DNA of 64,000 bases from positions 124,001 through 188,000 of the IMG/VR virus record IMGVR_UViG_3300033153_007973. One strand, written 5' to 3'. The translations under genes and the position numbers were made by a program. The notes under the pieces were generated by a model. The model was not told the DNA's origin. It searched no databases and worked only from the letters and a program-made list of their open reading frames with translations. Shown in pieces: positions 1-64,000 of this stretch; the first letter of the stretch is position 1; each line of letters begins with the position of its first letter.

Positions 1-2
1 TA

Positions 3-3000
3 GTAGGATACGAAGGTCAAGATATCACATATTATGAGAAGATACTAAATGGCGGTACTCCGATTTTACGAGATGATATAGAATCATCCGAGGTCACTAG
101 AGATATAAAAGTTATGTCAGGTGGTGGTTCCAATCCTGCACAAAGAGGATTGACAGTTGATAGTCTATCGCTCTCCAGACCATTCATTAAATATTATACT
201 TCTCTTCTCGCAGAGTATGTCGATCCAGATAAGTATCTTGATATACTCGAGAGAGTTCCAAGTTACTTATATCACAAACCATATGAACAACACGTAGAAT
301 TCCCATTACTACAGCCATATATCAAATCAGGCGAAGAAGGAAGAAGGAACAACATCAAAATCTTCTTCCGTAGTCTCAGATCGAGCACATTTGCAGCAAC
401 TCAAGAAGATAAACTTAGCCGTGCTGCTTTTAGAACTATTAATGATATCGTCTTAAATGGAATACGAGAGATAATCTCAGGTTTCATGCCAGGAACCAGT
501 GCAGAATATAGGCAATTTATTAATAGCGTTGCAAATGATCCAGAGACATCCAAATTATATAATCCAACAAATTGTGCAGACTGTTACTGTCCACACAATG
601 CGGATATCAAAGCATACATAGATAGGCAATTAAGTGCTAAAATCAATAAGATGGCGGAAGATCTTGGAAATACTATTCCAACAGATAGTTCGATAACAGC
701 ATCATCAACTGGCGCAGCCGATGGAATAGCAGCAAAAGAACTAATAATAAGTATAGTAAAGCAACTGAAGAAATATCCTGAACTCGTGACTGTGCATCAA
801 CCACCAACAGAAGCTTCATATAATAGAATCGTTCGTGCTGTGCATAAACAAGGAACGATTAATCCAAATGACGGAGCAGTTGACCAAAGAAATCCAAGCC
901 GCAGCCCTAGATTTCAGAGCTATTTGTACATAGGTACATATATAGCTGGTCTTCTTTACCTTCTCATGTGGAGAATGAAAAGATTTGCAGAACAGGATAG
1001 AGATAAGAATATAGTAAATGATGATGTTAGACGAAAAATAAGCATCACAATGAAATTAATAGATACTATTTTGAACAATTCAAGTTCAACTCAAGATAGG
1101 TTGACGCAGGAAATTCGTGGGATATTCAGTGGTATTGTAACAGATTATAAGAAAGATCAGAGTGCAAAAGAGAAGAGCAAATTCCAAAACTTAAATGTTG
1201 ATATAGAAACAACACAAGCAGAAAACAGTGTGTTAGAACTATCAAATCTATTTAATCATTATGGAAGAGCAATTGTAAAGTTAAAGACCATGCCAACATT
1301 CATAATTAAACGCAATGTTGATGGTAATATTATAAATCAAAGACAAGTACTAACTGATAGAGCAATATTAGATAGTGTACCAGAAGGCGATGTCTATCAC
1401 ACTATTATTACAAGTGATATTTTTGAAACACCAAATTTCAGGATATCAAGTGAAGTATCTATTTTGAAGGATGCACTGCTAAGTAGTGTTCTCACCTTAT
1501 TTGATAGTTTCATACCGGATCTCTTCTTTTGGAAAGAAATTAATATCGAGAATTCCAAAGACAGAGAGACTAATGTGACTACGATTACGAACTTCAAAAT
1601 AGCACAAGAGAATAATATTGTACCAGTATATATGGAGGGACATGAATATCCATTCCCACAGTGTCTTGGAGGAAGTTCGACCCAACTAACTATTGACTTC
1701 ATCACAGATGATATGTTCTTGGTAGAAAACATTGCAGAAGCAGCAACTGAACTCAATATCATGATGAAGAAATATAACCTGATCAAGAATGTCAATCCAC
1801 TTCGAAGACCAGCTGGTACTGAAGAATCCAGTTCCAGACATAAACAACTTAATAATCTACTTACTAGAGATCGACACAGAAGACACCTCGTAAATAAGCT
1901 CAATACTGCTATCAATGGTAAAGAACCTCAAATTAGCAAGAGCGGTCTTGATACTCCAATGCTTATCCAGAACAATATCGCAAATATGGTAGGTCTATAT
2001 GGATGTGTTATCACTGATATTGAGATACAGAGTCTTCCAGAGAAGTTTAATACATTCTCAATACGATTAGCAATGCGTGGTGTTGACATTCATCAGTCAG
2101 ACAGAGAGACACCTCGCCGCGTGTCTCAAGAATATGACCGAGCATTACTCTTGAGAGATGCATGTACCGTTCCATCATATGTAATACAAATAGGTGAAAA
2201 AGAACTCAAAACTAGAGGGATTCAAGATATCATTATGAATATCTCATCTCGTGGTGAAAAGATCGCAGCGAAGCTCGCTATTGTCGCACTTATAGCAAAT
2301 CTAGAAGAAGCATATAACACAATGGAACAACAAGCGATAGCGAATGGACATGATGCCACAGATACACATATGTACGATAAGACACTAGACATCATGTTTA
2401 GTTATGTAGCTAAGGAGCTCACTGTCCCCATACTCCAAACATACATAGAAAATCCAACGAGAACTACAGCCGAAGCACAGATTCAGTCTCTTCTCAGAAA
2501 TCTTCTAAGAAGAGCAGAGAATGTACTAATCAATGTTGGAGGATCCTTAATAACTGGAGGAGTAACATCAGAAAAGCGATCAAATTGGACACAAGCAACA
2601 GCCGAACCAGCAAGACTAAAGGCTTTCTGGACGTCTCTTCATGCAAATAAATATGCAAAGTTTTGGTCACATGCACTTGGTAGATCAGATAGAGATATAG
2701 ATGATGATGCTCAGGAAAAAGAACTACATAGTACTTTCCTTTCAACCATATTGATATATCTCACAATGCTCTCTGGAGATAGCGACGAAGATTATTACAC
2801 AAAATACACAAACGATGCTAAAAGTCTTGGTGATCTATTTAAGGATAAAGCAGTCCTTCATAACTTAATGGCACAGATTCGGGATAATCTTATTCCTGAT
2901 GTTGGAACATGGATTCCAACAGTATCTGCTGTCCTGAACTTTTATCAGCTTCCGTTTCTTATGTCGCCATATTATTATGCACAAGAGGACATACACATAA

Positions 3001-6000
3001 GACGCACAAGAGGACAAAGACGTATCCCATCACCAAAAGAAATAACGGATAGTAATAATGAGGACGCCATAAAAGCATACAACCACTTTGGTATACATAG
3101 TACTAATGACTATATAAAAAGAACAAAAAGATTTCAGAGATATCTACGAAGTTCAAGTAATCGCCCAACAATTGGCGATAGAATTGAATTGGCCCGCGGA
3201 TTCAATAATATTATCACTGATAACTATTTCAAAAGCGTTAGGACTAGACAAACCACATGGAAAGAGTATGGTAAGTTCAAGGATCTACTGACACCATTCA
3301 AAAAGCTAATACAAGATCCTAGATATGGATTAGCTGGTGCGATCGCAGGAACCAATACATATAAGAACTCACATGTCTTTGAGCCTGATAAAAGTAAGGT
3401 TACGATAGATAGAATTACGAATGGAATTACGTATGCTAAAAAATATACATATACAGATATGTTCTCTATTCCATCTGAAACATTTAATAGTTCAGACTTT
3501 GATAAACTTGCAAGATGGAGCACAAATGAACAAAGTATTGCTGGCATGCTTGGATTGACTGCACTCCCTACCGGTATTCTTGCAGCTGTTGGTGCATCTT
3601 TACTAGTAGGTTCAGGGCTATGGTTACCTGGAGCAATAGTTGGTGGAATACTTGGATTGGGTCTTGGTGTTGTATCATCCGTCATAGGAGCAGTCCAACA
3701 ATATCTCACCGATATTCTTGGTGCAGAAAGTCAGATTCCATATGATATTCTGATGATGATCAAGTTTGCTGATATACTTCATAACTCAATGGTCAGTCCG
3801 TTCTTGGGATTGAGACAAAGAGACGAGAAAGATGATCGTATACATTTAACTGAGAGTCCTAATATTACGACATTTCAAGCTAGTATCTCGGACAGAATAA
3901 TATTCGAAGATATCGTTCACTTGTTATCACCATCAACGCTAGCATTTTATGATTATCTGTATCTCAGTTCTGATGGAAGAGGAACCCAGTACTATGATAC
4001 ATATAATGCATATGGAGACAGACCACTCCCTATACTTGTCACAGGAAGACAAAAGAACACACCACTACCATGGTTAGGATTATTTACTACACCTGATTTC
4101 TTTGTCTACAAAGATCCAAAGTCTGTCGATAAAGTATATGACTTTATGAGTGATCTCGTTAATGAATCATTACAAGCTGCACAACTAACTCAAGATGCAA
4201 TTAGTAGTGCAGATGATCCAGGGACTGGTCTAGCAGCTCAACGTTTAAAGCCCGGAGAGACACAATATAGACACAAGCTTCTTGAATTAAGAGATGGTCT
4301 AGATGACCAACTCACGAAAGACACTTTTGCTGGAGATCTGGAAAGAACAAGAATCGCCAGGCAGATGGCGATTGAAATGCTTATCGGAACTGATACAAGG
4401 AAAAGAAGAGCATTTATAACAGGAAATGACGTAACTAAAGGAGGACGGGATATTAAGTACGTGAAGCTCGTGAAAGATATAGATTTAAGGACAGATCTTA
4501 TCTATGAAGCAATGCAAGCTGGTGGAAATAATCTGGATCCGTCAAATTCTCTAGAGAAGAAAGGTAATAAATGGAAATCTAAAAAGTTCAACATTAAGAA
4601 ATCATCAACATCGAATACATTATTCACACTTACTGACTCACTAAAAGATTATCCACACCTCACGAATCCGCAACCCGGAGGCAATTATCGATCATCTACT
4701 AACGTTATAAAAGACTTTATGACGCTCAGAAACAGAGTTGATAGACAACTATCAACTAAAAGGCTTAGAGATAGAGTTGATAAAATGACAAGAAAGAGCT
4801 TCCTGAGTAGAGCAGATAAACTGATGATTGATAAGATCTTTAATCCGTCTTCTGGTGCATACGGTGCAGAATCATTTTTAGTAATGCGAAAGAGAATGTT
4901 CAAAGCTAGAGCAGATAGCATTAGATCTAGAATGCCGAATAGCTTTGGATTATCAATGCCAACATTCAAACTATATATCATTGAAGAAGATGGAAAAGAA
5001 CTTCTGTTTGCGAATGATTTCTATTCTTATGGTGCAGTCATTGATATCAGTATGAACTCAAGTCGCAAAAGAGCATCCAGTGTTGCTGTGATCAAGGTTT
5101 CAAATCTCTATGGTAAACTGTCTAATGTAGCAGGAGAAAGACTTCAGGTTGAAAATCCATTTGCAGCATATCCATCAGACGAAGAGAACTTCACAGCCCT
5201 AATGCTAAGACCAGGCGCCATGATACAAATCAGAATGGGATACAATGCACACCTTGGACCAGAGTCTATTGTATTCTCAGGAGAGATAGCAGAAATTCAA
5301 GGGTCAGATATATTAACTATAACAGCACAAAGTTGGGGTTCACAATTAACTAGACCAATAGGAACGGGAGCGGGCGAAGACTTCGGATCGCTTTTGAATC
5401 TTACTTCATTGGGTAGCAGGACACATACAGACTTAGGACTTGTTTCGAATATCCTGGATCAGAACAAAGAGATGAAACATCTGGGGGGCGCTTCTCCATT
5501 CTTGGGATCTCTATATGGGAATAGAGTAGAAGCATTTCAATATCAGAATATTATCAATAGGAGATTCAAGACGATGTTAGCTGAGTCAGCAGGAAATGCA
5601 CTTGGCATGAACATGTCCATAATTGATAGCAGACTTGCGAACATAAATCTTACTGATGACCAAACTGTATTCTTTTCTCCAAGAAGATGGCTAATATATA
5701 ATGAAACATCATGGGACGCTCTCCAAGATTTCACTCTCCAGAAGCCCGGATACCATTTCATGACCAGACCTTTTGATGAAGATGAGACTATGGTTATGGA
5801 TACAGATGATGGCGTATATCAATATACGCTTGAAAATGCTGTCTCGACAATGAGATATTATCCATATATCAAACTATTACAAGAATCAGCTAGAAGAGAA
5901 GATAAAGCATACAAGATGGTAAAAGAGTTACTAGAAAAAGAATGGAAAGAACAAAGTAATGTCATTGATGAAACAGATGCAACACGACCAGTGCATAAAA

Positions 6001-7871
6001 TGGTAAAGCATTTTATCTCACAATCATTGATGGATATCGGAGTCATTAATTATGGCCAACGCGCTGAGTTCATTGTAGAAGGTATCCGTACTCGTAATTT
6101 ATATTACAAGGACATCCATGAAATTGGACGAATGAGTATTGAAGAAGCAAGTGCCCTTTCGAATCAACAATCTCTCGGTATTGAGAATCTCCATATAGAT
6201 CAGAGTACTAAAGACACATTGGGTAAGCATTCTGAAAAGAATGCGAAACTTGAAAAAGAAGCGTGGGTTCTTAGCAGATCTCTTCCTATGGTATGCCTTA
6301 TGATGTCTTGGCAATTAGCTGCTGCTTGTCCTGGATTCACGTCAGTTTCAAAGTCACACATGAAGACAACAGCAAAGGACATCATTAAAAATGACATACG
6401 TCTCGAGTCGGGCTTCAATCGTGTTGATCTATCATTCCTCTTTGAGACAGCACTTGGATGGATTGCACGAGCCACCATTGTCACAGGTGACTTAGGAACA
6501 ACAATCTTTGGGTCAACATTTGGTAATATTTCTTTAGGAAATATTGATAAGCCAAATCAGCGCAAGAATATAACTGTATCAGCATCACCAACACTGGAAG
6601 CTTCTGCTGTGAAAACATATGCGACATTCCAGAAGAATGCCATGATCAGAAACATGTTCTGGTTTGATTCATTTGAGTACATCATTGGGAACTCAATTCT
6701 TGCGAACCTGATCAAAGACTATTACGGAGGAGAACTCATACTCACTCTTGATCCAGGTATCAGGCCTCATGATACTATTCTAATCTATGATAATGTTAAT
6801 GACATGTGGGGACTAATTGGTGTTAAGGAAGTAACACATAGAATCTCAAAAGAAACTGGAGCAGTGACGATTGTGGTTCCTGATGTACATACCACAGTGC
6901 GCAGAGATTTCGGAAAGAAGCTCTTCAGTGGATCAACATCAGCAATGCGTGCTGTAGCATGGATTGGTGAGGGTGCACTGCAAGTTGGTCTAGCCGTCTT
7001 TGGTGGAAAGATTCTCAGCAAAGTAGGAGGTTTCTTAGCGAGAGGAATCGCTAAGAAACTCTTTGCAGCAATGGGTACCAAAGCATTAACAGGATTCAAA
7101 GGTGTTAGTCCTGCGCTGCTACAGAAAGCAACAGGCTGGATTTTAAAGGCAAAATCACCAGGCAATGCAATTTCAATTATTGATGACATTGCAAATTCTC
7201 TAATAAAAGGAACCTCAAAGAAAACGACATCCGCGGCAGCCCAAGAGATAGCCACCCTAGCTAATCGTCTCTTTAGTATAACCAAAAATGGGAAGAGTGT
7301 CACACAGATGGCAAATGCTTTCGGTAAGATCATAAACACACCAAGTGCAGCCAATGCTAAGATAAACGTATTAGAAGCTGCGCTTACTACGCTTCAAGGT
7401 ACTTTCAGTTTAGATCTCTCTATTGGCGGCGCCACTGTGATCAATCAAAATCTCATGGGTAATCTCACTAATGTTACAGGAGGAATCATAGACGGCATGC
7501 GTGGTCAAAGTGCTATAAATGCAGGATTTGGACTCTTCCTATCGGTTCCAATAGCAATGATGAAATTTGGAATCATGAACAAAGTAGGATCTCTGGTATT
7601 TGGAGATACAAAGTGGATGCAAGGAGCTTGGACATCCCTGGGTGAGTTCTATTTCAACCAGAATCCAATTACCATATCGGGCTTAGTCCATAAGGGAGAA
7701 CCATTTATCGGAAATCTGGAAGGTATGCAAAAGAAGGACTTCAAGGGTATACCAGAGCTGCTAGCACACAAATTCTACAAGATGTTCCAACCTATAGGTG
7801 AGATTATAGGTGGGACACAAGATCTTATAGCAGAAACTGGTAAGTTATTTAGGAACATCAGAGGCAACTAA
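3..7871 (+). CDS. Giant virion structural protein, baseplate hub-like (gp27/late control D-like) with membrane-like segments; 5'-truncated by the window
   Basis: The frame is open from nt 3 (GTA GGA TAC GAA...) through the ATG at 114, so the gene starts upstream of the window. Hub-like motifs: PTFKLYIIEED...DFYSY...SRK..SSVAVIKVSN, LRPGAMIQIRMGY...VFSGEI, and LDPGIRPHDTILIYD...GVKEVTHRISKETGAVTIVVP. It lies directly before the spike, gp25-like and J-like genes. Confidence 0.65.
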   Translation, partial: VGYEGQDITYYEKILNGGTPILRDDIESSEVTRDIKVMSGGGSNPAQRGLTVDSLSLSRPFIKYYTSLLAEYVDPDKYLDILERVPSYLYHKPYEQHVEFPLLQPYIKSGEEGRRNNIKIFFRSLRSSTFAATQEDKLSRAAFRTINDIVLNGIREIISGFMPGTSAEYRQFINSVANDPETSKLYNPTNCADCYCPHNADIKAYIDRQLSAKINKMAEDLGNTIPTDSSITASSTGAADGIAAKELIISIVKQLKKYPELVTVHQPPTEASYNRIVRAVHKQGTINPNDGAVDQRNPSRSPRFQSYLYIGTYIAGLLYLLMWRMKRFAEQDRDKNIVNDDVRRKISITMKLIDTILNNSSSTQDRLTQEIRGIFSGIVTDYKKDQSAKEKSKFQNLNVDIETTQAENSVLELSNLFNHYGRAIVKLKTMPTFIIKRNVDGNIINQRQVLTDRAILDSVPEGDVYHTIITSDIFETPNFRISSEVSILKDALLSSVLTLFDSFIPDLFFWKEINIENSKDRETNVTTITNFKIAQENNIVPVYMEGHEYPFPQCLGGSSTQLTIDFITDDMFLVENIAEAATELNIMMKKYNLIKNVNPLRRPAGTEESSSRHKQLNNLLTRDRHRRHLVNKLNTAINGKEPQISKSGLDTPMLIQNNIANMVGLYGCVITDIEIQSLPEKFNTFSIRLAMRGVDIHQSDRETPRRVSQEYDRALLLRDACTVPSYVIQIGEKELKTRGIQDIIMNISSRGEKIAAKLAIVALIANLEEAYNTMEQQAIANGHDATDTHMYDKTLDIMFSYVAKELTVPILQTYIENPTRTTAEAQIQSLLRNLLRRAENVLINVGGSLITGGVTSEKRSNWTQATAEPARLKAFWTSLHANKYAKFWSHALGRSDRDIDDDAQEKELHSTFLSTILIYLTMLSGDSDEDYYTKYTNDAKSLGDLFKDKAVLHNLMAQIRDNLIPDVGTWIPTVSAVLNFYQLPFLMSPYYYAQEDIHIRRTRGQRRIPSPKEITDSNNEDAIKAYNHFGIHSTNDYIKRTKRFQRYLRSSSNRPTIGDRIELARGFNNIITDNYFKSVRTRQTTWKEYGKFKDLLTPFKKLIQDPRYGLAGAIAGTNTYKNSHVFEPDKSKVTIDRITNGITYAKKYTYTDMFSIPSETFNSSDFDKLARWSTNEQSIAGMLGLTALPTGILAAVGASLLVGSGLWLPGAIVGGILGLGLGVVSSVIGAVQQYLTDILGAESQIPYDILMMIKFADILHNSMVSPFLGLRQRDEKDDRIHLTESPNITTFQASISDRIIFEDIVHLLSPSTLAFYDYLYLSSDGRGTQYYDTYNAYGDRPLPILVTGRQKNTPLPWLGLFTTPDFFVYKDPKSVDKVYDFMSDLVNESLQAAQLTQDAISSADDPGTGLAAQRLKPGETQYRHKLLELRDGLDDQLTKDTFAGDLERTRIARQMAIEMLIGTDTRKRRAFITGNDVTKGGRDIKYVKLVKDIDLRTDLIYEAMQAGGNNLDPSNSLEKKGNKWKSKKFNIKKSSTSNTLFTLTDSLKDYPHLTNPQPGGNYRSSTNVIKDFMTLRNRVDRQLSTKRLRDRVDKMTRKSFLSRADKLMIDKIFNPSSGAYGAESFLVMRKRMFKARADSIRSRMPNSFGLSMPTFKLYIIEEDGKELLFANDFYSYGAVIDISMNSSRKRASSVAVIKVSNLYGKLSNVAGERLQVENPFAAYPSDEENFTALMLRPGAMIQIRMGYNAHLGPESIVFSGEIAEIQGSDILTITAQSWGSQLTRPIGTGAGEDFGSLLNLTSLGSRTHTDLGLVSNILDQNKEMKHLGGASPFLGSLYGNRVEAFQYQNIINRRFKTMLAESAGNALGMNMSIIDSRLANINLTDDQTVFFSPRRWLIYNETSWDALQDFTLQKPGYHFMTRPFDEDETMVMDTDDGVYQYTLENAVSTMRYYPYIKLLQESARREDKAYKMVKELLEKEWKEQSNVIDETDATRPVHKMVKHFISQSLMDIGVINYGQRAEFIVEGIRTRNLYYKDIHEIGRMSIEEASALSNQQSLGIENLHIDQSTKDTLGKHSEKNAKLEKEAWVLSRSLPMVCLMMSWQLAAACPGFTSVSKSHMKTTAKDIIKNDIRLESGFNRVDLSFLFETALGWIARATIVTGDLGTTIFGSTFGNISLGNIDKPNQRKNITVSASPTLEASAVKTYATFQKNAMIRNMFWFDSFEYIIGNSILANLIKDYYGGELILTLDPGIRPHDTILIYDNVNDMWGLIGVKEVTHRISKETGAVTIVVPDVHTTVRRDFGKKLFSGSTSAMRAVAWIGEGALQVGLAVFGGKILSKVGGFLARGIAKKLFAAMGTKALTGFKGVSPALLQKATGWILKAKSPGNAISIIDDIANSLIKGTSKKTTSAAAQEIATLANRLFSITKNGKSVTQMANAFGKIINTPSAANAKINVLEAALTTLQGTFSLDLSIGGATVINQNLMGNLTNVTGGIIDGMRGQSAINAGFGLFLSVPIAMMKFGIMNKVGSLVFGDTKWMQGAWTSLGEFYFNQNPITISGLVHKGEPFIGNLEGMQKKDFKGIPELLAHKFYKMFQPIGEIIGGTQDLIAETGKLFRNIRGN

Positions 7872-7889
7872 TCGTTGATATCTCGACGG

Positions 7890-7918
7890 TTGACAATGTC
7901 CAATTTGGCGGTTATAAT
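7890..7918 (+). promoter_or_regulatory. sigma70-type promoter
   Basis: TTGACA (7890-7895), 17-nt spacer, TATAAT (7913-7918), a perfect consensus in an intergenic gap. GGAGG RBS at 7937-7941 precedes GTG 7947. Confidence 0.85.
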
Positions 7919-7946
7919 GAGAAATCTGGATCTAACGGAGGAATAG

Positions 7947-8930
7947 GTGGCAGACAGATTCGAAAATAAGAACACTGCAGAGCTGAAATCCGATCAAGAG
8001 ATGGGCAGGTCACAAACTGGTACCGGTGGTCCGTCTATTCTCATCGGGGAAATCTGGCTCACTGGAAATGTGCCTCCTCCTGAAGTTGGTCCTCCATATA
8101 TAAGCCAAGGACAACAATGTGGTCACCATCCAGATTCTGGACAAGGCACAGTTGACCTTCTTATCGACAGCACAGCATTTTATGATGTTCCATATAATAA
8201 CACATCGAAAGCAGACAAAGGAAACACGTTCGCCGCGGGCACTAAATTTCATGTACTCTTTCCGCCAACTGCAGGAGGCGAGGAGACTATTCAACCTTCT
8301 TCTGATTTTAATGCAAGGCTACAGGCAACTGTTCTACCAAATCCAACGACTGATAATGTGGAAATGGAACCATCTCTTCCTGGATCATTTGGATCTGACT
8401 TCAAGAAGGTATTCAGCTTTGACTCGAACCAATCATTCGTAGAGAACATTGCTAATATACAGATGAATTGCCCAGCTGTTCCGCGCAATCTGAAAGAGGC
8501 AATAAATAAACTGAAACGAAGAGCAGCTGATAAGAATATTACACTTCCAAATGCTTTCAACATTAGAGAGAAGAGATTTGATGAATCAGGAAGATCACCC
8601 AGTATCAAATCAGCGAATCCACGAATAGAAGTACATGGCGGACCAAACGCCGCAGTAAAGCTCACTTCAGAAGGCGGTACCGGTGTTGTTGTTGATCATG
8701 GTGATGTGATTATGTCTGGACGAATTAATATGAACACAAGTTCTCCCGTTAGAAAGATGCAGGGACTAGGAGTCGAAGTGGCACCTATGGATAATCCCCC
8801 AATACAGGGACCAATACTAGCTCCTCATCCAAAGTTTCTACCTTCATTAGATTGGATTCTAGCCATTGTTCCTTTAGCGCTAGGTGTAGAATTGGCAATA
8901 GATCTTGTAAATGAATGGAGAAAAGTATAG
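7947..8930 (+). CDS. Putative baseplate spike/gpV-like protein
   Basis: Lies between the hub and the gp25-like gene. C-terminal short beta-strand repeats (IEVHGGPNAAVKLTSEGGTGVVVDHGDVIMSGRINMN). Strong RBS. Confidence 0.45.
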   Translation: MADRFENKNTAELKSDQEMGRSQTGTGGPSILIGEIWLTGNVPPPEVGPPYISQGQQCGHHPDSGQGTVDLLIDSTAFYDVPYNNTSKADKGNTFAAGTKFHVLFPPTAGGEETIQPSSDFNARLQATVLPNPTTDNVEMEPSLPGSFGSDFKKVFSFDSNQSFVENIANIQMNCPAVPRNLKEAINKLKRRAADKNITLPNAFNIREKRFDESGRSPSIKSANPRIEVHGGPNAAVKLTSEGGTGVVVDHGDVIMSGRINMNTSSPVRKMQGLGVEVAPMDNPPIQGPILAPHPKFLPSLDWILAIVPLALGVELAIDLVNEWRKV

Positions 8931-9962
8931 ATGGTACTTGCTGATATTCTTCTTTCTGATACTGGAGATATTGCATTCAATGGAGATCTCATAATCGTTG
9001 AAGGACTAAATCTAGTATACCAAAATATGCTACGATTTCTTCGTTCAGAAGCAGAAGACGTTCCAACTGATCCATCAATGGCATTTGGTATACGAGATTA
9101 TCTTGGCTTACCAAATACAAAGGCATCTGCAGAGATTATTAGAAGCGACTTTCTCGATAAGATCTCATTTCTAGATGCATTCAGTGAACATATTATTGAT
9201 GTTGATGTCTATCCGACTGATATCAAAGATCTAAAGATGGAAATAACCATAGAAGAACAAGACAATAAAGGAGAGTCTCTCGTTATCGCTGGAAATATTC
9301 TGATGAATAATGGATTTATACAGAATATTCCAGATAAGTTCAATTCAGATATATATGACACATCCAGTACAGTAACAATAATCGAGACAGTGACAATCAC
9401 TGAGAGAGACAATAAGATCAGAGTTAAATACAATCCAGATATCTCATCAGTTCTCGTATTTAATTCAACAGATGCTGTCACTGTTAATGAAGAAGATATT
9501 GTTACAAATCTACAAACTATCTCTGGTACGATTGTGATGGCACAGGAAGGAATAGACTATCCTTCTGGTACACTGGTTCCACAAGAGTTTCTATCGATAT
9601 CACTCGATGATGAGATTCCCATCTTAAAGGATGAGAAGATTATCCTATCATCATTTAGTGTGAGCGGAGTCACACTAACTAAAACAGGACTAGACCCATC
9701 ACCATATGAATATATTGAAGATAGCATAGATGGATTTGATCTTACATTTGGAGATACACACGAAGCATTAGGATATGTTATTGACTATGAAGATATTATC
9801 ATTAGAGCAACTGGTATCGTAGAAACCGAAAGAGAATTACCACCTCCTGAATATCTTGCTTTCTCTTTTGCTACCGAAAATGTAGTACATGATATTATAC
9901 TGGAAAGATATCTTAATCCAGGAACATATATTATACAATATAGAACAAGCCCATTATTATAG
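8931..9962 (+). CDS. Baseplate wedge/sheath initiator, gp25-like N-terminal domain with C-terminal extension
   Basis: N-terminus DILLSDTGDIAFNGDLIIVEG..LVYQNMLRFLRSE...DPSMAFGIRDYLG matches the gp25/DUF2634 pattern. Directly precedes the baseplate J-like gene. Confidence 0.7.
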   Translation: MVLADILLSDTGDIAFNGDLIIVEGLNLVYQNMLRFLRSEAEDVPTDPSMAFGIRDYLGLPNTKASAEIIRSDFLDKISFLDAFSEHIIDVDVYPTDIKDLKMEITIEEQDNKGESLVIAGNILMNNGFIQNIPDKFNSDIYDTSSTVTIIETVTITERDNKIRVKYNPDISSVLVFNSTDAVTVNEEDIVTNLQTISGTIVMAQEGIDYPSGTLVPQEFLSISLDDEIPILKDEKIILSSFSVSGVTLTKTGLDPSPYEYIEDSIDGFDLTFGDTHEALGYVIDYEDIIIRATGIVETERELPPPEYLAFSFATENVVHDIILERYLNPGTYIIQYRTSPLL

Positions 9963-9971
9963 GAGTAGGTC

Positions 9972-11111
9972 ATGGCTTTCAGTTTTCTCTCAGCGGAAGA
10001 TGTCACAGAAAGAATTATAGGGGAATGGCAAGCCTCAGGTATTATCAATACTGAGGATGCATCTGTATTAAGTCTCATAATGTACCCATTCCAGATAAGA
10101 ATCACAGATCTCTATGCAACTCTATTTGATATACATCAGTCACATAGAATATCTAGTGCATTTGGAATAGATCTAGATGAGATAGCCAGAGGGTTCGGTG
10201 TGATAAGAAAGACCAGTATACCAGCAGCGGACTATACATATGGCAACTTTAGATTCTATCTTCCAAATGAAATCACAGCAAAAGATTATACAATTGATAG
10301 AACAGGATTCGAAATTCCAGCTGGACAGAATGTCTCGGATGGTGTTACTAATTTCATTACATTAGATGCTGCGGTTTTCGATGCTGATTCCCATTCCGCA
10401 TTTGTAAGAATACAAGGAACAGACGCATCTGCACTTTATATTCCAGAGAATGCAATAACTGAACATCAAGTAACACCAGTAATTATATCTGAGATGGATC
10501 CCAACATAGAAGTAACAATATTATGCACAAATAACCAGCCCATAGAACTGGAATCCACTCTGGAGGATGATAACTCTCTACGAGATCGATTATATGACAG
10601 AGTAAACTCGAATGGCACAAATGATAGTGCGATCACATTCGCTCTGAAGACTTTAGGTATTCTAGATGCAGAATATGTAACAGATGCATTCGGGGTAGGA
10701 ACACTCGGTGTTAGATTAGTGACAGGAGAACCAATCATCTCTGACACCACTCTCGATGCCGCAGATGGTGTTATCAGATCTATTACTCCATATGCAAGAG
10801 TGATTCGATCAGAATATCTGGTAATAAAGATACAGTTACAATTGGATGTTGATGATGAAAGCATCATTGAAAGCACAAAGTCAGATGTTATGATTGTGAT
10901 CAAGGATTATATAGATGCGATCCCTTCCGGATCCCAACTAAATATAACAACACTTGATGAAACAATCGATAATGTTCCCAATGTAACTAGACATAATACT
11001 AGATGTCTCTTCCTTAACGAGAGACGATGTGTGTTATCTTCACAACGTTCTGCTTCTGACCAGAAGTTCATTATATCAAGAGAAGACGATGCTGTTATGT
11101 TCGTCTCATAA
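9972..11111 (+). CDS. Baseplate J-like wedge protein
   Basis: ISSAFGIDLDEIARGFGVIRK, EIPAGQNVSDG..F.T and EDDNSLRDRL motifs; 379 aa; AGGAG RBS. Confidence 0.85.
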   Translation: MAFSFLSAEDVTERIIGEWQASGIINTEDASVLSLIMYPFQIRITDLYATLFDIHQSHRISSAFGIDLDEIARGFGVIRKTSIPAADYTYGNFRFYLPNEITAKDYTIDRTGFEIPAGQNVSDGVTNFITLDAAVFDADSHSAFVRIQGTDASALYIPENAITEHQVTPVIISEMDPNIEVTILCTNNQPIELESTLEDDNSLRDRLYDRVNSNGTNDSAITFALKTLGILDAEYVTDAFGVGTLGVRLVTGEPIISDTTLDAADGVIRSITPYARVIRSEYLVIKIQLQLDVDDESIIESTKSDVMIVIKDYIDAIPSGSQLNITTLDETIDNVPNVTRHNTRCLFLNERRCVLSSQRSASDQKFIISREDDAVMFVS

Positions 11112-11120
11112 GGATAACGT

Positions 11121-13232
11121 GTGCCTAGATCAACTGCATCACTATTTACGAGTCAGATACTAAAAGATTGGCCTGGTTGGTCCGCAGCAAAGAGAGATCT
11201 AAACTCTTTTGCGCGTAGGATGATCAATCCATTCAGTCTACTATTAGATGATCTGGAACTAATGCTACCAGAACTCGAGCGAAGCTTGACGTTAGCAACT
11301 GCTGATCCAGATGCCTTTCCATACAAAGCATGGGTGTCTGATGAAGATGATATATCTAACCATCCAAATCAATATGGATCTTCAGATCAATATCTAAATG
11401 CTGTTGACTCAGTAAATGGAAATATCTCTGGTGTAGCAATCGGTATTACCGAAGTTACACCTGATAATTTCAGAATTGCAAATCCAACTGGATTCTTCGT
11501 CTCTGGATCACTCCCAATTGATAGCCTTGGATTATCTGGCGTCCCGCAAATGGGCGAGTATGACACTACAGCAGGAGAGTATCTAATAACGACCGTCTCT
11601 GGTGAACTATCCGGGGAAACCGTTGAGCCTTCATATGCACACGGCATTACAATACCAGAACAGTTTAGTAATATTGCAGAAGCTGAGCTTGGTCTCAGAA
11701 CATTTGTAGATCCAATGTATACTGATATAACTGTTGACTTTGAAGCTGCAATATCGGGTTCAAGAATGGTGCTAGATTATCATCTAGGATCTATGCCAAC
11801 TATAACCAGAACAATAGACAATGTTACTTCTGATGGAGAAGACTTAACGACCTGGACAAATACACAAGACTGGAAAACAGTATACGAGACCAGAGATGAT
11901 CTAGATAATGATGGTATCATAGATGCACGAGAAGAACAACTAATTATTCCACATCTTGGAATAAAGCGTTCTGATGACCCTGTCGCATGGGATGAATTGT
12001 ATGCACAATATGATCTCAATGGAGACGAAGTCATTGATGAACTAGATCTCCTCAGAGTACAAACTCTTGCTAATACAATAAGACCAGATGGTGGCGATAT
12101 CCTGGAATTCGGAGCAGCTGGTGCATATTCGATCACCTTCCAGATTCCAAGAGATGGATATGCTGGAACTACTTCATTCTATAGGAATGCAGTTGGTCCA
12201 GATGTGCGGATTGATTTATCAATGGAATCATTTAGGAACGAGACATTTGGACACTTGCTTACTAATTTTGACGAAGGGTATATTGATTCAGCATATGATC
12301 CATCACTTGGAGTATTCTATTACTTGGATGAAATAAATCGTTGCATCTGGGCAGTAAAATATGACGCAATTGGTATTAATAGAGATAAGTTTAAAATCAT
12401 CCTTCCCTATGAACACAAGAATACACAATTCCGCGGGATTACATATATCGATAATCTTATATATGTTCTAGTCATCATCAATGGAAAGACATGGATATAT
12501 CTCATTGAGACTAGTATATCTAATCCAGAAGCATCGCTTGTAAAGCTCCCAGTACATGCAGGAAACATTATGAATGGGGATCCAGATATTCGTATCAGGG
12601 ATGGAGAAGGTCTCTCGTCTGGCGTTACCTCTCTTGGTTCTATAGATTCAGATAGATTAATGACAATAGATGGTGATAATCTAAAGTTTCTTTATCCTCT
12701 TGTGGATGTCTATTCGAGAGATGTTAATGAACGAACGACTAAAAGCAACCTAGTGTTTAGAGAGAAATATGATTCTCTCACACCATATCCAGAAGCAACA
12801 ATGCTTCAAACATATTTCCATCTGTGGAATGTCTTCGATGAATACGCGCTCGAGCGCGGATTAGAGAGGCATCCAGGAGAGAACAATAGTAGTCTAAAAG
12901 AAACATGCTTAGATGTATATGATAATCCATGGACAATGGACCCACAGGGTATCCATTATGGAATCGCAAGATCTTTGAGATCATCACCATATATTATAAC
13001 TGATCCACTGACATATCGATTATCATCAGCACCGGCAAGTGAGCGAATCAGCGGAACACTCTTAAGACATAACGATGTTCCTGTATGGTGGGATACAATC
13101 ACTGAAGATAAGGTATATCGAGATAGCGCATATCTTTATTCAAAGTTTATGTTCTATTCAGGTGAAACAGAGATGTTTAGAATAGAGAATGATACATTAA
13201 AGGTGAATGAGGATGCACTTATATGGATCTAA
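11121..13232 (+). CDS. Baseplate wedge protein (tail I/gp7-like C-terminal domain) with dockerin-like EF-hand pair
   Basis: HLWNVFDEYALERGLERHPGENNSSLK...GIARSL resembles tail-I-like wedge motifs. Two Ca-loop-like motifs, DLDNDGIIDARE and DLNGDEVIDELD. Follows baseplate J. Confidence 0.6.
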   Translation: MPRSTASLFTSQILKDWPGWSAAKRDLNSFARRMINPFSLLLDDLELMLPELERSLTLATADPDAFPYKAWVSDEDDISNHPNQYGSSDQYLNAVDSVNGNISGVAIGITEVTPDNFRIANPTGFFVSGSLPIDSLGLSGVPQMGEYDTTAGEYLITTVSGELSGETVEPSYAHGITIPEQFSNIAEAELGLRTFVDPMYTDITVDFEAAISGSRMVLDYHLGSMPTITRTIDNVTSDGEDLTTWTNTQDWKTVYETRDDLDNDGIIDAREEQLIIPHLGIKRSDDPVAWDELYAQYDLNGDEVIDELDLLRVQTLANTIRPDGGDILEFGAAGAYSITFQIPRDGYAGTTSFYRNAVGPDVRIDLSMESFRNETFGHLLTNFDEGYIDSAYDPSLGVFYYLDEINRCIWAVKYDAIGINRDKFKIILPYEHKNTQFRGITYIDNLIYVLVIINGKTWIYLIETSISNPEASLVKLPVHAGNIMNGDPDIRIRDGEGLSSGVTSLGSIDSDRLMTIDGDNLKFLYPLVDVYSRDVNERTTKSNLVFREKYDSLTPYPEATMLQTYFHLWNVFDEYALERGLERHPGENNSSLKETCLDVYDNPWTMDPQGIHYGIARSLRSSPYIITDPLTYRLSSAPASERISGTLLRHNDVPVWWDTITEDKVYRDSAYLYSKFMFYSGETEMFRIENDTLKVNEDALIWI

Positions 13233-15307
13233 GTGGACATATTATACTTGAGTATCTGGTAAAGAACAATTCTGAGTTCCAGAATGCTGCCGCAGGTTTC
13301 GATTTCCATGCCGGAATAGATAGCTTGGATTCTATCCCTGATGTAGAAAGCCTCCTGGATGAGAATGGTGATCCAACTCAAGAGCTATTAGATCTTCTCG
13401 CTAATCTCAGAGACGCTACACTTGGATATACTGATACAGATGCAGATCATATTCGTATACACTATTTGAATGATGAAGGATTTCTCTATAACGATGCTAA
13501 TGGTTTCTTCCTAAGTGGAGAACCTACAGCAAACATGACTGATCGGATTACAAGCCTTGAAGCTATTAATATATCTAACTGGGGACATATAAGAGCAGAT
13601 GAAAGCTGGTTAGATGCCAAAGACGTACGTTCAGGATTTACTAGAGTCTTCAATACATACTATGATAAATCTGGTGAGACAAACTCCGAAGCACGATGTG
13701 GAATAGGATTTGAAGATGATCTCAATATGATCAGGATCATGAACTTTGATCCTAATGATGTCATTGGACCAGGACAGTTCACGATTAGTGGTGATATACT
13801 CACTGGTTTAATTCGTGAACAATCAATTGATCATGGCAATATCTATAACTATGCTCCTGAATTACAGGATGGCTATCTATATCTGGATGGACAGGAAACA
13901 TATCTATATGGATCTAAGGTAACTGAGGTCTTCCCAGATCACATATCTGGTTCTGTATTATCAGGTACACCAAATGACTATGCTCCAATCATGATCAGAG
14001 TTGGAACCATAGATCCTCTGACGGCCGGATGCCAAAGTGGTCTCGTGTCTGGTCATCTGATCTTTGAGAGTGACCAATTCCATGATCATCACTCTGAAGA
14101 ATGGAATGATAATGTTACACCTCTATCTCCATTCCATAAAGCCGAAGGTTTGTCTAGAGTATATATCAGTGGTACTGAGATCGAGGATAGAGAGCTCTCT
14201 GGTAATCCTATCGCAACAAACTATTATGACCACAGTGGCACAGTACAGACAATAACCTCAGGCAGTTTAGTGGTTACATATGAAGAACTGGGTGAAGATA
14301 AATGTATTCTCCCAGATACTGATCTCTCTCCGCTGACATGGGAGGATGGAGATAGGATCTTTGCGATTCAGTCACAAGAGAAAGATCCATATAGCATTGC
14401 TGGGTATCTCACTCAGAGCGTGATCCAACCAGTAGTCTCTACAGAAGTAGTCTCTGGTGATACAAATCTTATACATGTCGTAGCTAATATACGCGATGAA
14501 GATGGCGCACCTCTCAGTGGTGTCATAGTCAGATTCGACATTGAGAAATACCTCGAGAACTTATCAGGTGACATAATATCATCTACACAATCACTTGATG
14601 AATATGAAGTTTTATCATATCCATCTGGAAACAGGGTAAGAAGCATCGAGCATAAGGCCATCCTTGATGAATCATATTCTGGGGATATATTTGACTCATA
14701 TCAGATCGGACTCTTCAGAGCGATCGAGGCAGTCCAGACATATGCAATGCCAGCCAGAGCATACTTCGATGTCTCTGGTGACATAGGCTTAGTCAAATAT
14801 GCTGAGACAGACATATTCGGAAGCGCTGAACTCCCAATCAGGATACATAACTTCAATAACTATACAACTGATAATGCAATCAGGCTATCCATCTCAGGAA
14901 CACCAACAATCTCAGACATCCTCAACTTTCGGATCCTGTCAGTTGGAACATCCATCGATGGATATGTTGATACACCAGTAGATGGGTTCTCTATACCTAA
15001 TATAGCTACAAAATTCCAGTATGTGGACTTCTCCGGAGCTACTCCAGAAATAGAGCTTAATACATACCCATACGGTGGCGAACAAATGGTGAGATTATAT
15101 ACTGCAACTGATTTCTCTGATGCGCACCATGTACCAGGACTGACCTCATTTTCTGAACCTTTGGTAACTGACAGAGGATCAGAACTGTGGTATGATGGGG
15201 AAGGTCATGCACATGTGACTTTCAATGCAGCACTAAGTGGTGGTTATGTTGGCTGGGAAATGCTAATTTCACACACAGCTGACCTAATTGGAGTAAATTA
15301 TGACTAA
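13223..15307 (+). CDS. Acidic baseplate/tail structural protein, Ser-Gly-rich, with Ig-like segment
   Basis: 694-aa ORF overlapping both neighbours. VVANIRDEDGAPLSGVIVRF is an Ig/invasin-like strand pattern. 22 SG dipeptides counted by eye. Confidence 0.6.
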   Translation: MDLSGHIILEYLVKNNSEFQNAAAGFDFHAGIDSLDSIPDVESLLDENGDPTQELLDLLANLRDATLGYTDTDADHIRIHYLNDEGFLYNDANGFFLSGEPTANMTDRITSLEAINISNWGHIRADESWLDAKDVRSGFTRVFNTYYDKSGETNSEARCGIGFEDDLNMIRIMNFDPNDVIGPGQFTISGDILTGLIREQSIDHGNIYNYAPELQDGYLYLDGQETYLYGSKVTEVFPDHISGSVLSGTPNDYAPIMIRVGTIDPLTAGCQSGLVSGHLIFESDQFHDHHSEEWNDNVTPLSPFHKAEGLSRVYISGTEIEDRELSGNPIATNYYDHSGTVQTITSGSLVVTYEELGEDKCILPDTDLSPLTWEDGDRIFAIQSQEKDPYSIAGYLTQSVIQPVVSTEVVSGDTNLIHVVANIRDEDGAPLSGVIVRFDIEKYLENLSGDIISSTQSLDEYEVLSYPSGNRVRSIEHKAILDESYSGDIFDSYQIGLFRAIEAVQTYAMPARAYFDVSGDIGLVKYAETDIFGSAELPIRIHNFNNYTTDNAIRLSISGTPTISDILNFRILSVGTSIDGYVDTPVDGFSIPNIATKFQYVDFSGATPEIELNTYPYGGEQMVRLYTATDFSDAHHVPGLTSFSEPLVTDRGSELWYDGEGHAHVTFNAALSGGYVGWEMLISHTADLIGVNYD

Positions 15308-15989
15308 CTGGCTCGGCGGAGAGACAGGACTGGAAGCACTTGAGATAGGACGAACAAGCCTTTGGTATACCAAGGTTGTGGGCGAAGTGCCGGAAGCAAT
15401 AATAGTTCCATATGTCACTATTGGATTACATGAAGTGGGCGCCATCCATGTAACTAAATACATTGCAAAGGATTATTCTCTGAGAGTATATCTGAATGGA
15501 ATATTGGTTACCACTCAAGAAGAAGGACAGGGTAGATTTAGCATAGTATCTGACATGTTAGGATGGATTATGATTGACTATCTTCCAATAAAGATAGGAC
15601 AAAATAACTTCTATATTGGAAAGAAGATACTACCAACCAAATACAACTGGATATTGTGTCCTCTAAAGAAGGTACATCTAACGAACTTAATCACAGCCAT
15701 CAATGCTGCAGAATTAGATCTTCATCTGGAGAAGACTCTTTGGCCAGTAGGCAGACTTGGTGCACTGAGTGAATCAGCAGAAGTTACGACCTCATCTGTA
15801 GTAGATAAATCACTATTTACTCAGATCGTATCAGCGATAAACTATCTTAGATACGTGCTTGTAAACACTCACCAGAAACTAGTACCAGGGTCTAATATTA
15901 CATTCTCTACAAATATTATAGATCCTGAGTTCATTATGAATGCAAGAACGCAGATCAACGATATAGAACAGGTGATCATTACATTATGA
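15300..15989 (+). CDS. Hypothetical virion protein
   Basis: 229-aa ORF overlapping both neighbours within the tail operon (ATGA overlap at 3' end). Confidence 0.6.
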   Translation: MTNWLGGETGLEALEIGRTSLWYTKVVGEVPEAIIVPYVTIGLHEVGAIHVTKYIAKDYSLRVYLNGILVTTQEEGQGRFSIVSDMLGWIMIDYLPIKIGQNNFYIGKKILPTKYNWILCPLKKVHLTNLITAINAAELDLHLEKTLWPVGRLGALSESAEVTTSSVVDKSLFTQIVSAINYLRYVLVNTHQKLVPGSNITFSTNIIDPEFIMNARTQINDIEQVIITL

Positions 15990-18013
15990 AGCCCATTATC
16001 GCTAATAGATTAAATAACGATAACGTGAATATCGCATTTGTAAAAGCGACACGGCTCAAGTCACAGGACTGTATTCAGATCCAGGACAAGTCTATCACGT
16101 ATCCAGATAATCTACTCCCCGTACTAACTGGCACAATACAGACAGATTCAAGTCCAAGTGGCGCATTGTCTTTCCCTAATGCGACCAATGATATTATGAT
16201 CACCAATCAGTCACAATATGTATATAGTGAAGGAAGACGGATACCGCTATGGTATCAGTATTCTGTCTCAGAGAGATATCATAACACTACAGCAAGAATC
16301 GGAAACATCAAACACACTGATGTTACTGAGGGTACTGAATATAGCTTTGTACCTCAGACATCAGAAGAACTCGTGGTAAGAAATACAGTAATAGTCCAAT
16401 GGCTGGATGGTGCATCATGGACTACAATAGATACAGATGATTATGTGCTAGATCTTGGGCGCAGATCCATCAAACTTAGTGTCGCTACATATAATACTGA
16501 AACCATTAGGATTAGCTTCTATGCTATTAATCATGACATCACTGTGATTGATCAAGAGGGAGATGACCTTCCAAAAGATGAATTCATGATTGTATTAGAT
16601 AGATTCAAAACCAACCCAGGCGGAGCAGATGAATTTGCTGAAGACACAATCAATCCAACACTCAATGACTTATATTTCTGTACAATATATCTAAAGGAGA
16701 CTCCTCAGAAAGATGAGACATTCATAGTAAAGTATCGTACAGTGGATGAGAACATTGTTACAGAAGAACGCGAGGAGATTATTAATCCAATCACTATCTA
16801 TGAAGAGATCGATGCATTTACATCTGAAGATAGGAATGATATGAAGTATGTCATCGAGACAGACTATTCGATCTCAACTAAACTCAATGACCATGATACT
16901 ATATATGTGAAGCAAGTAGCCAGAAGGAACTCAAAGATTGGTCTCCTAGAACCACAGGATGTACCACATGATCAGATGTGGTTCATAGAGACAGCATCAC
17001 AAGATACAATCATTGATGGATATACATACAACCTACTGGAGGAGAATTCCTTCCAGAGAACAAATGGCTTTATCATTAAAGAGCACACTGAGATTGCTCA
17101 GATGCTCACCGCGGGTAAGATTAAGACAAAGTATAATAATATTCTATCAATCAGAAACTCGACTGGTTTCTCTGGAATCAGCATCAGAACAAACAATATA
17201 GATATAACATCATTCATTACTGACATTGATTCCAAAAATGGAATCATTCATCTTCAATCAAACTTCCCATTCCATCATGGGAATACAATAATTACATACA
17301 AGACAATGCATAAATATGTTCCATATGATAAGCTCTGTGTTAACGCATATAGAATCTTTGACTTAGTCTCAGATTATATCGTGGATAAATATGCTGTGAT
17401 ATATATGTTACCTCAGAGTGAACTGAAAGCATCGATGGGAAGAAGTATCTTCCATCTGAACATATATAAGCATCCAGAAATGCTCTTCGAAACTGTACCG
17501 AGTTATAAGCAAACCATCGATGGCGCAATTGATTACATTGTCGAAACAGATGATTTAGGACAAAGCAATCTGTATAATCTTATTCCAGAATACATCGATA
17601 GCGGCGCCGGTGATGAGTTACATCCAATCATTCTTGGTGTGGTATCTGTAACTTCCCCAGTAACTGCAGCAAGCTTGGAGTTCATTGATATCAGAAGAGC
17701 AGGTGGAGGAGTGAGAGAGTCTGAGACATATCTGGAACATCTCCATCCTGATATTCGTCATAACCTGGATATTGCACATTGGAATGCCTTCAATTATAAT
17801 CTTGACAACATTGCAGTTGTGCGCATTCCAGAAACAATCCGTACTGAATTGATCGAGAAGATGAAGCAATATGACACAAAGCTCATCAGATTGCTTAGGA
17901 ATGATCCTGATCATGATGTGGAAGAGTATGTAGAAACCTTTATCCGAAACAGAGTTCGAAAGTATCTCAGAGCAGGGTGCCATTTTAGTATCGAATATGT
18001 GGAGAGTGCATAG
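15986..18013 (+). CDS. Baseplate structural protein
   Basis: 675-aa coupled ORF. The C-terminal FIDIRRAGGG...LDIAHW motif resembles baseplate proteins of large myoviruses (from memory). Confidence 0.55.
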   Translation: MKPIIANRLNNDNVNIAFVKATRLKSQDCIQIQDKSITYPDNLLPVLTGTIQTDSSPSGALSFPNATNDIMITNQSQYVYSEGRRIPLWYQYSVSERYHNTTARIGNIKHTDVTEGTEYSFVPQTSEELVVRNTVIVQWLDGASWTTIDTDDYVLDLGRRSIKLSVATYNTETIRISFYAINHDITVIDQEGDDLPKDEFMIVLDRFKTNPGGADEFAEDTINPTLNDLYFCTIYLKETPQKDETFIVKYRTVDENIVTEEREEIINPITIYEEIDAFTSEDRNDMKYVIETDYSISTKLNDHDTIYVKQVARRNSKIGLLEPQDVPHDQMWFIETASQDTIIDGYTYNLLEENSFQRTNGFIIKEHTEIAQMLTAGKIKTKYNNILSIRNSTGFSGISIRTNNIDITSFITDIDSKNGIIHLQSNFPFHHGNTIITYKTMHKYVPYDKLCVNAYRIFDLVSDYIVDKYAVIYMLPQSELKASMGRSIFHLNIYKHPEMLFETVPSYKQTIDGAIDYIVETDDLGQSNLYNLIPEYIDSGAGDELHPIILGVVSVTSPVTAASLEFIDIRRAGGGVRESETYLEHLHPDIRHNLDIAHWNAFNYNLDNIAVVRIPETIRTELIEKMKQYDTKLIRLLRNDPDHDVEEYVETFIRNRVRKYLRAGCHFSIEYVESA

Positions 18014-20703
18014 TGGCTGACATATTAGAACCGAGATATTATAAGCAACCTTATATTGAGAATTATCTCAAAGAGATCAAGGCATATCTATTCAAGACTA
18101 TAAGTAGTCCTGAGACCCAAATTGCCCCAATTCTCAGTGAGGTAACACAGCATATAGAAACAGCGATGGATCAAGTCAGAGTCAATGGGCAAGCATCTGT
18201 TCCATTTGAATTTGAATCTCAGAAGCTACGATCTAATAACTACAATGAGATGATTGAGAATATCCAAATCGACCTTGCTGTGCTATATGATAATCTCTCG
18301 AGCTTCGTAACGATTCTAACCCAGACAGTCATCATGATGGACAGAGTTATTAGTAAGATGATTAGCAAAGTAGATGATCAGACAAGTCGTATCCAGAGTC
18401 TGGAGGCATTGAGCAATCTCCATGTGGAATTTGATGAGGTTATACATAACTCATTTACTTCTGATGATAATACATATCCAATTCGCGACTCATCCACGAT
18501 TAACAAGGATACCGCTGGAGTTATTACATTAAACACCGTGAATGTCGATGATATTGTCAAAGATGAACTTGGATATGATCTATATCTGAAGCCAGTCACC
18601 CGGGGCGCTTTGACCGTCATCAATAATGAAACACTTGCTGCTGAATCATTTGTCAATACAATGGACATGGATATCATATCTGATTCTCCTGCAGGAATAG
18701 AATATGCAATTATCATTGTTCTTCCAGCAGCAAAATGGATCAATAATATTTCATTTGGGCAGTTTTCATCCCATGCTCTTACCATAGAAGGAATCTTCTA
18801 TGTTAGTGATATTAATACAAGTTCCGATTCTACTAACTGGACAGAGATCAACACACGAACCGATGTGTTCAACTATCGAAACTTTAACTTTAATTTCGAG
18901 CAGGTCGATGCACGCAGTATTATGATTAAGGTCAAGCAAGAGAAGTATAAGATCAAGAAGATAGCTGCAGACATGGCCAGCAGACTATTCTTTAGTGGAG
19001 AGACAAGAAGCTTTAGTGATGTCCTTCATGAAATAGGTAAGAATAGCACACAGAATACTAGCGGTTTCAACCAGGTTGTGCCAACTATTGTCCGAGAGAG
19101 TATCGATAAGAAGATCAAAGTGCTCATCCAAAATGCTATTGATACTCTTAATCTAGACTTGAACTCAGAGGACGGTAACAAGGGAGATTTGACATCCACA
19201 TATTGGTACAACATTGGCATGTTCGATCTTAGGATATATAATAATAGATATCAGGATGATAATATATATAGATCACAGACATTCGGTGGACGTGGTGACA
19301 TTACAGCGGTTACTCTTGTTAAGAATGACAATGTCCCTGATGGAACACTTGCAAATTATTATCTTGAAGTAGGCGGTGATGTACATCGATTCGATTCAAA
19401 TGATGAATGGATGACAGATATCATCACTATAAATGATACAACTGTTAAGACATATAACACAGATCTATTTCTAGATTCTGCAATAAACATTGAAGTAACT
19501 AGAAATGGGTCGATTGTTGGTGGCGCCAACTATTCGATTCGTAAACCATATGCAACATCACAAATGGCATATGGTATCACATTTGACAACTCATATACAC
19601 TGGGTCTTGGTGACTTCGTTACGATCAAATATAAAGTTGCTTCAGTCAACGATCTTGGAAATCCATATAGTCCTAACACACTTAACATTGTGGATATAGG
19701 TGGAAAGCCAAATCTTCGCAACCAGCTTGAAGATGGTAATCTTCAGAGAATGATCATAGAGACACAGAATGGTGACTTCGTTTCTTACAGCATCACTAAT
19801 GATGAAGCACACCCGTTCCTCATCCCATCTAGTGCATCTGGAGATATCCCCGAGTTTGGATATGGTATAAAGAGTAAGAAGAGCATGAATGATTCCATAT
19901 TCCCTCCATATGTAGATCTAGTTGCACCATATCTTTATGGAATCTCAGGAGAATATGTTACTCCTCCGCAAAGAGCGATCTACTATGGTATTATCAATGA
20001 GAATATCAGTGGAGGCGGAGGTACATCATTCAATACTGCATATGATTACATACCAGGTTCTCTACATGTATATATGTCGGGAAGACCTTTGATCACATCC
20101 GAGTATGATACAGATACATCATATCCCGGTAATGATAAGAATGCATTCACAACACCTCTGCACTCTGGTATCGATGGTATTATGAAGACATCATATATCC
20201 CACTCAGTGGAGATGTTGGTGCTCAGCAAAGTAACATTGCTGAACAGAACAGGACAGAACTTTTCTTTGGTACCGATGAAGATAACGTCATTACTCTGGA
20301 GTTTGGGATCTATATCGATCCGCGAATCATTGGTGACACATCTACTGTTCCTCCAATCTGGAGAGAGGGAGATGGAATCTTTGTGCTTGAGTATAATAAT
20401 GATGTAGTATATGAACCGGTTATCATTACCATCAGAGGCAAAAGAGCACGAAACCTTACTGACTATGTGGGTAATACGAAGCCTGAGTTTACAGAGTTTA
20501 GTCCAGCCAGGAGAAACTACGAATATTATGTAGAGGCAAATCGTGTATACTTCAATACAAATATAGATCTTGAGATTACAGTAAGATACTATGTGCTCCC
20601 CGATATCTTAGCTTCTGTAATAAAACTATACAGAACAGATAGAAGCATTGATACGGCCACGCCGGCCATCTATGACTATAGCAACTTTATCGATAAGGCA
20701 TAA
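18013..20703 (+). CDS. Baseplate arm-like structural protein (paralog 1)
   Basis: N-terminal coiled coil SNNYNEMIENIQIDLAVLY, beta-rich body, C-terminal TPAIYDY motif shared with three downstream genes. Confidence 0.6.
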   Translation: MADILEPRYYKQPYIENYLKEIKAYLFKTISSPETQIAPILSEVTQHIETAMDQVRVNGQASVPFEFESQKLRSNNYNEMIENIQIDLAVLYDNLSSFVTILTQTVIMMDRVISKMISKVDDQTSRIQSLEALSNLHVEFDEVIHNSFTSDDNTYPIRDSSTINKDTAGVITLNTVNVDDIVKDELGYDLYLKPVTRGALTVINNETLAAESFVNTMDMDIISDSPAGIEYAIIIVLPAAKWINNISFGQFSSHALTIEGIFYVSDINTSSDSTNWTEINTRTDVFNYRNFNFNFEQVDARSIMIKVKQEKYKIKKIAADMASRLFFSGETRSFSDVLHEIGKNSTQNTSGFNQVVPTIVRESIDKKIKVLIQNAIDTLNLDLNSEDGNKGDLTSTYWYNIGMFDLRIYNNRYQDDNIYRSQTFGGRGDITAVTLVKNDNVPDGTLANYYLEVGGDVHRFDSNDEWMTDIITINDTTVKTYNTDLFLDSAINIEVTRNGSIVGGANYSIRKPYATSQMAYGITFDNSYTLGLGDFVTIKYKVASVNDLGNPYSPNTLNIVDIGGKPNLRNQLEDGNLQRMIIETQNGDFVSYSITNDEAHPFLIPSSASGDIPEFGYGIKSKKSMNDSIFPPYVDLVAPYLYGISGEYVTPPQRAIYYGIINENISGGGGTSFNTAYDYIPGSLHVYMSGRPLITSEYDTDTSYPGNDKNAFTTPLHSGIDGIMKTSYIPLSGDVGAQQSNIAEQNRTELFFGTDEDNVITLEFGIYIDPRIIGDTSTVPPIWREGDGIFVLEYNNDVVYEPVIITIRGKRARNLTDYVGNTKPEFTEFSPARRNYEYYVEANRVYFNTNIDLEITVRYYVLPDILASVIKLYRTDRSIDTATPAIYDYSNFIDKA

Positions 20704-20705
20704 AG

Positions 20706-22241
20706 ATGACAACGCTTATACAATATCAAATCGACGAGATCAAGACTGAACTGGAAGAGCTAGTCAACCAGACTGGTCCATTAGTGGACATCAGAATGGC
20801 CGAAAAGATTCTTAGACAGCTCAATCATCTAGTAGAGACAGGTGGATTTCCAGAGTTTACGATTAGTGATGTTCGCTTCACAGATCCTTTACAATCAAAG
20901 CATCTAAATGATATGCAAAATCAGATACATAAAGTGATGACTGTGTCTCGAGATGTTCTTGAAGAGATGACAGATAAGTTTAATACAGTGCTCGATAAAT
21001 TCACCACTGCAATAAATAAGTCAAGTCAAATGATTGAGACCTCGACTTCTTCTATCGATAACATCGAAGAACAAGTCAAAGAAAGAAGCACCAATGCTTC
21101 TATTCATACACATGAACTGAAGGTAATCAATTTCAACTTCAATTATAAAGAGAACATTAGTAATATTATTGCAGACCACACCATGACATTACCAATAGTA
21201 TCAAAAAAGACACTTGCATTAACACCAAGTCTTAAGGTAGTTCAGCCATCTAATGCAATGATTACAAAACTGAATGACATGGAAGATGTCAGAGATAAAG
21301 ATCTCTTCCGTGGATCATTTATCGGCCGCCTCATTGCTCCACTTGATTCCATTCGCTGGGGCAGAGACTACGGACTCAGTAATGCATTTGATGGTTCTTC
21401 AAACACTGACTTCATTGTACAAACAATAGGATGGCAGGCAGAATCTCAAGTCGACATCATGGTAAAGATGCCAAGGCTGCACAGTGCCAACATTATTACT
21501 ATAGATACAAATGCATCAAGAACACACGTTGACTTTCTTGGAGGAACAACGACATTGACTGTGGTTCCAAGAAATGGTCTTATCATTGGTGATAGAAAGA
21601 CGAATGCACTGAATTTCAGATTGAGAAACGAATTTGTAACTTATCCCACATATAATGTTCTAAAGCTGAAGGAGCGAGAATCCAAGGAGACCGTAAGTAT
21701 CCTAAACTTCTCCGAAACTCTGGAAGCAATGAACCTAGCAAAAGAGATCTTTGGACCAAATCAAATTGTAGTAGATGTAGGTGATAGTGATCTGGAAGAG
21801 GTTGAAAAGAAAGCCATTCCAGTAGTAGAAACAATAGTAGATAACATTTCAGTGACAGAAGCGATATTTGGAACCAATACACTGTGGCAATCAAATGCAA
21901 TCAAGACTGAAGATAACATTATCTCAGTCGAGATCAATGCAGAAACAACTGTACCAGATTCAGGAAGAGAGCTATTGAAGTTCTTTATCTCATTTGATGA
22001 AGAAGAATGGCATCAGGTAAGAAATGCAACAGGTGCAGTGAACTCATTCAATGTCAATTATCCAACAAGAATTGTTCTGAATGGTGATGAGCTCATTAAT
22101 GAATATCTATATCTTCCAGAGATAAAGGAACAGAAGAAAGTATATCTGAAGATTGAGATGGCTGCAGCAGATTCAAACAAGGATACGCCAGTTATTTACT
22201 CACTAAAACTTAAGATCAAAACAGATCAGGTGGCTGAATAA
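20706..22241 (+). CDS. Baseplate arm-like structural protein (paralog 2)
   Basis: SKHLNDMQNQI coiled coil, FFISFDEEEW, C-terminal DTPVIYSLKL. Confidence 0.6.
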   Translation: MTTLIQYQIDEIKTELEELVNQTGPLVDIRMAEKILRQLNHLVETGGFPEFTISDVRFTDPLQSKHLNDMQNQIHKVMTVSRDVLEEMTDKFNTVLDKFTTAINKSSQMIETSTSSIDNIEEQVKERSTNASIHTHELKVINFNFNYKENISNIIADHTMTLPIVSKKTLALTPSLKVVQPSNAMITKLNDMEDVRDKDLFRGSFIGRLIAPLDSIRWGRDYGLSNAFDGSSNTDFIVQTIGWQAESQVDIMVKMPRLHSANIITIDTNASRTHVDFLGGTTTLTVVPRNGLIIGDRKTNALNFRLRNEFVTYPTYNVLKLKERESKETVSILNFSETLEAMNLAKEIFGPNQIVVDVGDSDLEEVEKKAIPVVETIVDNISVTEAIFGTNTLWQSNAIKTEDNIISVEINAETTVPDSGRELLKFFISFDEEEWHQVRNATGAVNSFNVNYPTRIVLNGDELINEYLYLPEIKEQKKVYLKIEMAAADSNKDTPVIYSLKLKIKTDQVAE

Positions 22242-24895
22242 TGTCAATTATTAAAGAACTGCAAGAAGATCTGCTTATACAGCATGAGATTGCTGTTTAT
22301 AATCGAGGTGAGACTGACCTGTTGTTAACTAAGCTGCAGGCAATGATTACTCACATCAAAGTATCAGATCTGTTGGGCAAACCCCTATTTCCAGGATATA
22401 CATTTGAGAAACTGGCTGTAGAATCAGACGAAGAACCTAAGAGACCTCTTTTTGCATTACATAATGATAATATAACTGGACTAAGAAATGATACAGATGT
22501 TGTCGATGGTACTATCGATTGGATACAGACCACTATCGATAAGGCAGATAAAGCCAGTGAGAAGATCTTTACATTCATAAAGGACATTGGTGACAAGCTG
22601 AATGCGCTTATAAGACGCGCCAGCACCAGACTTCGTGCAGCAGCTAAGACACTTACAATAGATTTCTCATCTGCTCAGCATATCGATACAACCAATACTA
22701 CAGCACTTATTGATCTAGAGAACCATGTGTGTTCACTAGCTGCAAAGTCTAATGTTGGTCAAGTTAACATTAGAGATCTGGATAAATCCGATGTCACTAT
22801 ATCTTTTGACAACAATGTCCCATACGGTACAGATAAATTACCATATCTTATTCTCAGACCAGCGAGTGATGACATAGTAAATATCACAGCAATAGACTAC
22901 TCTAACTCTCTGAATGAGATTGGTGGTAGTATCCAGATGCGACTTAATAAGGATGGATACAATAAGACCATTAATTCAATCACAATTGAGATGGCTAATC
23001 CAGATGCTGTGACTTTAAGAGCAGAAGCCATTTATGGTACAGGTGATCAAAAAGAGATAGTGCCAGAGTTTCTTGCTGCTACTGGAATTTATACATTTAC
23101 ATTCGAAGGTATTGATGCATCAACGATTGAACTATTCATGCACAAAGTGGGTCCTGATCTAATACTGGATAACGAACGAAGATTTACATTTAGTATCAAG
23201 CGCATCCTACTTGAGAACACAGCATTCCAGAGTGAAGGTATTGTGCAAAGCACAGCCATTTCTGCTGGAATGTCAGTCGGTGATGTGATGCTGAAGGTTG
23301 ATCACTATGTTCCTCGTGGGGCAGATGTTGACTACTTTGTCAGCAGTGATGGAACTCGCTGGATTGGAATAGATCCAATCAATGAAAAGGAATCGCCGCG
23401 GAATGTTATCTCCCTAGGTCTCAAAAGCACAATCTCTATTGATGATATCACTGAGAATGATAGCTCCAGATGGAGCACACTACAGCCACTGGAGGATTAT
23501 GGAAACAAGCCTCTATATAATATTATTGAGAAGGCCGGTTTATCTGACTTTGTCTCTGGTGATGTCTTAGATATCTCTGGTTCTGCAGAGGTTTCTGCTG
23601 ATCTTCCATCCATTCGTCTCATGCGCGGATATGATACATATGCTATAGATAATTCTATCCTTGAGATAAAGACAGAAATAGAGAACGTCAAGTACGTCTT
23701 TACAGATGTAGCAACTGGGGGAGTAGAATCCCTCGAGATCTATACCAGGATAGATAATGAAGCTAAAGTTATCAAGTCAGATCTCACAATCGAACTACAA
23801 TATATACCAGCAAATGATGATATCTACGTTACAGATGGAGTATACAAATTAGATATCATTAGTAGAAATGGGAAAACTCTTCTGTTATCAGGTCCCAGTG
23901 GAGCACAAATTAATACAACAACATATGTGACTTATCCCGTATTGATTAGAACACTCGAACAGAGTGGAAAGTTTGTTCTCGAAGTGGATCCTGATAGCTT
24001 TGAGATGAGACACAGTCCTGATGAAGAAACTATTCCAGATGGTAATTTCTTCGTAGATCCGATTGGAAGACTAGTTAGCCTATCAGAGAATACAGAGATA
24101 GGAACATCCGTGGGAGAAGGAACCACTCAAGCCATTACTGTTAATGTTGGTAGTGGTTCATCCTCATCAACTATGCCAAGAAGAGCCAAAAGAACTGCAT
24201 ATGTCTCCTTCTCTTATACTACCAAATCTAGAGAGAAGTACAACATCTATACAACCAATGTCTTCTACTCTGTAGAAACAGAGATCGTTATTTATCCATT
24301 TACAGAAGAAGAAATCCAGGCTGGGAATCTTCACGTGATCGATGGTATCAATGTCAGCAACATGACAACATATCTGATGAAAAGTGGCTGGCATAACGTA
24401 CGAACGACACAACCATATAAGACTGATCCCAACAATAGACTGGACGTAAATCAACTCACTTCCGATGTATCTATTGCAGGAATCAATCTAGGTGAATACG
24501 AAGAAATGCGAGCATTCGAAAAGCCTTTAAGGCTAGTAAGTACCAAAGCATTGTCAAATCAGGTAGGACCAAAGGACCACAGATCCTTTGCTTATAGCGG
24601 AGGAAAGATCTTATTAAACTATGTTCCAGAATCTCTACCTGAACAGATCAATATATATGAGTCACATGTAAAGGGCATAGATATCATTGGAAAGCGAGCA
24701 ATCTATACTGCAGATGGTGACTTTGATTACTATGAAATCATACCAGACAAATACTCACTGTTCCTCAATACCAAGAGAAAGGAAGAGGACAGTGAAGCAG
24801 TAACCCAGATATACGTAAAAGCAAATCTTACCAGAGAAGGTAAGAAGACATATCAAACTCCGATCCTTAACAGGATCGAGTTATTGTTACTGTAG
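22241..24895 (+). CDS. Baseplate arm-like structural protein (paralog 3)
   Basis: N-terminal helical region, YFVSSDGTRW, C-terminal QTPILNRIEL. Confidence 0.6.
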   Translation: MSIIKELQEDLLIQHEIAVYNRGETDLLLTKLQAMITHIKVSDLLGKPLFPGYTFEKLAVESDEEPKRPLFALHNDNITGLRNDTDVVDGTIDWIQTTIDKADKASEKIFTFIKDIGDKLNALIRRASTRLRAAAKTLTIDFSSAQHIDTTNTTALIDLENHVCSLAAKSNVGQVNIRDLDKSDVTISFDNNVPYGTDKLPYLILRPASDDIVNITAIDYSNSLNEIGGSIQMRLNKDGYNKTINSITIEMANPDAVTLRAEAIYGTGDQKEIVPEFLAATGIYTFTFEGIDASTIELFMHKVGPDLILDNERRFTFSIKRILLENTAFQSEGIVQSTAISAGMSVGDVMLKVDHYVPRGADVDYFVSSDGTRWIGIDPINEKESPRNVISLGLKSTISIDDITENDSSRWSTLQPLEDYGNKPLYNIIEKAGLSDFVSGDVLDISGSAEVSADLPSIRLMRGYDTYAIDNSILEIKTEIENVKYVFTDVATGGVESLEIYTRIDNEAKVIKSDLTIELQYIPANDDIYVTDGVYKLDIISRNGKTLLLSGPSGAQINTTTYVTYPVLIRTLEQSGKFVLEVDPDSFEMRHSPDEETIPDGNFFVDPIGRLVSLSENTEIGTSVGEGTTQAITVNVGSGSSSSTMPRRAKRTAYVSFSYTTKSREKYNIYTTNVFYSVETEIVIYPFTEEEIQAGNLHVIDGINVSNMTTYLMKSGWHNVRTTQPYKTDPNNRLDVNQLTSDVSIAGINLGEYEEMRAFEKPLRLVSTKALSNQVGPKDHRSFAYSGGKILLNYVPESLPEQINIYESHVKGIDIIGKRAIYTADGDFDYYEIIPDKYSLFLNTKRKEEDSEAVTQIYVKANLTREGKKTYQTPILNRIELLLL

Positions 24896-24903
24896 GAGGG
24901 AAC

Positions 24904-25605
24904 ATGTCTCTTCCCATAGATACACAAATCCTCGAATTCCAGCAGGTTGATCTCCTGGAAAGTCCTATCTGTGGTTATGAGTGGATAGCTAAGATCTCAT
25001 TTGACAAGAACTTTGATAAGGCAGTAACTGGTGATTCATTTATCCTACACAAATGGATTATAGATCCAAGTGACCCTGACGTTACCCAATATCTGTCAGA
25101 ACTCAGTAGTTCTCACCCATTCTTGCAGTATATGTCACTCTGTAGATACATGTCTACCACCCTCTTTATGGGTGGTCTAAGCATGCTGGAGGATATGAAG
25201 GCAGTCCACGAAACTGTCGATATAACGCCTATATTCCTAGCTGGAAGAGATTTCGTACTCGATCCTGTGGTTGACACAGACCTTATCGTACTGTATAATA
25301 TGCAATATACGTACAATGGAACGTGTTATTGGACAGATTACACAGGATCATATGTTCCGGTGCCCCGTGAAAGGTATGACAAACGATTCAGACCCTGTAT
25401 CAGTAGTAGAAATCTCAGATACAGAGGACACAATGAGTCATTCAAATATGGAGATACTTTCAGAGAGATTTCAAATGATTTGTTCTTCCTTTACAATAAG
25501 GAAGCCGAACTGGAAGAGTATTCAGAAACCATCATTCCAAGCGAAGAAACGATGCGGACCTTTTTGGATCTTCATGAAAGATTCGTTCATACAATAGGAG
25601 TCTAG
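24904..25605 (+). CDS. Hypothetical protein
   Basis: 233-aa ORF with AGGAGG RBS inside the structural operon; no recognised motif. Confidence 0.6.
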   Translation: MSLPIDTQILEFQQVDLLESPICGYEWIAKISFDKNFDKAVTGDSFILHKWIIDPSDPDVTQYLSELSSSHPFLQYMSLCRYMSTTLFMGGLSMLEDMKAVHETVDITPIFLAGRDFVLDPVVDTDLIVLYNMQYTYNGTCYWTDYTGSYVPVPRERYDKRFRPCISSRNLRYRGHNESFKYGDTFREISNDLFFLYNKEAELEEYSETIIPSEETMRTFLDLHERFVHTIGV

Positions 25606-25607
25606 CC

Positions 25608-26789
25608 GTGATATTCAATTTTCAAGAGCTAGTACGTGGAGAACAAACAGATTCTAGGAAGCTGAATGGCTTCTTCAGGGCTATTGGAGATGATGTCAGT
25701 GAACTCTACACTGGTCTCTCTCAGCTTGATACAAATCTAGAAGCGCAAGTTGATGCGGCTGGCGCCTCGAATGATGCGCTCATTGCACAGATGAACATCA
25801 TTCAGAACTCTCTCAGTGGTGTGACAGATTCACAGACCTATCTATCCTTCTTTGATCCAGATAATGTTCTATATCCAACCATCACAGAAACTTCAGACAC
25901 ACAAAAAGCCGAACTAGATACCACATATGGTGCGACCACCTTAGCCATTACAGTCCAGCATAGAGAATTCTTACACCTGGATCCAAATACAGGAACATAT
26001 ATCCTCCCACAAAACATAGAGGACTATCTCGAATACTACATTACCAGCAATCGTTTCCTCCCTAAGGTTGATAGAATCATTGAGAATGATGTGAGTCGAA
26101 TATTGGATGATAACGCAGCATCAGCATTTATCACTAAAGTATTTACAAGTAATCCAGCCATCTCTGATATCGAACAGATCTTCACTGTACGCATGGAAGC
26201 AGAGAAAGAGATCAACATGATCAAGATTATCCCTGTTCCAGAGATGGGTATCGATCTTACAAGTCTAGAGATTGATTCTCCAGGAGGAGGATACGGAACA
26301 CTACGTAAGATTGATGGCACAGAATATAGTGTTCCAATAACCAATGCTCAACGACAGATCCTTCCGATATATCCAACAAACTGTAAAGCAATACGGTTTG
26401 GAGTTAAACAAAGAACTCGTAGTGCCACGATTCCATATCAGTTCCTCCTTGGAGTAAGACATCTCTCCATCGAGGCAAACACTTATAGCAATCTCTCGTA
26501 TATATGCCTAAAGTTCCCAGTTCCTGCTGGGAAAACTGGTTTCTCTGAGCTAGTCCCAAATTGGATTGCTGATAGCAACACTGTGCTATCTGTGTATACA
26601 GATAAGGAACGGATGCTGGCATTGGATCCAAATCCACTATATAGATCAGATACGATGCCTCTACTACCACCAAATCCGATCATCTTCTCCGATTCACCCA
26701 GTAATATATATCTACTATTCAAAATGCAAACACCCACTGCAATCGCTAGTACACCCATTGTGTACGGTGCGAAGGTTCGCTGGGTATAA
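25608..26789 (+). CDS. Baseplate arm-like structural protein (paralog 4)
   Basis: DSRKLNGFFRAIGDDVSELY coiled coil, C-terminal STPIVYGAKV; AGGAG RBS before GTG. Confidence 0.6.
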   Translation: MIFNFQELVRGEQTDSRKLNGFFRAIGDDVSELYTGLSQLDTNLEAQVDAAGASNDALIAQMNIIQNSLSGVTDSQTYLSFFDPDNVLYPTITETSDTQKAELDTTYGATTLAITVQHREFLHLDPNTGTYILPQNIEDYLEYYITSNRFLPKVDRIIENDVSRILDDNAASAFITKVFTSNPAISDIEQIFTVRMEAEKEINMIKIIPVPEMGIDLTSLEIDSPGGGYGTLRKIDGTEYSVPITNAQRQILPIYPTNCKAIRFGVKQRTRSATIPYQFLLGVRHLSIEANTYSNLSYICLKFPVPAGKTGFSELVPNWIADSNTVLSVYTDKERMLALDPNPLYRSDTMPLLPPNPIIFSDSPSNIYLLFKMQTPTAIASTPIVYGAKVRWV

Positions 26790-26801
26790 GCGAGGAACAT
26801 T

Positions 26802-29800
26802 ATGGCAGAGAAACGTTTACAACTTCCACTAAACTTTTCAGCTACTCCTCCAGGTGAGGGCTATGTCGGGACTCAGCATCAGAATGATGCGTTCGTTCTT
26901 AAGAATGCTCTAAGAGGGGAGCTCTTTAATTCATATGAGAGTATCTTTGCAGAAATCTATGAATTCTTTGGTGATATTCATTCCGATAAACTTGGTACCA
27001 AGAACAATATTGGTGACGCATTTGAGTCAGTATTCGAACAGCTGAATGCAAGTACTACTACATTTCTAACATATTATTTCTTCGCCCAGATGGGTGGCGG
27101 AATTGTTCTTCCTGATCCTGATCACCAGACAACTAGTGATGAGGAAGCACATGAATTTGATAGTAATAATACATCAACGATCCCTACCATTCAGATGGAG
27201 ATCAGTGGTGGTACCGGCGTACTTGGACTTGGAAAAACAACTAGTGCAGTTGTAGTAGTAGACGATGAAACATCGCATATATTTGATTCTATTGATGAAG
27301 ACATCGTTGGTAATATGACTGCAAGTGATGATACTAATGATTGGACAGGTGGTGAACTTCAAAATGCATCCACTGGCTCATGTACTCTAGATCACCATCA
27401 TATTAAGGGCAACGCTGTTACTCCAGATCTGGGCGCCGGTCCAGTAGCAAGAACTATTATTGGTACAACCGGAACCAGCCCAGCTAAAGTCAACTATACA
27501 TGGAATGATGGTGATTTCGATTTCGATCCTGAGACAGGTGAGATCACCAACTTCTCTGCTAATCCCGCAGCTGTCACATTCTACTATGTATACTTTCAGT
27601 ACAGACGTGATGTGGTTGTCCTCAAACAAGGCACATCCAACAATGATCGAGTACTCATTCGTAAGGGCACTCCTGAGGATGAACTTTCTGAGACCACTAC
27701 TAATATCATTGCGACCACAGATGAGCCCCTCTATGAAGTAGTCATCAGACCAGAGAACGATGAGTTCGACCACTTCGGCACCAGTGGTGCTACCACGGTG
27801 CTACCAGATAATCAGATCGTTGACCTAAGAGTTGGTCGGCGTGATGAAGAAGCCAGAAAAGGCCTCACAAATGGTGTCGTACAGTTCGAACATGATCGAT
27901 TCATGTTCGACTTCCGTGATGACACCATGAAGGCATATGTTAAAGCAATGGACGCGATCGTTGATGGTGCATTGGTACGAACAGAACCTACTATCATTAC
28001 TGTTCCTGCTGCTGATACAGATACCAGATTCGACATAATCCGTACTGCGAAAGACGGTACCGTAGATGTTGTCTCCGGATCATATGGTCTTCCAGTCGTA
28101 CCTGAGGCAGGAGATGGGTATGCCCCTCTTGCCGCAGTAGAGATCCTGTCTGGCCAGACCACTCTGTCAGGTAGCATTAAGCCAACGATGGCATTGCCTG
28201 CACAGAATAAGAGTCTTGGAGCAAACGTTCTATGGACAAAGGACAGACCTCTCTATGGATTTGATGTCCAAGATCAAGCAGACTTTACTCTCTCACTGTC
28301 TGGAATGCCTAACCTAGCTAAGGAAGCTACGAGTCATATTGCATCTATGGAGATCAGTGGCGGCCGTGTACTGATCAATGGAGTGTTTGTAGACGTCCCA
28401 GACATGACATCACCATATAGTTTGAATATGAGCACATGGGATAATGGTGATTATCAATTGATCTGGATGGGAGTCAACAAGTCCACACTTAAGATCGATA
28501 CCAGGGGTCAGAAATATGAATCCACTGAGAGATGGGAAGCACTAAGCCCACTCGGGTGGGAATCATATAAGATGATCAATGGTCAAGGTTCTTGGGATGA
28601 CTTCGTTCCTCTATATGTATTCATAGCAGCAAAGGATACTACATCAAAGATTGCTCTATTGTCTGACGAAAGAGATTTCCATCCAGTCTTGCGCCCACGG
28701 ATTAAGACTGGTATTATTTGGAAGACAAGGATTTATGGAGAGGACTGGTCGAATGAAAGGATCATCCTAAGACATGATATTGGAGTACCTGATTATGCAG
28801 TATTCATTCAGCCCATTGGTGTCTATCCTGCAGATCCTGTAGACCCAGTACCAGCTATCGAATACATCAGTAACAATCAGTGCACAATACATATCTCAAC
28901 GGACAAACGCCTACCCAGTACATTATCTCTCTGGAGTAAAACTGAGGATGTTGCATCAATAACTAATCCTGAAGTTGGTCCCCCCGGTACTATTTTAAAT
29001 TCACCGACCTTCCCTGTAGGAAAGTTTGGGAGGGGAGTGGGAATGGATTATGCTGGATCGGTTTTTAATGGTGTATATCATGCTCTACCGTATCCTGCAT
29101 TCAATACTGATTTAGGATGTTTTGAGGTATGGGTTAAGCCTGTTGGATTTAGTATCGTAGATTCGAAGTCTGTTGGTGGACCTAATGGTGCATATTCAAT
29201 CTTTGAGTGGAAGGTTCCTGGTTCAGGCGGTCACTATGTTTATGTTAGATTTCATACAACTAATGGGCTGGAATGGCTTAATGGCGCCGCGGATCAGTGG
29301 ATATCAGTCATTGCTGCTATTGATATCCCAGATGGTACTTGGGCTCATCTTGCGTTTACTTGGGACAGGAGCCATGCCACGAAGAAACAGCGAGTATTCT
29401 TCAATGGCATAGAAGTAGCTTCACGCAATGTTGCATGGGCAGCTGCGACTGATTCTTCGACACGAGAATTTCGTGTCGGGTATGGTAATGAAGGTGGGAA
29501 TGTGTGGTGGGAAGGTGTTCTTGATAATTATAAGTTCTGGGATTATCAGAAGCTTGATTTCTCGGACAGAAATACCGAGGGATACATTGCTGCTACTGAC
29601 ACGTTGCAAGGTTTCAGGTGGTTAGCAATCGCTGAAACAGATATGATCGAATATGGTACGATCAAAGCCGGTTATGATGCTGATACATCACAGATCCTGC
29701 CGATTAACTTCTCTGACAAAATGTACGATGGAGACGTTACATATCCAGCAATCCTCCTATCTAATATCTATCATGATGATTGGGAGAATGATAAAGCACT

Positions 29801-30218
29801 CACCGCATACCAAGAATCCCTTGGTACAAGTGGTGAGCTCATAGGTATCAGCGCCAGGATTCATGACAATGACATAAGTGGTTATCCTACGCCACATTAC
29901 ATTAACTATGCTATATTCCCAGACTCAATGCTAATGGCTCGCGGGAATAGCGCACTAACGATTGCTGATGCTACCTACGAACAATCAGGCTATGTCAGTG
30001 AAGTAGATGACCTCGATATCAACCGCATAACTCTAGCACAGCACTACGAGTTGGATGATTCCGTCCCTAGCGGCGTCGCAACCAGCATACAGAGAGCAAC
30101 TTCTGGAAACGGTGATCAACTCAGGATCGTCGGAGTTCCAGGAGATTATAATATCAACTGGTTTACACTAAGAGAACCAGTAGCCCCAATTCGTCCATAT
30201 GGACGTCAAGATCTATAG
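26802..30218 (+). CDS. Tail fibre/baseplate attachment protein with inserted LamG (concanavalin A-like) domain
   Basis: Repeated 'R.D.V....G.P......P...PL..V' attachment-like segments. LamG hallmarks GKFG.G, GCFEVWVKP, WAHLAFTWD, RVFFNGIEV and GVLDNYK. Confidence 0.75.
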   Translation: MAEKRLQLPLNFSATPPGEGYVGTQHQNDAFVLKNALRGELFNSYESIFAEIYEFFGDIHSDKLGTKNNIGDAFESVFEQLNASTTTFLTYYFFAQMGGGIVLPDPDHQTTSDEEAHEFDSNNTSTIPTIQMEISGGTGVLGLGKTTSAVVVVDDETSHIFDSIDEDIVGNMTASDDTNDWTGGELQNASTGSCTLDHHHIKGNAVTPDLGAGPVARTIIGTTGTSPAKVNYTWNDGDFDFDPETGEITNFSANPAAVTFYYVYFQYRRDVVVLKQGTSNNDRVLIRKGTPEDELSETTTNIIATTDEPLYEVVIRPENDEFDHFGTSGATTVLPDNQIVDLRVGRRDEEARKGLTNGVVQFEHDRFMFDFRDDTMKAYVKAMDAIVDGALVRTEPTIITVPAADTDTRFDIIRTAKDGTVDVVSGSYGLPVVPEAGDGYAPLAAVEILSGQTTLSGSIKPTMALPAQNKSLGANVLWTKDRPLYGFDVQDQADFTLSLSGMPNLAKEATSHIASMEISGGRVLINGVFVDVPDMTSPYSLNMSTWDNGDYQLIWMGVNKSTLKIDTRGQKYESTERWEALSPLGWESYKMINGQGSWDDFVPLYVFIAAKDTTSKIALLSDERDFHPVLRPRIKTGIIWKTRIYGEDWSNERIILRHDIGVPDYAVFIQPIGVYPADPVDPVPAIEYISNNQCTIHISTDKRLPSTLSLWSKTEDVASITNPEVGPPGTILNSPTFPVGKFGRGVGMDYAGSVFNGVYHALPYPAFNTDLGCFEVWVKPVGFSIVDSKSVGGPNGAYSIFEWKVPGSGGHYVYVRFHTTNGLEWLNGAADQWISVIAAIDIPDGTWAHLAFTWDRSHATKKQRVFFNGIEVASRNVAWAAATDSSTREFRVGYGNEGGNVWWEGVLDNYKFWDYQKLDFSDRNTEGYIAATDTLQGFRWLAIAETDMIEYGTIKAGYDADTSQILPINFSDKMYDGDVTYPAILLSNIYHDDWENDKALTAYQESLGTSGELIGISARIHDNDISGYPTPHYINYAIFPDSMLMARGNSALTIADATYEQSGYVSEVDDLDINRITLAQHYELDDSVPSGVATSIQRATSGNGDQLRIVGVPGDYNINWFTLREPVAPIRPYGRQDL
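28911..29585 (+). repeat. LamG cassette copy 1
   Basis: LPSTLSLWSK...DFSDRNTEGY; homologous to 34698-35369 and 35601-36263 with the same borders. Confidence 0.85.
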
Positions 30219-30229
30219 GAGGATAGAAG

Positions 30230-30475
30230 ATGCCAGACGAAACAACCAAAGTAGAAGTATCCAAAGCAAAGCCATGGTGGAAGAAATTTAAATTAATGGT
30301 TGGTATCGGAACTATTGTTATCGATGCAGTAACAATTCTGGTTTCCCAGCTGGTCACAGATCCTGCAACTAAGGCAATCATCATAAAGATGGTGCCCGTA
30401 GTTACGACAATGGGAATCACACTGATTACCGGACACACGATCACTGATACTGCACGCGAACTCAAAAAGAAATAG
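30230..30475 (+). CDS. Small membrane protein, holin-like
   Basis: 81 aa; KPWWKK N-terminus, two hydrophobic segments, basic C-terminus; AGGAGG RBS. Confidence 0.6.
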   Translation: MPDETTKVEVSKAKPWWKKFKLMVGIGTIVIDAVTILVSQLVTDPATKAIIIKMVPVVTTMGITLITGHTITDTARELKKK

Positions 30476-30511
30476 AACACAGATACACCAATCTATTTCT
30501 AAGGATACCGA

Positions 30512-31798
30512 ATGGGACACAAACAAGAACATCCTAAAGATATCAGTGCATATAAGACACAACTGATTGCACTGGCAAAGGCCCTGAGGCGTGCTCCGAA
30601 CCTCGCAGAAGTTGCTACGAGGTTCGATTTTAGTGTCACGACTGCACACAAAATCGTTGGCAACTCTAGAAAACTAACTAGCTATCTCTCAAGATGGTTG
30701 CAGTTTGACAGAGACGGTAATGTCATCGGGACAAGACCAAAGACAGGAGGAGTACCACAAGAACTGGAAGAAGAGAATCGAGCACTCCGTTCGACAGTTG
30801 ATAATCTTACTAAGAGAGTCCTGAAGATTGACAAAGCCAAGACTCTCGAAGCAGTTCTTGTACGAAAGGTAACTGATGCCATTGGAATGTTGCCTATTAT
30901 TAAGACAGTTCCGAAGCCTCCAATGATAAAGGGTAAGTTGGATGGTGAAGCGATTCTATTACTCTCTGATTCACACTTTGGTGAAGTTGTAGATATGGAA
31001 GAGATGTGCGGAATCAATGAATATAACATGACAGTTGCCGCGAAGCGTATCCAATATCTCGTAGACAATGTCTTTGAGAATCTGGATCCGTTCAAGGTAA
31101 AGAAGCTTCATATCTTCATGCTAGGAGATATGGCAAGCGGAAACATCCATGATGAATTAAGAGAGACAAATAATCCTAACATCGTTGATTGTACCTTCAT
31201 GGGGTCTAGTCTACTTGCACAAGCTACATGTGAGCTTGCTAGTAAGTACGAAATAAGTATTACTGGAGTTCCTGGAAATCATGGACGGATGACAAAGAAG
31301 AAGTCATACAAACAAGCATATGTCAATTGGGACTATGTCATGTACAGAGCTCTCGAGAAGGATCTGAGAGGACAAGAGAATGTAACCACTTCATTCAACC
31401 ATTCGATCTTCAGAATTGTAGATGTCCAAGGCCAGAGATTCCTTATCCTACATGGTGATAACATTCGTGGATGGGCCGGAATCCCTTGGTATGGCATCGA
31501 GAGAGCAACGAAGAAACTGGTTGAGATCCTACAAACTCAGCGAGAAAAGCCTTTCGATCATATATGTTTGGGACACTTCCATTCCGGCGGGCTTATCAAC
31601 CGTACACAAGGTAAGGTATTTGTTAATCCTTCTATCATTGGTGGGAATGAGTACAGTCTGGGAGCTCTGTTCTCAGTCTCAGAACCACAACAGACATTGA
31701 TGCTAGTTAACAAGGACAAAGGTATTCAGTATGAGATGCCACTCAGTCTTAAGAAAGCAGATCTCTTGACTGACAAACAAATGAGATACAAATTATAA
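30512..31798 (+). CDS. Calcineurin-like metallophosphoesterase with N-terminal HTH-like and coiled-coil region
   Basis: All five motifs present: LSDSHFGE, LGDMASG, PGNHG, ILHGD and LGHFH. Confidence 0.85.
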   Translation: MGHKQEHPKDISAYKTQLIALAKALRRAPNLAEVATRFDFSVTTAHKIVGNSRKLTSYLSRWLQFDRDGNVIGTRPKTGGVPQELEEENRALRSTVDNLTKRVLKIDKAKTLEAVLVRKVTDAIGMLPIIKTVPKPPMIKGKLDGEAILLLSDSHFGEVVDMEEMCGINEYNMTVAAKRIQYLVDNVFENLDPFKVKKLHIFMLGDMASGNIHDELRETNNPNIVDCTFMGSSLLAQATCELASKYEISITGVPGNHGRMTKKKSYKQAYVNWDYVMYRALEKDLRGQENVTTSFNHSIFRIVDVQGQRFLILHGDNIRGWAGIPWYGIERATKKLVEILQTQREKPFDHICLGHFHSGGLINRTQGKVFVNPSIIGGNEYSLGALFSVSEPQQTLMLVNKDKGIQYEMPLSLKKADLLTDKQMRYKL

Positions 31799-31829
31799 CA
31801 GATAACTATCTGAGGGAGCACAACTGTAA

Positions 31830-32258
31830 ATGATCAATATATTAGAACAATGGAAGAAGATCTTCCAATACATCTTTGGCACAAATGAGTTCAAGACTGC
31901 TCTCTCTGACAACGAAGACAAAGTCGGAATCTCCAGCAAGAACATGCCAATACTCATATTTTACCCTACGAACACAGGCAGACCTAAAGACTGCTTTGGA
32001 ATTCGTGGGGTTCGGACTCATGTATATGATAATGAACATCACGAGATTCAGATCTGGTACACCAGAAGAAGTCGGGACTACGACTTCTTCACCAAGAGAG
32101 ACAGATTTAGTAGGATCATTATGATTCCACCAACAGAGCATGGTGCAAAAAGAGTTATGCGTTTCAGTCATCTAGTGATGACTGAAAAGAAAGAAACAGC
32201 ATGGGGCTCCGAGATTACTTATATTGGAAGACCTGTACAGGAGGCAAGACATGTTTAA
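31830..32258 (+). CDS. Hypothetical protein
   Basis: 142-aa ORF with upstream GAGGGAG, overlapping the next gene's start. Confidence 0.55.
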   Translation: MINILEQWKKIFQYIFGTNEFKTALSDNEDKVGISSKNMPILIFYPTNTGRPKDCFGIRGVRTHVYDNEHHEIQIWYTRRSRDYDFFTKRDRFSRIIMIPPTEHGAKRVMRFSHLVMTEKKETAWGSEITYIGRPVQEARHV

Positions 32259-33234
32259 TAAAGGAGAAATCCTGAACGATATTCTCAAAAACAAGGCTCT
32301 AATCGATAACATAGGACCAAAGAATTTGCTAATTAATAGCAACTTTGATGTTTGGCAGAGAGAGACGAGTAAGGTCTTGACGACCAGTCTGGTCTATCTT
32401 GCTGACCGCTGGTTAGTGAGCGGAGGTACCAGTGGTGAGTATATGTCGCGGCAGGATTTTACTAACGGGCAGACAGATGTCCCAAACGAACCGAAGCATT
32501 ATCTACGTTTGTCCTTAGATGGTGAGGATGGTAAAATAGCTCAACGAGTAGAAGGTGTGCTGACACTTGCCGGTCAAACTGCGTCTTTGGGTTTCTGGAT
32601 ACGAACATATGGTGCTATTAACTATACGTTAAAGTTGGTGCAGAATTACGGTAGTGGAGGTAGCTCCGCAGACACGACAGTCATACAATCAAGTGTCGCG
32701 ACGATTAACGCCTGGACATACCATACATGCACATTCGATGTTCCAAGTGTATCTGGAAAGACAATATCGGGCGGTGATGATTACCTTGAAATTCTGATAG
32801 AGTTCGCTACAACTTCTGGGAGTATTAGATTTGCACAAGCACAATTAAACGAAGGTGAATTGCTTGACTATCAGCCAAGAACATTCGGAGAAGAGTTACT
32901 AGCTTGTCAGCGATATTACGAAAAGAGTTATGAGATGGATAAATTTGCAACTGATGTTGGAGCTGCTGGTGCAGTCGGTACTATCGGAACAACAAATGGG
33001 CATTGGTCAATTGAAGTTTCTTATAAAGTTAGTAAAAAACCAGGAGGTACGACAATCAAGATTTATGCACCAGCATCCGGCACTCTTGGTCAGGCTCGTA
33101 ATGGTATTGATAACCAGGATACTCCATATGGATTTATAGTTGCTGGAAGTAGTGGTTTTTCTATTACAGCACATACCGGTGGGGATGCTGATGATCAAAT
33201 TTATGCTCATTTCACTGCTGATGCTGAATTATAA
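32251..33234 (+). CDS. Tail fibre protein with carbohydrate-binding-like domain
   Basis: KNLLINSNFDVWQR, YLADRW, IAQRVE, AQLNEG and TFGEELLACQRYYEKSY are typical fibre motifs. Start moved to ATG 32251, which follows AGGAGG. Confidence 0.8.
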   Translation: MFNKGEILNDILKNKALIDNIGPKNLLINSNFDVWQRETSKVLTTSLVYLADRWLVSGGTSGEYMSRQDFTNGQTDVPNEPKHYLRLSLDGEDGKIAQRVEGVLTLAGQTASLGFWIRTYGAINYTLKLVQNYGSGGSSADTTVIQSSVATINAWTYHTCTFDVPSVSGKTISGGDDYLEILIEFATTSGSIRFAQAQLNEGELLDYQPRTFGEELLACQRYYEKSYEMDKFATDVGAAGAVGTIGTTNGHWSIEVSYKVSKKPGGTTIKIYAPASGTLGQARNGIDNQDTPYGFIVAGSSGFSITAHTGGDADDQIYAHFTADAEL

Positions 33235-33245
33235 GGAGAAATGAA

Positions 33246-33719
33246 ATGGCTAAACATTATATTGTTGTTGATAATGATGACTTGGTAATCGATAGTTTCT
33301 CAGATGCATTCAGGAAACCATCTGGTGGAGAGATAGAAGTTAACTCAAATGGCGGCAGACATTTTAACTTGAACCTGCGTGATAAGAATACGAATCCTCG
33401 TCTTAAATGGAATGGATCTGCTATCGTTGAGCGAACAGAAGATGAACGCGATCCAATGGATAACCTGAAACAACGCATGAAAGATCGTGTATTCAAAGCT
33501 GGTATACATATTATGCAGAAGACACAATGGAAAGTCGACCGTCATCGCGAAGAATTAGAGCTCAGTATTGCAACCACGTTGACACCAACACAGTATACAA
33601 CACTTCTAACACAGCGCAAAACAATACGGGACAAAATCATTCAATTTTATCAGCAGATCACTGATCTATCAGATAGGCAGCTAGTAAAAGACTTTGCCGC
33701 GGACTTCTCAGGAGAATAA
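33246..33719 (+). CDS. Tail fibre assembly chaperone-like protein
   Basis: Follows a fibre gene; LKWNGSAIVERT and KTQWKVDRHREELEL...LTPTQYTTLLTQRKTIRD pattern. Confidence 0.7.
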   Translation: MAKHYIVVDNDDLVIDSFSDAFRKPSGGEIEVNSNGGRHFNLNLRDKNTNPRLKWNGSAIVERTEDERDPMDNLKQRMKDRVFKAGIHIMQKTQWKVDRHREELELSIATTLTPTQYTTLLTQRKTIRDKIIQFYQQITDLSDRQLVKDFAADFSGE

Positions 33720-33720
33720 T

Positions 33721-34017
33721 ATGCCAGACCCAGCAACAACAAATGGACTCGGTAATATACTCGGCATAAGTGGTCTTGCCGGCGGTAGTCTTGGAACCGG
33801 CATCCTACTCAAGATCATCTTCGATTGGCTAAAGGGGAAGAAGAACGGCAATGGCGATTCAGATAAGATCTTATCTAAGCTTGAAGAGATCAAGACTGAG
33901 ATCCATGATACTAGAATGAGCAATGACCGCACAGAACAGGCTGTAAATAAGCTTGTATCACAATCTGCGGCCACAGATGTCAAAATACAGGCGATTCTGG
34001 ACAAGAATCACGAGTAA
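33721..34017 (+). CDS. Membrane-anchored coiled-coil protein (holin/XhlA-like)
   Basis: N-terminal Gly-rich hydrophobic helix followed by a coiled coil; ATG 33721 after GGAG. Confidence 0.5.
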   Translation: MPDPATTNGLGNILGISGLAGGSLGTGILLKIIFDWLKGKKNGNGDSDKILSKLEEIKTEIHDTRMSNDRTEQAVNKLVSQSAATDVKIQAILDKNHE

Positions 34018-34018
34018 G

Positions 34019-34047
34019 TTGACGCCCCTAAATAGATATGATATAAT
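34019..34047 (+). promoter_or_regulatory. sigma70-type promoter with extended -10
   Basis: TTGACG (34019-34024), 17 nt, TGnTATAAT (TATAAT 34042-34047); AAGGAG RBS before ATG 34074. Confidence 0.8.
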
Positions 34048-34073
34048 ATATTAGCTAAACAAGGAGCATACAT

Positions 34074-34319
34074 ATGGCACCACTCGATAATCCTACAGAT
34101 ATGGAAGAACTGAGAAGGTTCTTCAAGTCAAATAGCGGCAATGCTAATAGTGGTGAAGGCGATATTTTGACCGCTTTTGATCCCAAGCTTACTATCACCA
34201 GCAGTGGTGGCAATACAACCCAGATCGATGCTGAACTCGGGGGACATATTGCGAGAAAGAGATTCACATACCCAGATGCCAACACACAGATTGTGTGGCC
34301 CTGGGAATTCGTGAGTTAA
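34074..34319 (+). CDS. Small hypothetical protein
   Basis: 81-aa ORF with promoter and RBS. Confidence 0.6.
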   Translation: MAPLDNPTDMEELRRFFKSNSGNANSGEGDILTAFDPKLTITSSGGNTTQIDAELGGHIARKRFTYPDANTQIVWPWEFVS

Positions 34320-34331
34320 CAGGAGCTTGAC

Positions 34332-36743
34332 ATGGGCAGCATTATAGGTCACAAAGTCAATAATACTATTTTCGGCATAGCCACAAAGGGCTATGTCGAT
34401 GATGCCATATCTGGCATTGCATCAACTGCATATAACTATGTATCCACCTGGGACGCTACTACCAACACTCCAGCACTAGCTAGTGGTGCTGGTACCAAGG
34501 GAGATGTCTACTACGTGAATGTCGGTGGTAGCACGAACTTAGACGGAATCACAGACTGGGTAGCGGGCGACTCTGCTGCATTCAATGGTTCTGTCTGGAC
34601 CAAGTGGGATCATACCGATCAGATCACCAGTATATTCGGTCGACAAGGTATTATTGAAGCAGTAAGCGGAGACTATGATGCCGCCGAGATCTCTTCTCTT
34701 CCAGACACATTAAACTACTGGAGCAAGATGGGGTCTACTATAGAGATTACCAATCCAGTGGTTGGCCCGGTTACGACATTGGACGCGACAGTTGTATACG
34801 AAACTGGCAAGTTTGATAATGGCGTGCGGGGTACAGTAGCAGATGAGGAAAAACCCATATCGTTCCCTACTATATCTCCATCTTTCGATTTTGCACAAGG
34901 CTGTATTGAAATGTGGATCCGTCCCGTAGGATACAATATTGTTAATGGTATTAATGATGCCGGCGATGGCGAAGGCAAGTATTTATGGCAGTGGATGAGT
35001 CCAGCACCACATAACTATGTGCACTATTTTAAATTCGGCGTGATTGGCATCGGTTGGCAAACCAATTCTGCTGCCGGTCAAACTCATTGGGATGATGAAC
35101 TTCCTGGATTAGATATTGCTGATGGTGAACTTGCTCATATTGCATTAGTCTGGGATCGCACACACCTCACCAAGAAACGTAGAGTTTACCTGAATGGAAT
35201 TGAAGTTGGATCAAACAATGACCAGTGGAGTGATGAGGACATGACTGGCGCTACGATGACTATAGGAAGCGCCACTGGTGGAACTCGTATTCTCGAAGGC
35301 CAGATGGATAATATGAAATGGTGGGATTTTGCACAAACTGATTTCTCAGGAAAAGACATAGAAGGATTCGCCACTGTTGCTAATCATCTCGCCAGTAGCG
35401 AGCTTCACAGAGAGATCAATGATTCAGAATATGCTGATACTGATTTATGGAGTGCTGACCAGATAAGTGGACATGTAGCAACTGAGATCGGATCTATTAG
35501 TGATGCTGAAGATTCAGTTAGCGGTGTTCTCCTGGGGGACGGAACCGGAGCATATTCCGAGGCAGATGCAGGTGACCTTCCTGTCACCATACAGGGAAGT
35601 CCTCCAAGCACATTAAATTACTGGAGTAAGATGGGTACTCCCGGAGAGATCACCAGTCCGGAGGTCGGTCCTACTACAACTCTGACTGCGACAGTTGCAT
35701 ACGAAACTGGAAAGTTTGACAATGGTGCTAGAACTACAGTGGTGGATGAGGCAAAAGACATATCATTTCCAACAGTATCTCCTTCGTTTGATCATGCACA
35801 AGGTTGTATCGAGATGTGGATCAGGCCTGTTGGATTTAATATCGTTAATGGTGCATATGATGCCGGTGGTCCACCGAAGTTTCTGTGGTATTGGAACAGT
35901 GCATATGAGCAACATTTTAGATTCCAAGGAAGTGGCGGTGGTATTTATTGGAATCTTAATGATGCTGGTGGATCATATGCATGGTCTGGTGAACTTCCTG
36001 GATTAGATATTGCTGATGGTGAGTTAGCACATATTGCATTCGTATGGGATCGCACACATAGCACAAAGAAACGTAGAATCTATCTGAATGGTGTAGAAGT
36101 CGGCTCAGATAATACAGCATGGGTCGATGAGGACATGACTGCTGGGACAATGTATATTGGAACAGATACTGGTGGGTATACAGGTTTTTACGGCCAGATG
36201 GATAATATGAAATGGTGGGACTTCGCGCAGACTGATTTCTCTAGTAGAGATACAGAAGGATTTAGTTCAATAGGCGATGCCCAAACTTACCTCGATGATA
36301 ATACTGCAGGTATTACAGCAAACGTCGCAAGCATTGCAACAAATGCTGCTTACATAGATACCGTCAGTGGTGATGTCAATACGCATTCTGCTGACTCAGA
36401 CAAGCACTCTCAGGTATATAGCTTCTTCATTCCTGGTGATGCCGTGTCAGGCACGGCAATCCAGGAGGCGGAAGTTGCCTTCTCTGGAGATATCTCTCTG
36501 GTAAGAGCTACAGCTAAGGGACCAGTAGGTGGGAATCTGGATATCGATATTGACCTAAATGACACAACAATCTTTACCGACCAGGATAAACGACCACAAA
36601 TCATCTCTGGATCTCTGTCTGATATCAGTGATACACCAGATATTATAACTGTTGTACCTGGTGATATCCTGGGCGTGAACGTGGATGCTGTCGATCCTGT
36701 AGATCCTGGAAACAAGGTAAAAATAGCCATCGTCGTGGTATAA
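34332..36743 (+). CDS. Tail fibre/adhesin with two tandem LamG domains
   Basis: ATKGYVD and WDATTNTPALASG.GTKGDVYYV...DGITDW fibre motifs, two LamG repeats, one LWSADQISG repeat and a C-terminal beta-sandwich. Confidence 0.8.
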   Translation: MGSIIGHKVNNTIFGIATKGYVDDAISGIASTAYNYVSTWDATTNTPALASGAGTKGDVYYVNVGGSTNLDGITDWVAGDSAAFNGSVWTKWDHTDQITSIFGRQGIIEAVSGDYDAAEISSLPDTLNYWSKMGSTIEITNPVVGPVTTLDATVVYETGKFDNGVRGTVADEEKPISFPTISPSFDFAQGCIEMWIRPVGYNIVNGINDAGDGEGKYLWQWMSPAPHNYVHYFKFGVIGIGWQTNSAAGQTHWDDELPGLDIADGELAHIALVWDRTHLTKKRRVYLNGIEVGSNNDQWSDEDMTGATMTIGSATGGTRILEGQMDNMKWWDFAQTDFSGKDIEGFATVANHLASSELHREINDSEYADTDLWSADQISGHVATEIGSISDAEDSVSGVLLGDGTGAYSEADAGDLPVTIQGSPPSTLNYWSKMGTPGEITSPEVGPTTTLTATVAYETGKFDNGARTTVVDEAKDISFPTVSPSFDHAQGCIEMWIRPVGFNIVNGAYDAGGPPKFLWYWNSAYEQHFRFQGSGGGIYWNLNDAGGSYAWSGELPGLDIADGELAHIAFVWDRTHSTKKRRIYLNGVEVGSDNTAWVDEDMTAGTMYIGTDTGGYTGFYGQMDNMKWWDFAQTDFSSRDTEGFSSIGDAQTYLDDNTAGITANVASIATNAAYIDTVSGDVNTHSADSDKHSQVYSFFIPGDAVSGTAIQEAEVAFSGDISLVRATAKGPVGGNLDIDIDLNDTTIFTDQDKRPQIISGSLSDISDTPDIITVVPGDILGVNVDAVDPVDPGNKVKIAIVVV
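34698..35369 (+). repeat. LamG cassette copy 2
   Basis: LPDTLNYWSK...DFSGKDIEGF. Confidence 0.9.
35601..36263 (+). repeat. LamG cassette copy 3
   Basis: PPSTLNYWSK...DFSSRDTEGF. Shares identical nt blocks with copy 2, e.g. gaacttcctggattagatattgctgatggtga. Confidence 0.9.
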
Positions 36744-36791
36744 TAATATTGGCTATAGAATCATTGCGACATAAATCACAGGAGGAAGTAG

Positions 36792-37082
36792 ATGGCAGAA
36801 GACCAAACTCCCAATGAATTCAAACGAGAATCTATCCTATCAGCGATATCAACATCTATAGAACTTCAAATTCTTAAGCTCTTTAAGCAACTAAAAGAGA
36901 CATATAACAAGAGATTTGAGATCTATGATGAGGATATCGACAAGCTCAATAAATTCATGATCAAAACTATATCATGGATGGAAAGTCATGAAGCACAACA
37001 CAAACGTGATCTTACCATCCTTTCGCTCGTATTGGTTGGAGCAACAATACTAATCAACTTCGTGTTCTTTATGCTAAAATAA
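36792..37082 (+). CDS. Coiled-coil protein with C-terminal transmembrane helix (XhlA/holin-like)
   Basis: C-terminal LTILSLVLVGATILINFVFFML; AGGAGG RBS. Confidence 0.55.
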   Translation: MAEDQTPNEFKRESILSAISTSIELQILKLFKQLKETYNKRFEIYDEDIDKLNKFMIKTISWMESHEAQHKRDLTILSLVLVGATILINFVFFMLK

Positions 37083-37092
37083 GGAGAACAAC

Positions 37093-37296
37093 ATGAACAA
37101 GACAATCAAATTCCTTGGTAAGATCTGGACAATCATAGTCTTTCCAGCATTGAAAGCCGCGAAACCAGCTTTGAGGAAATGGGCCAAAAAGAAGCTGATT
37201 CCTGAGCTACAGAAGAAGATCAATGCAGGCGCTATCGATCAGCAAGTTGATGATAAGATCAAAGAAGTTATCCTGAACCTGATTGATAAGATCTAA
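37093..37296 (+). CDS. Small basic amphipathic protein
   Basis: 67 aa with AAGGAG RBS. Confidence 0.55.
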   Translation: MNKTIKFLGKIWTIIVFPALKAAKPALRKWAKKKLIPELQKKINAGAIDQQVDDKIKEVILNLIDKI

Positions 37297-37315
37297 GAAC
37301 AATACAGAGAATTAG

Positions 37316-38152
37316 ATGGCTCGCGATGATCTCATCATAAATTTAACTGACTTCTCCATCGAGGACCTTGATGATGTTATTATTGAGTCACCAACAAGCG
37401 GCGAAGTTCTTGTTTACGATGAAGATCTTAGCGGTTGGGTTAATGAGTCTATAAGCCAGATCGCTATCTCTGGCGATTTCTATACAAAGACAGAGACAGA
37501 TGACCTCCTGGATGATAAGTCCGACACAGGACACACTCATGATGACTATGCCCTTTCAGGTCATGTACATGATGAATATGCAACTTCTGGACATATACAT
37601 GATGACCGATACTATACTGAAGATGAATCAGATGGGTTATTTGAAGCATCAGGCACAATGTCAACCCATGAAGGCACATATGTACACGGGGACATCGCTT
37701 CAAATAGTGCACACCGCAACACAACTACCGGAAACCCACATAACATCGATGCAGCAGATGCTGGCGCTGATCCCGCGGGCACTGCAGCCTCAGCAGTGTC
37801 AGCACATGAATCATCATATGATCACGATGCCTATGATGTTCACGTTGCCAGTGGAGAAATTCACAGACGGATCGACGACTCCGGATATGGAGCAGAGGAC
37901 CTCTGGAGTGCCGAAAAGATTAGTGGAGAACTCGACACTATCTCTGGTGGAGGGAGTACGCAATATATAGATGATCTCCTTGATGTTGATACTGCAGGTG
38001 TTATCTCAGGAGAGATTCTCAAGTTTGATGGTAGTCAGTGGCTTAATGCAGTGGATACTGGGGACGCTGGTGATCAAAATATTGACGGAGGACGCGCGGA
38101 TACAGTCTACTTTGTACAAAACGTAGACGGTGGTGCAGCAGCGAGCTTCTAA
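37316..38152 (+). CDS. Short tail fibre protein with His/Asp repeats
   Basis: IEDLDDV.I..P.SGEVL.YD, GHTHDD..YYTE and DLWSAEKISGEL repeats; C-terminal IDGG/VDGG. Confidence 0.75.
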   Translation: MARDDLIINLTDFSIEDLDDVIIESPTSGEVLVYDEDLSGWVNESISQIAISGDFYTKTETDDLLDDKSDTGHTHDDYALSGHVHDEYATSGHIHDDRYYTEDESDGLFEASGTMSTHEGTYVHGDIASNSAHRNTTTGNPHNIDAADAGADPAGTAASAVSAHESSYDHDAYDVHVASGEIHRRIDDSGYGAEDLWSAEKISGELDTISGGGSTQYIDDLLDVDTAGVISGEILKFDGSQWLNAVDTGDAGDQNIDGGRADTVYFVQNVDGGAAASF

Positions 38153-41100
38153 ATGGCACAACAGATACAAATTAGGCGGGACACTGCAAGCAATTGGACA
38201 AGCGTCAATCCAACCCTAGCTGTTGGTGAATACGGATACGAGACCGACACCGACAAGTTAAAGCTTGGGGATGGCTCCACTGCTTGGAACTCTCTCGGAT
38301 ACATGCTCGCCCCAGTCTTGATCTCTTCTCCGATATCCGGAGAAGTTCTGAAGTATGATGGCACATACTGGGTAAATGATCAGGACATAAGCGGCACTGG
38401 CGCAATTGCTGGACACGAGTCGATCTATGATCACGATGCATATGATCAGCACCTAGTCAGCGGAGAACTCCACAGGCAGATCAACGATTCTGCTTACGGA
38501 GATACTGATCTATGGAGCGCCGAACAGATAAGTGGTGAGCTGGTAAGTAAGTCTGATACAACACATCTTCATGATGATAGATATTATACTGAGACTGAAG
38601 CCAATGGTCTCTTCGAGCCATCAGGTCACACACATGATGAATATGCAGAATCGGGACACATACATGACAACAGATATTATACAGAAGCAGAAGCCGATGG
38701 CTTATTCTCCGCCTCGGGTCACCTCCACGACGATAGATATTATACCGAAACTGAAGCGGACGGACTCTTTGAAGCGTCGGGAGCAGTAGCTGCTCACGAA
38801 TCAGCATACGATCACGATGACTTTGCACTGTCAGGACATGCTCATGCTATCAATGATCTCTCTGATGTCACGATCGGTTCTCCCGTATCAGGAGAGATTC
38901 TCAAGTATAATGGATCTCAATGGACCAATGGAGAGGATGTCAGTGGTGGCACCGGATCAGTGGATGCTCACGAGGCATCATATGATCACGACTTATATGA
39001 TACACACATAGCGAGTGGCGAAATCCACCGCACCATCGATGATGCCGGCTACGGATCGATCGATCTATGGAGTGCCGAGCAGATTAGTGGTGAATTGGTA
39101 AGTAAGTCTGACACTGGGCACAGCCACAATGACCTCTATTACACAGAGGCTGAGGCAGATGGTCTCTTTGCAGCTTCAGGGCATGTCCACGATGACATTT
39201 ATGAAACGTCAGGCGCAGTGGCGGGACACGAAGCCGCTTGGGACCACGATAACTTCGCGTTGTCGGGTCATAATCACGATGCTGACTACGCGGCATTGGA
39301 CCATGATCATGATGCAGATTACGAAGCATCAGGAGCTGTCACTGGTCATGAGTTTGCCTACGACCATGAGGCATATGATGACCATCTAGCAAGCGGTGAG
39401 CTTCATAGAACTATAGATGATGCAGGATATGCCGATACAGATCTGTGGAGTGCACAGCAAATCAGTGGACAATTACAACAGAGCTTCTTGATTCAGATAT
39501 CGGCAGGAATGGATGCACCCAACACCACGAATCAATATCTGAGGGGGCCTGGAGACATACCGATGAACCTCGGGGGTTTCTCTCTTCCGTTTGATTCCAC
39601 GCTAGCTGGAATAACAATGGTGGGAGGAGCAAATAACGATATATGGAATACTGAGGTTAGGAAGAATGATGGTATAACTGTTCTAGCTTGGCTCAATATT
39701 ACGAATGCATATGAAAATCATGATTTCACTCAGAATGTTGACTTCGATGCCGGGGATAGAGTACAGTTATACATGAGCGGAACAGCAGTGAATAGGCCCT
39801 CAGTGACTGCGTTCTTTACGAGGAGAATCGGCTAATGGCATTCAGAATAACTACCACAGGGGCACCAGATCCTGTTGTATTCGACGACTTGGGAGCAAGA
39901 AGTTTCTCACACCCGACTACCGGCTACGATCTTCTACTGGAGTTCTCACAGGATGAAATCAACAACTCTGTTGATATTCAGGACGCAATTGATATCAGTG
40001 GAATTACCGTTGTAGACGAGTTTGGTAATTCTATAACATCAGTTAGCAATGAAAATATCATGTCGAGAACCACATATGATATGAATCAAAATGGTGTGGT
40101 CGACGATGTAGATAGTATTGGTGGTCTTGCCTCTGGTGATCTTGCTCTTGCTGGCCACACACATAACGATCTATATGAAGTGTCTGGTGCTGTAGATACA
40201 CATGAAGTGGCTTGGAATCATGATAGCTTTGCTCTATCCAGTCATGATCATGATGCTGATTATGAGGTATCTGGCGCAGTTGCATCCCATGAAATCACAC
40301 ATGATCATGACAGCTATGATACGCACCTTGCCAGCGGAGAACTACACAGAGAAATTAATGATTCAGGATACGATGCTACCGATCTCTGGAGTGCACAGAA
40401 GATAAGCGGTGAACTCGTAAACAGTGATCAACTCAGTGAGCTGAATGATGTAACTATATCTGCACCTGTATCAGGAGAACTTCTTACCTATAATGGAACC
40501 GAATGGATAGATGGTGGCAATGCCTTTATAGATGGAAATCTGGATGTCAGTGGAGATCTGACTGGCATTACTCTATATGGAGATGGATCGAACATCACTA
40601 ACATCGGTACCTCAGTATCCAATGCTGTAACAATCGATGCAAGAGTAAATGAAGCTGGTGGCATTACCAAGGGACAAGCAGTATACATCAACGGATCCAC
40701 AGGCATGACACCTCAGGTGGGTCTGTGTGATAATACAGACCCAGCAAAAACGGGCATTTATGCATTAGCAGCTGAGACAAGAACTCATGGCCAAAGCATT
40801 CTTATCAGACGAGAAGGCATACTGAATGGTGTCAATACAAATAGTTGGAATACAGGCGACAAACTGTATCCCTCTACTGCGGGTGCTCTAACCAATGTGA
40901 TACCCACAGGAGCAGTCAAAAGTGCTGGTGTGGTCGTAACCAAACACATATCACTTGGAGTAATCCTTGTTTCGACAGGGATCAAGGATTGGTATGTCTC
41001 TGCCGCTAGTGGGCAGGATATAGATCTCCGAATGGGAGACAACGCTGGTGCAACCCATATTGCATTTGAGAACTACAATGATGATGAAGTTGCACACATT

Positions 41101-44100
41101 GACTCCCTTGGGAATGGATACCTCAGTGGGGACCTTACTATTTCCGGAAGCCTTACCGATGGAACAAATGCAACCACCCCAGCCCAGATCAGATCACACA
41201 TTGATGATACTGACAAACACAGAGAGATTAATGATTCAGGATATGGCTCTACTGATCTGTGGTCAGCTGATCAAATCAGTGGAGAACTAGCTGGCAAATC
41301 GGACACTTCGCATACCCATGATGATCTATACGAAACATCTGGTGCAGTGGATAGCCATGAATCAACCTGGGATCACGACAATTTCTCAATCGTTAGCCAT
41401 GACCATGATGCTGATTATGAAGTCTCCGGTGCTGTGAATACACATGAATCCGCATATGATCACGATGGATACGATACCCATTTAGCTGATGCTGATAAGC
41501 ATCGAGAGATCAATGATACTGGATATGGCGTGACTGACCTCTGGAGCGCGGACAAGATCAGCGGTGAACTTGCCAGTGTGGAGGGTGATCTAGACGAGAA
41601 GGTCAAGATATCCAGTAATGATACAACTAGCGATTATCTGTCCAACAAAATCAGTGGAGATGCCGGAGATATTGTTGTCTCAGAAGAAAACGATGGTGGC
41701 AACGAATACATCAAGATCGACATAGGAAACAATGTTTCCGGAGCGATCACTCACGCAAATGTCACAACAGGTAACCCACATAGCTTAGATGCATCTGATG
41801 TTGGTGCGGATCCAGCAGGGACAGCAGCAAGCGCAGTCTCAACTCATGAGAGCACCTGGGACCATGATAGTTTCTCAATATCCGGACATGATCATGATGC
41901 AGATTACGAAGTATCTGGCGCAGTAACTACACACGAAAGTGCATATGACCACGATGGTTACGACACACATATTGCTGACGATACAAAGCACAGAACAATT
42001 AATGATTCTGGATATAGTGTCACCGACCTATGGTCAGCTGATCAGATAAGTGGTGAACTAGCTGGAAAGTCAGATACCAGTCACAACCATGACGAGAGAT
42101 ACTACACAGAAGATGAATCAGATAGCCTTTTCGAGGCTTCAGGTGCTGCAGTTACAGTAGTGTCTGCACATGAATCTGCCTGGGATCATGATAACTTCTC
42201 AGTGGTGAGTCACGATCATGATGCAGATTATGAGACATCGGGAGCTGTAACTGCACACGAAGGCACTTATGCCCATGGTGACATAGCGACTAACTCAGCA
42301 CATAGAACCACAACCACAGGCAATCCTCATAATCTTGATCACAATGATGTAGGTGCGGAGGTTTCGGGTGCAGTAGATACTCATGAGAGCTCATATGATC
42401 ACGATGGTTATGATACCCACGTGGCAGATGCTGACAAACATCGGGAGATCAACGACTCCGGCTACGGGCCCACAGATCTGTGGTCAGCCGAGAAGATAAG
42501 CGGAGAGCTCGAGAATGTCTCTGGTGGCACAGGAGCAACAGAACTTGATGAGCTGACTGATGTTACTCTGTCCGGCCCTGCATCAGGTGAAGTTCTGCTA
42601 TACAATGGTGCAGAATGGGTGAATGACACAGTCAGCGGCGCTGGTGGAACGGATCCGAATGCTATTCACGATAACGTGCCCAGCGAGATTCAAGCCATTA
42701 CCCAGAAAGTATCTCCAATAGGCACAGACATAGTTCTTATCGAGGATAGCGAAGCAACATGGGCCAAGAAGAGAGCACAGCTCAGTGACTTCCCAGCTGC
42801 TGCTCATACTCACACATATCTCGATAATGACTTAACCATTAGTGGTGACTTTGTCGCTAGTGGAGACATTACGGCCATTGGATATAATATTCCCAATAGA
42901 TTTGCTATGCCAGTGACATATGATTCTGCTGGTATTAATGCAGCTATTGATACATTAGGGTCCATGGGTGGAGAGATATATCTTCCTGCTGGAGATTATG
43001 ATATTACGGCAGAAATAACTATAGATTACTCCAAGACCAAAATCATTGGTGCTGGAAGAGCTACTCAGTTATGGGCTAGTAATCGTGCGGCATTTGACGA
43101 TGCCACTAGTACGCTATCAGTTGATGATACGATTACTGGAAGCGTCAACTCCTATACTGCCATCGTCCGTAGGATTGTCTATGATACGGCCACAACCGGT
43201 ACTGTTTGGTTTACCGACCTGAGTAATTCCGCTGGATTCAACGATGACGAAGTGTTGGCCAGCGGCGGTAATGACATCACTCTGAATGGAGCTTCTGTCC
43301 AACCGAACTTTGACGTATTTTTAGCAGCAGGTGGAAAGAATGAACTTACTTTTGCTAATTTTGTTATTTGGGGTGCGTCGGGCAGTGGTAACACAAAGCA
43401 TGGAATAACCCTTGCCATATCTGACGACACCATTGTTGATAATGTCACGATCAATAGAACTGGAGGTAATGGGATTGTCGCATTGGCTACTAGTAGCCTT
43501 CGTGTAATGAATTGTTATATCAACTACGTTGGTCTTGTTGGCATATCGTTCGGATCTGGGGATAACATGTTTATCCGTGGGAATACTATTATTGGCTCTG
43601 GTACTAATGATATAACATGCACGGGAGCCGATCGACTACGAATAATGGGCAACTTTATCAATGGGGATTCAATTGCTGGTAAGGGTATCGTTATGACTGG
43701 CAGCAACAATTGTATTGTTGCTGGTAATCACCTGCTCAATCATACTACAGTAGGTATTGAAGAGTTAGCAAATTGTGACAACAATATCATCTATGATAAT
43801 GATACAGAGGGAGAGTCCACTCCGTACGACCTCAAAGGCATAAATTCAACATACCAACTAATGGAAGGCGGAGTCAACGATTTCGTCGGCGGTATACTTC
43901 GGGACATCGCCGATCCTATGCAAGATCAGGATGCTGCCACCAAGGCATATGTAGATTCCAATACGGAAGTATCTGGCGCCGTGGCCACACATGAGTCTGC
44001 CTGGGACCATGATAACTTTGCAATATCCGGCCATGACCATGACGCCGACTACGAAGTCTCCGGAGCTGTAGCATCACATGAAAGTACGTACGACCACGAC

Positions 44101-44235
44101 GGATATGACACACATCTCGCTGATGATACCAAGCATCGAACGATAAATGACTCAGGGTATGGAGACACCGATCTCTGGTCGGCGAACCAGATCAGTGGAG
44201 AACTTGCGGGCAAGGCAGATACAGGACATGGACAT
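37480..44235 (+). repeat. Dispersed His/Asp-rich fibre-shaft repeat modules across three genes (plus one copy at ~35380-35480)
   Basis: Recurring modules GHxHDDRYYTExE, AVxxHESAW/YDHDxF, HREINDSGYGxTDLWSAxxISGEL and TTGNPHxLDAxDVGADPAG, with synonymous divergence between copies. Confidence 0.9.
38153..39835 (+). CDS. Tail fibre with Mtd_N (major tropism determinant N-terminal) domain and His/Asp repeats
   Basis: IQIRRDTASNWTSVNPTLAVGEYGYETDTDKLKLGDGSTAWNSLGY is the canonical Mtd_N/hyaluronidase-N motif; C-terminal beta-sandwich head. Confidence 0.85.
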   Translation: MAQQIQIRRDTASNWTSVNPTLAVGEYGYETDTDKLKLGDGSTAWNSLGYMLAPVLISSPISGEVLKYDGTYWVNDQDISGTGAIAGHESIYDHDAYDQHLVSGELHRQINDSAYGDTDLWSAEQISGELVSKSDTTHLHDDRYYTETEANGLFEPSGHTHDEYAESGHIHDNRYYTEAEADGLFSASGHLHDDRYYTETEADGLFEASGAVAAHESAYDHDDFALSGHAHAINDLSDVTIGSPVSGEILKYNGSQWTNGEDVSGGTGSVDAHEASYDHDLYDTHIASGEIHRTIDDAGYGSIDLWSAEQISGELVSKSDTGHSHNDLYYTEAEADGLFAASGHVHDDIYETSGAVAGHEAAWDHDNFALSGHNHDADYAALDHDHDADYEASGAVTGHEFAYDHEAYDDHLASGELHRTIDDAGYADTDLWSAQQISGQLQQSFLIQISAGMDAPNTTNQYLRGPGDIPMNLGGFSLPFDSTLAGITMVGGANNDIWNTEVRKNDGITVLAWLNITNAYENHDFTQNVDFDAGDRVQLYMSGTAVNRPSVTAFFTRRIG

Positions 44236-44979
44236 ACCCTAGATGATCTATCAGATGTGGTCATCTCAGCACCGACATCCGGCGCAGCTCTTATCTACAA
44301 TGGATCAGACTGGATCGATGATACACTCAGTGCTGCCGATGCAGATGCTATCCACGACAATGAAGCATTCGAGATCAGCGGAATAACAGAAAAGACCACT
44401 CCAGCCAGTACAGATTTGCTTGTCATTGAAGATTCGGCTGCAGGCTATGTGAAGAAGCGAGTTCAAGTAAGCAAACTAATATTCCCAACATTCCATTTCT
44501 TCGCAGATCAGTTTGACAGCCCAAATACAGCAGATTGGGCAGTAAATAATTCAACTAGGGCGTTTGCAGATAGTAACAACAGTGCATTAACTGTCCGTGA
44601 ATTTGATGATACATCTGAAGAGGGAGTCGGAATGATTATAGAAATTCCGACTGGTGCAACTAATATAGTTATCTCACTTAGGTCCAGACCTGAAACAGGA
44701 GCGGCTTCTAATCTTGGGGTTGTGCCAAAACTGTATGTCCGAGAGATGCCAGATAACGGAGTCGTTGAATCGTGGTCGGCAGGAACCGATATGACAGCAA
44801 TTACAATGGGAACGTCAAATGAATATTTTCAATATGATACTCAGACGATTGCGTTGACCACGTTGTCCCTTGTCGCAGGAAGGATTGCTCAGATAGAACT
44901 GACTCGTAATACAGGAAGCGGAAGCGATACACTCGTGGATGACTGGAATCTTCTTGAGCTGAAGGTGAGTTTCACATAA
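39835..44979 (+). CDS. Long tail fibre/tailspike with His/Asp repeats and right-handed beta-helix (pectate lyase-like, putative depolymerase)
   Basis: AGINAAIDTL...GGEIYLPAGDY followed by parallel beta-helix repeats (~42910-43860), then ADPMQDQDAATKAYVD, a shaft of His repeats and a C-terminal beta domain. Confidence 0.8.
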   Translation: MAFRITTTGAPDPVVFDDLGARSFSHPTTGYDLLLEFSQDEINNSVDIQDAIDISGITVVDEFGNSITSVSNENIMSRTTYDMNQNGVVDDVDSIGGLASGDLALAGHTHNDLYEVSGAVDTHEVAWNHDSFALSSHDHDADYEVSGAVASHEITHDHDSYDTHLASGELHREINDSGYDATDLWSAQKISGELVNSDQLSELNDVTISAPVSGELLTYNGTEWIDGGNAFIDGNLDVSGDLTGITLYGDGSNITNIGTSVSNAVTIDARVNEAGGITKGQAVYINGSTGMTPQVGLCDNTDPAKTGIYALAAETRTHGQSILIRREGILNGVNTNSWNTGDKLYPSTAGALTNVIPTGAVKSAGVVVTKHISLGVILVSTGIKDWYVSAASGQDIDLRMGDNAGATHIAFENYNDDEVAHIDSLGNGYLSGDLTISGSLTDGTNATTPAQIRSHIDDTDKHREINDSGYGSTDLWSADQISGELAGKSDTSHTHDDLYETSGAVDSHESTWDHDNFSIVSHDHDADYEVSGAVNTHESAYDHDGYDTHLADADKHREINDTGYGVTDLWSADKISGELASVEGDLDEKVKISSNDTTSDYLSNKISGDAGDIVVSEENDGGNEYIKIDIGNNVSGAITHANVTTGNPHSLDASDVGADPAGTAASAVSTHESTWDHDSFSISGHDHDADYEVSGAVTTHESAYDHDGYDTHIADDTKHRTINDSGYSVTDLWSADQISGELAGKSDTSHNHDERYYTEDESDSLFEASGAAVTVVSAHESAWDHDNFSVVSHDHDADYETSGAVTAHEGTYAHGDIATNSAHRTTTTGNPHNLDHNDVGAEVSGAVDTHESSYDHDGYDTHVADADKHREINDSGYGPTDLWSAEKISGELENVSGGTGATELDELTDVTLSGPASGEVLLYNGAEWVNDTVSGAGGTDPNAIHDNVPSEIQAITQKVSPIGTDIVLIEDSEATWAKKRAQLSDFPAAAHTHTYLDNDLTISGDFVASGDITAIGYNIPNRFAMPVTYDSAGINAAIDTLGSMGGEIYLPAGDYDITAEITIDYSKTKIIGAGRATQLWASNRAAFDDATSTLSVDDTITGSVNSYTAIVRRIVYDTATTGTVWFTDLSNSAGFNDDEVLASGGNDITLNGASVQPNFDVFLAAGGKNELTFANFVIWGASGSGNTKHGITLAISDDTIVDNVTINRTGGNGIVALATSSLRVMNCYINYVGLVGISFGSGDNMFIRGNTIIGSGTNDITCTGADRLRIMGNFINGDSIAGKGIVMTGSNNCIVAGNHLLNHTTVGIEELANCDNNIIYDNDTEGESTPYDLKGINSTYQLMEGGVNDFVGGILRDIADPMQDQDAATKAYVDSNTEVSGAVATHESAWDHDNFAISGHDHDADYEVSGAVASHESTYDHDGYDTHLADDTKHRTINDSGYGDTDLWSANQISGELAGKADTGHGHTLDDLSDVVISAPTSGAALIYNGSDWIDDTLSAADADAIHDNEAFEISGITEKTTPASTDLLVIEDSAAGYVKKRVQVSKLIFPTFHFFADQFDSPNTADWAVNNSTRAFADSNNSALTVREFDDTSEEGVGMIIEIPTGATNIVISLRSRPETGAASNLGVVPKLYVREMPDNGVVESWSAGTDMTAITMGTSNEYFQYDTQTIALTTLSLVAGRIAQIELTRNTGSGSDTLVDDWNLLELKVSFT

Positions 44980-46406
44980 TGGCTATGCAATTTGATGGTG
45001 TGAGTCAAGCTCTTGTAAGTGACGCAGTCATTACTGTGCCAACTGATGGAACTATATGCTTTTGGGTCAAAAGAGACAATATCGGATCTATTCATACATT
45101 AATTTATGTAGAGGATAACTTCTTAATTAGATTTAACACCAGTAATGAAATACAAACTATCTTACGCAGACATAAAGCAAAAGGAACTGAAAGTAATGCA
45201 ACGATAACGTCTACTACACAGTGGTATCATGTCGCTTGTTATTATACTAATGCAGGCGTAAATGGCATATTCATTAACGGTGTATTTGATATATCGGACA
45301 CACAAACGACGGGAGCGGTTACTAATGATTATTTACGGGTTGGTGATGCTGGCTATGGAACTAATAACTTTCACGGAGTCATTGATGATCTGCGAATATA
45401 TAATAGAGTTCTACCGGCAGATGAAGTGGCAACAATATATGCATGTAGAGGTACAGATGGAATACATTATGGATTAGAATATAGATGGGCACTGAATGAA
45501 CCAACGCCTATAGTTTGGAGGGATACAGTCGGAACGGTCCACCCGTATGGTGTTGCAATTTCCAACGGAAAGATTTATATAGCAGAATCGCCTCCATTAG
45601 CTTCTGGTGATAAAATTACTGTATGGGATGAAACCGACTTGTCATATATCACTTCATTTGGTGCTAATGGACTAGGGAATGGGCAGTTCCGCGATCCAAG
45701 AGGGATTGCCATTTCAAACGGTAAAATCTATGTAGTTGATTTTGGTAATGATCGTGTTACTGTATGGAACGAGTCCACGTTGGCATGGGAATCGAATTTT
45801 GGATCGACGGGAGCTGGTGATGAGAACTTTTCGGGCCCCATAGGAATAACAATCGACAATGGGAAGATATATATAACAGATGAAGGCAATAATCGGGTAT
45901 GCGTGTGGGTAGAATCCGGATTGACGTGGGATGCAAATTCGGGAGCCGTTGTGTCATCCCCGAGGGGGATCGGAGTAGCAGATAGTAAAATATTCATCGC
46001 GTCATTTATTGGGGATCAGGTGGTTGTCTTAAATCAATCGGACCTATCAGCCAATACGACATTCGGGTCGAGTAACTTAGATGGTCCACGAGGTCTTCAT
46101 ATTGCCAACGGGATTATATATGTTCTTGATAATGCTAACGCCCGTATAGCGTTTTTTGATTTGTCTGATTATTCCCTATTGCTGTCTTATGGTTCAAGTG
46201 GTTCAGGAGTTGGGCAGTTTTCATCGTTGAGAGAAATTACCTCTATCCACAATCGAGTTTATGTATCAGACACACTCAACGCACGAACAGCCCTACTAAA
46301 TTATAACGGCAATAAATTGATAGATTTGGCAGGTAGTATTGATTTATTATATGTAGATTCACCAACTGCGGTGGGAACAGAACTAAAATTCAGGAGGAAT
46401 GCGTAA
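44979..46406 (+). CDS. LamG plus NHL-repeat beta-propeller adhesin
   Basis: TICFWVK, WYHVACYY and FHGVIDDLRIYNRVL (LamG); about six NHL blades (GQFRDPRGIAISNGKIYVVDFGNDRV and similar). Confidence 0.85.
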   Translation: MAMQFDGVSQALVSDAVITVPTDGTICFWVKRDNIGSIHTLIYVEDNFLIRFNTSNEIQTILRRHKAKGTESNATITSTTQWYHVACYYTNAGVNGIFINGVFDISDTQTTGAVTNDYLRVGDAGYGTNNFHGVIDDLRIYNRVLPADEVATIYACRGTDGIHYGLEYRWALNEPTPIVWRDTVGTVHPYGVAISNGKIYIAESPPLASGDKITVWDETDLSYITSFGANGLGNGQFRDPRGIAISNGKIYVVDFGNDRVTVWNESTLAWESNFGSTGAGDENFSGPIGITIDNGKIYITDEGNNRVCVWVESGLTWDANSGAVVSSPRGIGVADSKIFIASFIGDQVVVLNQSDLSANTTFGSSNLDGPRGLHIANGIIYVLDNANARIAFFDLSDYSLLLSYGSSGSGVGQFSSLREITSIHNRVYVSDTLNARTALLNYNGNKLIDLAGSIDLLYVDSPTAVGTELKFRRNA

Positions 46407-46966
46407 TGGCCGATTATATTATATACGATCCAGATGATGCACTGGTCGCAGATCGCGTAACCGAATATAGGATGAGTGCGAATACCCCTACAGATACTGT
46501 CAACTGGCTGAAGAACCCCAACTTGAGCGACGTATCTGGGGTATCTCAGAAGTACTGGAAAGAGGATTCGGGCTTGGTGGCAGAGATGTCCCAGGGTGAG
46601 AAAGATATCATGGACCATGGGGATCTCACCGCCCACAAACAGACAAGGTATGCTGAAATCGACGATAAGACTGTTTCTTTGATATCCGAAGGATTTACTT
46701 TTGACGGGAATGTGTTCAGCCTATCGGTGCAGGCGCAGACAAATATCAACACGATCAAGAATAATTCTAGTGTATTTACATGGCCGCTTGCTGTCACAAC
46801 GAATGACAATAATGTATATATGCTATCTGAGGCAAATCTTCCGGGATACTGGGGGGCGGCGATGGTGGCGACAAAGACAAATCTTGATACTGGACGATCG
46901 CTGAAGAAGCTAATCTTTGATGCTACAGACAGAGCAGGCATAGATGCTGTGGTAGACACAAGATAG
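46406..46966 (+). CDS. DUF4376-like tail fibre chaperone
   Basis: KQTRYAEID...ISEGFTFDGNVF...AQTNI...W...T.DN pattern; last gene of the fibre block. Confidence 0.65.
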   Translation: MADYIIYDPDDALVADRVTEYRMSANTPTDTVNWLKNPNLSDVSGVSQKYWKEDSGLVAEMSQGEKDIMDHGDLTAHKQTRYAEIDDKTVSLISEGFTFDGNVFSLSVQAQTNINTIKNNSSVFTWPLAVTTNDNNVYMLSEANLPGYWGAAMVATKTNLDTGRSLKKLIFDATDRAGIDAVVDTR

Positions 46967-46985
46967 CGAATTATTCTTAAATGAC

Positions 46986-47014
46986 TTGACAAGATCTATA
47001 CAAGACTATACGCT
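46986..47014 (+). promoter_or_regulatory. sigma70-type promoter of the glycosyltransferase operon
   Basis: TTGACA (46986-46991), 17 nt, TACGCT (47009-47014); AGGAG RBS before ATG 47045. Confidence 0.65.
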
Positions 47015-47044
47015 GCCATAAAATAGAGAATAGGAGAGCTTTAG

Positions 47045-48178
47045 ATGAAAGTCGAATACCTCAGTGAAGCATTCAAGAACAGTGGGTATGGCGATGCCAG
47101 TCGCCGCAATATCATCCTGCTAAAGAGAGCAGGTTTTGATGTCTCAGTCACACAAATAGATAGTGATGATACCAAGCTATCTGATGACTGGAAGTATCAG
47201 GAATGCAAGCGCCTCAAGAACAAGTTCAATGATCCTGACATAAGAATTTCTCATATCTTAGCCTGTGCTATGGACAAAGTCCATCGCGACGGCGTCAAGA
47301 ATATCTGCTACACTACCTGGGAGACTGATCTTCTCCCAACAGACTGGGTCGCAAAGCTCAACAAGTATGCTGATGAGTGTTGGGTAACTGCGACTCGGAT
47401 TAAGAAGGTCTTCGAAGAATCCGGAGTCAAGATCCCAGTCAAGGTCTTGCCACCTACCCTCTTCCCTGAAGACATCAAATCTGCAGATGAGCCCATCAAT
47501 CAGACAAACCTCGATCCAATCATCAACAACCTCAGACCCAAGAACTTTTGCTTTTATTCAATCTTCCAGTGGATCCCACGAAAGAACCCCGATGCACTGC
47601 TCGAGGCATATGTCAGCGAGTTCGATGCCTCAGAACCAGTTACTCTACTTTTGAAGAGCTACAGAGTAGACCACTCTCCGGCAGAAACAAAGGCAATGAT
47701 ACAGACTATTAATAACCTAACGATAGAAATGGGATGCGGCCGAGAGCTCCTACCAGATATACTTCTGATACATGAACAACTCAGCAATGAATCCATGAAA
47801 GCAATACATAAGCTAGGAGACTGCTTTGTTCTCCCCCACCGCGGTGAGGGCACAGGCCTCCCCATTGTAGATGCTATCATGTTCAACAATCCAGTGATCA
47901 CTACAGCATATGGTGGTCCCGAAGACTTCCTTACTGAATACAATCAGAAGAAGCTCCCATATCGGATGAGACCTGTCAGAAATGCTTTCTGGGCATATAA
48001 TTACTTTAACTGCTACATGAACTGGGCAGATGTAGATGTCATGGACCTCAGAAACTGGATGCGTGATGCATATGAACGTAGAGATAGTCCTGCTATTATT
48101 GCAGAACAGAGGAAGAAGCTACTTGATAGCTATGGACAAGATACGACACTTAAAATGGTAAAGGAGATGTTAACATGA
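47045..48178 (+). CDS. Glycosyltransferase family 4 (GT-B)
   Basis: SGYGDASR, QWIPRKNPDALL and DCFVLPHRGEGTGLPIVDAI...PVITT motifs. Confidence 0.9.
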   Translation: MKVEYLSEAFKNSGYGDASRRNIILLKRAGFDVSVTQIDSDDTKLSDDWKYQECKRLKNKFNDPDIRISHILACAMDKVHRDGVKNICYTTWETDLLPTDWVAKLNKYADECWVTATRIKKVFEESGVKIPVKVLPPTLFPEDIKSADEPINQTNLDPIINNLRPKNFCFYSIFQWIPRKNPDALLEAYVSEFDASEPVTLLLKSYRVDHSPAETKAMIQTINNLTIEMGCGRELLPDILLIHEQLSNESMKAIHKLGDCFVLPHRGEGTGLPIVDAIMFNNPVITTAYGGPEDFLTEYNQKKLPYRMRPVRNAFWAYNYFNCYMNWADVDVMDLRNWMRDAYERRDSPAIIAEQRKKLLDSYGQDTTLKMVKEMLT

Positions 48179-48828
48179 GAGTGGTTCTACCATTTAAGAA
48201 TCGGCCAAACTACTTAAGATTGACTTTATCAACTATTAAGGAAGCTATGCGTAGCCGGACTGATATTAAGCTTCACCTCTTTGATGACATGTCTACGACA
48301 GCATATCCTTTAATTATAGAAGAGATGGACCTCATGATTACCAAAAACAGCACATTAGCAGGACCATATCAAGCCACTTCTAGAGCAATCAATGAAGAGT
48401 TTCTTATATGTGAGGATGAATATCTATTCGCACTAGATGCAGACTGCATTGTCCATCCTAATATCTTTAATATTGTAGAAAATATGGTCAAAGATCTCCC
48501 AAAAATGGGATTTGGTACCCTGTTTAATACTGACACACATAAAGTTAAAGCTGGAAATAGGGACGCAAAAGGATATGTCAGAAAGGTATCTATAGGTGGG
48601 TTAGGTTGCATTATTAAAAGAGATGCTTGGGAGTGGTATCGAAAGCAGACAACACAGAAAGGCCCAAAACATAAAGGATGGGACTGGGACTTCTGTTACT
48701 GGCTCGCAACAACAGATCAGTGGCATATCTGTAGTACAATCAATTCATATGTAGATCACATGGGCCAAACCGGTAGCCACAGTGGGCCTTCATGTGAAAT
48801 CGATCGGGCAATTAGGTTCTTGGAGTAG
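48175..48828 (+). CDS. Glycosyltransferase family 2-like (GT-A)
   Basis: VVLPFKNRPNYL, LFDDMS, DxD motif LDADC, GWDWDF and VDHMG. Confidence 0.85.
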   Translation: MRVVLPFKNRPNYLRLTLSTIKEAMRSRTDIKLHLFDDMSTTAYPLIIEEMDLMITKNSTLAGPYQATSRAINEEFLICEDEYLFALDADCIVHPNIFNIVENMVKDLPKMGFGTLFNTDTHKVKAGNRDAKGYVRKVSIGGLGCIIKRDAWEWYRKQTTQKGPKHKGWDWDFCYWLATTDQWHICSTINSYVDHMGQTGSHSGPSCEIDRAIRFLE

Positions 48829-48831
48829 CTA

Positions 48832-49521
48832 ATGACTAAAGATGTAACAGTAACAATGACAACATGTAAGCGATTACATCTTTTCAAGAAGACTATCGCA
48901 TCATTACTCGAGATGTGCGAAGACCAAGATAGAATAGCTGAATGGATAGTCTCAGATGATCATTCCCCCAAAGAACAAGTTGCAGCAATGAAGAAGCTGT
49001 ATCCATTCATGAATGTCCTTAGTTCTTCAGAGAAAGGACATGCAGCTAATCTGAACAATGTGTTTAAACATGTCAAGACACCATATGTGCTTCACTTAGA
49101 GGATGATTGGCGGTTCATCAAGAAAGGTAAGTTCATAAGCAAAGGAATCCATATCATTAAGAATACCACCAGGATAAAGATAGTCGTATTGAAACCTGGC
49201 ATGGGTGACATACCAAAGATAATCAAGGGCGAATCATGTCTCATACATCTATGGGATAAGGATGAGAATAAGGGAAAGTTTGATTACAAGAAGGCAAAAT
49301 GTAAACAGTTCGGACACTACACATTAAACCCAAGTATACAATCTATGGATGCAGTTAGGAAAACTGGTCGATTCAAGAAGCCACCAAACACCGAGGGACA
49401 ATTCACAGGAACATTTTCAAATCATGGATTTAAACTAGCAACACTACCACACCAATATGTAGAACATATCGGCACTGGAGCAAAGAATAGTGCTTACATT
49501 CTAAATAAGACACGGAGATAA
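48832..49521 (+). CDS. Glycosyltransferase family 2-like (GT-A)
   Basis: TMTTCKRL.LF..TI, SDDHS, LHLEDDW and VEHIG. Confidence 0.85.
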   Translation: MTKDVTVTMTTCKRLHLFKKTIASLLEMCEDQDRIAEWIVSDDHSPKEQVAAMKKLYPFMNVLSSSEKGHAANLNNVFKHVKTPYVLHLEDDWRFIKKGKFISKGIHIIKNTTRIKIVVLKPGMGDIPKIIKGESCLIHLWDKDENKGKFDYKKAKCKQFGHYTLNPSIQSMDAVRKTGRFKKPPNTEGQFTGTFSNHGFKLATLPHQYVEHIGTGAKNSAYILNKTRR

Positions 49522-49523
49522 TC

Positions 49524-50285
49524 ATGGATCAAATACCAATGCGTTGGTGCGCGGGTCTTGCAAATTGGGGAGACATACTCTCACCATATCTAACTTCACT
49601 AATCTCTGGTAAGAAAGCAGTTTTATGTACAGACATAAGTAAGCCAAAGTACTCAGTAATTGGAAGCCAGATGAATCTTGTGGATCGTAATACCATAGTA
49701 TGGGGAAGTGGATTTATGCTCCCAGCTGACAACTTCCAAAAGGGCCCACCTAAGCAAGTTCTAGCAGTCAGGGGACCCATGACCAGGCAGAGACTGCTTC
49801 AGCTCAAGGTTCCTTGTCCAGAAGTATATGGTGATCCCGCCCTTCTGTATCCAAGATACTATCATCCGAAGGTCGAAAAGAAATATGTTTGGGGCATCAT
49901 TCCACACTACGTAGATGTAAAACATCCATGGCTTAAACGATTTGTAGGTAATCCAAAAGTCAAGGTTATTGATATCACACAATCAATAAATGGATTTGTA
50001 GATGATGTGTTGTCATGTGAACGAATCGTCTCAAGTGCACTACATGGAATAATAGCTGGCGACGCGTACGGTCTTCCATCATACTGGATCGAGCTTTCTA
50101 ATAAAGTCTTTGGTCAGGGATTCAAATTCAGAGACTACTTTGCTTCAGTGAGTCGCCCATCAGTCAGACTTACCCCGGATATGGGCAGACTCAAAGACAT
50201 GTCTGTTCATATGAAAGAGTATAAAGTGAACATAGATCTCAATAAACTTATGGATGCGTGTCCATTCAAGTCAAAGGACATATAA
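49524..50285 (+). CDS. Polysaccharide pyruvyltransferase (ExoV-like)
   Basis: NWGDILSP, VWGSG, AVRGPMT, YGDPALL, IIPHY, SSALHGII.GDAYG and FKFRDYF. Confidence 0.9.
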   Translation: MDQIPMRWCAGLANWGDILSPYLTSLISGKKAVLCTDISKPKYSVIGSQMNLVDRNTIVWGSGFMLPADNFQKGPPKQVLAVRGPMTRQRLLQLKVPCPEVYGDPALLYPRYYHPKVEKKYVWGIIPHYVDVKHPWLKRFVGNPKVKVIDITQSINGFVDDVLSCERIVSSALHGIIAGDAYGLPSYWIELSNKVFGQGFKFRDYFASVSRPSVRLTPDMGRLKDMSVHMKEYKVNIDLNKLMDACPFKSKDI

Positions 50286-50286
50286 C

Positions 50287-51573
50287 ATGCATGACATGAT
50301 ACTTATATATTTACCCCATCCATATCTCAATGAGCCCAACGCACAGGCACCCATGGGATTGCTAGCAGTAGGTGCTGTTCTTAAAGAGAACGATTATAAT
50401 ACTGTCGTGAAGAACTACTCCGCGTACTCTATAGATAATGCTATAAAGGATCTTCCAGAGTCTAGGGTCTATGGTATCACCGTGACAAGCCTCGAGCTAC
50501 TTGCAGCTAACAGGTTTGCCAAGAGGATCAAGCAGAAGTATCCTACATGTAACGTGATCCTGGGTGGCCCAGGCACATATGCGGATGAGTTCGTTGATAC
50601 TAATTATATAGACAGTATCTTAAAAGGTGAGGGTGACATAACATGCCTGGAAATGATGCGAGATATGGAGATCAACATCCTTAAACCAGTATACCATGGG
50701 AAACTTGTGACAGATCTAGATACTCTGCCATTTCCTGCTAGAGAGATGCTTGATGGGAATATGGGTGGAAATATCTTCGCATTCAAGAAACAGTACACTA
50801 ACGATGGTAAATCCACAATCCTGCTATCTTCCAGAGGCTGTCCCTTCAAGTGTGCATTCTGTTCTGCGCCTTCTTTCACTCACAACAGTAGGGTTCGACT
50901 CAGAAGTCCAAAGTCAATAGCGGATGAAGTCAAACAAGTCATAGATGAGTATGGTATACGACAGTTTAGGTTTTCTGATGACATGTTTACTGCTAATGCA
51001 AGACATGCTATAGAGGTTAGTAAGGAGCTCCAGAAGCTGGACATCTACTGGCGGGTATCGTGCCGAACCAAGCCACTATCAGAGGACATGCTTAAGGCCA
51101 TGTATGATGGCGGGTGTAAAGAGCTCTCATTTGGTGTAGAAAGTTTCGACGATGATGTCCTAAAGCTATTGGATAAGCGGGCAACATGTGCTGACAATGT
51201 CAGAGCGCTCGAACTCTCTCACAAGCTCAGGTTCACCACTCGAATCTTAATGATGATCAGGACACCTGGGCAAACACCCAAGACAATAGAGGATAACAAA
51301 CACTGGCTAACTAGGGTCCCCTACTCTATCATAGCATGCACCACCTTCGTGCCCATCCCCGGCTCTGATATATGGGACAATCCTGACAAATACAATGTAG
51401 AGATCCTTAACAAGAATCTTGATGACTACAACTTCTACTTCTTTGGACCCGGTGGAGAGAATGAACTAAAGCCCATCCTTAAGATCAAGGATCGTACACT
51501 AGAAGAGTTCCATGCTGAAACAATCGAGTTTCGAGACTGGCTGAAAGAACATACGCAAGTAAATAGAGGATAA
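50287..51573 (+). CDS. Cobalamin-binding radical SAM protein (class B-like)
   Basis: PMGLLAVGA and VILGGPG (B12 domain), SRGCPFKCAFC (CxxxCxxC), FSDDMF and FGVES. Start moved to ATG 50287 after AAGGA. Confidence 0.9.
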   Translation: MHDMILIYLPHPYLNEPNAQAPMGLLAVGAVLKENDYNTVVKNYSAYSIDNAIKDLPESRVYGITVTSLELLAANRFAKRIKQKYPTCNVILGGPGTYADEFVDTNYIDSILKGEGDITCLEMMRDMEINILKPVYHGKLVTDLDTLPFPAREMLDGNMGGNIFAFKKQYTNDGKSTILLSSRGCPFKCAFCSAPSFTHNSRVRLRSPKSIADEVKQVIDEYGIRQFRFSDDMFTANARHAIEVSKELQKLDIYWRVSCRTKPLSEDMLKAMYDGGCKELSFGVESFDDDVLKLLDKRATCADNVRALELSHKLRFTTRILMMIRTPGQTPKTIEDNKHWLTRVPYSIIACTTFVPIPGSDIWDNPDKYNVEILNKNLDDYNFYFFGPGGENELKPILKIKDRTLEEFHAETIEFRDWLKEHTQVNRG

Positions 51574-51577
51574 GATA

Positions 51578-52270
51578 ATGAAAAGCGTACTTGAAGAGAC
51601 ACAGCTAGAAAGAGATGAGGAACTGGGACCACTGATAGATATCCCACTAAGGTATGTGCAGCAGCTAGGCATTTGCACGCCAGATTCTATAAGAATCTAT
51701 GATGGTAGTGCTCCTATCCGTAATGAAGAGGACTATATAGATCTATATAAAGACTTCAAGAGTTTGGATTTTCATGCATACCTCAGGACTCTGATGTTTA
51801 CAAGTGTTGTTCGTAGAGGACACTATTTTAAAGATACCAAACATAAAGATAAAACATGCTTAGATTATGGTAGTGGTGTGGGAACACACACCATAGTCCT
51901 TCTAGAACGTGGTAACTATGTAGACATGATGGACATTAATGGACCTCTATTAAGATTTGCACATAGTCGTGTTCTAAAGCGTGGATATAAGACAAACATA
52001 CTATATTCTGACGCGGTTCTACAGGATGATCACTATGATATTGTCGTGTGTCTAGATGTCTTAGAACATGTATATGATCCCTATTCTGAATTGGTACGAT
52101 TGCACAAAGCTATGAAGAAGAATGCCATATTGATACTAGAAGTTAGTCTCAAGGTGAAAGAATCATCAGGACATTTCAAGAATAGCATTGATGTATGGGA
52201 GAGTAAAGGGTTAGCATTTCTACGTAAGCATTTCACTCGACAGAGCAATACCAGATGGGTGAAATCATGA
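51578..52270 (+). CDS. Class I SAM-dependent methyltransferase
   Basis: CLDYGSGVG, YDIVVCLDVLEHV. Confidence 0.9.
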   Translation: MKSVLEETQLERDEELGPLIDIPLRYVQQLGICTPDSIRIYDGSAPIRNEEDYIDLYKDFKSLDFHAYLRTLMFTSVVRRGHYFKDTKHKDKTCLDYGSGVGTHTIVLLERGNYVDMMDINGPLLRFAHSRVLKRGYKTNILYSDAVLQDDHYDIVVCLDVLEHVYDPYSELVRLHKAMKKNAILILEVSLKVKESSGHFKNSIDVWESKGLAFLRKHFTRQSNTRWVKS

Positions 52271-52767
52271 TAACAGCCAAACTCATCAAGGGTGCGCATT
52301 GTACTATCTCTCCAGAGTCACACATTGGATACAATGAACATGGTGGCGAGATTATTCTGGGCAATGGAACTAAGATCATGCATAACTGTATCATCCGTAC
52401 GTGTACAGGAACCATCCGCATGGGAAAACTTGTCAGTGTAGGATATAATACTATTATGCACGGACAGGGCGGCATCACCATTGGAGATTATGTTCTGATC
52501 AGTCCTGGAGTTCAAATACATGCACAGAACCACGGTATAAAACGCAATACTCTGATAAGAAACCAGCCAAACACACATAAAGGTATCAATATAGCAAATG
52601 ATGTATGGATAGGAGCATCAGCTATTATTACTGATGGAGTAAGCATAGGACAAGGTGCAGTAATCGGCGCCGGCGCTATTGTCACAAAAGATGTTCCTCA
52701 ATATGAAATATGGGCCGGGAATCCCGCCAAGAAGATAGGAGAAAGACATGAAGATACTGTACTTTAG
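52267..52767 (+). CDS. Hexapeptide-repeat O-acetyltransferase
   Basis: ITIGDYVLISPGV, IANDVWIGASAII.DGVSIGQGAVIGAGAIVTKDV, AGNPAK; ATGA overlap with the previous stop. Confidence 0.9.
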   Translation: MITAKLIKGAHCTISPESHIGYNEHGGEIILGNGTKIMHNCIIRTCTGTIRMGKLVSVGYNTIMHGQGGITIGDYVLISPGVQIHAQNHGIKRNTLIRNQPNTHKGINIANDVWIGASAIITDGVSIGQGAVIGAGAIVTKDVPQYEIWAGNPAKKIGERHEDTVL

Positions 52768-53650
52768 CGACCGGTATACATACAACAACTACGGCACAAA
52801 GCGCTCGATATTTGAAGAAGTTAAAAGCAGAGGAATAGATATAATCTGGATAGACACGTCACAAATGAACAAGATACTTCAGCTCATTAAGGAACACTCT
52901 CCAACAATGATATGGCTAGCCAGTTCAGCGCTGTTGCTCAGTCCTGCAGTGAAAGCAAAGATAAAGATACCCATTGTTGGATTTGGTTTCTCGGATCCCT
53001 ATTACTTCAAACCAGATCGGTTTAAGAGTTATGATCTATATGTCACCAACCATATAGGTACCTATGAGAAGTACAAGACTACCATTCCTATGCATTATAA
53101 CCAGACAGCATGTGATTTCAGGTATCATAAGGTAATGGATACACCCAAGAATATAGATGTATCAGTCATCGGACTGGGTACCCATCCATGGTTTCACGAC
53201 AAGCAAACAAGGATCAAATTCGTTAACAAATTACGATCAGAGACATCCTATAGAATACTAGCATTTGGTGCCCAATGGAATTCTCATCCCGAGAACCATG
53301 GATTTATTACTGGAGAGAAGTTTCTGCGCATTATCGGTAAGAGCCAGATAGGACTGGATGTGCAAGACGACTGGAGCCCACTGGCGCACCGCATGTTCGA
53401 GTATGCAGCATGTGGGGTACCTGTTATCACCAGAGCACGACCAGAAATTGCTATGGTGTTCAATGACAAGGAAATTATTACATATACCACATACAGCGAC
53501 ATCTTGTCCAAGTTAAACCACTATATGAAACATCCAGAGCAGCTAGCAGAGATTGGCAAGAGGGCACACGAACGATGTAAGAGACAACACAATATCAATT
53601 TCAGGGTGGACGGGATACTACAGTTTGTCAAGAAACACGAAGGAGACTAG
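52748..53650 (+). CDS. CgeB-like glycosyltransferase (GT-B)
   Basis: DVSVIG, SQIGLDV...HRMFEYAACG.PVIT, IGKRAHER...H....RV. Confidence 0.85.
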   Translation: MKILYFSDRYTYNNYGTKRSIFEEVKSRGIDIIWIDTSQMNKILQLIKEHSPTMIWLASSALLLSPAVKAKIKIPIVGFGFSDPYYFKPDRFKSYDLYVTNHIGTYEKYKTTIPMHYNQTACDFRYHKVMDTPKNIDVSVIGLGTHPWFHDKQTRIKFVNKLRSETSYRILAFGAQWNSHPENHGFITGEKFLRIIGKSQIGLDVQDDWSPLAHRMFEYAACGVPVITRARPEIAMVFNDKEIITYTTYSDILSKLNHYMKHPEQLAEIGKRAHERCKRQHNINFRVDGILQFVKKHEGD

Positions 53651-54205
53651 GTGCATATCCCTGAAGTATCTAAAGTAATCCATAATGCTGTCGCTTCATA
53701 TGTCAAGAAATATGATCCTTCTACTGTGTTGGATATTGGAGGATTCAGAAGACTGCAACAGTTTCTGACAGCCAAAGTAACTGATGCTAATATCAATAAT
53801 GGAATCGATGGCACGAACCTCCCATATAAAGATAACAGCTTCGATGTCACGACATCGATTGCTACGTTAGAACATGTGAACAACCAAGCGAAATTCATGT
53901 CGGAATCAATCAGAACAGCAAGGATTGCTTCCGTACACTGGTTCCCATTTGGACCTGATGGTCAACGGATAGAAGATCTTCTTAAAGGATATAATCATAA
54001 ACATGACTGTGTCGTTCCAAGTCTATCTATCTTCCTGGATCTCTTCAATCGATATGATTTCAGTGTCCATATGTATCCTAAATACAAAGACCACCTCAAG
54101 AATATGGCACACATAAAACCACAGATTATGAATAGCGATACTATGAGGTTCATTGAGAGATTTAGTTCGAGATCATATGGAATCATACTGGAGATAATCA
54201 AATGA
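53651..54205 (+). CDS. Type 11-like SAM-dependent methyltransferase
   Basis: VLDIGG, DGTNLPYKDNSFDV, ATLEHV. Confidence 0.75.
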   Translation: MHIPEVSKVIHNAVASYVKKYDPSTVLDIGGFRRLQQFLTAKVTDANINNGIDGTNLPYKDNSFDVTTSIATLEHVNNQAKFMSESIRTARIASVHWFPFGPDGQRIEDLLKGYNHKHDCVVPSLSIFLDLFNRYDFSVHMYPKYKDHLKNMAHIKPQIMNSDTMRFIERFSSRSYGIILEIIK

Positions 54206-54930
54206 AGATAAAGCTCTCCGGATATATGATCAGTTATAATGAGAAACCCATTATAAAGTTATCCATCATGAACTTACTACAGTTCGTTGATGAGTTAATC
54301 ATTACCGATGGAGAGAGTACCGACGGCACAGCAGAGCTTCTAGATAGAATGGCTAATAGATTTAGTAAGATCAAACTATATCCAATGCGACAGAGATATG
54401 GCAGAAAGAGAACTGTATCTGGTCGTGAAAGAACTGCCGATGGCTTTAATGAAATGGAACGTAGAACATATGCTATATCTAAGTGTTCGGGCACGCATAT
54501 ATTAATGAAAGATGTAGATGAATTGTATCACGAACACACGGATTTCCACAATCTGATAGAGAAGAATCCTGCATTTCTATCCTTTAGTCAGCTACAATAT
54601 GAAGTAGTGCCAGGAAATAAGTTCTTGCCTCATATACGAATCAATGGCCATCATAGTGTACCAAGACTTATTAAAAACACTCCAGATATAGTCTTCAAAG
54701 ATATACGTAACCTGAATGGAATTGATTGTTGTCTCTTTAGTAACAAGTATAACAAACGACTGGCAGATATCAAGGACATGGTTGGTGCATATAGTATGTG
54801 GCACTACAAAATGATGTTTGATAAGAAACAGCTATACAAGCACTACAAGAGCAAGGATCGGGCAACAAAGCCATTGTTAACATTTCCATCAGAACATAAT
54901 AAATTCATTGACATGGGCAGCTTAACGTGA
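54202..54930 (+). CDS. Glycosyltransferase family 2-like
   Basis: ISYNEK, VDELIITDGESTDGT, DxD motif KDVDE, MWHY. Confidence 0.85.
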   Translation: MKIKLSGYMISYNEKPIIKLSIMNLLQFVDELIITDGESTDGTAELLDRMANRFSKIKLYPMRQRYGRKRTVSGRERTADGFNEMERRTYAISKCSGTHILMKDVDELYHEHTDFHNLIEKNPAFLSFSQLQYEVVPGNKFLPHIRINGHHSVPRLIKNTPDIVFKDIRNLNGIDCCLFSNKYNKRLADIKDMVGAYSMWHYKMMFDKKQLYKHYKSKDRATKPLLTFPSEHNKFIDMGSLT

Positions 54931-55061
54931 TATTAGGGATAGTCATTGCATTCTGTGTTGGGCTGCTCGCTGGATGGGTACTGAGATTCTTTTGGATCAG
55001 GTGGCACTACAACAACTGTCGATTTGCACCTATAAGAAGTCTATTTGGAACAGAAGATTAA
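54927..55061 (+). CDS. Small single-pass membrane protein (not in ORF track)
   Basis: The GTG overlaps the upstream TGA (GTGA). Translates MILGIVIAFCVGLLAGWVLRFFWIRWHYNNCRFAPIRSLFGTED; its TAA overlaps the next RBS. Confidence 0.6.
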   Translation: MILGIVIAFCVGLLAGWVLRFFWIRWHYNNCRFAPIRSLFGTED

Positions 55062-55072
55062 AGGAGAATAAT

Positions 55073-55864
55073 ATGAAGATTGTTGCATGCTGGATTTGTT
55101 ACAACAACATTGTGACACTGCCCTACAGTATAGATGCTGTCTATGACCTAATAGATGAGCTAGTCATAGTAGATGGATCCTTTAAAGGAAAGAGGAGCAC
55201 TGATGGTACCTGGGAGTATCTACAGAAACTGAAGGCATCTTCCAAGAAGCCACTGCACATAGTGGCTTCTCAGATGGGGTCTCTCTTCAATAAGCACAAT
55301 GAACATGTGGATGTAACTGGTAACCATGACTCCAACTTATGGACATGGCAGATAGACTCGGATGAGATATATTCTGAGGCTAATGCGAAGGCAGTCAGTG
55401 AAGCTATTCGATCTGATAAATACAATGGCATCATTGTAAAGCTAATGAACATCGAACGATTTATAGATGGAAAGTTCTTCATAGCAAACAATCTTGATAG
55501 GATAGACACCAACCAAATGCGTGTATATCGCATGCATAAAGGTTTGAACTTCAAGACAAAAGACTCGATCTTTGAATGGATAGTATACGAGGATGGATCC
55601 GAGGTACAACGTGGTAACAATAAGATACATGCAAATAGTAAGACTCTAAGAGTGGACCACTATCACTGCCTCGCTACCGTGGAACAGGCGATTGCACGAT
55701 ATAACCACTATGGGAGCAATGATCCAGTTGGAACAGAAGCTAGGATCAGAAGCCCAGGAAACAGCACCGAAGAGATCAAAATGCATGCTCTTGCAACCAA
55801 ATGGTTGCCCGATACCATGACAAATAAAGAATACTATAAGGCTCTCAAGCCTTTCAAAGGATAA
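55073..55864 (+). CDS. Glycosyltransferase family 2-like
   Basis: IVACWICYNN, IDELVIVDGSF...STDGT, WQIDSDE. Start moved to ATG 55073 after AAGGAG. Confidence 0.85.
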   Translation: MKIVACWICYNNIVTLPYSIDAVYDLIDELVIVDGSFKGKRSTDGTWEYLQKLKASSKKPLHIVASQMGSLFNKHNEHVDVTGNHDSNLWTWQIDSDEIYSEANAKAVSEAIRSDKYNGIIVKLMNIERFIDGKFFIANNLDRIDTNQMRVYRMHKGLNFKTKDSIFEWIVYEDGSEVQRGNNKIHANSKTLRVDHYHCLATVEQAIARYNHYGSNDPVGTEARIRSPGNSTEEIKMHALATKWLPDTMTNKEYYKALKPFKG

Positions 55865-55867
55865 GCA

Positions 55868-56167
55868 ATGAAGAATACACTAGTGCCGTATTGGACTAAC
55901 GTAGACATGCAGGAACCTCACATAGCATTTGTGAGTAATTGGGAGCCATTTCCTACAGATGATATTGAGATCATCAACCAAAAACGTAAAGAAAATCCTG
56001 GGACGCCCATTTTGATCCTTATTAGGGACACTCGGATCAGAAAGGAAAATGTGCTTAAGAGAGCCGAGCCGATCATACAATGGATGAAGGATAAGGACAT
56101 CAAGGGATCAGTTATGATCATACCAGATGTCTGTGAGGTCCATGACTTAGATGAGGAGAGTATATGA
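55868..56167 (+). CDS. Degenerate cytidylyltransferase-like small protein
   Basis: AFVSNWEPF...ILILIRDT...IIPDV echoes the phage HxGH nucleotidyltransferase pattern (GRWQPxHxGH...IRD...IPD), but HxGH is absent. Confidence 0.4.
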   Translation: MKNTLVPYWTNVDMQEPHIAFVSNWEPFPTDDIEIINQKRKENPGTPILILIRDTRIRKENVLKRAEPIIQWMKDKDIKGSVMIIPDVCEVHDLDEESI

Positions 56168-57126
56168 TGAATCTGCACCTAGTTCCAACTCTTAAGAAGA
56201 AGTGCGGAATAGCCGAGTTTGCCAAAGGACTGAACTCTTATCTTAACATGGAGATAAATGATTCAGTCATTATTTCTCCAGATGTTATCTTACTAGAACA
56301 TGAGTACGCATATGATGGTGATTGTTGGGAACAAATAGAAGTGCTGCGTCCTAAAACCTTTATTTACATGCACTCTGTAAATCTTACCAATCCGAACAAC
56401 CAGATCACTCACAGAAAGATCAACGAGTTATGTGAGGGTGTGTTTGTCTCCACTGAGATCATGAAATCAAAACTCGCTCAGGTTATTACTATTCCTATCT
56501 ATGTAATACAGCACTACTCTGAACCTATCACAGACTCTCCAGACGAGACAAAAGCAGAGAACATTTTCACTATTGGGATGCATGGCTTTGCTGTCCCCAG
56601 AACATGTCTTATCAGAGGCATCATGGAGCTGGGATATAATCTAGATATGCATCTTCATATCGTAAGCACTATTAATGACGTAACTCTGAAACACTTCCAG
56701 ATCTCTAAATCATATCTGGATAGGTGCAGGAGTGTTTGCCGGCGTCAGGGTTTCGAAGATAGAGTTACATTCGATTTTAATTATTACAAAGACAAATCCG
56801 ACATCATTAAAGCACTGAACAAGAAGTGTGACATGATCCTTCTCGTTCAGGCTGATGGTGGTGATACGTACAATGCAAGCGGCACTGCCCGCGTTGCATT
56901 AGCAAGCGGGCGGCCTGTTGTGGTGCCAAGCTATCCTCAATTTGATGGTCTTCCAGAAGGTGTTGTCTATCGTATGAAGGACAACTATAGAGACAGCATC
57001 AGAGAGGTCATAGAAGACCCTCAGAAGGTAATTAACTCAATTGACATACGAAAGGTTATAGAGTATACTGAAGAGACCAGCCCGGCCAACACCGCGGCAA
57101 AGATCAAGGAAATCATGGGGATATAA
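56164..57126 (+). CDS. Glycosyltransferase family 4-like (GT-B)
   Basis: KCGIAEF, LEHEY, IGMHGF, NASGTARVALASGRPVVV; paralogous to the second domain of 60095..62836. Confidence 0.8.
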   Translation: MMNLHLVPTLKKKCGIAEFAKGLNSYLNMEINDSVIISPDVILLEHEYAYDGDCWEQIEVLRPKTFIYMHSVNLTNPNNQITHRKINELCEGVFVSTEIMKSKLAQVITIPIYVIQHYSEPITDSPDETKAENIFTIGMHGFAVPRTCLIRGIMELGYNLDMHLHIVSTINDVTLKHFQISKSYLDRCRSVCRRQGFEDRVTFDFNYYKDKSDIIKALNKKCDMILLVQADGGDTYNASGTARVALASGRPVVVPSYPQFDGLPEGVVYRMKDNYRDSIREVIEDPQKVINSIDIRKVIEYTEETSPANTAAKIKEIMGI

Positions 57127-59072
57127 TGGCAATATCAACAATACGGGACTCATATCATCATCTCTTTAGTATCAAATCACTAAATCCTCGTAATGGAATA
57201 TATCTGAATGGCTCTCTATTCGGCATACCAACTTGGGCAAACTCTGAAATCGATCCAGGAGTGGTGAATGCTGAATATAGAAAACTGAAACCGAAGTCTG
57301 CTTCAGAAGCAGGAGAAACCACAGATAAAAACTCAACCGCGGGCAACTGGGTGCTAACAAACCTAGATAAACTAACTGGTACAGAAGCAGACAAATACGA
57401 TTGGGTATTTAAGTATGCAACACTAGCTCTATTTAAGAACCACTTTCATTCTGAGAACCCGGATAATTTTAGTATGTCGGTTGGTGGTGGAAGCTCCATT
57501 GGTTCTGAACGGGAAATTCCAGACTGGAGATTTATTAAAGCATTCTTTGCTACCAGATCGTTACTAGATATGACGAAAGCATCTCGCGTTCCCTCAATCT
57601 CTACTATAAGTTCTAGATTTGGTATTTGTCAGCTCAGTTTCGATGATTTCTTTAATGGCCTTAGTATTTTAATTGATAGATATAACAAAAGGTTCTTTTC
57701 TGAAAATAGTAATAGTAGATTTGCACCTTATCTATATAGGCCAGGAGATAGCAGAAGACTAACCCTCGGAATAACAGGTAATCCTCTATTGTTCGAGATC
57801 AAAGGATTTGTTGCAAGAGCAATTGATTCTCAGAGTCCGCATTTATCATTTGGCCCACAATTCACTTATGGAGATTCAACATATCAATCAGCTAGAGAAC
57901 ATCTAATAAAGAGTCAGGTTACACGATGGGAAGACATATATAACAATGCAGTGAGTGATAGTACTACTTCGGATCCACCAGGACTAGGATTAGATAAGAA
58001 TGATTCAAACGAGAAAGAAGAAGCTATAGCTATAGCAAATGAAGCAAGCACACCAACAGTTGCAAATGCGTTTCTGGAGAAAGTTATACTTACTCAGCTT
58101 TCACAATTTGATCAAATCATGATTTCAGTAGCAGCACTAAAATATTACTATACGAAGTGCAACTCAGGAAATAATGATTTAAAAATGGTTCAAGCAATGG
58201 CAGCAATGACTGCGCCAGATCGCGTTGATATGTTTAGAAATTGTCTCAATGTAAACTCTATCAATGAATTTCTGCAAGCTCTTAATATATTTGATTCGCA
58301 TGTATTCGTATCAGCTGATCGTATACCAGGTAAGACAGTTGATTTCGGAGTAAGTGGTAGTAGCCGCAAACATATATTTAGTAGTGAACATTTCACTAAG
58401 AATAATCACCAACTCCATCTACGATTTGCTAAAGCAAACGAAGATGTATCTATTCTAGAGAATGATGTATCCACAAGATACGGATCAAGTGGTAATGCAA
58501 TTCTACAAAAGACAGGAGATAGACCCACAGTTCCTACTGTTCCTTCATTAAGTGAAGCCGATGATGGCGTTGAAACGCCTCATCGACGGCTCTATAAGAT
58601 TGATGATGAATACTATTATCTAGATGAGAAATTCCGAGAGTGTCTTGAGACATTACTTAAGACCATTACTCTCACAGATTATTACTCACAACATAAGAGG
58701 TCAACAACAAATCCAGCAGCAGCTGGTGTCACAATAGAAATAGGACAAAGAGGACACACACCAAGTGTCATGAATGTAACAGGTGTAACAGCTTTGCATA
58801 CATTCATGACAGAAGCTGAAGGTAACGGCCCTAACCAACCCTTAACTCGACAGCAGGTACAAACCGCTGTAGCCGGTGCAGCTGCTACTATAACAGGAGT
58901 AGCTGTTGATACAGTAACGGATGCACCAAAAGCAATAGCTAATACAACAAGAGAGACAATTCATGTTGAAAGTAAAGGAAGAAATTGGTTTCGTGTTTGG
59001 TGGTTTAACTGGTTTGGCAATCTAATATTTAAATCTAATGTGAGTTCAAAACCGAGAATCCGATGCGTCTAA
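57126..59072 (+). CDS. Large hypothetical protein, possible degenerate lytic transglycosylase-like fold
   Basis: 648-aa ORF. PDWRFIKAFFATRS...FGICQL...QIMISVAALKYY...AMAAM resembles SLT motifs but lacks the catalytic Glu. Confidence 0.45.
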   Translation: MAISTIRDSYHHLFSIKSLNPRNGIYLNGSLFGIPTWANSEIDPGVVNAEYRKLKPKSASEAGETTDKNSTAGNWVLTNLDKLTGTEADKYDWVFKYATLALFKNHFHSENPDNFSMSVGGGSSIGSEREIPDWRFIKAFFATRSLLDMTKASRVPSISTISSRFGICQLSFDDFFNGLSILIDRYNKRFFSENSNSRFAPYLYRPGDSRRLTLGITGNPLLFEIKGFVARAIDSQSPHLSFGPQFTYGDSTYQSAREHLIKSQVTRWEDIYNNAVSDSTTSDPPGLGLDKNDSNEKEEAIAIANEASTPTVANAFLEKVILTQLSQFDQIMISVAALKYYYTKCNSGNNDLKMVQAMAAMTAPDRVDMFRNCLNVNSINEFLQALNIFDSHVFVSADRIPGKTVDFGVSGSSRKHIFSSEHFTKNNHQLHLRFAKANEDVSILENDVSTRYGSSGNAILQKTGDRPTVPTVPSLSEADDGVETPHRRLYKIDDEYYYLDEKFRECLETLLKTITLTDYYSQHKRSTTNPAAAGVTIEIGQRGHTPSVMNVTGVTALHTFMTEAEGNGPNQPLTRQQVQTAVAGAAATITGVAVDTVTDAPKAIANTTRETIHVESKGRNWFRVWWFNWFGNLIFKSNVSSKPRIRCV

Positions 59073-59856
59073 GTCCTGCAGCATCTAAGTCCTTATATCC
59101 TAATAGCTTTCCGAATCCCACATAGCCAGAGTCTTTAACATTTCCAACATCCTTAAGATAATAATACATATTCTGGATGGTACTATTTGGCGCCTGTTCC
59201 ATAGAAACAAGGCGCTTAATAAGATCTAATCTGGTTAGTGCTTTCTTCTTATTATCTATATAATCATCGTTAAGCTCTATAACAGGATGAATAGATGAGC
59301 GAAGGTGTCTCTTATATGTCTTATGTATCTTAAGTAATGCTTTTGATGTATACAAAGGAAGCATCCTGAGGAAGTAAGGAAGATACTCTGTATATATTTT
59401 TGTTTTGTTAACTGGTCGAAAGCGTTGAGGCATAACATAGAATGAATCATACCAAAGATCTGACCACAAGGTATCCCACCCATAGATACTTAAGGGCTTA
59501 TGGAACATCTGTCGGAAGGCATCTTGTGCTGCGATGATAGGATAAGTCTTTGTACAGAGTCGCACCACCGTCCAGCATAGCTTCTCATGACGATGGATAT
59601 ACTCATGAAACCCACACCTCTTCGCGATACTACTACTTAGAACAAGATACCTACTCGACTTAAGGAAGTCGAGTAGGTACATGATCGCTGGTGCTACGTG
59701 GTTAATGTCTACTGTGTACGTAAGACTACGATTTCTTGTCTGGTGCCGGATCGTTATATTTCCGTTGGAACCAGTCTGGTACGACTTCTTTGCCATTCTC
59801 TCTATGCCACCTCCAGTTCTTGCCCTTCCAGAACTGTTCGAAAAGTCCAGCCGCAT
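59035..59856 (-). CDS. Hypothetical basic protein (start uncertain; ATGs at 59796 and 59682 are alternatives)
   Basis: Long ORF in the minus-strand operon; its 3' end overlaps the convergent gene by 38 nt. Confidence 0.55.
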   Translation of the reverse strand: MRLDFSNSSGRARTGGGIERMAKKSYQTGSNGNITIRHQTRNRSLTYTVDINHVAPAIMYLLDFLKSSRYLVLSSSIAKRCGFHEYIHRHEKLCWTVVRLCTKTYPIIAAQDAFRQMFHKPLSIYGWDTLWSDLWYDSFYVMPQRFRPVNKTKIYTEYLPYFLRMLPLYTSKALLKIHKTYKRHLRSSIHPVIELNDDYIDNKKKALTRLDLIKRLVSMEQAPNSTIQNMYYYLKDVGNVKDSGYVGFGKLLGYKDLDAAGLRRIGFSVLNSH

Positions 59857-60082
59857 TAAAGAATGCGCTGACCTTCTTCCAGGTTTCTTCGTCTTGTATC
59901 TCTCGGAAGACCCCTGTAAACTTTTCCCTACTTGGCGAGAGTGATACTTCTTCTACGAAGTTCTTCTGACTATTGATGTCGACCATAGCCACATAATAGA
60001 TGCTGGAATCGATTGCCATCCCAATACTATATAGTGACTTAGACTTTGGAATCTTTTTCACATCTGTATTGATCAGTTTCAT
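59726..60082 (-). CDS. Hypothetical protein
   Basis: 118-aa ORF starting immediately after the stop of 60085..60372. Confidence 0.6.
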   Translation of the reverse strand: MKLINTDVKKIPKSKSLYSIGMAIDSSIYYVAMVDINSQKNFVEEVSLSPSREKFTGVFREIQDEETWKKVSAFFNAAGLFEQFWKGKNWRWHRENGKEVVPDWFQRKYNDPAPDKKS

Positions 60083-60084
60083 TG

Positions 60085-60372
60085 TTATTTAGCTTTATCT
60101 CCCTGGCTGTCTAGGAGGCTGCTCCCCTCCACCATAGGCACGCTGACGTCTCCTTTCATGATTATTGTTGTTACCAGCTGTCTGCTGATGAGCACTGTTG
60201 CCATGAATCCCATTGCTGAGTCGCTCGGATCTGGGATTTTGGTCTCCACTACCATGTCCTTCGCATCGAAGTCCAGGAGTTTCCCCTCCATTCCTGCTGC
60301 TCTCCCGCCCATCATTGGAAGTTCCAGCGATACTATCTTGCCCTTGAATCTTTCCATTACATCGTTGCTCAT
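60085..60372 (-). CDS. Sm/LSm (Hfq-like) fold small protein
   Basis: AGGAGG RBS then ATG 60372. MERFKGKIVSLEL...GMEGKLLDFDAKDMVV...TVLISRQLVTTI fits Sm1/Sm2 spacing. Confidence 0.5.
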   Translation of the reverse strand: MSNDVMERFKGKIVSLELPMMGGRAAGMEGKLLDFDAKDMVVETKIPDPSDSAMGFMATVLISRQLVTTIIMKGDVSVPMVEGSSLLDSQGDKAK

Positions 60373-62836
60373 TGTCAACCTCCTGTGTAGTGTATGTTGC
60401 GATCTGTATCTGTGTAAACAGACGATCGTAAATCTGCGTCTTATGCATGGCAGCAAATGCTGTAAAGCTAAACCTAGCTGCTGCTTGGATACAATTTGTT
60501 CGCATTGATTTGATGAGATCTGGTTGCCCATCAGCAAACTCTAATCCAGATTTGATAAACTCGACAGGGTCATTTGTGGTAGCAACACTTAGTGTACACC
60601 TAAGCTTATAGAGTTCATGATGCATCTTGCCCTTACCAGCAACGATACATGGAACTCCACTACTAATAAGCATGCGTACGGAGCCCGAATTGGCTCCGAC
60701 TGCCTGGTTATTAACAAACATCCAACCAATATCAAGACACTGCAGATATTCTACCAGCTTGGATTGTTCATGGAATCCAAGCTTGATCACGACACGGTCT
60801 CCTACCCCGTTCTCTTTAGCATATGACATGATCTCTTCGACAACATTATTAGCAAAGCCTGCGCTATCATTCCTATGTCGCGAGACCGGGAGAAGCAGAG
60901 CATACTTCGGCCGGTCTTTCATCATATCTATGATCTGTTTTGAGATCTGAAGGATCATCTTGTATGATAAGAGGAAACCAGTGGTTCCAATAACAAAGTC
61001 ATCTTCTTTGAATCCCAGATCAGCACGTACTTTATCTCTAGCATCCTTTCTCATAATTTCAATCCCAGTATAGAATGGATGTTGCGCCTTGATAATATTA
61101 GTATACTTAAGGCTGTTTCCAATATTAAACATATCCGAATGAAGGATAATGCTATCGGCGATGCCATCCAGTCCTCTGATACTGCGCTCATTTTCCTGAT
61201 GCATGGTGAGGACAGTCTTAATCTTGCCACCCGATAAGGACTTTAGCTTAGCCATAAACGGCATAAGCTTCTCTGGTGAGAATAGGTTGGGCTCATACTG
61301 AATGTGTATGATCGTAGCCTTATCTGAATCGAGGATGAGGTCCAGATACTTCTCTGGATCTGAGGTATCGTCGAGAACTAAATAGTCTCTTCTTTTGTCG
61401 ATGCGCTGAAGATTATTAATCAGGTTCTCTGTATATGTAGCAATCCCACACTCCACATTATAAGTGGAGAGAGCAATAACCCTCTGGTTCGAATATGTCT
61501 TGTCTTCTTCCTTCTCATAATCTTCCGCGGTAGATTTGATTGCATCCTTCCATTGTTTAATCATCGATGCACCATTCCAGTCCAACTCATTAGTGAACTT
61601 GATACCAGCTGGAACAGTAATGGTTGCAGCATCCTGTTTCTGAGCATACTTATACATCTCAGCCAACTCGAAGCCAATAGATTCGGGATTAGCTATTGCT
61701 GCCTGAATCTCATAGTTCTCCTTGTATTCATATCCACCCACTTCAATTGGGATGCCTTTGCACTCACAGATCTCACCAAGATTTGCATGATCGATGTATG
61801 CTACAGGAACACCCAAACTCATTGCCTCGATTACGGGGATACCAAACCCCTCACCTCTGCTCACATTGATATAAACATCCATGGCTTTATACAGAGAGAC
61901 TAAGTCTTCTAGTGATGCACCCTTCTTCACTCCTGAATTGATTCTTCCGGTCCGGGGGTCCCTGGTTTTCTTGAACGAGTCTACTAGCATATCAGATATC
62001 AGTATATACTTCTCAATGCCTAGCTTCCTAGCTAGTGAAGGTAGATCCCATCCTGCAACATCATGTCTGGGTGTATGAAGAAGTAAGACTGGTTCTGGTC
62101 CCTTCTTCTTGAGTGCTTCCCACTTCTTAATGAAATTGGCGAAGCCTATCAAAAGGACATCGAGAGCTTTACGCCAGCCGTTTCGGCAGACTGTACCAAC
62201 AACGAACTTATCCTTAAGACGTCTAAACTCTCTGGGCTCTATGCTTCGCAACCTCTTGTTGTCGATACCATGATAGATGAATGAGTTACAGATGTCTTTA
62301 CCGACTAGTTTCTGAACAACGTTCATACCATTCTTTGTATATCCAATGATCTTATCTGCATATGAATAGAGCCGGCCGATGTTACACTCAATATTCCTTC
62401 CAGGAAAGGAGAACTTCGCGACGTCCACTAGTTCAGTAGATTCTACTGGAAGGTAGCTGATCCATTTCATCTTAGGGAACATGAGCTTTGTTGTCTTCAT
62501 GTACCAGAATGTCCATGGATCACCGATGGTCAGGACTATGCATTTCTCATTGGTATTTCTAAGCATAGTGCGTAGGGTATGCATGCCACACTTACCATCT
62601 TCAGCCATCATGGTCCCTTGCATGCTACCTACAATGGACGGTGTCGCTGCATTAATGAGCCTATATTTCGTAGGGAATTCCTCGTTGGTGCCCCTGCTGT
62701 ACCCAATAGTTGTGACATCACTGATAGGACAACCATCGTATTTCATTTCGTTATCAATGATCTGACTGATATGATGTGTAAGTTGAGAGAATCCTGAATG
62801 ATTAATTGGGTGTTCGCCGCAGATAAATAGTCTCAT
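60095..62836 (-). CDS. Tandem double GT4 glycosyltransferase
   Basis: Domain 1: HSGFSQ, IYHGID, VCRNGWRK, SRGEGFGIPVIEAMSLG. Domain 2: ECGIATYT, IHIQYE, IGTTGF, ANSGSVRMLISSG. The last ~95 codons overlap 60085..60372. Confidence 0.9.
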   Translation of the reverse strand: MRLFICGEHPINHSGFSQLTHHISQIIDNEMKYDGCPISDVTTIGYSRGTNEEFPTKYRLINAATPSIVGSMQGTMMAEDGKCGMHTLRTMLRNTNEKCIVLTIGDPWTFWYMKTTKLMFPKMKWISYLPVESTELVDVAKFSFPGRNIECNIGRLYSYADKIIGYTKNGMNVVQKLVGKDICNSFIYHGIDNKRLRSIEPREFRRLKDKFVVGTVCRNGWRKALDVLLIGFANFIKKWEALKKKGPEPVLLLHTPRHDVAGWDLPSLARKLGIEKYILISDMLVDSFKKTRDPRTGRINSGVKKGASLEDLVSLYKAMDVYINVSRGEGFGIPVIEAMSLGVPVAYIDHANLGEICECKGIPIEVGGYEYKENYEIQAAIANPESIGFELAEMYKYAQKQDAATITVPAGIKFTNELDWNGASMIKQWKDAIKSTAEDYEKEEDKTYSNQRVIALSTYNVECGIATYTENLINNLQRIDKRRDYLVLDDTSDPEKYLDLILDSDKATIIHIQYEPNLFSPEKLMPFMAKLKSLSGGKIKTVLTMHQENERSIRGLDGIADSIILHSDMFNIGNSLKYTNIIKAQHPFYTGIEIMRKDARDKVRADLGFKEDDFVIGTTGFLLSYKMILQISKQIIDMMKDRPKYALLLPVSRHRNDSAGFANNVVEEIMSYAKENGVGDRVVIKLGFHEQSKLVEYLQCLDIGWMFVNNQAVGANSGSVRMLISSGVPCIVAGKGKMHHELYKLRCTLSVATTNDPVEFIKSGLEFADGQPDLIKSMRTNCIQAAARFSFTAFAAMHKTQIYDRLFTQIQIATYTTQEVDNEQRCNGKIQGQDSIAGTSNDGRESSRNGGETPGLRCEGHGSGDQNPRSERLSNGIHGNSAHQQTAGNNNNHERRRQRAYGGGEQPPRQPGR

Positions 62837-62847
62837 TTTATCTCCTT

Positions 62848-63351
62848 TTATTTTAGCAGTTGAGTGATATTACGACGCCCGTATTCTGCAAGAAGGAGGG
62901 CGTCAACTAAACCGCTATGAGGTACTTTTGATCTTGATGTTGCTAGAAGATCTATTTCTGGAAATAGATCAACAACTGCTTGTTTAGCTCTGATCTTTGG
63001 ATCTTTACCGGTGTATTTACGTGTCATTTCTCTGGTCCATCTCTGTGGTGGTACAAGAATATATGCAGCAGAGATCCCGGACAGAATACCTTCTATCATA
63101 CCAAAGATACGACCAAATTTAAAGGAACTCGCGACCCCCTGCTTAGGCATGGATGCCACCTTCTCGAGCACAAAGTAACGATTCAGCCCCTGAACAGCAC
63201 TTAGAATCTTACCCAGTTCATCGAGATCTAATTGTACTTTCTCCTTAATCTTACAGAGAGGCATTACATCTTTACTGTAGAGAGTACCATTGTCCGCAAT
63301 AGTGACAATACCACCTGTGAGTCCTGGGTCAATACCTGTTATAAGTCTCAT
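62848..63351 (-). CDS. ruvC: RuvC-like Holliday junction resolvase
   Basis: ITGIDPGLTGG, LEKV.SMPKQG..S.FKFG..FG, PQRW, G.VDALLLAEYG. Confidence 0.9.
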   Translation of the reverse strand: MRLITGIDPGLTGGIVTIADNGTLYSKDVMPLCKIKEKVQLDLDELGKILSAVQGLNRYFVLEKVASMPKQGVASSFKFGRIFGMIEGILSGISAAYILVPPQRWTREMTRKYTGKDPKIRAKQAVVDLFPEIDLLATSRSKVPHSGLVDALLLAEYGRRNITQLLK

Positions 63352-63393
63352 CTATGTCTCCTGTATCATAAATCACCAAACGTGTCAAGCAAT

Positions 63394-63852
63394 TTATAAT
63401 AGATTCTTTGCTAACGGCTCATCTACCTTTGGATGAATCTGAGAAGCCACTTCTCTCTGTTCCATTTCATGCATGATATTATGTATATTATGTTCTTCCC
63501 GGACTCTCTCATCAATGAGCTTCCAGACCTTACGTACCACCCCAAAGTGGATATACTGTCTGGATGCATATGTTGGCGCCGGAGTATCGAAGCCAACTAC
63601 ATACCTTCTAGCGAGGTCTTTCAGATTCATCCTTGTCATCATATAGGAATAGACAAAGAGGAAATCTATGTCACTAACTCGCCCTTCTTTATGAAGCTCC
63701 ACCAATGCCTCTGAGAAGAGGTCCATCAACTCTTGTGGATATTTCTGATATCTTTCGAACATCGTTCTTTCCCGTTGTTCCTCTTCGTTCACATTCTCCT
63801 CTGCAAGGACAATTCCTGCAGCGTCTCGTTGCATTCTTCCCCAATATCCCAT
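63394..63852 (-). CDS. Hypothetical protein, possible HTH/sigma region-4-like DNA-binding domain
   Basis: 152 aa with upstream GGGAGG; MNLKDLARRY...ASRQYIH pattern. Confidence 0.5.
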   Translation of the reverse strand: MGYWGRMQRDAAGIVLAEENVNEEEQRERTMFERYQKYPQELMDLFSEALVELHKEGRVSDIDFLFVYSYMMTRMNLKDLARRYVVGFDTPAPTYASRQYIHFGVVRKVWKLIDERVREEHNIHNIMHEMEQREVASQIHPKVDEPLAKNLL

Positions 63853-64000
63853 AGGTCATCTGCCTCCCTAATCTGTGGATGTTTTGTTTGCATTCGTCTA
63901 TGTACTCTGGCGTGAGATCCAGCCTATATACAGTTTTCCTGAAAGCAGAAATAACGTCTACTAAGACTGGATTCGTCGACATGAGATCGGATGCGAGGCA

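What the first reader, a model, noticed from the sequence alone, without database searches (positions are those of the whole stretch)
46986..57126. Self-contained glycan assembly and decoration operon abutting the tail fibres
It has its own sigma70 promoter, then a tightly packed series: GT4, GT2, GT2, pyruvyltransferase, B12 radical SAM, MTase, O-acetyltransferase, CgeB-like GT, MTase, GT2, small TM protein, GT2, dead NTase-like protein, GT4. No nucleotide-sugar synthases, undecaprenyl-phosphate initiating transferase or Wzx/Wzy appear in the window, and the GTs have no obvious TM helices. The acceptor is therefore probably cytoplasmic (virion protein or DNA) and the sugars host-derived. This complexity resembles giant-virus fibril glycosylation more than typical phage GTs.
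Basis: partly seen in the sequence, partly recalled or inferred. Interest (0 to 1): 0.75.

Follow-up and report, generated by a model that had tools for sequence, protein, structure and literature searches.

The report
Jumbo phage glycan-building gene island
A complete 234-kb uncultured phage carries, just after its tail-fibre genes, an island of nine sugar-adding enzyme domains and five sugar-decorating enzymes, but no genes to make activated sugars or move glycans across a membrane, so it builds an elaborate glycan inside the cell on a target that is still unknown.

Summary
A sigma70-like site lies at 46986. The island is larger than reported: an orphan 648-aa gene (to 59072) and a convergent 913-aa double glycosyltransferase (60095-62836) belong to it. 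The genome is a complete 234-kb phage. It has no sugar-nucleotide enzymes, no initiating transferase, no polytopic membrane protein and no hydroxymethyl-pyrimidine, TET or DNA-glycosyltransferase genes.

The central six genes form a cassette: pyruvyltransferase, B12 radical SAM, two methyltransferases, acetyltransferase and a CgeB-like transferase. It recurs at 35-60% identity in other large phages and in bacterial envelope-polysaccharide loci. The radical SAM family also sits in thymidine-hypermodification clusters and in head-gene modules of small phages, always beside a glycosyltransferase.

Glycan assembly from host sugars is well supported. The acceptor is not resolved: virion protein about 0.4, host lipid-linked envelope glycan about 0.3, DNA under 0.1. 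This is a new variant of the known phage glycan islands.

The parts
46986..47014 (+). sigma70-like promoter candidate, TTGACA-17 nt-TACGCT, 30 nt before the first ATG
   Evidence: Read from the sequence. It belongs to a TTGAC[AG]-N16-18-TAnnnT class with 16 of 32 genome matches in intergenic DNA. The -10 is weak and the stock scan does not list it.
47045..48178 (+). GT-B glycosyltransferase, GT1/GT4 type (GT4a), 377 aa
   Evidence: PF00534 3.9e-8 and PF13692 2.9e-6. No TM.
48175..48828 (+). GT2 glycosyltransferase (GT2a), 217 aa
   Evidence: PF00535 5e-8. DAD at residues 88-90.
48832..49521 (+). GT2 glycosyltransferase (GT2b), 229 aa
   Evidence: PF00535 9.4e-9.
49524..50285 (+). short polysaccharide pyruvyltransferase-family protein (PyrT), 253 aa; part of the conserved cassette
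   Evidence: PF04230 8.1e-12. ESM Atlas structural match TM 0.93 to short PS_pyruv_trans clusters that are 56-59% viral. Homologues at 34-45% identity in 7 other loci.
50254..51573 (+). cobalamin-type radical SAM enzyme (rSAM), 439 aa; cassette core
   Evidence: PF04055 1.6e-23; PF02310 24.4 bits, below the cut-off. Invariant C196/C200/C203. No NCBIfam equivalog. More than 120 homologues at 53-64% identity.
51578..52270 (+). class I SAM methyltransferase (MT23), 230 aa; cassette
   Evidence: PF13489 8.8e-12. Cassette homologues at 31-51% identity.
52255..52767 (+). hexapeptide-repeat acyl/acetyltransferase (AcT), 170 aa; cassette
   Evidence: PF00132 1.3e-12. Sugar O-acetyltransferase-like NCBIfam hits, all below cut-off. 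Homologues at 47-61% identity.
52748..53650 (+). CgeB-like GT-B glycosyltransferase (Glyco_trans_1_2), 300 aa; cassette
   Evidence: PF13524 6.7e-25. Homologues at 45-56% identity.
53651..54205 (+). small SAM methyltransferase (MT11), 184 aa; cassette
   Evidence: PF08241 2.9e-7. Homologues at 35-50% identity in 7 other loci.
54202..54930 (+). GT2 glycosyltransferase (GT2c), 242 aa
   Evidence: PF00535 1.6e-8 and PF13704 1.3e-7.
54927..55061 (+). 44-aa ORF with one N-terminal transmembrane-like helix; the GTG start overlaps the preceding TGA stop
   Evidence: KD17 2.6. It exactly fills the gap before the next gene. No homologue was tested, so coding status is inferred.
55073..55864 (+). probable GT2-like glycosyltransferase (GT2d), 263 aa from the ATG with a strong RBS
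   Evidence: PF00535 0.0023, below cut-off. Six-frame hit 2e-4. The N-terminus is paralogous to GT2c (BLASTP 2.5e-5). RBS.
55868..56167 (+). 99-aa protein of unknown function, small Rossmann-like alpha/beta fold
   Evidence: No Pfam hit. AF2 pLDDT 65. No significant PDB fold match.
56164..57126 (+). GT-B fold glycosyltransferase of a rare family (o320), 320 aa
   Evidence: 45 homologues among 1.8 billion representatives. AF2 pLDDT 92. Foldseek matches to SenB, chlorovirus NY2A GT, SdgB, HepE and TarM at E 1e-12 to 1e-10. A 70%-identical homologue lies next to another B12 rSAM.
57126..59072 (+). orphan 648-aa protein, last gene of the operon; candidate acceptor or structural protein (speculative)
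   Evidence: No Pfam, PHROG or PDB hit. ESM Atlas model pLDDT 0.29. No homologue among 5.8 billion proteins.
59647..59680 (.). perfect 14-bp hairpin between the convergent gene blocks; likely terminator
   Evidence: z -3.97.
60095..62836 (-). 913-aa protein with two GT-B glycosyltransferase halves and a disordered C-terminal tail
   Evidence: PF00534/PF13692 at residues 305-357. PHROG glycosyltransferase 9e-25. Residues 458-742 match the o320 family (hhalign 97.4%).

Best explanation
The island is a phage-encoded factory that builds and decorates a complex glycan on the cytoplasmic side of the infected cell, using the host's sugar nucleotides, SAM, acetyl-CoA, PEP and cobalamin. Nine glycosyltransferase domains (three to four GT2 and five GT-B) lay down the chain. 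A conserved six-gene cassette adds one CgeB-like transfer step and tailors a sugar by pyruvylation, O/N-methylation, acetylation and a cobalamin-radical-SAM step. That last step is most likely C-methylation, but a ring or deoxy rearrangement is not excluded. Shown here: the gene content; the operon structure; the absence of sugar-nucleotide, initiation, flipping, polymerisation and DNA-hydroxymethylation genes from a complete genome; and the recurrence of the cassette. Inferred: the acceptor. I think it is most likely one or more of the phage's own virion proteins (tail fibres, a capsid decoration protein, or the orphan 648-aa product). They would be glycosylated as they are made, giving the particle a glycan coat, as in mycobacteriophages, chloroviruses and Mimivirus.
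For: The operon is tight and has its own promoter-like site. It closes the ~108-kb + strand block that holds the baseplate, virion and tail-fibre genes. The genome is complete, with direct terminal repeats and a 100% CheckV estimate. It lacks Epimerase, NTP_transferase, CTP_transf_3 and Bac_transf, and it has no polytopic membrane protein. The phage therefore supplies only transfer and tailoring steps, which is all that protein glycosylation needs. No integrase was seen in the Pfam lists, and the genome has 31 tRNAs and its own RNA polymerase pieces, which points to a lytic jumbo phage. In complete 42-kb phages the same rSAM, with a methyltransferase and a GT2, sits between the portal/MuF and scaffold/capsid genes. 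Those genomes also have no hydroxymethyl-pyrimidine route. The closest folds to the 320-aa GT include the protein O-glycosyltransferases SdgB and GtfA and a chlorovirus GT. Precedents are Mimivirus fibril glycans with pyruvate ketals and O-methyl sugars (PMC8456856) and mycobacteriophage virion glycosylation (as cited in PMC12619734).
Against: No glycosylated protein or acceptor motif was identified, and no Ser/Thr-rich tracts were found. Bacterial copies of the cassette lie in envelope-polysaccharide or LPS-type loci. A small TM peptide lies inside the operon. The sigma70-like promoter class is used on both strand blocks, so it does not tie the island to late expression. A position next to tailspike genes is also where seroconverting phages keep their O-antigen modification genes (my own knowledge). 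Foldseek does not separate protein-acting GT-B enzymes from others. No expression or particle data could be obtained.
Confidence: 0.4

Rival explanations
1. Host surface remodelling. The soluble transferases act at the inner face of the membrane on the host's own undecaprenyl- or lipid A-core-linked intermediates. The host's flippase, ABC exporter and ligase then display the altered, decorated glycan. This changes the receptor that the phage's beta-helix tailspike recognises, giving superinfection exclusion or stopping progeny from sticking to debris.
For: The six-gene cassette occurs at 35-58% identity in bacterial loci that also hold GT9 heptosyltransferase-family genes, an MsbA/PglK-like ABC protein, NeuB plus a CMP-transferase, DegT, epimerase and GtrA-fused GT2 genes. 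Transferases of such pathways normally lack TM helices. The island holds a 44-aa TM peptide. A 1714-aa beta-helix protein and LamG/NHL fibres lie just upstream, which suggests a polysaccharide receptor. Large cyanomyoviruses carry comparable islands that their authors read as host cell-wall modification (PMC12801897).
Against: The genome has no initiating transferase, flippase, polymerase, ligase, GtrA/B/C or acyltransferase_3-type protein. Nine transferase domains would build almost a whole new unit, which host Wzx/Wzy enzymes may not accept. The phage looks lytic, and the island sits in the structural block rather than among early genes. The host is unknown.
Confidence: 0.3
2. DNA hypermodification. 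The transferases build a decorated glycan on the phage's own DNA bases to block restriction and CRISPR.
For: Homologues of the same rSAM (39-54% identity) lie directly between a TET-associated-type DNA glycosyltransferase and a 5-hmdU DNA kinase. A thymidylate-synthase-like gene and DNA polymerase A lie next door in complete 54-62-kb phages. The rSAM tree does not separate these copies from the cassette copies. Phage DNA glycan clusters use GT-A and GT-B enzymes related to LPS and teichoic-acid enzymes (bioRxiv 10.1101/2023.12.21.572611).
Against: Six-frame searches of this complete genome find no thymidylate-synthase-like hydroxymethylase, 5-hmdU kinase, TET/JBP, C5 methylase, TAGT or RGP. 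No known acceptor hydroxyl would therefore exist on its DNA. The TET search had no positive control. Nine transferase domains far exceed the one to three sugars known on DNA. The bacterial copies of the cassette cannot be acting on DNA.
Confidence: 0.07
3. Another acceptor. The island could make a free or secreted polysaccharide, a glycolipid, or a glycosylated small molecule or peptide during infection, for example a matrix or decoy material or a cytoplasmic methylated polysaccharide.
For: No acceptor could be identified. The nearest NCBIfam matches of the rSAM are lipid- and natural-product-modifying enzymes (HpnJ, HpnR, ladderane-type, P-methyltransferases), and MT11 weakly resembles the mycofactocin oligosaccharide methyltransferase. 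All of these are far below their cut-offs.
Against: There is no export function, lipid-synthesis gene or peptide-precursor gene in the island or genome. No precedent in phages is known to me.
Confidence: 0.13

Closest known systems
Mycobacteriophage virion glycosylation (Freeman et al. 2023, as cited in PMC12619734 and PMC12801897)
   Same: Phage-encoded soluble glycosyltransferases, with methyltransferases, use host sugar nucleotides. There are no membrane steps.
   Different: Those phages carry two to four genes, not about 16. They have no radical SAM, pyruvyltransferase or acetyltransferase. Capsid and tail-tube acceptors were shown there by experiment; nothing is shown here.
Giant-virus glycosylation machinery (Mimivirus fibrils, PMC8456856; chlorovirus capsid glycans)
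   Same: A virus-encoded multi-enzyme set builds bacterial-like glycans bearing pyruvate ketals and O-methyl groups. Multi-domain soluble transferases are used. A chlorovirus GT is among the closest folds to the 320-aa protein.
   Different: Giant viruses also encode the sugar-nucleotide pathways (Rha, viosamine, GlcNAc). This phage encodes none. The host is a bacterium, not a eukaryote.
Cell-wall/LPS gene islands of large cyanomyoviruses (P-SSM2, S-SCSM1, S-SCSM2R; PMC12801897)
   Same: A large lytic myovirus-like genome with many clustered glycosyltransferases whose target is unknown.
   Different: Those islands include NDP-sugar epimerases, KdsA/B and RmlC. No B12 rSAM / pyruvyltransferase / CgeB-like cassette is reported for them.
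Seroconversion cassettes of temperate phages (GtrABC, Oac, Wzy-type; from my own knowledge)
   Same: They sit next to tailspike genes and modify a surface glycan that is the phage receptor.
   Different: They depend on polytopic membrane proteins and usually on lysogeny. This genome has neither (no integrase).
Phage DNA sugar and thymidine hypermodification clusters (bioRxiv 10.1101/2023.12.21.572611; PMC8989533)
   Same: The rSAM family of this island occurs inside such clusters in other phages, and the transferase folds are shared.
   Different: The genes that define those pathways are absent here. The radical SAM described in PMC8989533 (M6 gp53) is spore-photoproduct-lyase-like, not the cobalamin type.
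Bacterial envelope-polysaccharide loci carrying the same six-gene cassette (Pirellulaceae, Phycisphaerae and Deltaproteobacteria MAGs)
   Same: They hold the same cassette genes (rSAM, MT11, MT23, AcT, CgeB-like GT, PyrT) in near-identical order, at 35-58% identity.
   Different: In bacteria the cassette sits among sugar-nucleotide, GT9, ABC-exporter and membrane-linked genes. In the phage it is surrounded only by further soluble transferases.

Membership tests
Phage virion-protein glycosylation system | Phage-encoded soluble glycosyltransferases that need no lipid carrier or export genes | tested here: met
   Nine GT domains, none with TM segments. No PGT or polytopic membrane protein in the genome.
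Phage virion-protein glycosylation system | Glycan covalently attached to capsid, tail or fibre proteins | not testable with these tools
   This needs particles or co-expression plus MS. No sequencing run could be listed for expression data either.
Phage virion-protein glycosylation system | A recognisable acceptor region in structural proteins | tested here: inconclusive
   No Ser/Thr-rich low-complexity tracts in any ORF. The orphan 648-aa protein is moderately Ser/Thr-rich and poorly ordered.
Seroconversion / O-antigen modification cassette | Polytopic membrane component (GtrA flippase, GtrC, Wzy, Oac acyltransferase_3) | tested here: not met
   No ORF in the genome has more than three hydrophobic 19-mers, and those with three are tiny or spurious.
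Seroconversion / O-antigen modification cassette | Temperate lifestyle (integrase, repressor) | tested here: inconclusive
   No integrase family appears in the Pfam lists of the non-window ORFs, but one list was cut at 25 of 48 families and the structural block outside the window was not scanned.
Phage DNA sugar / thymidine hypermodification cluster | An enzyme that makes 5-hydroxymethyl pyrimidine (thymidylate-synthase-like hydroxymethylase, or C5 methylase plus TET) | tested here: not met
   PF00303, PF00145 and PF12851 give no hit in six frames. The TET search had no positive control.
Phage DNA sugar / thymidine hypermodification cluster | 5-hmdU DNA kinase or a dedicated DNA glycosyltransferase (TAGT) | tested here: not met
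   PF18723 and PF20691 are absent from G000 but present in four other rSAM-bearing records in the same searches.
Giant-virus-type autonomous glycosylation machinery | Virus-encoded transferases plus glycan-tailoring enzymes (methyl, pyruvyl) | tested here: met
Giant-virus-type autonomous glycosylation machinery | Virus-encoded sugar-nucleotide biosynthesis | tested here: not met
   No Epimerase, NTP_transferase or CTP_transf_3. Nothing of the kind appears in the Pfam lists.
Class B (cobalamin-dependent) radical SAM enzymes | CxxxCxxC cluster motif in a radical SAM core | tested here: met
   PF04055 1.6e-23. C196, C200 and C203 are invariant in 16 homologues.
Class B (cobalamin-dependent) radical SAM enzymes | N-terminal cobalamin-binding domain | tested here: inconclusive
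   PF02310 scores 24.4 bits, below the 32.1-bit cut-off. Nearly all homologues carry a precomputed PF02310 hit.
Class B (cobalamin-dependent) radical SAM enzymes | Assignment to a characterised subfamily (HpnJ, HpnR, BchE, GenK-like, P-methyltransferases) | tested here: not met
   The best NCBIfam score is 107 bits against an equivalog cut-off of 578 bits.
Polysaccharide pyruvyltransferase family (PF04230) | Family-level sequence and fold match | tested here: met
   46.1 bits against a 25.3-bit cut-off, covering the C-terminal half of the profile. ESM Atlas TM 0.93 to PF04230 clusters. Catalytic activity was not tested.

The most novel reading that the evidence does not exclude
A bacteriophage coats its own particle with a complex glycan that is pyruvylated, acetylated and multiply methylated (including by a radical mechanism). 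The glycan would be built wholly in the cytoplasm by about nine phage transferase domains. That would make it a bacterial-virus counterpart of giant-virus fibril glycosylation. Phages would also move the same portable tailoring cassette, centred on an uncharacterised cobalamin radical SAM enzyme, between virion glycans, DNA glycans and bacterial envelope glycans.
Probability: 0.3. Interest if true: 0.8.

Novelty: new variant of a known kind. Interest (0 to 1): 0.6.

Why it matters
Large phages often carry blocks of glycosyltransferases, and none of those blocks has an experimentally known target. This island is a clean test case. The genome is complete, and it encodes only transfer and tailoring steps. 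At its centre is a six-gene cassette shared with other big phages and with bacterial surface-glycan loci.

The cassette's cobalamin radical SAM enzyme belongs to no characterised subfamily. It turns up next to a glycosyltransferase in four settings: jumbo-phage islands, bacterial envelope loci, thymidine-hypermodification clusters and head-gene modules. Working out its reaction would annotate hundreds of metagenomic genes at once. It could also reveal a new sugar modification on virions, on DNA or on cell envelopes.

If the acceptor is the virion, phage particles can carry far more elaborate glycan coats than is now known. That would affect how phages are recognised by hosts, grazers and immune systems.

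Tried and rejected
1. Close relatives. Megablast and tblastn against 50,697 phage records found nothing near. A tail-fibre query in IMG/VR found only the same phage. Synteny with sister phages could therefore not be used.

2. Expression or environment. Two run searches listed nothing.

3. Host. ClpP's best named hits are Spirochaetota and Clostridia MAGs at 64-69% identity, which is too conserved to decide. The cassette's Planctomycetota homologues have 59% GC against the phage's 42%. The host stays unknown. The anaerobic RNR and the B12 rSAM suggest an anaerobe.

4. Splitting the rSAM family by context. The tree is star-like and the contexts intermix, so the acceptor cannot be read from phylogeny.

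5. Remote homology between the unknown rSAM neighbours in other phages and the window's genes. Only one methyltransferase family, two GT-B families and one GT2-like family linked up.

6. The isoelectric points of the transferases gave no DNA-binding signal.

7. The 99-aa and 648-aa proteins could not be identified.

8. A 20-aa listing showed that it does.

9. The 273-aa minus-strand ORF at 59035-59856 is probably not a gene. It has no hits and it spans the terminator hairpin.

10. CAZy/dbCAN typing was not available. TM prediction was by hydropathy only.

Full report
WHAT IS THERE

The window is bases 124001-188000 of a 234,008-bp virus record with direct terminal repeats, judged 100% complete. 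GC is 42%. The genome has 31 tRNA genes, pieces of a multisubunit RNA polymerase, an anaerobic ribonucleotide reductase, PolB, RecA, ClpP, RtcB and RNA ligases. It is a lytic-looking jumbo phage. Among 50,697 phage records nothing is close to it.

Window bases 1-47,000 belong to a ~108-kb + strand block of baseplate, virion and tail-fibre genes. The last of these are a 1714-aa beta-helix protein, a LamG/NHL propeller protein and a DUF4376 protein.

THE OBSERVATION

- Twelve are supported by Pfam or by fold.
- The 320-aa last gene has no Pfam hit. It models with pLDDT 92 as a GT-B glycosyltransferase, and its best solved matches are SenB, a chlorovirus GT, SdgB, HepE and TarM.
- The 'small TM protein' is a 44-aa ORF (54927-55061). 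Its GTG start overlaps the previous stop, and it has one strongly hydrophobic helix.
- The GT2 that follows probably starts at 55073, behind a strong ribosome-binding site.
- The 99-aa 'dead NTase-like' gene gives only a generic Rossmann-like model, so that label cannot be judged.

At 46986 the sequence reads TTGACA, 17 nt, TACGCT. The stock promoter scan found no excess of promoter-like sites and did not list this one. A relaxed form of the pattern, however, has 16 of its 32 genome matches in the ~7% of DNA that is intergenic, upstream of operons on both strands. The site is therefore a believable member of the phage's promoter class, with a weak -10 element.

The operon does not stop at 57126. 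An orphan 648-aa gene overlaps the stop of the last transferase and ends at 59072. A perfect 14-bp hairpin follows at 59647-59680. The convergent 913-aa gene at 60095-62836 holds two GT-B halves.

The full count is nine transferase domains and five tailoring enzymes. A second IMG/VR record carries the same arrangement.

WHAT IS ABSENT

Six-frame searches of the whole genome found none of these: NAD-dependent epimerase/dehydratase, sugar-phosphate nucleotidyltransferase, CMP-sugar synthetase or Bac_transf initiating transferase. All GT2 and GT1 hits fall inside the island.

No ORF in the genome has more than three hydrophobic segments. This rules out Wzx, Wzy, WaaL, WecA-type, GtrA/C and acyltransferase_3-type proteins.

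Also absent are the thymidylate-synthase family, 5-hmdU DNA kinase, TET/JBP, C5 DNA methylase, TET-associated glycosyltransferase and RGP. The TET search had no positive control.

A CONSERVED CASSETTE

The radical SAM protein has more than 120 metagenomic homologues at 53-64% identity. Pattern scans returned 28 viral loci, the window's own phage among them, and 5 cellular loci. After duplicates were removed, 28 loci in all were compared.

In 13 of those 28, the radical SAM gene lies with homologues of the window's MT23, acetyltransferase or CgeB-like genes. In 8 each, it lies with the pyruvyltransferase-like gene or with the small methyltransferase.

The carriers include:

- large phage contigs of 87-277 kb with 29-35% GC (L024, L032, L033, L042), where further GT4-, GT-D- and GT9-like genes flank the cassette;
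- bacterial contigs with 50-59% GC, from Pirellulaceae, Phycisphaerae and Deltaproteobacteria MAGs and an 874-kb contig.

In the bacteria the cassette lies among GT9 genes, an MsbA/PglK-like ABC protein, NeuB with a CMP-transferase, DegT, epimerase, carbamoyl- and sulfotransferases and a GtrA-fused GT2. Those are envelope-polysaccharide loci.

Short pyruvyltransferase-family proteins of this type form ESM Atlas clusters that are more than half viral. No cluster protein reaches an NCBIfam equivalog cut-off.

THE SAME RADICAL SAM FAMILY IN OTHER SETTINGS

In complete 54-62-kb phages (L034, L036), in L044 and in a 7-kb 'archaeal MAG' contig (L018), the homologue lies beside a 5-hmdU DNA kinase and a thymidylate-synthase-like gene. 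L034, L044 and L018 also carry a TET-associated-type glycosyltransferase. In L034 the order is TAGT-like glycosyltransferase, rSAM, kinase, with DNA polymerase A a few genes on. These are thymidine-hypermodification clusters.

In three contigs (L038-L040) the record also holds an RGP/GT75-like gene close by.

In a complete 42-kb phage (L026) and its relatives, the homologue lies with a methyltransferase and a GT2 between the portal/MuF genes and a DUF2213 scaffold-like gene.

In a 107-kb phage-like contig (L055) it is part of another glycan island, with DegT, formyltransferase, sulfotransferase and GT2/GT4 genes.

The protein tree is star-like and the contexts intermix.

The simplest reading is that this enzyme tailors a sugar whatever the sugar is attached to, and that it is exchanged freely. 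The radical SAM enzyme already described for thymidine hypermodification is of a different type, spore-photoproduct-lyase-like (PMC8989533).

WHAT THE ISLAND DOES

Well supported (about 0.85): the island assembles and decorates a glycan on the cytoplasmic side from host-made precursors.

The acceptor is inferred, not shown.

For virion proteins:
- the phage supplies only transfer and tailoring steps;
- the island closes the structural gene block;
- the phage looks lytic;
- the small-phage head-module context exists, in genomes that also lack any hydroxymethyl-pyrimidine route;
- precedents exist in mycobacteriophages and giant viruses (PMC12619734, PMC8456856).

For host envelope glycans:
- the bacterial cassette contexts;
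- soluble transferases are normal in lipid-linked pathways;
- the TM peptide;
- the tailspike neighbourhood;
- the usual reading of cyanophage islands (PMC12801897).

For DNA there is only the family's presence in hypermodification clusters elsewhere. This genome lacks every known way to make an acceptor base.

My estimates are virion protein 0.4, host envelope 0.3, another acceptor 0.13 and DNA 0.07.

'Host-derived sugars' follows from the data. 'Therefore cytoplasmic acceptor' does not follow from the lack of TM helices. 'DNA' is unlikely in this genome.

NOVELTY

Glycosyltransferase islands in large phages are known as annotations. The following appear to be undescribed in the papers I could search:

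- an island with no sugar-nucleotide genes at all;
- the portable six-gene cassette;
- the multi-context cobalamin radical SAM family.

I rate this a new variant of a known kind, with interest 0.6.

Noticed in passing
L034:9082-15766; also L036, L044, L018: A cobalamin-type radical SAM gene sits between a TET-associated-type glycosyltransferase and a 5-hmdU DNA kinase, with a thymidylate-synthase-like gene and PolA beside them, in complete 54-62-kb phages. The thymidine-hypermodification paper I read (PMC8989533) describes no such enzyme; its radical SAM is SPL-like.
   Followed up: partly
L026:5378-13916; similar in L028, L029, L045: In ~42-kb phages the order is terminase, portal, MuF-like, an unknown 327-aa gene, the B12 radical SAM, a methyltransferase, a GT2, then a DUF2213 scaffold-like gene. 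This is a small glycan-tailoring set inside the head-assembly module.
   Followed up: partly
L018 (DQIQ01000064.1, 'Thermoplasmata' MAG) and L019 (CAZGNE010000043.1, 'Bathyarchaeia' MAG): These 7-kb contigs binned as archaeal carry phage-type content (5-hmdU kinase, TS-like, TAGT-like genes in L018). They are probably viral contigs that were mis-binned.
   Followed up: no
window 59035-60094: About 1 kb lies between the convergent blocks. It holds a perfect 14-bp hairpin (59647-59680) and only a dubious 273-aa minus-strand ORF with no homologues. No Rfam family matches it.
   Followed up: partly
whole genome, e.g. window 7890, 34019, 46986: Near-consensus sigma70-type promoters (TTGACA-17-TATAAT) precede operons on both strand blocks of a phage that also encodes RNA polymerase subunit fragments. 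Half of all matches lie in the 7% of DNA that is intergenic.
   Followed up: partly
window 60095-60370 (C-terminal ~90 residues of the 913-aa protein): The double glycosyltransferase ends in a long low-complexity tail rich in Gly, Asn, Gln and Arg, of unknown role.
   Followed up: no
window 114-7871 and upstream (genome 120484-131871): An ORF of 3795 aa spans the start of the window. ORFs of 2570 and 2274 aa lie just upstream. These are very large virion-block proteins without annotation.
   Followed up: no
genome 188-234 kb (L008-L010): The replication block holds an intein splicing domain (8.5e-11), an anaerobic ribonucleotide reductase with its activase, and a VWA/AAA pair. Elsewhere the genome encodes NAD synthase, NADAR, Fic and RtcB.
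   Followed up: no
L054:4344-5108: A GIY-YIG/NUMOD homing-endonuclease gene lies directly upstream of the radical SAM homologue in a 93-kb phage contig. This may be one route by which the gene moves between genomes.
   Followed up: no
L024 / G003 (277-kb phage), 201684-202010; also G011: A weak thymidylate-synthase-like hit lies 10-20 kb from the cassette in another cassette-bearing jumbo phage. Whether it is a plain ThyA or a hydroxymethylase was not resolved.
   Followed up: no
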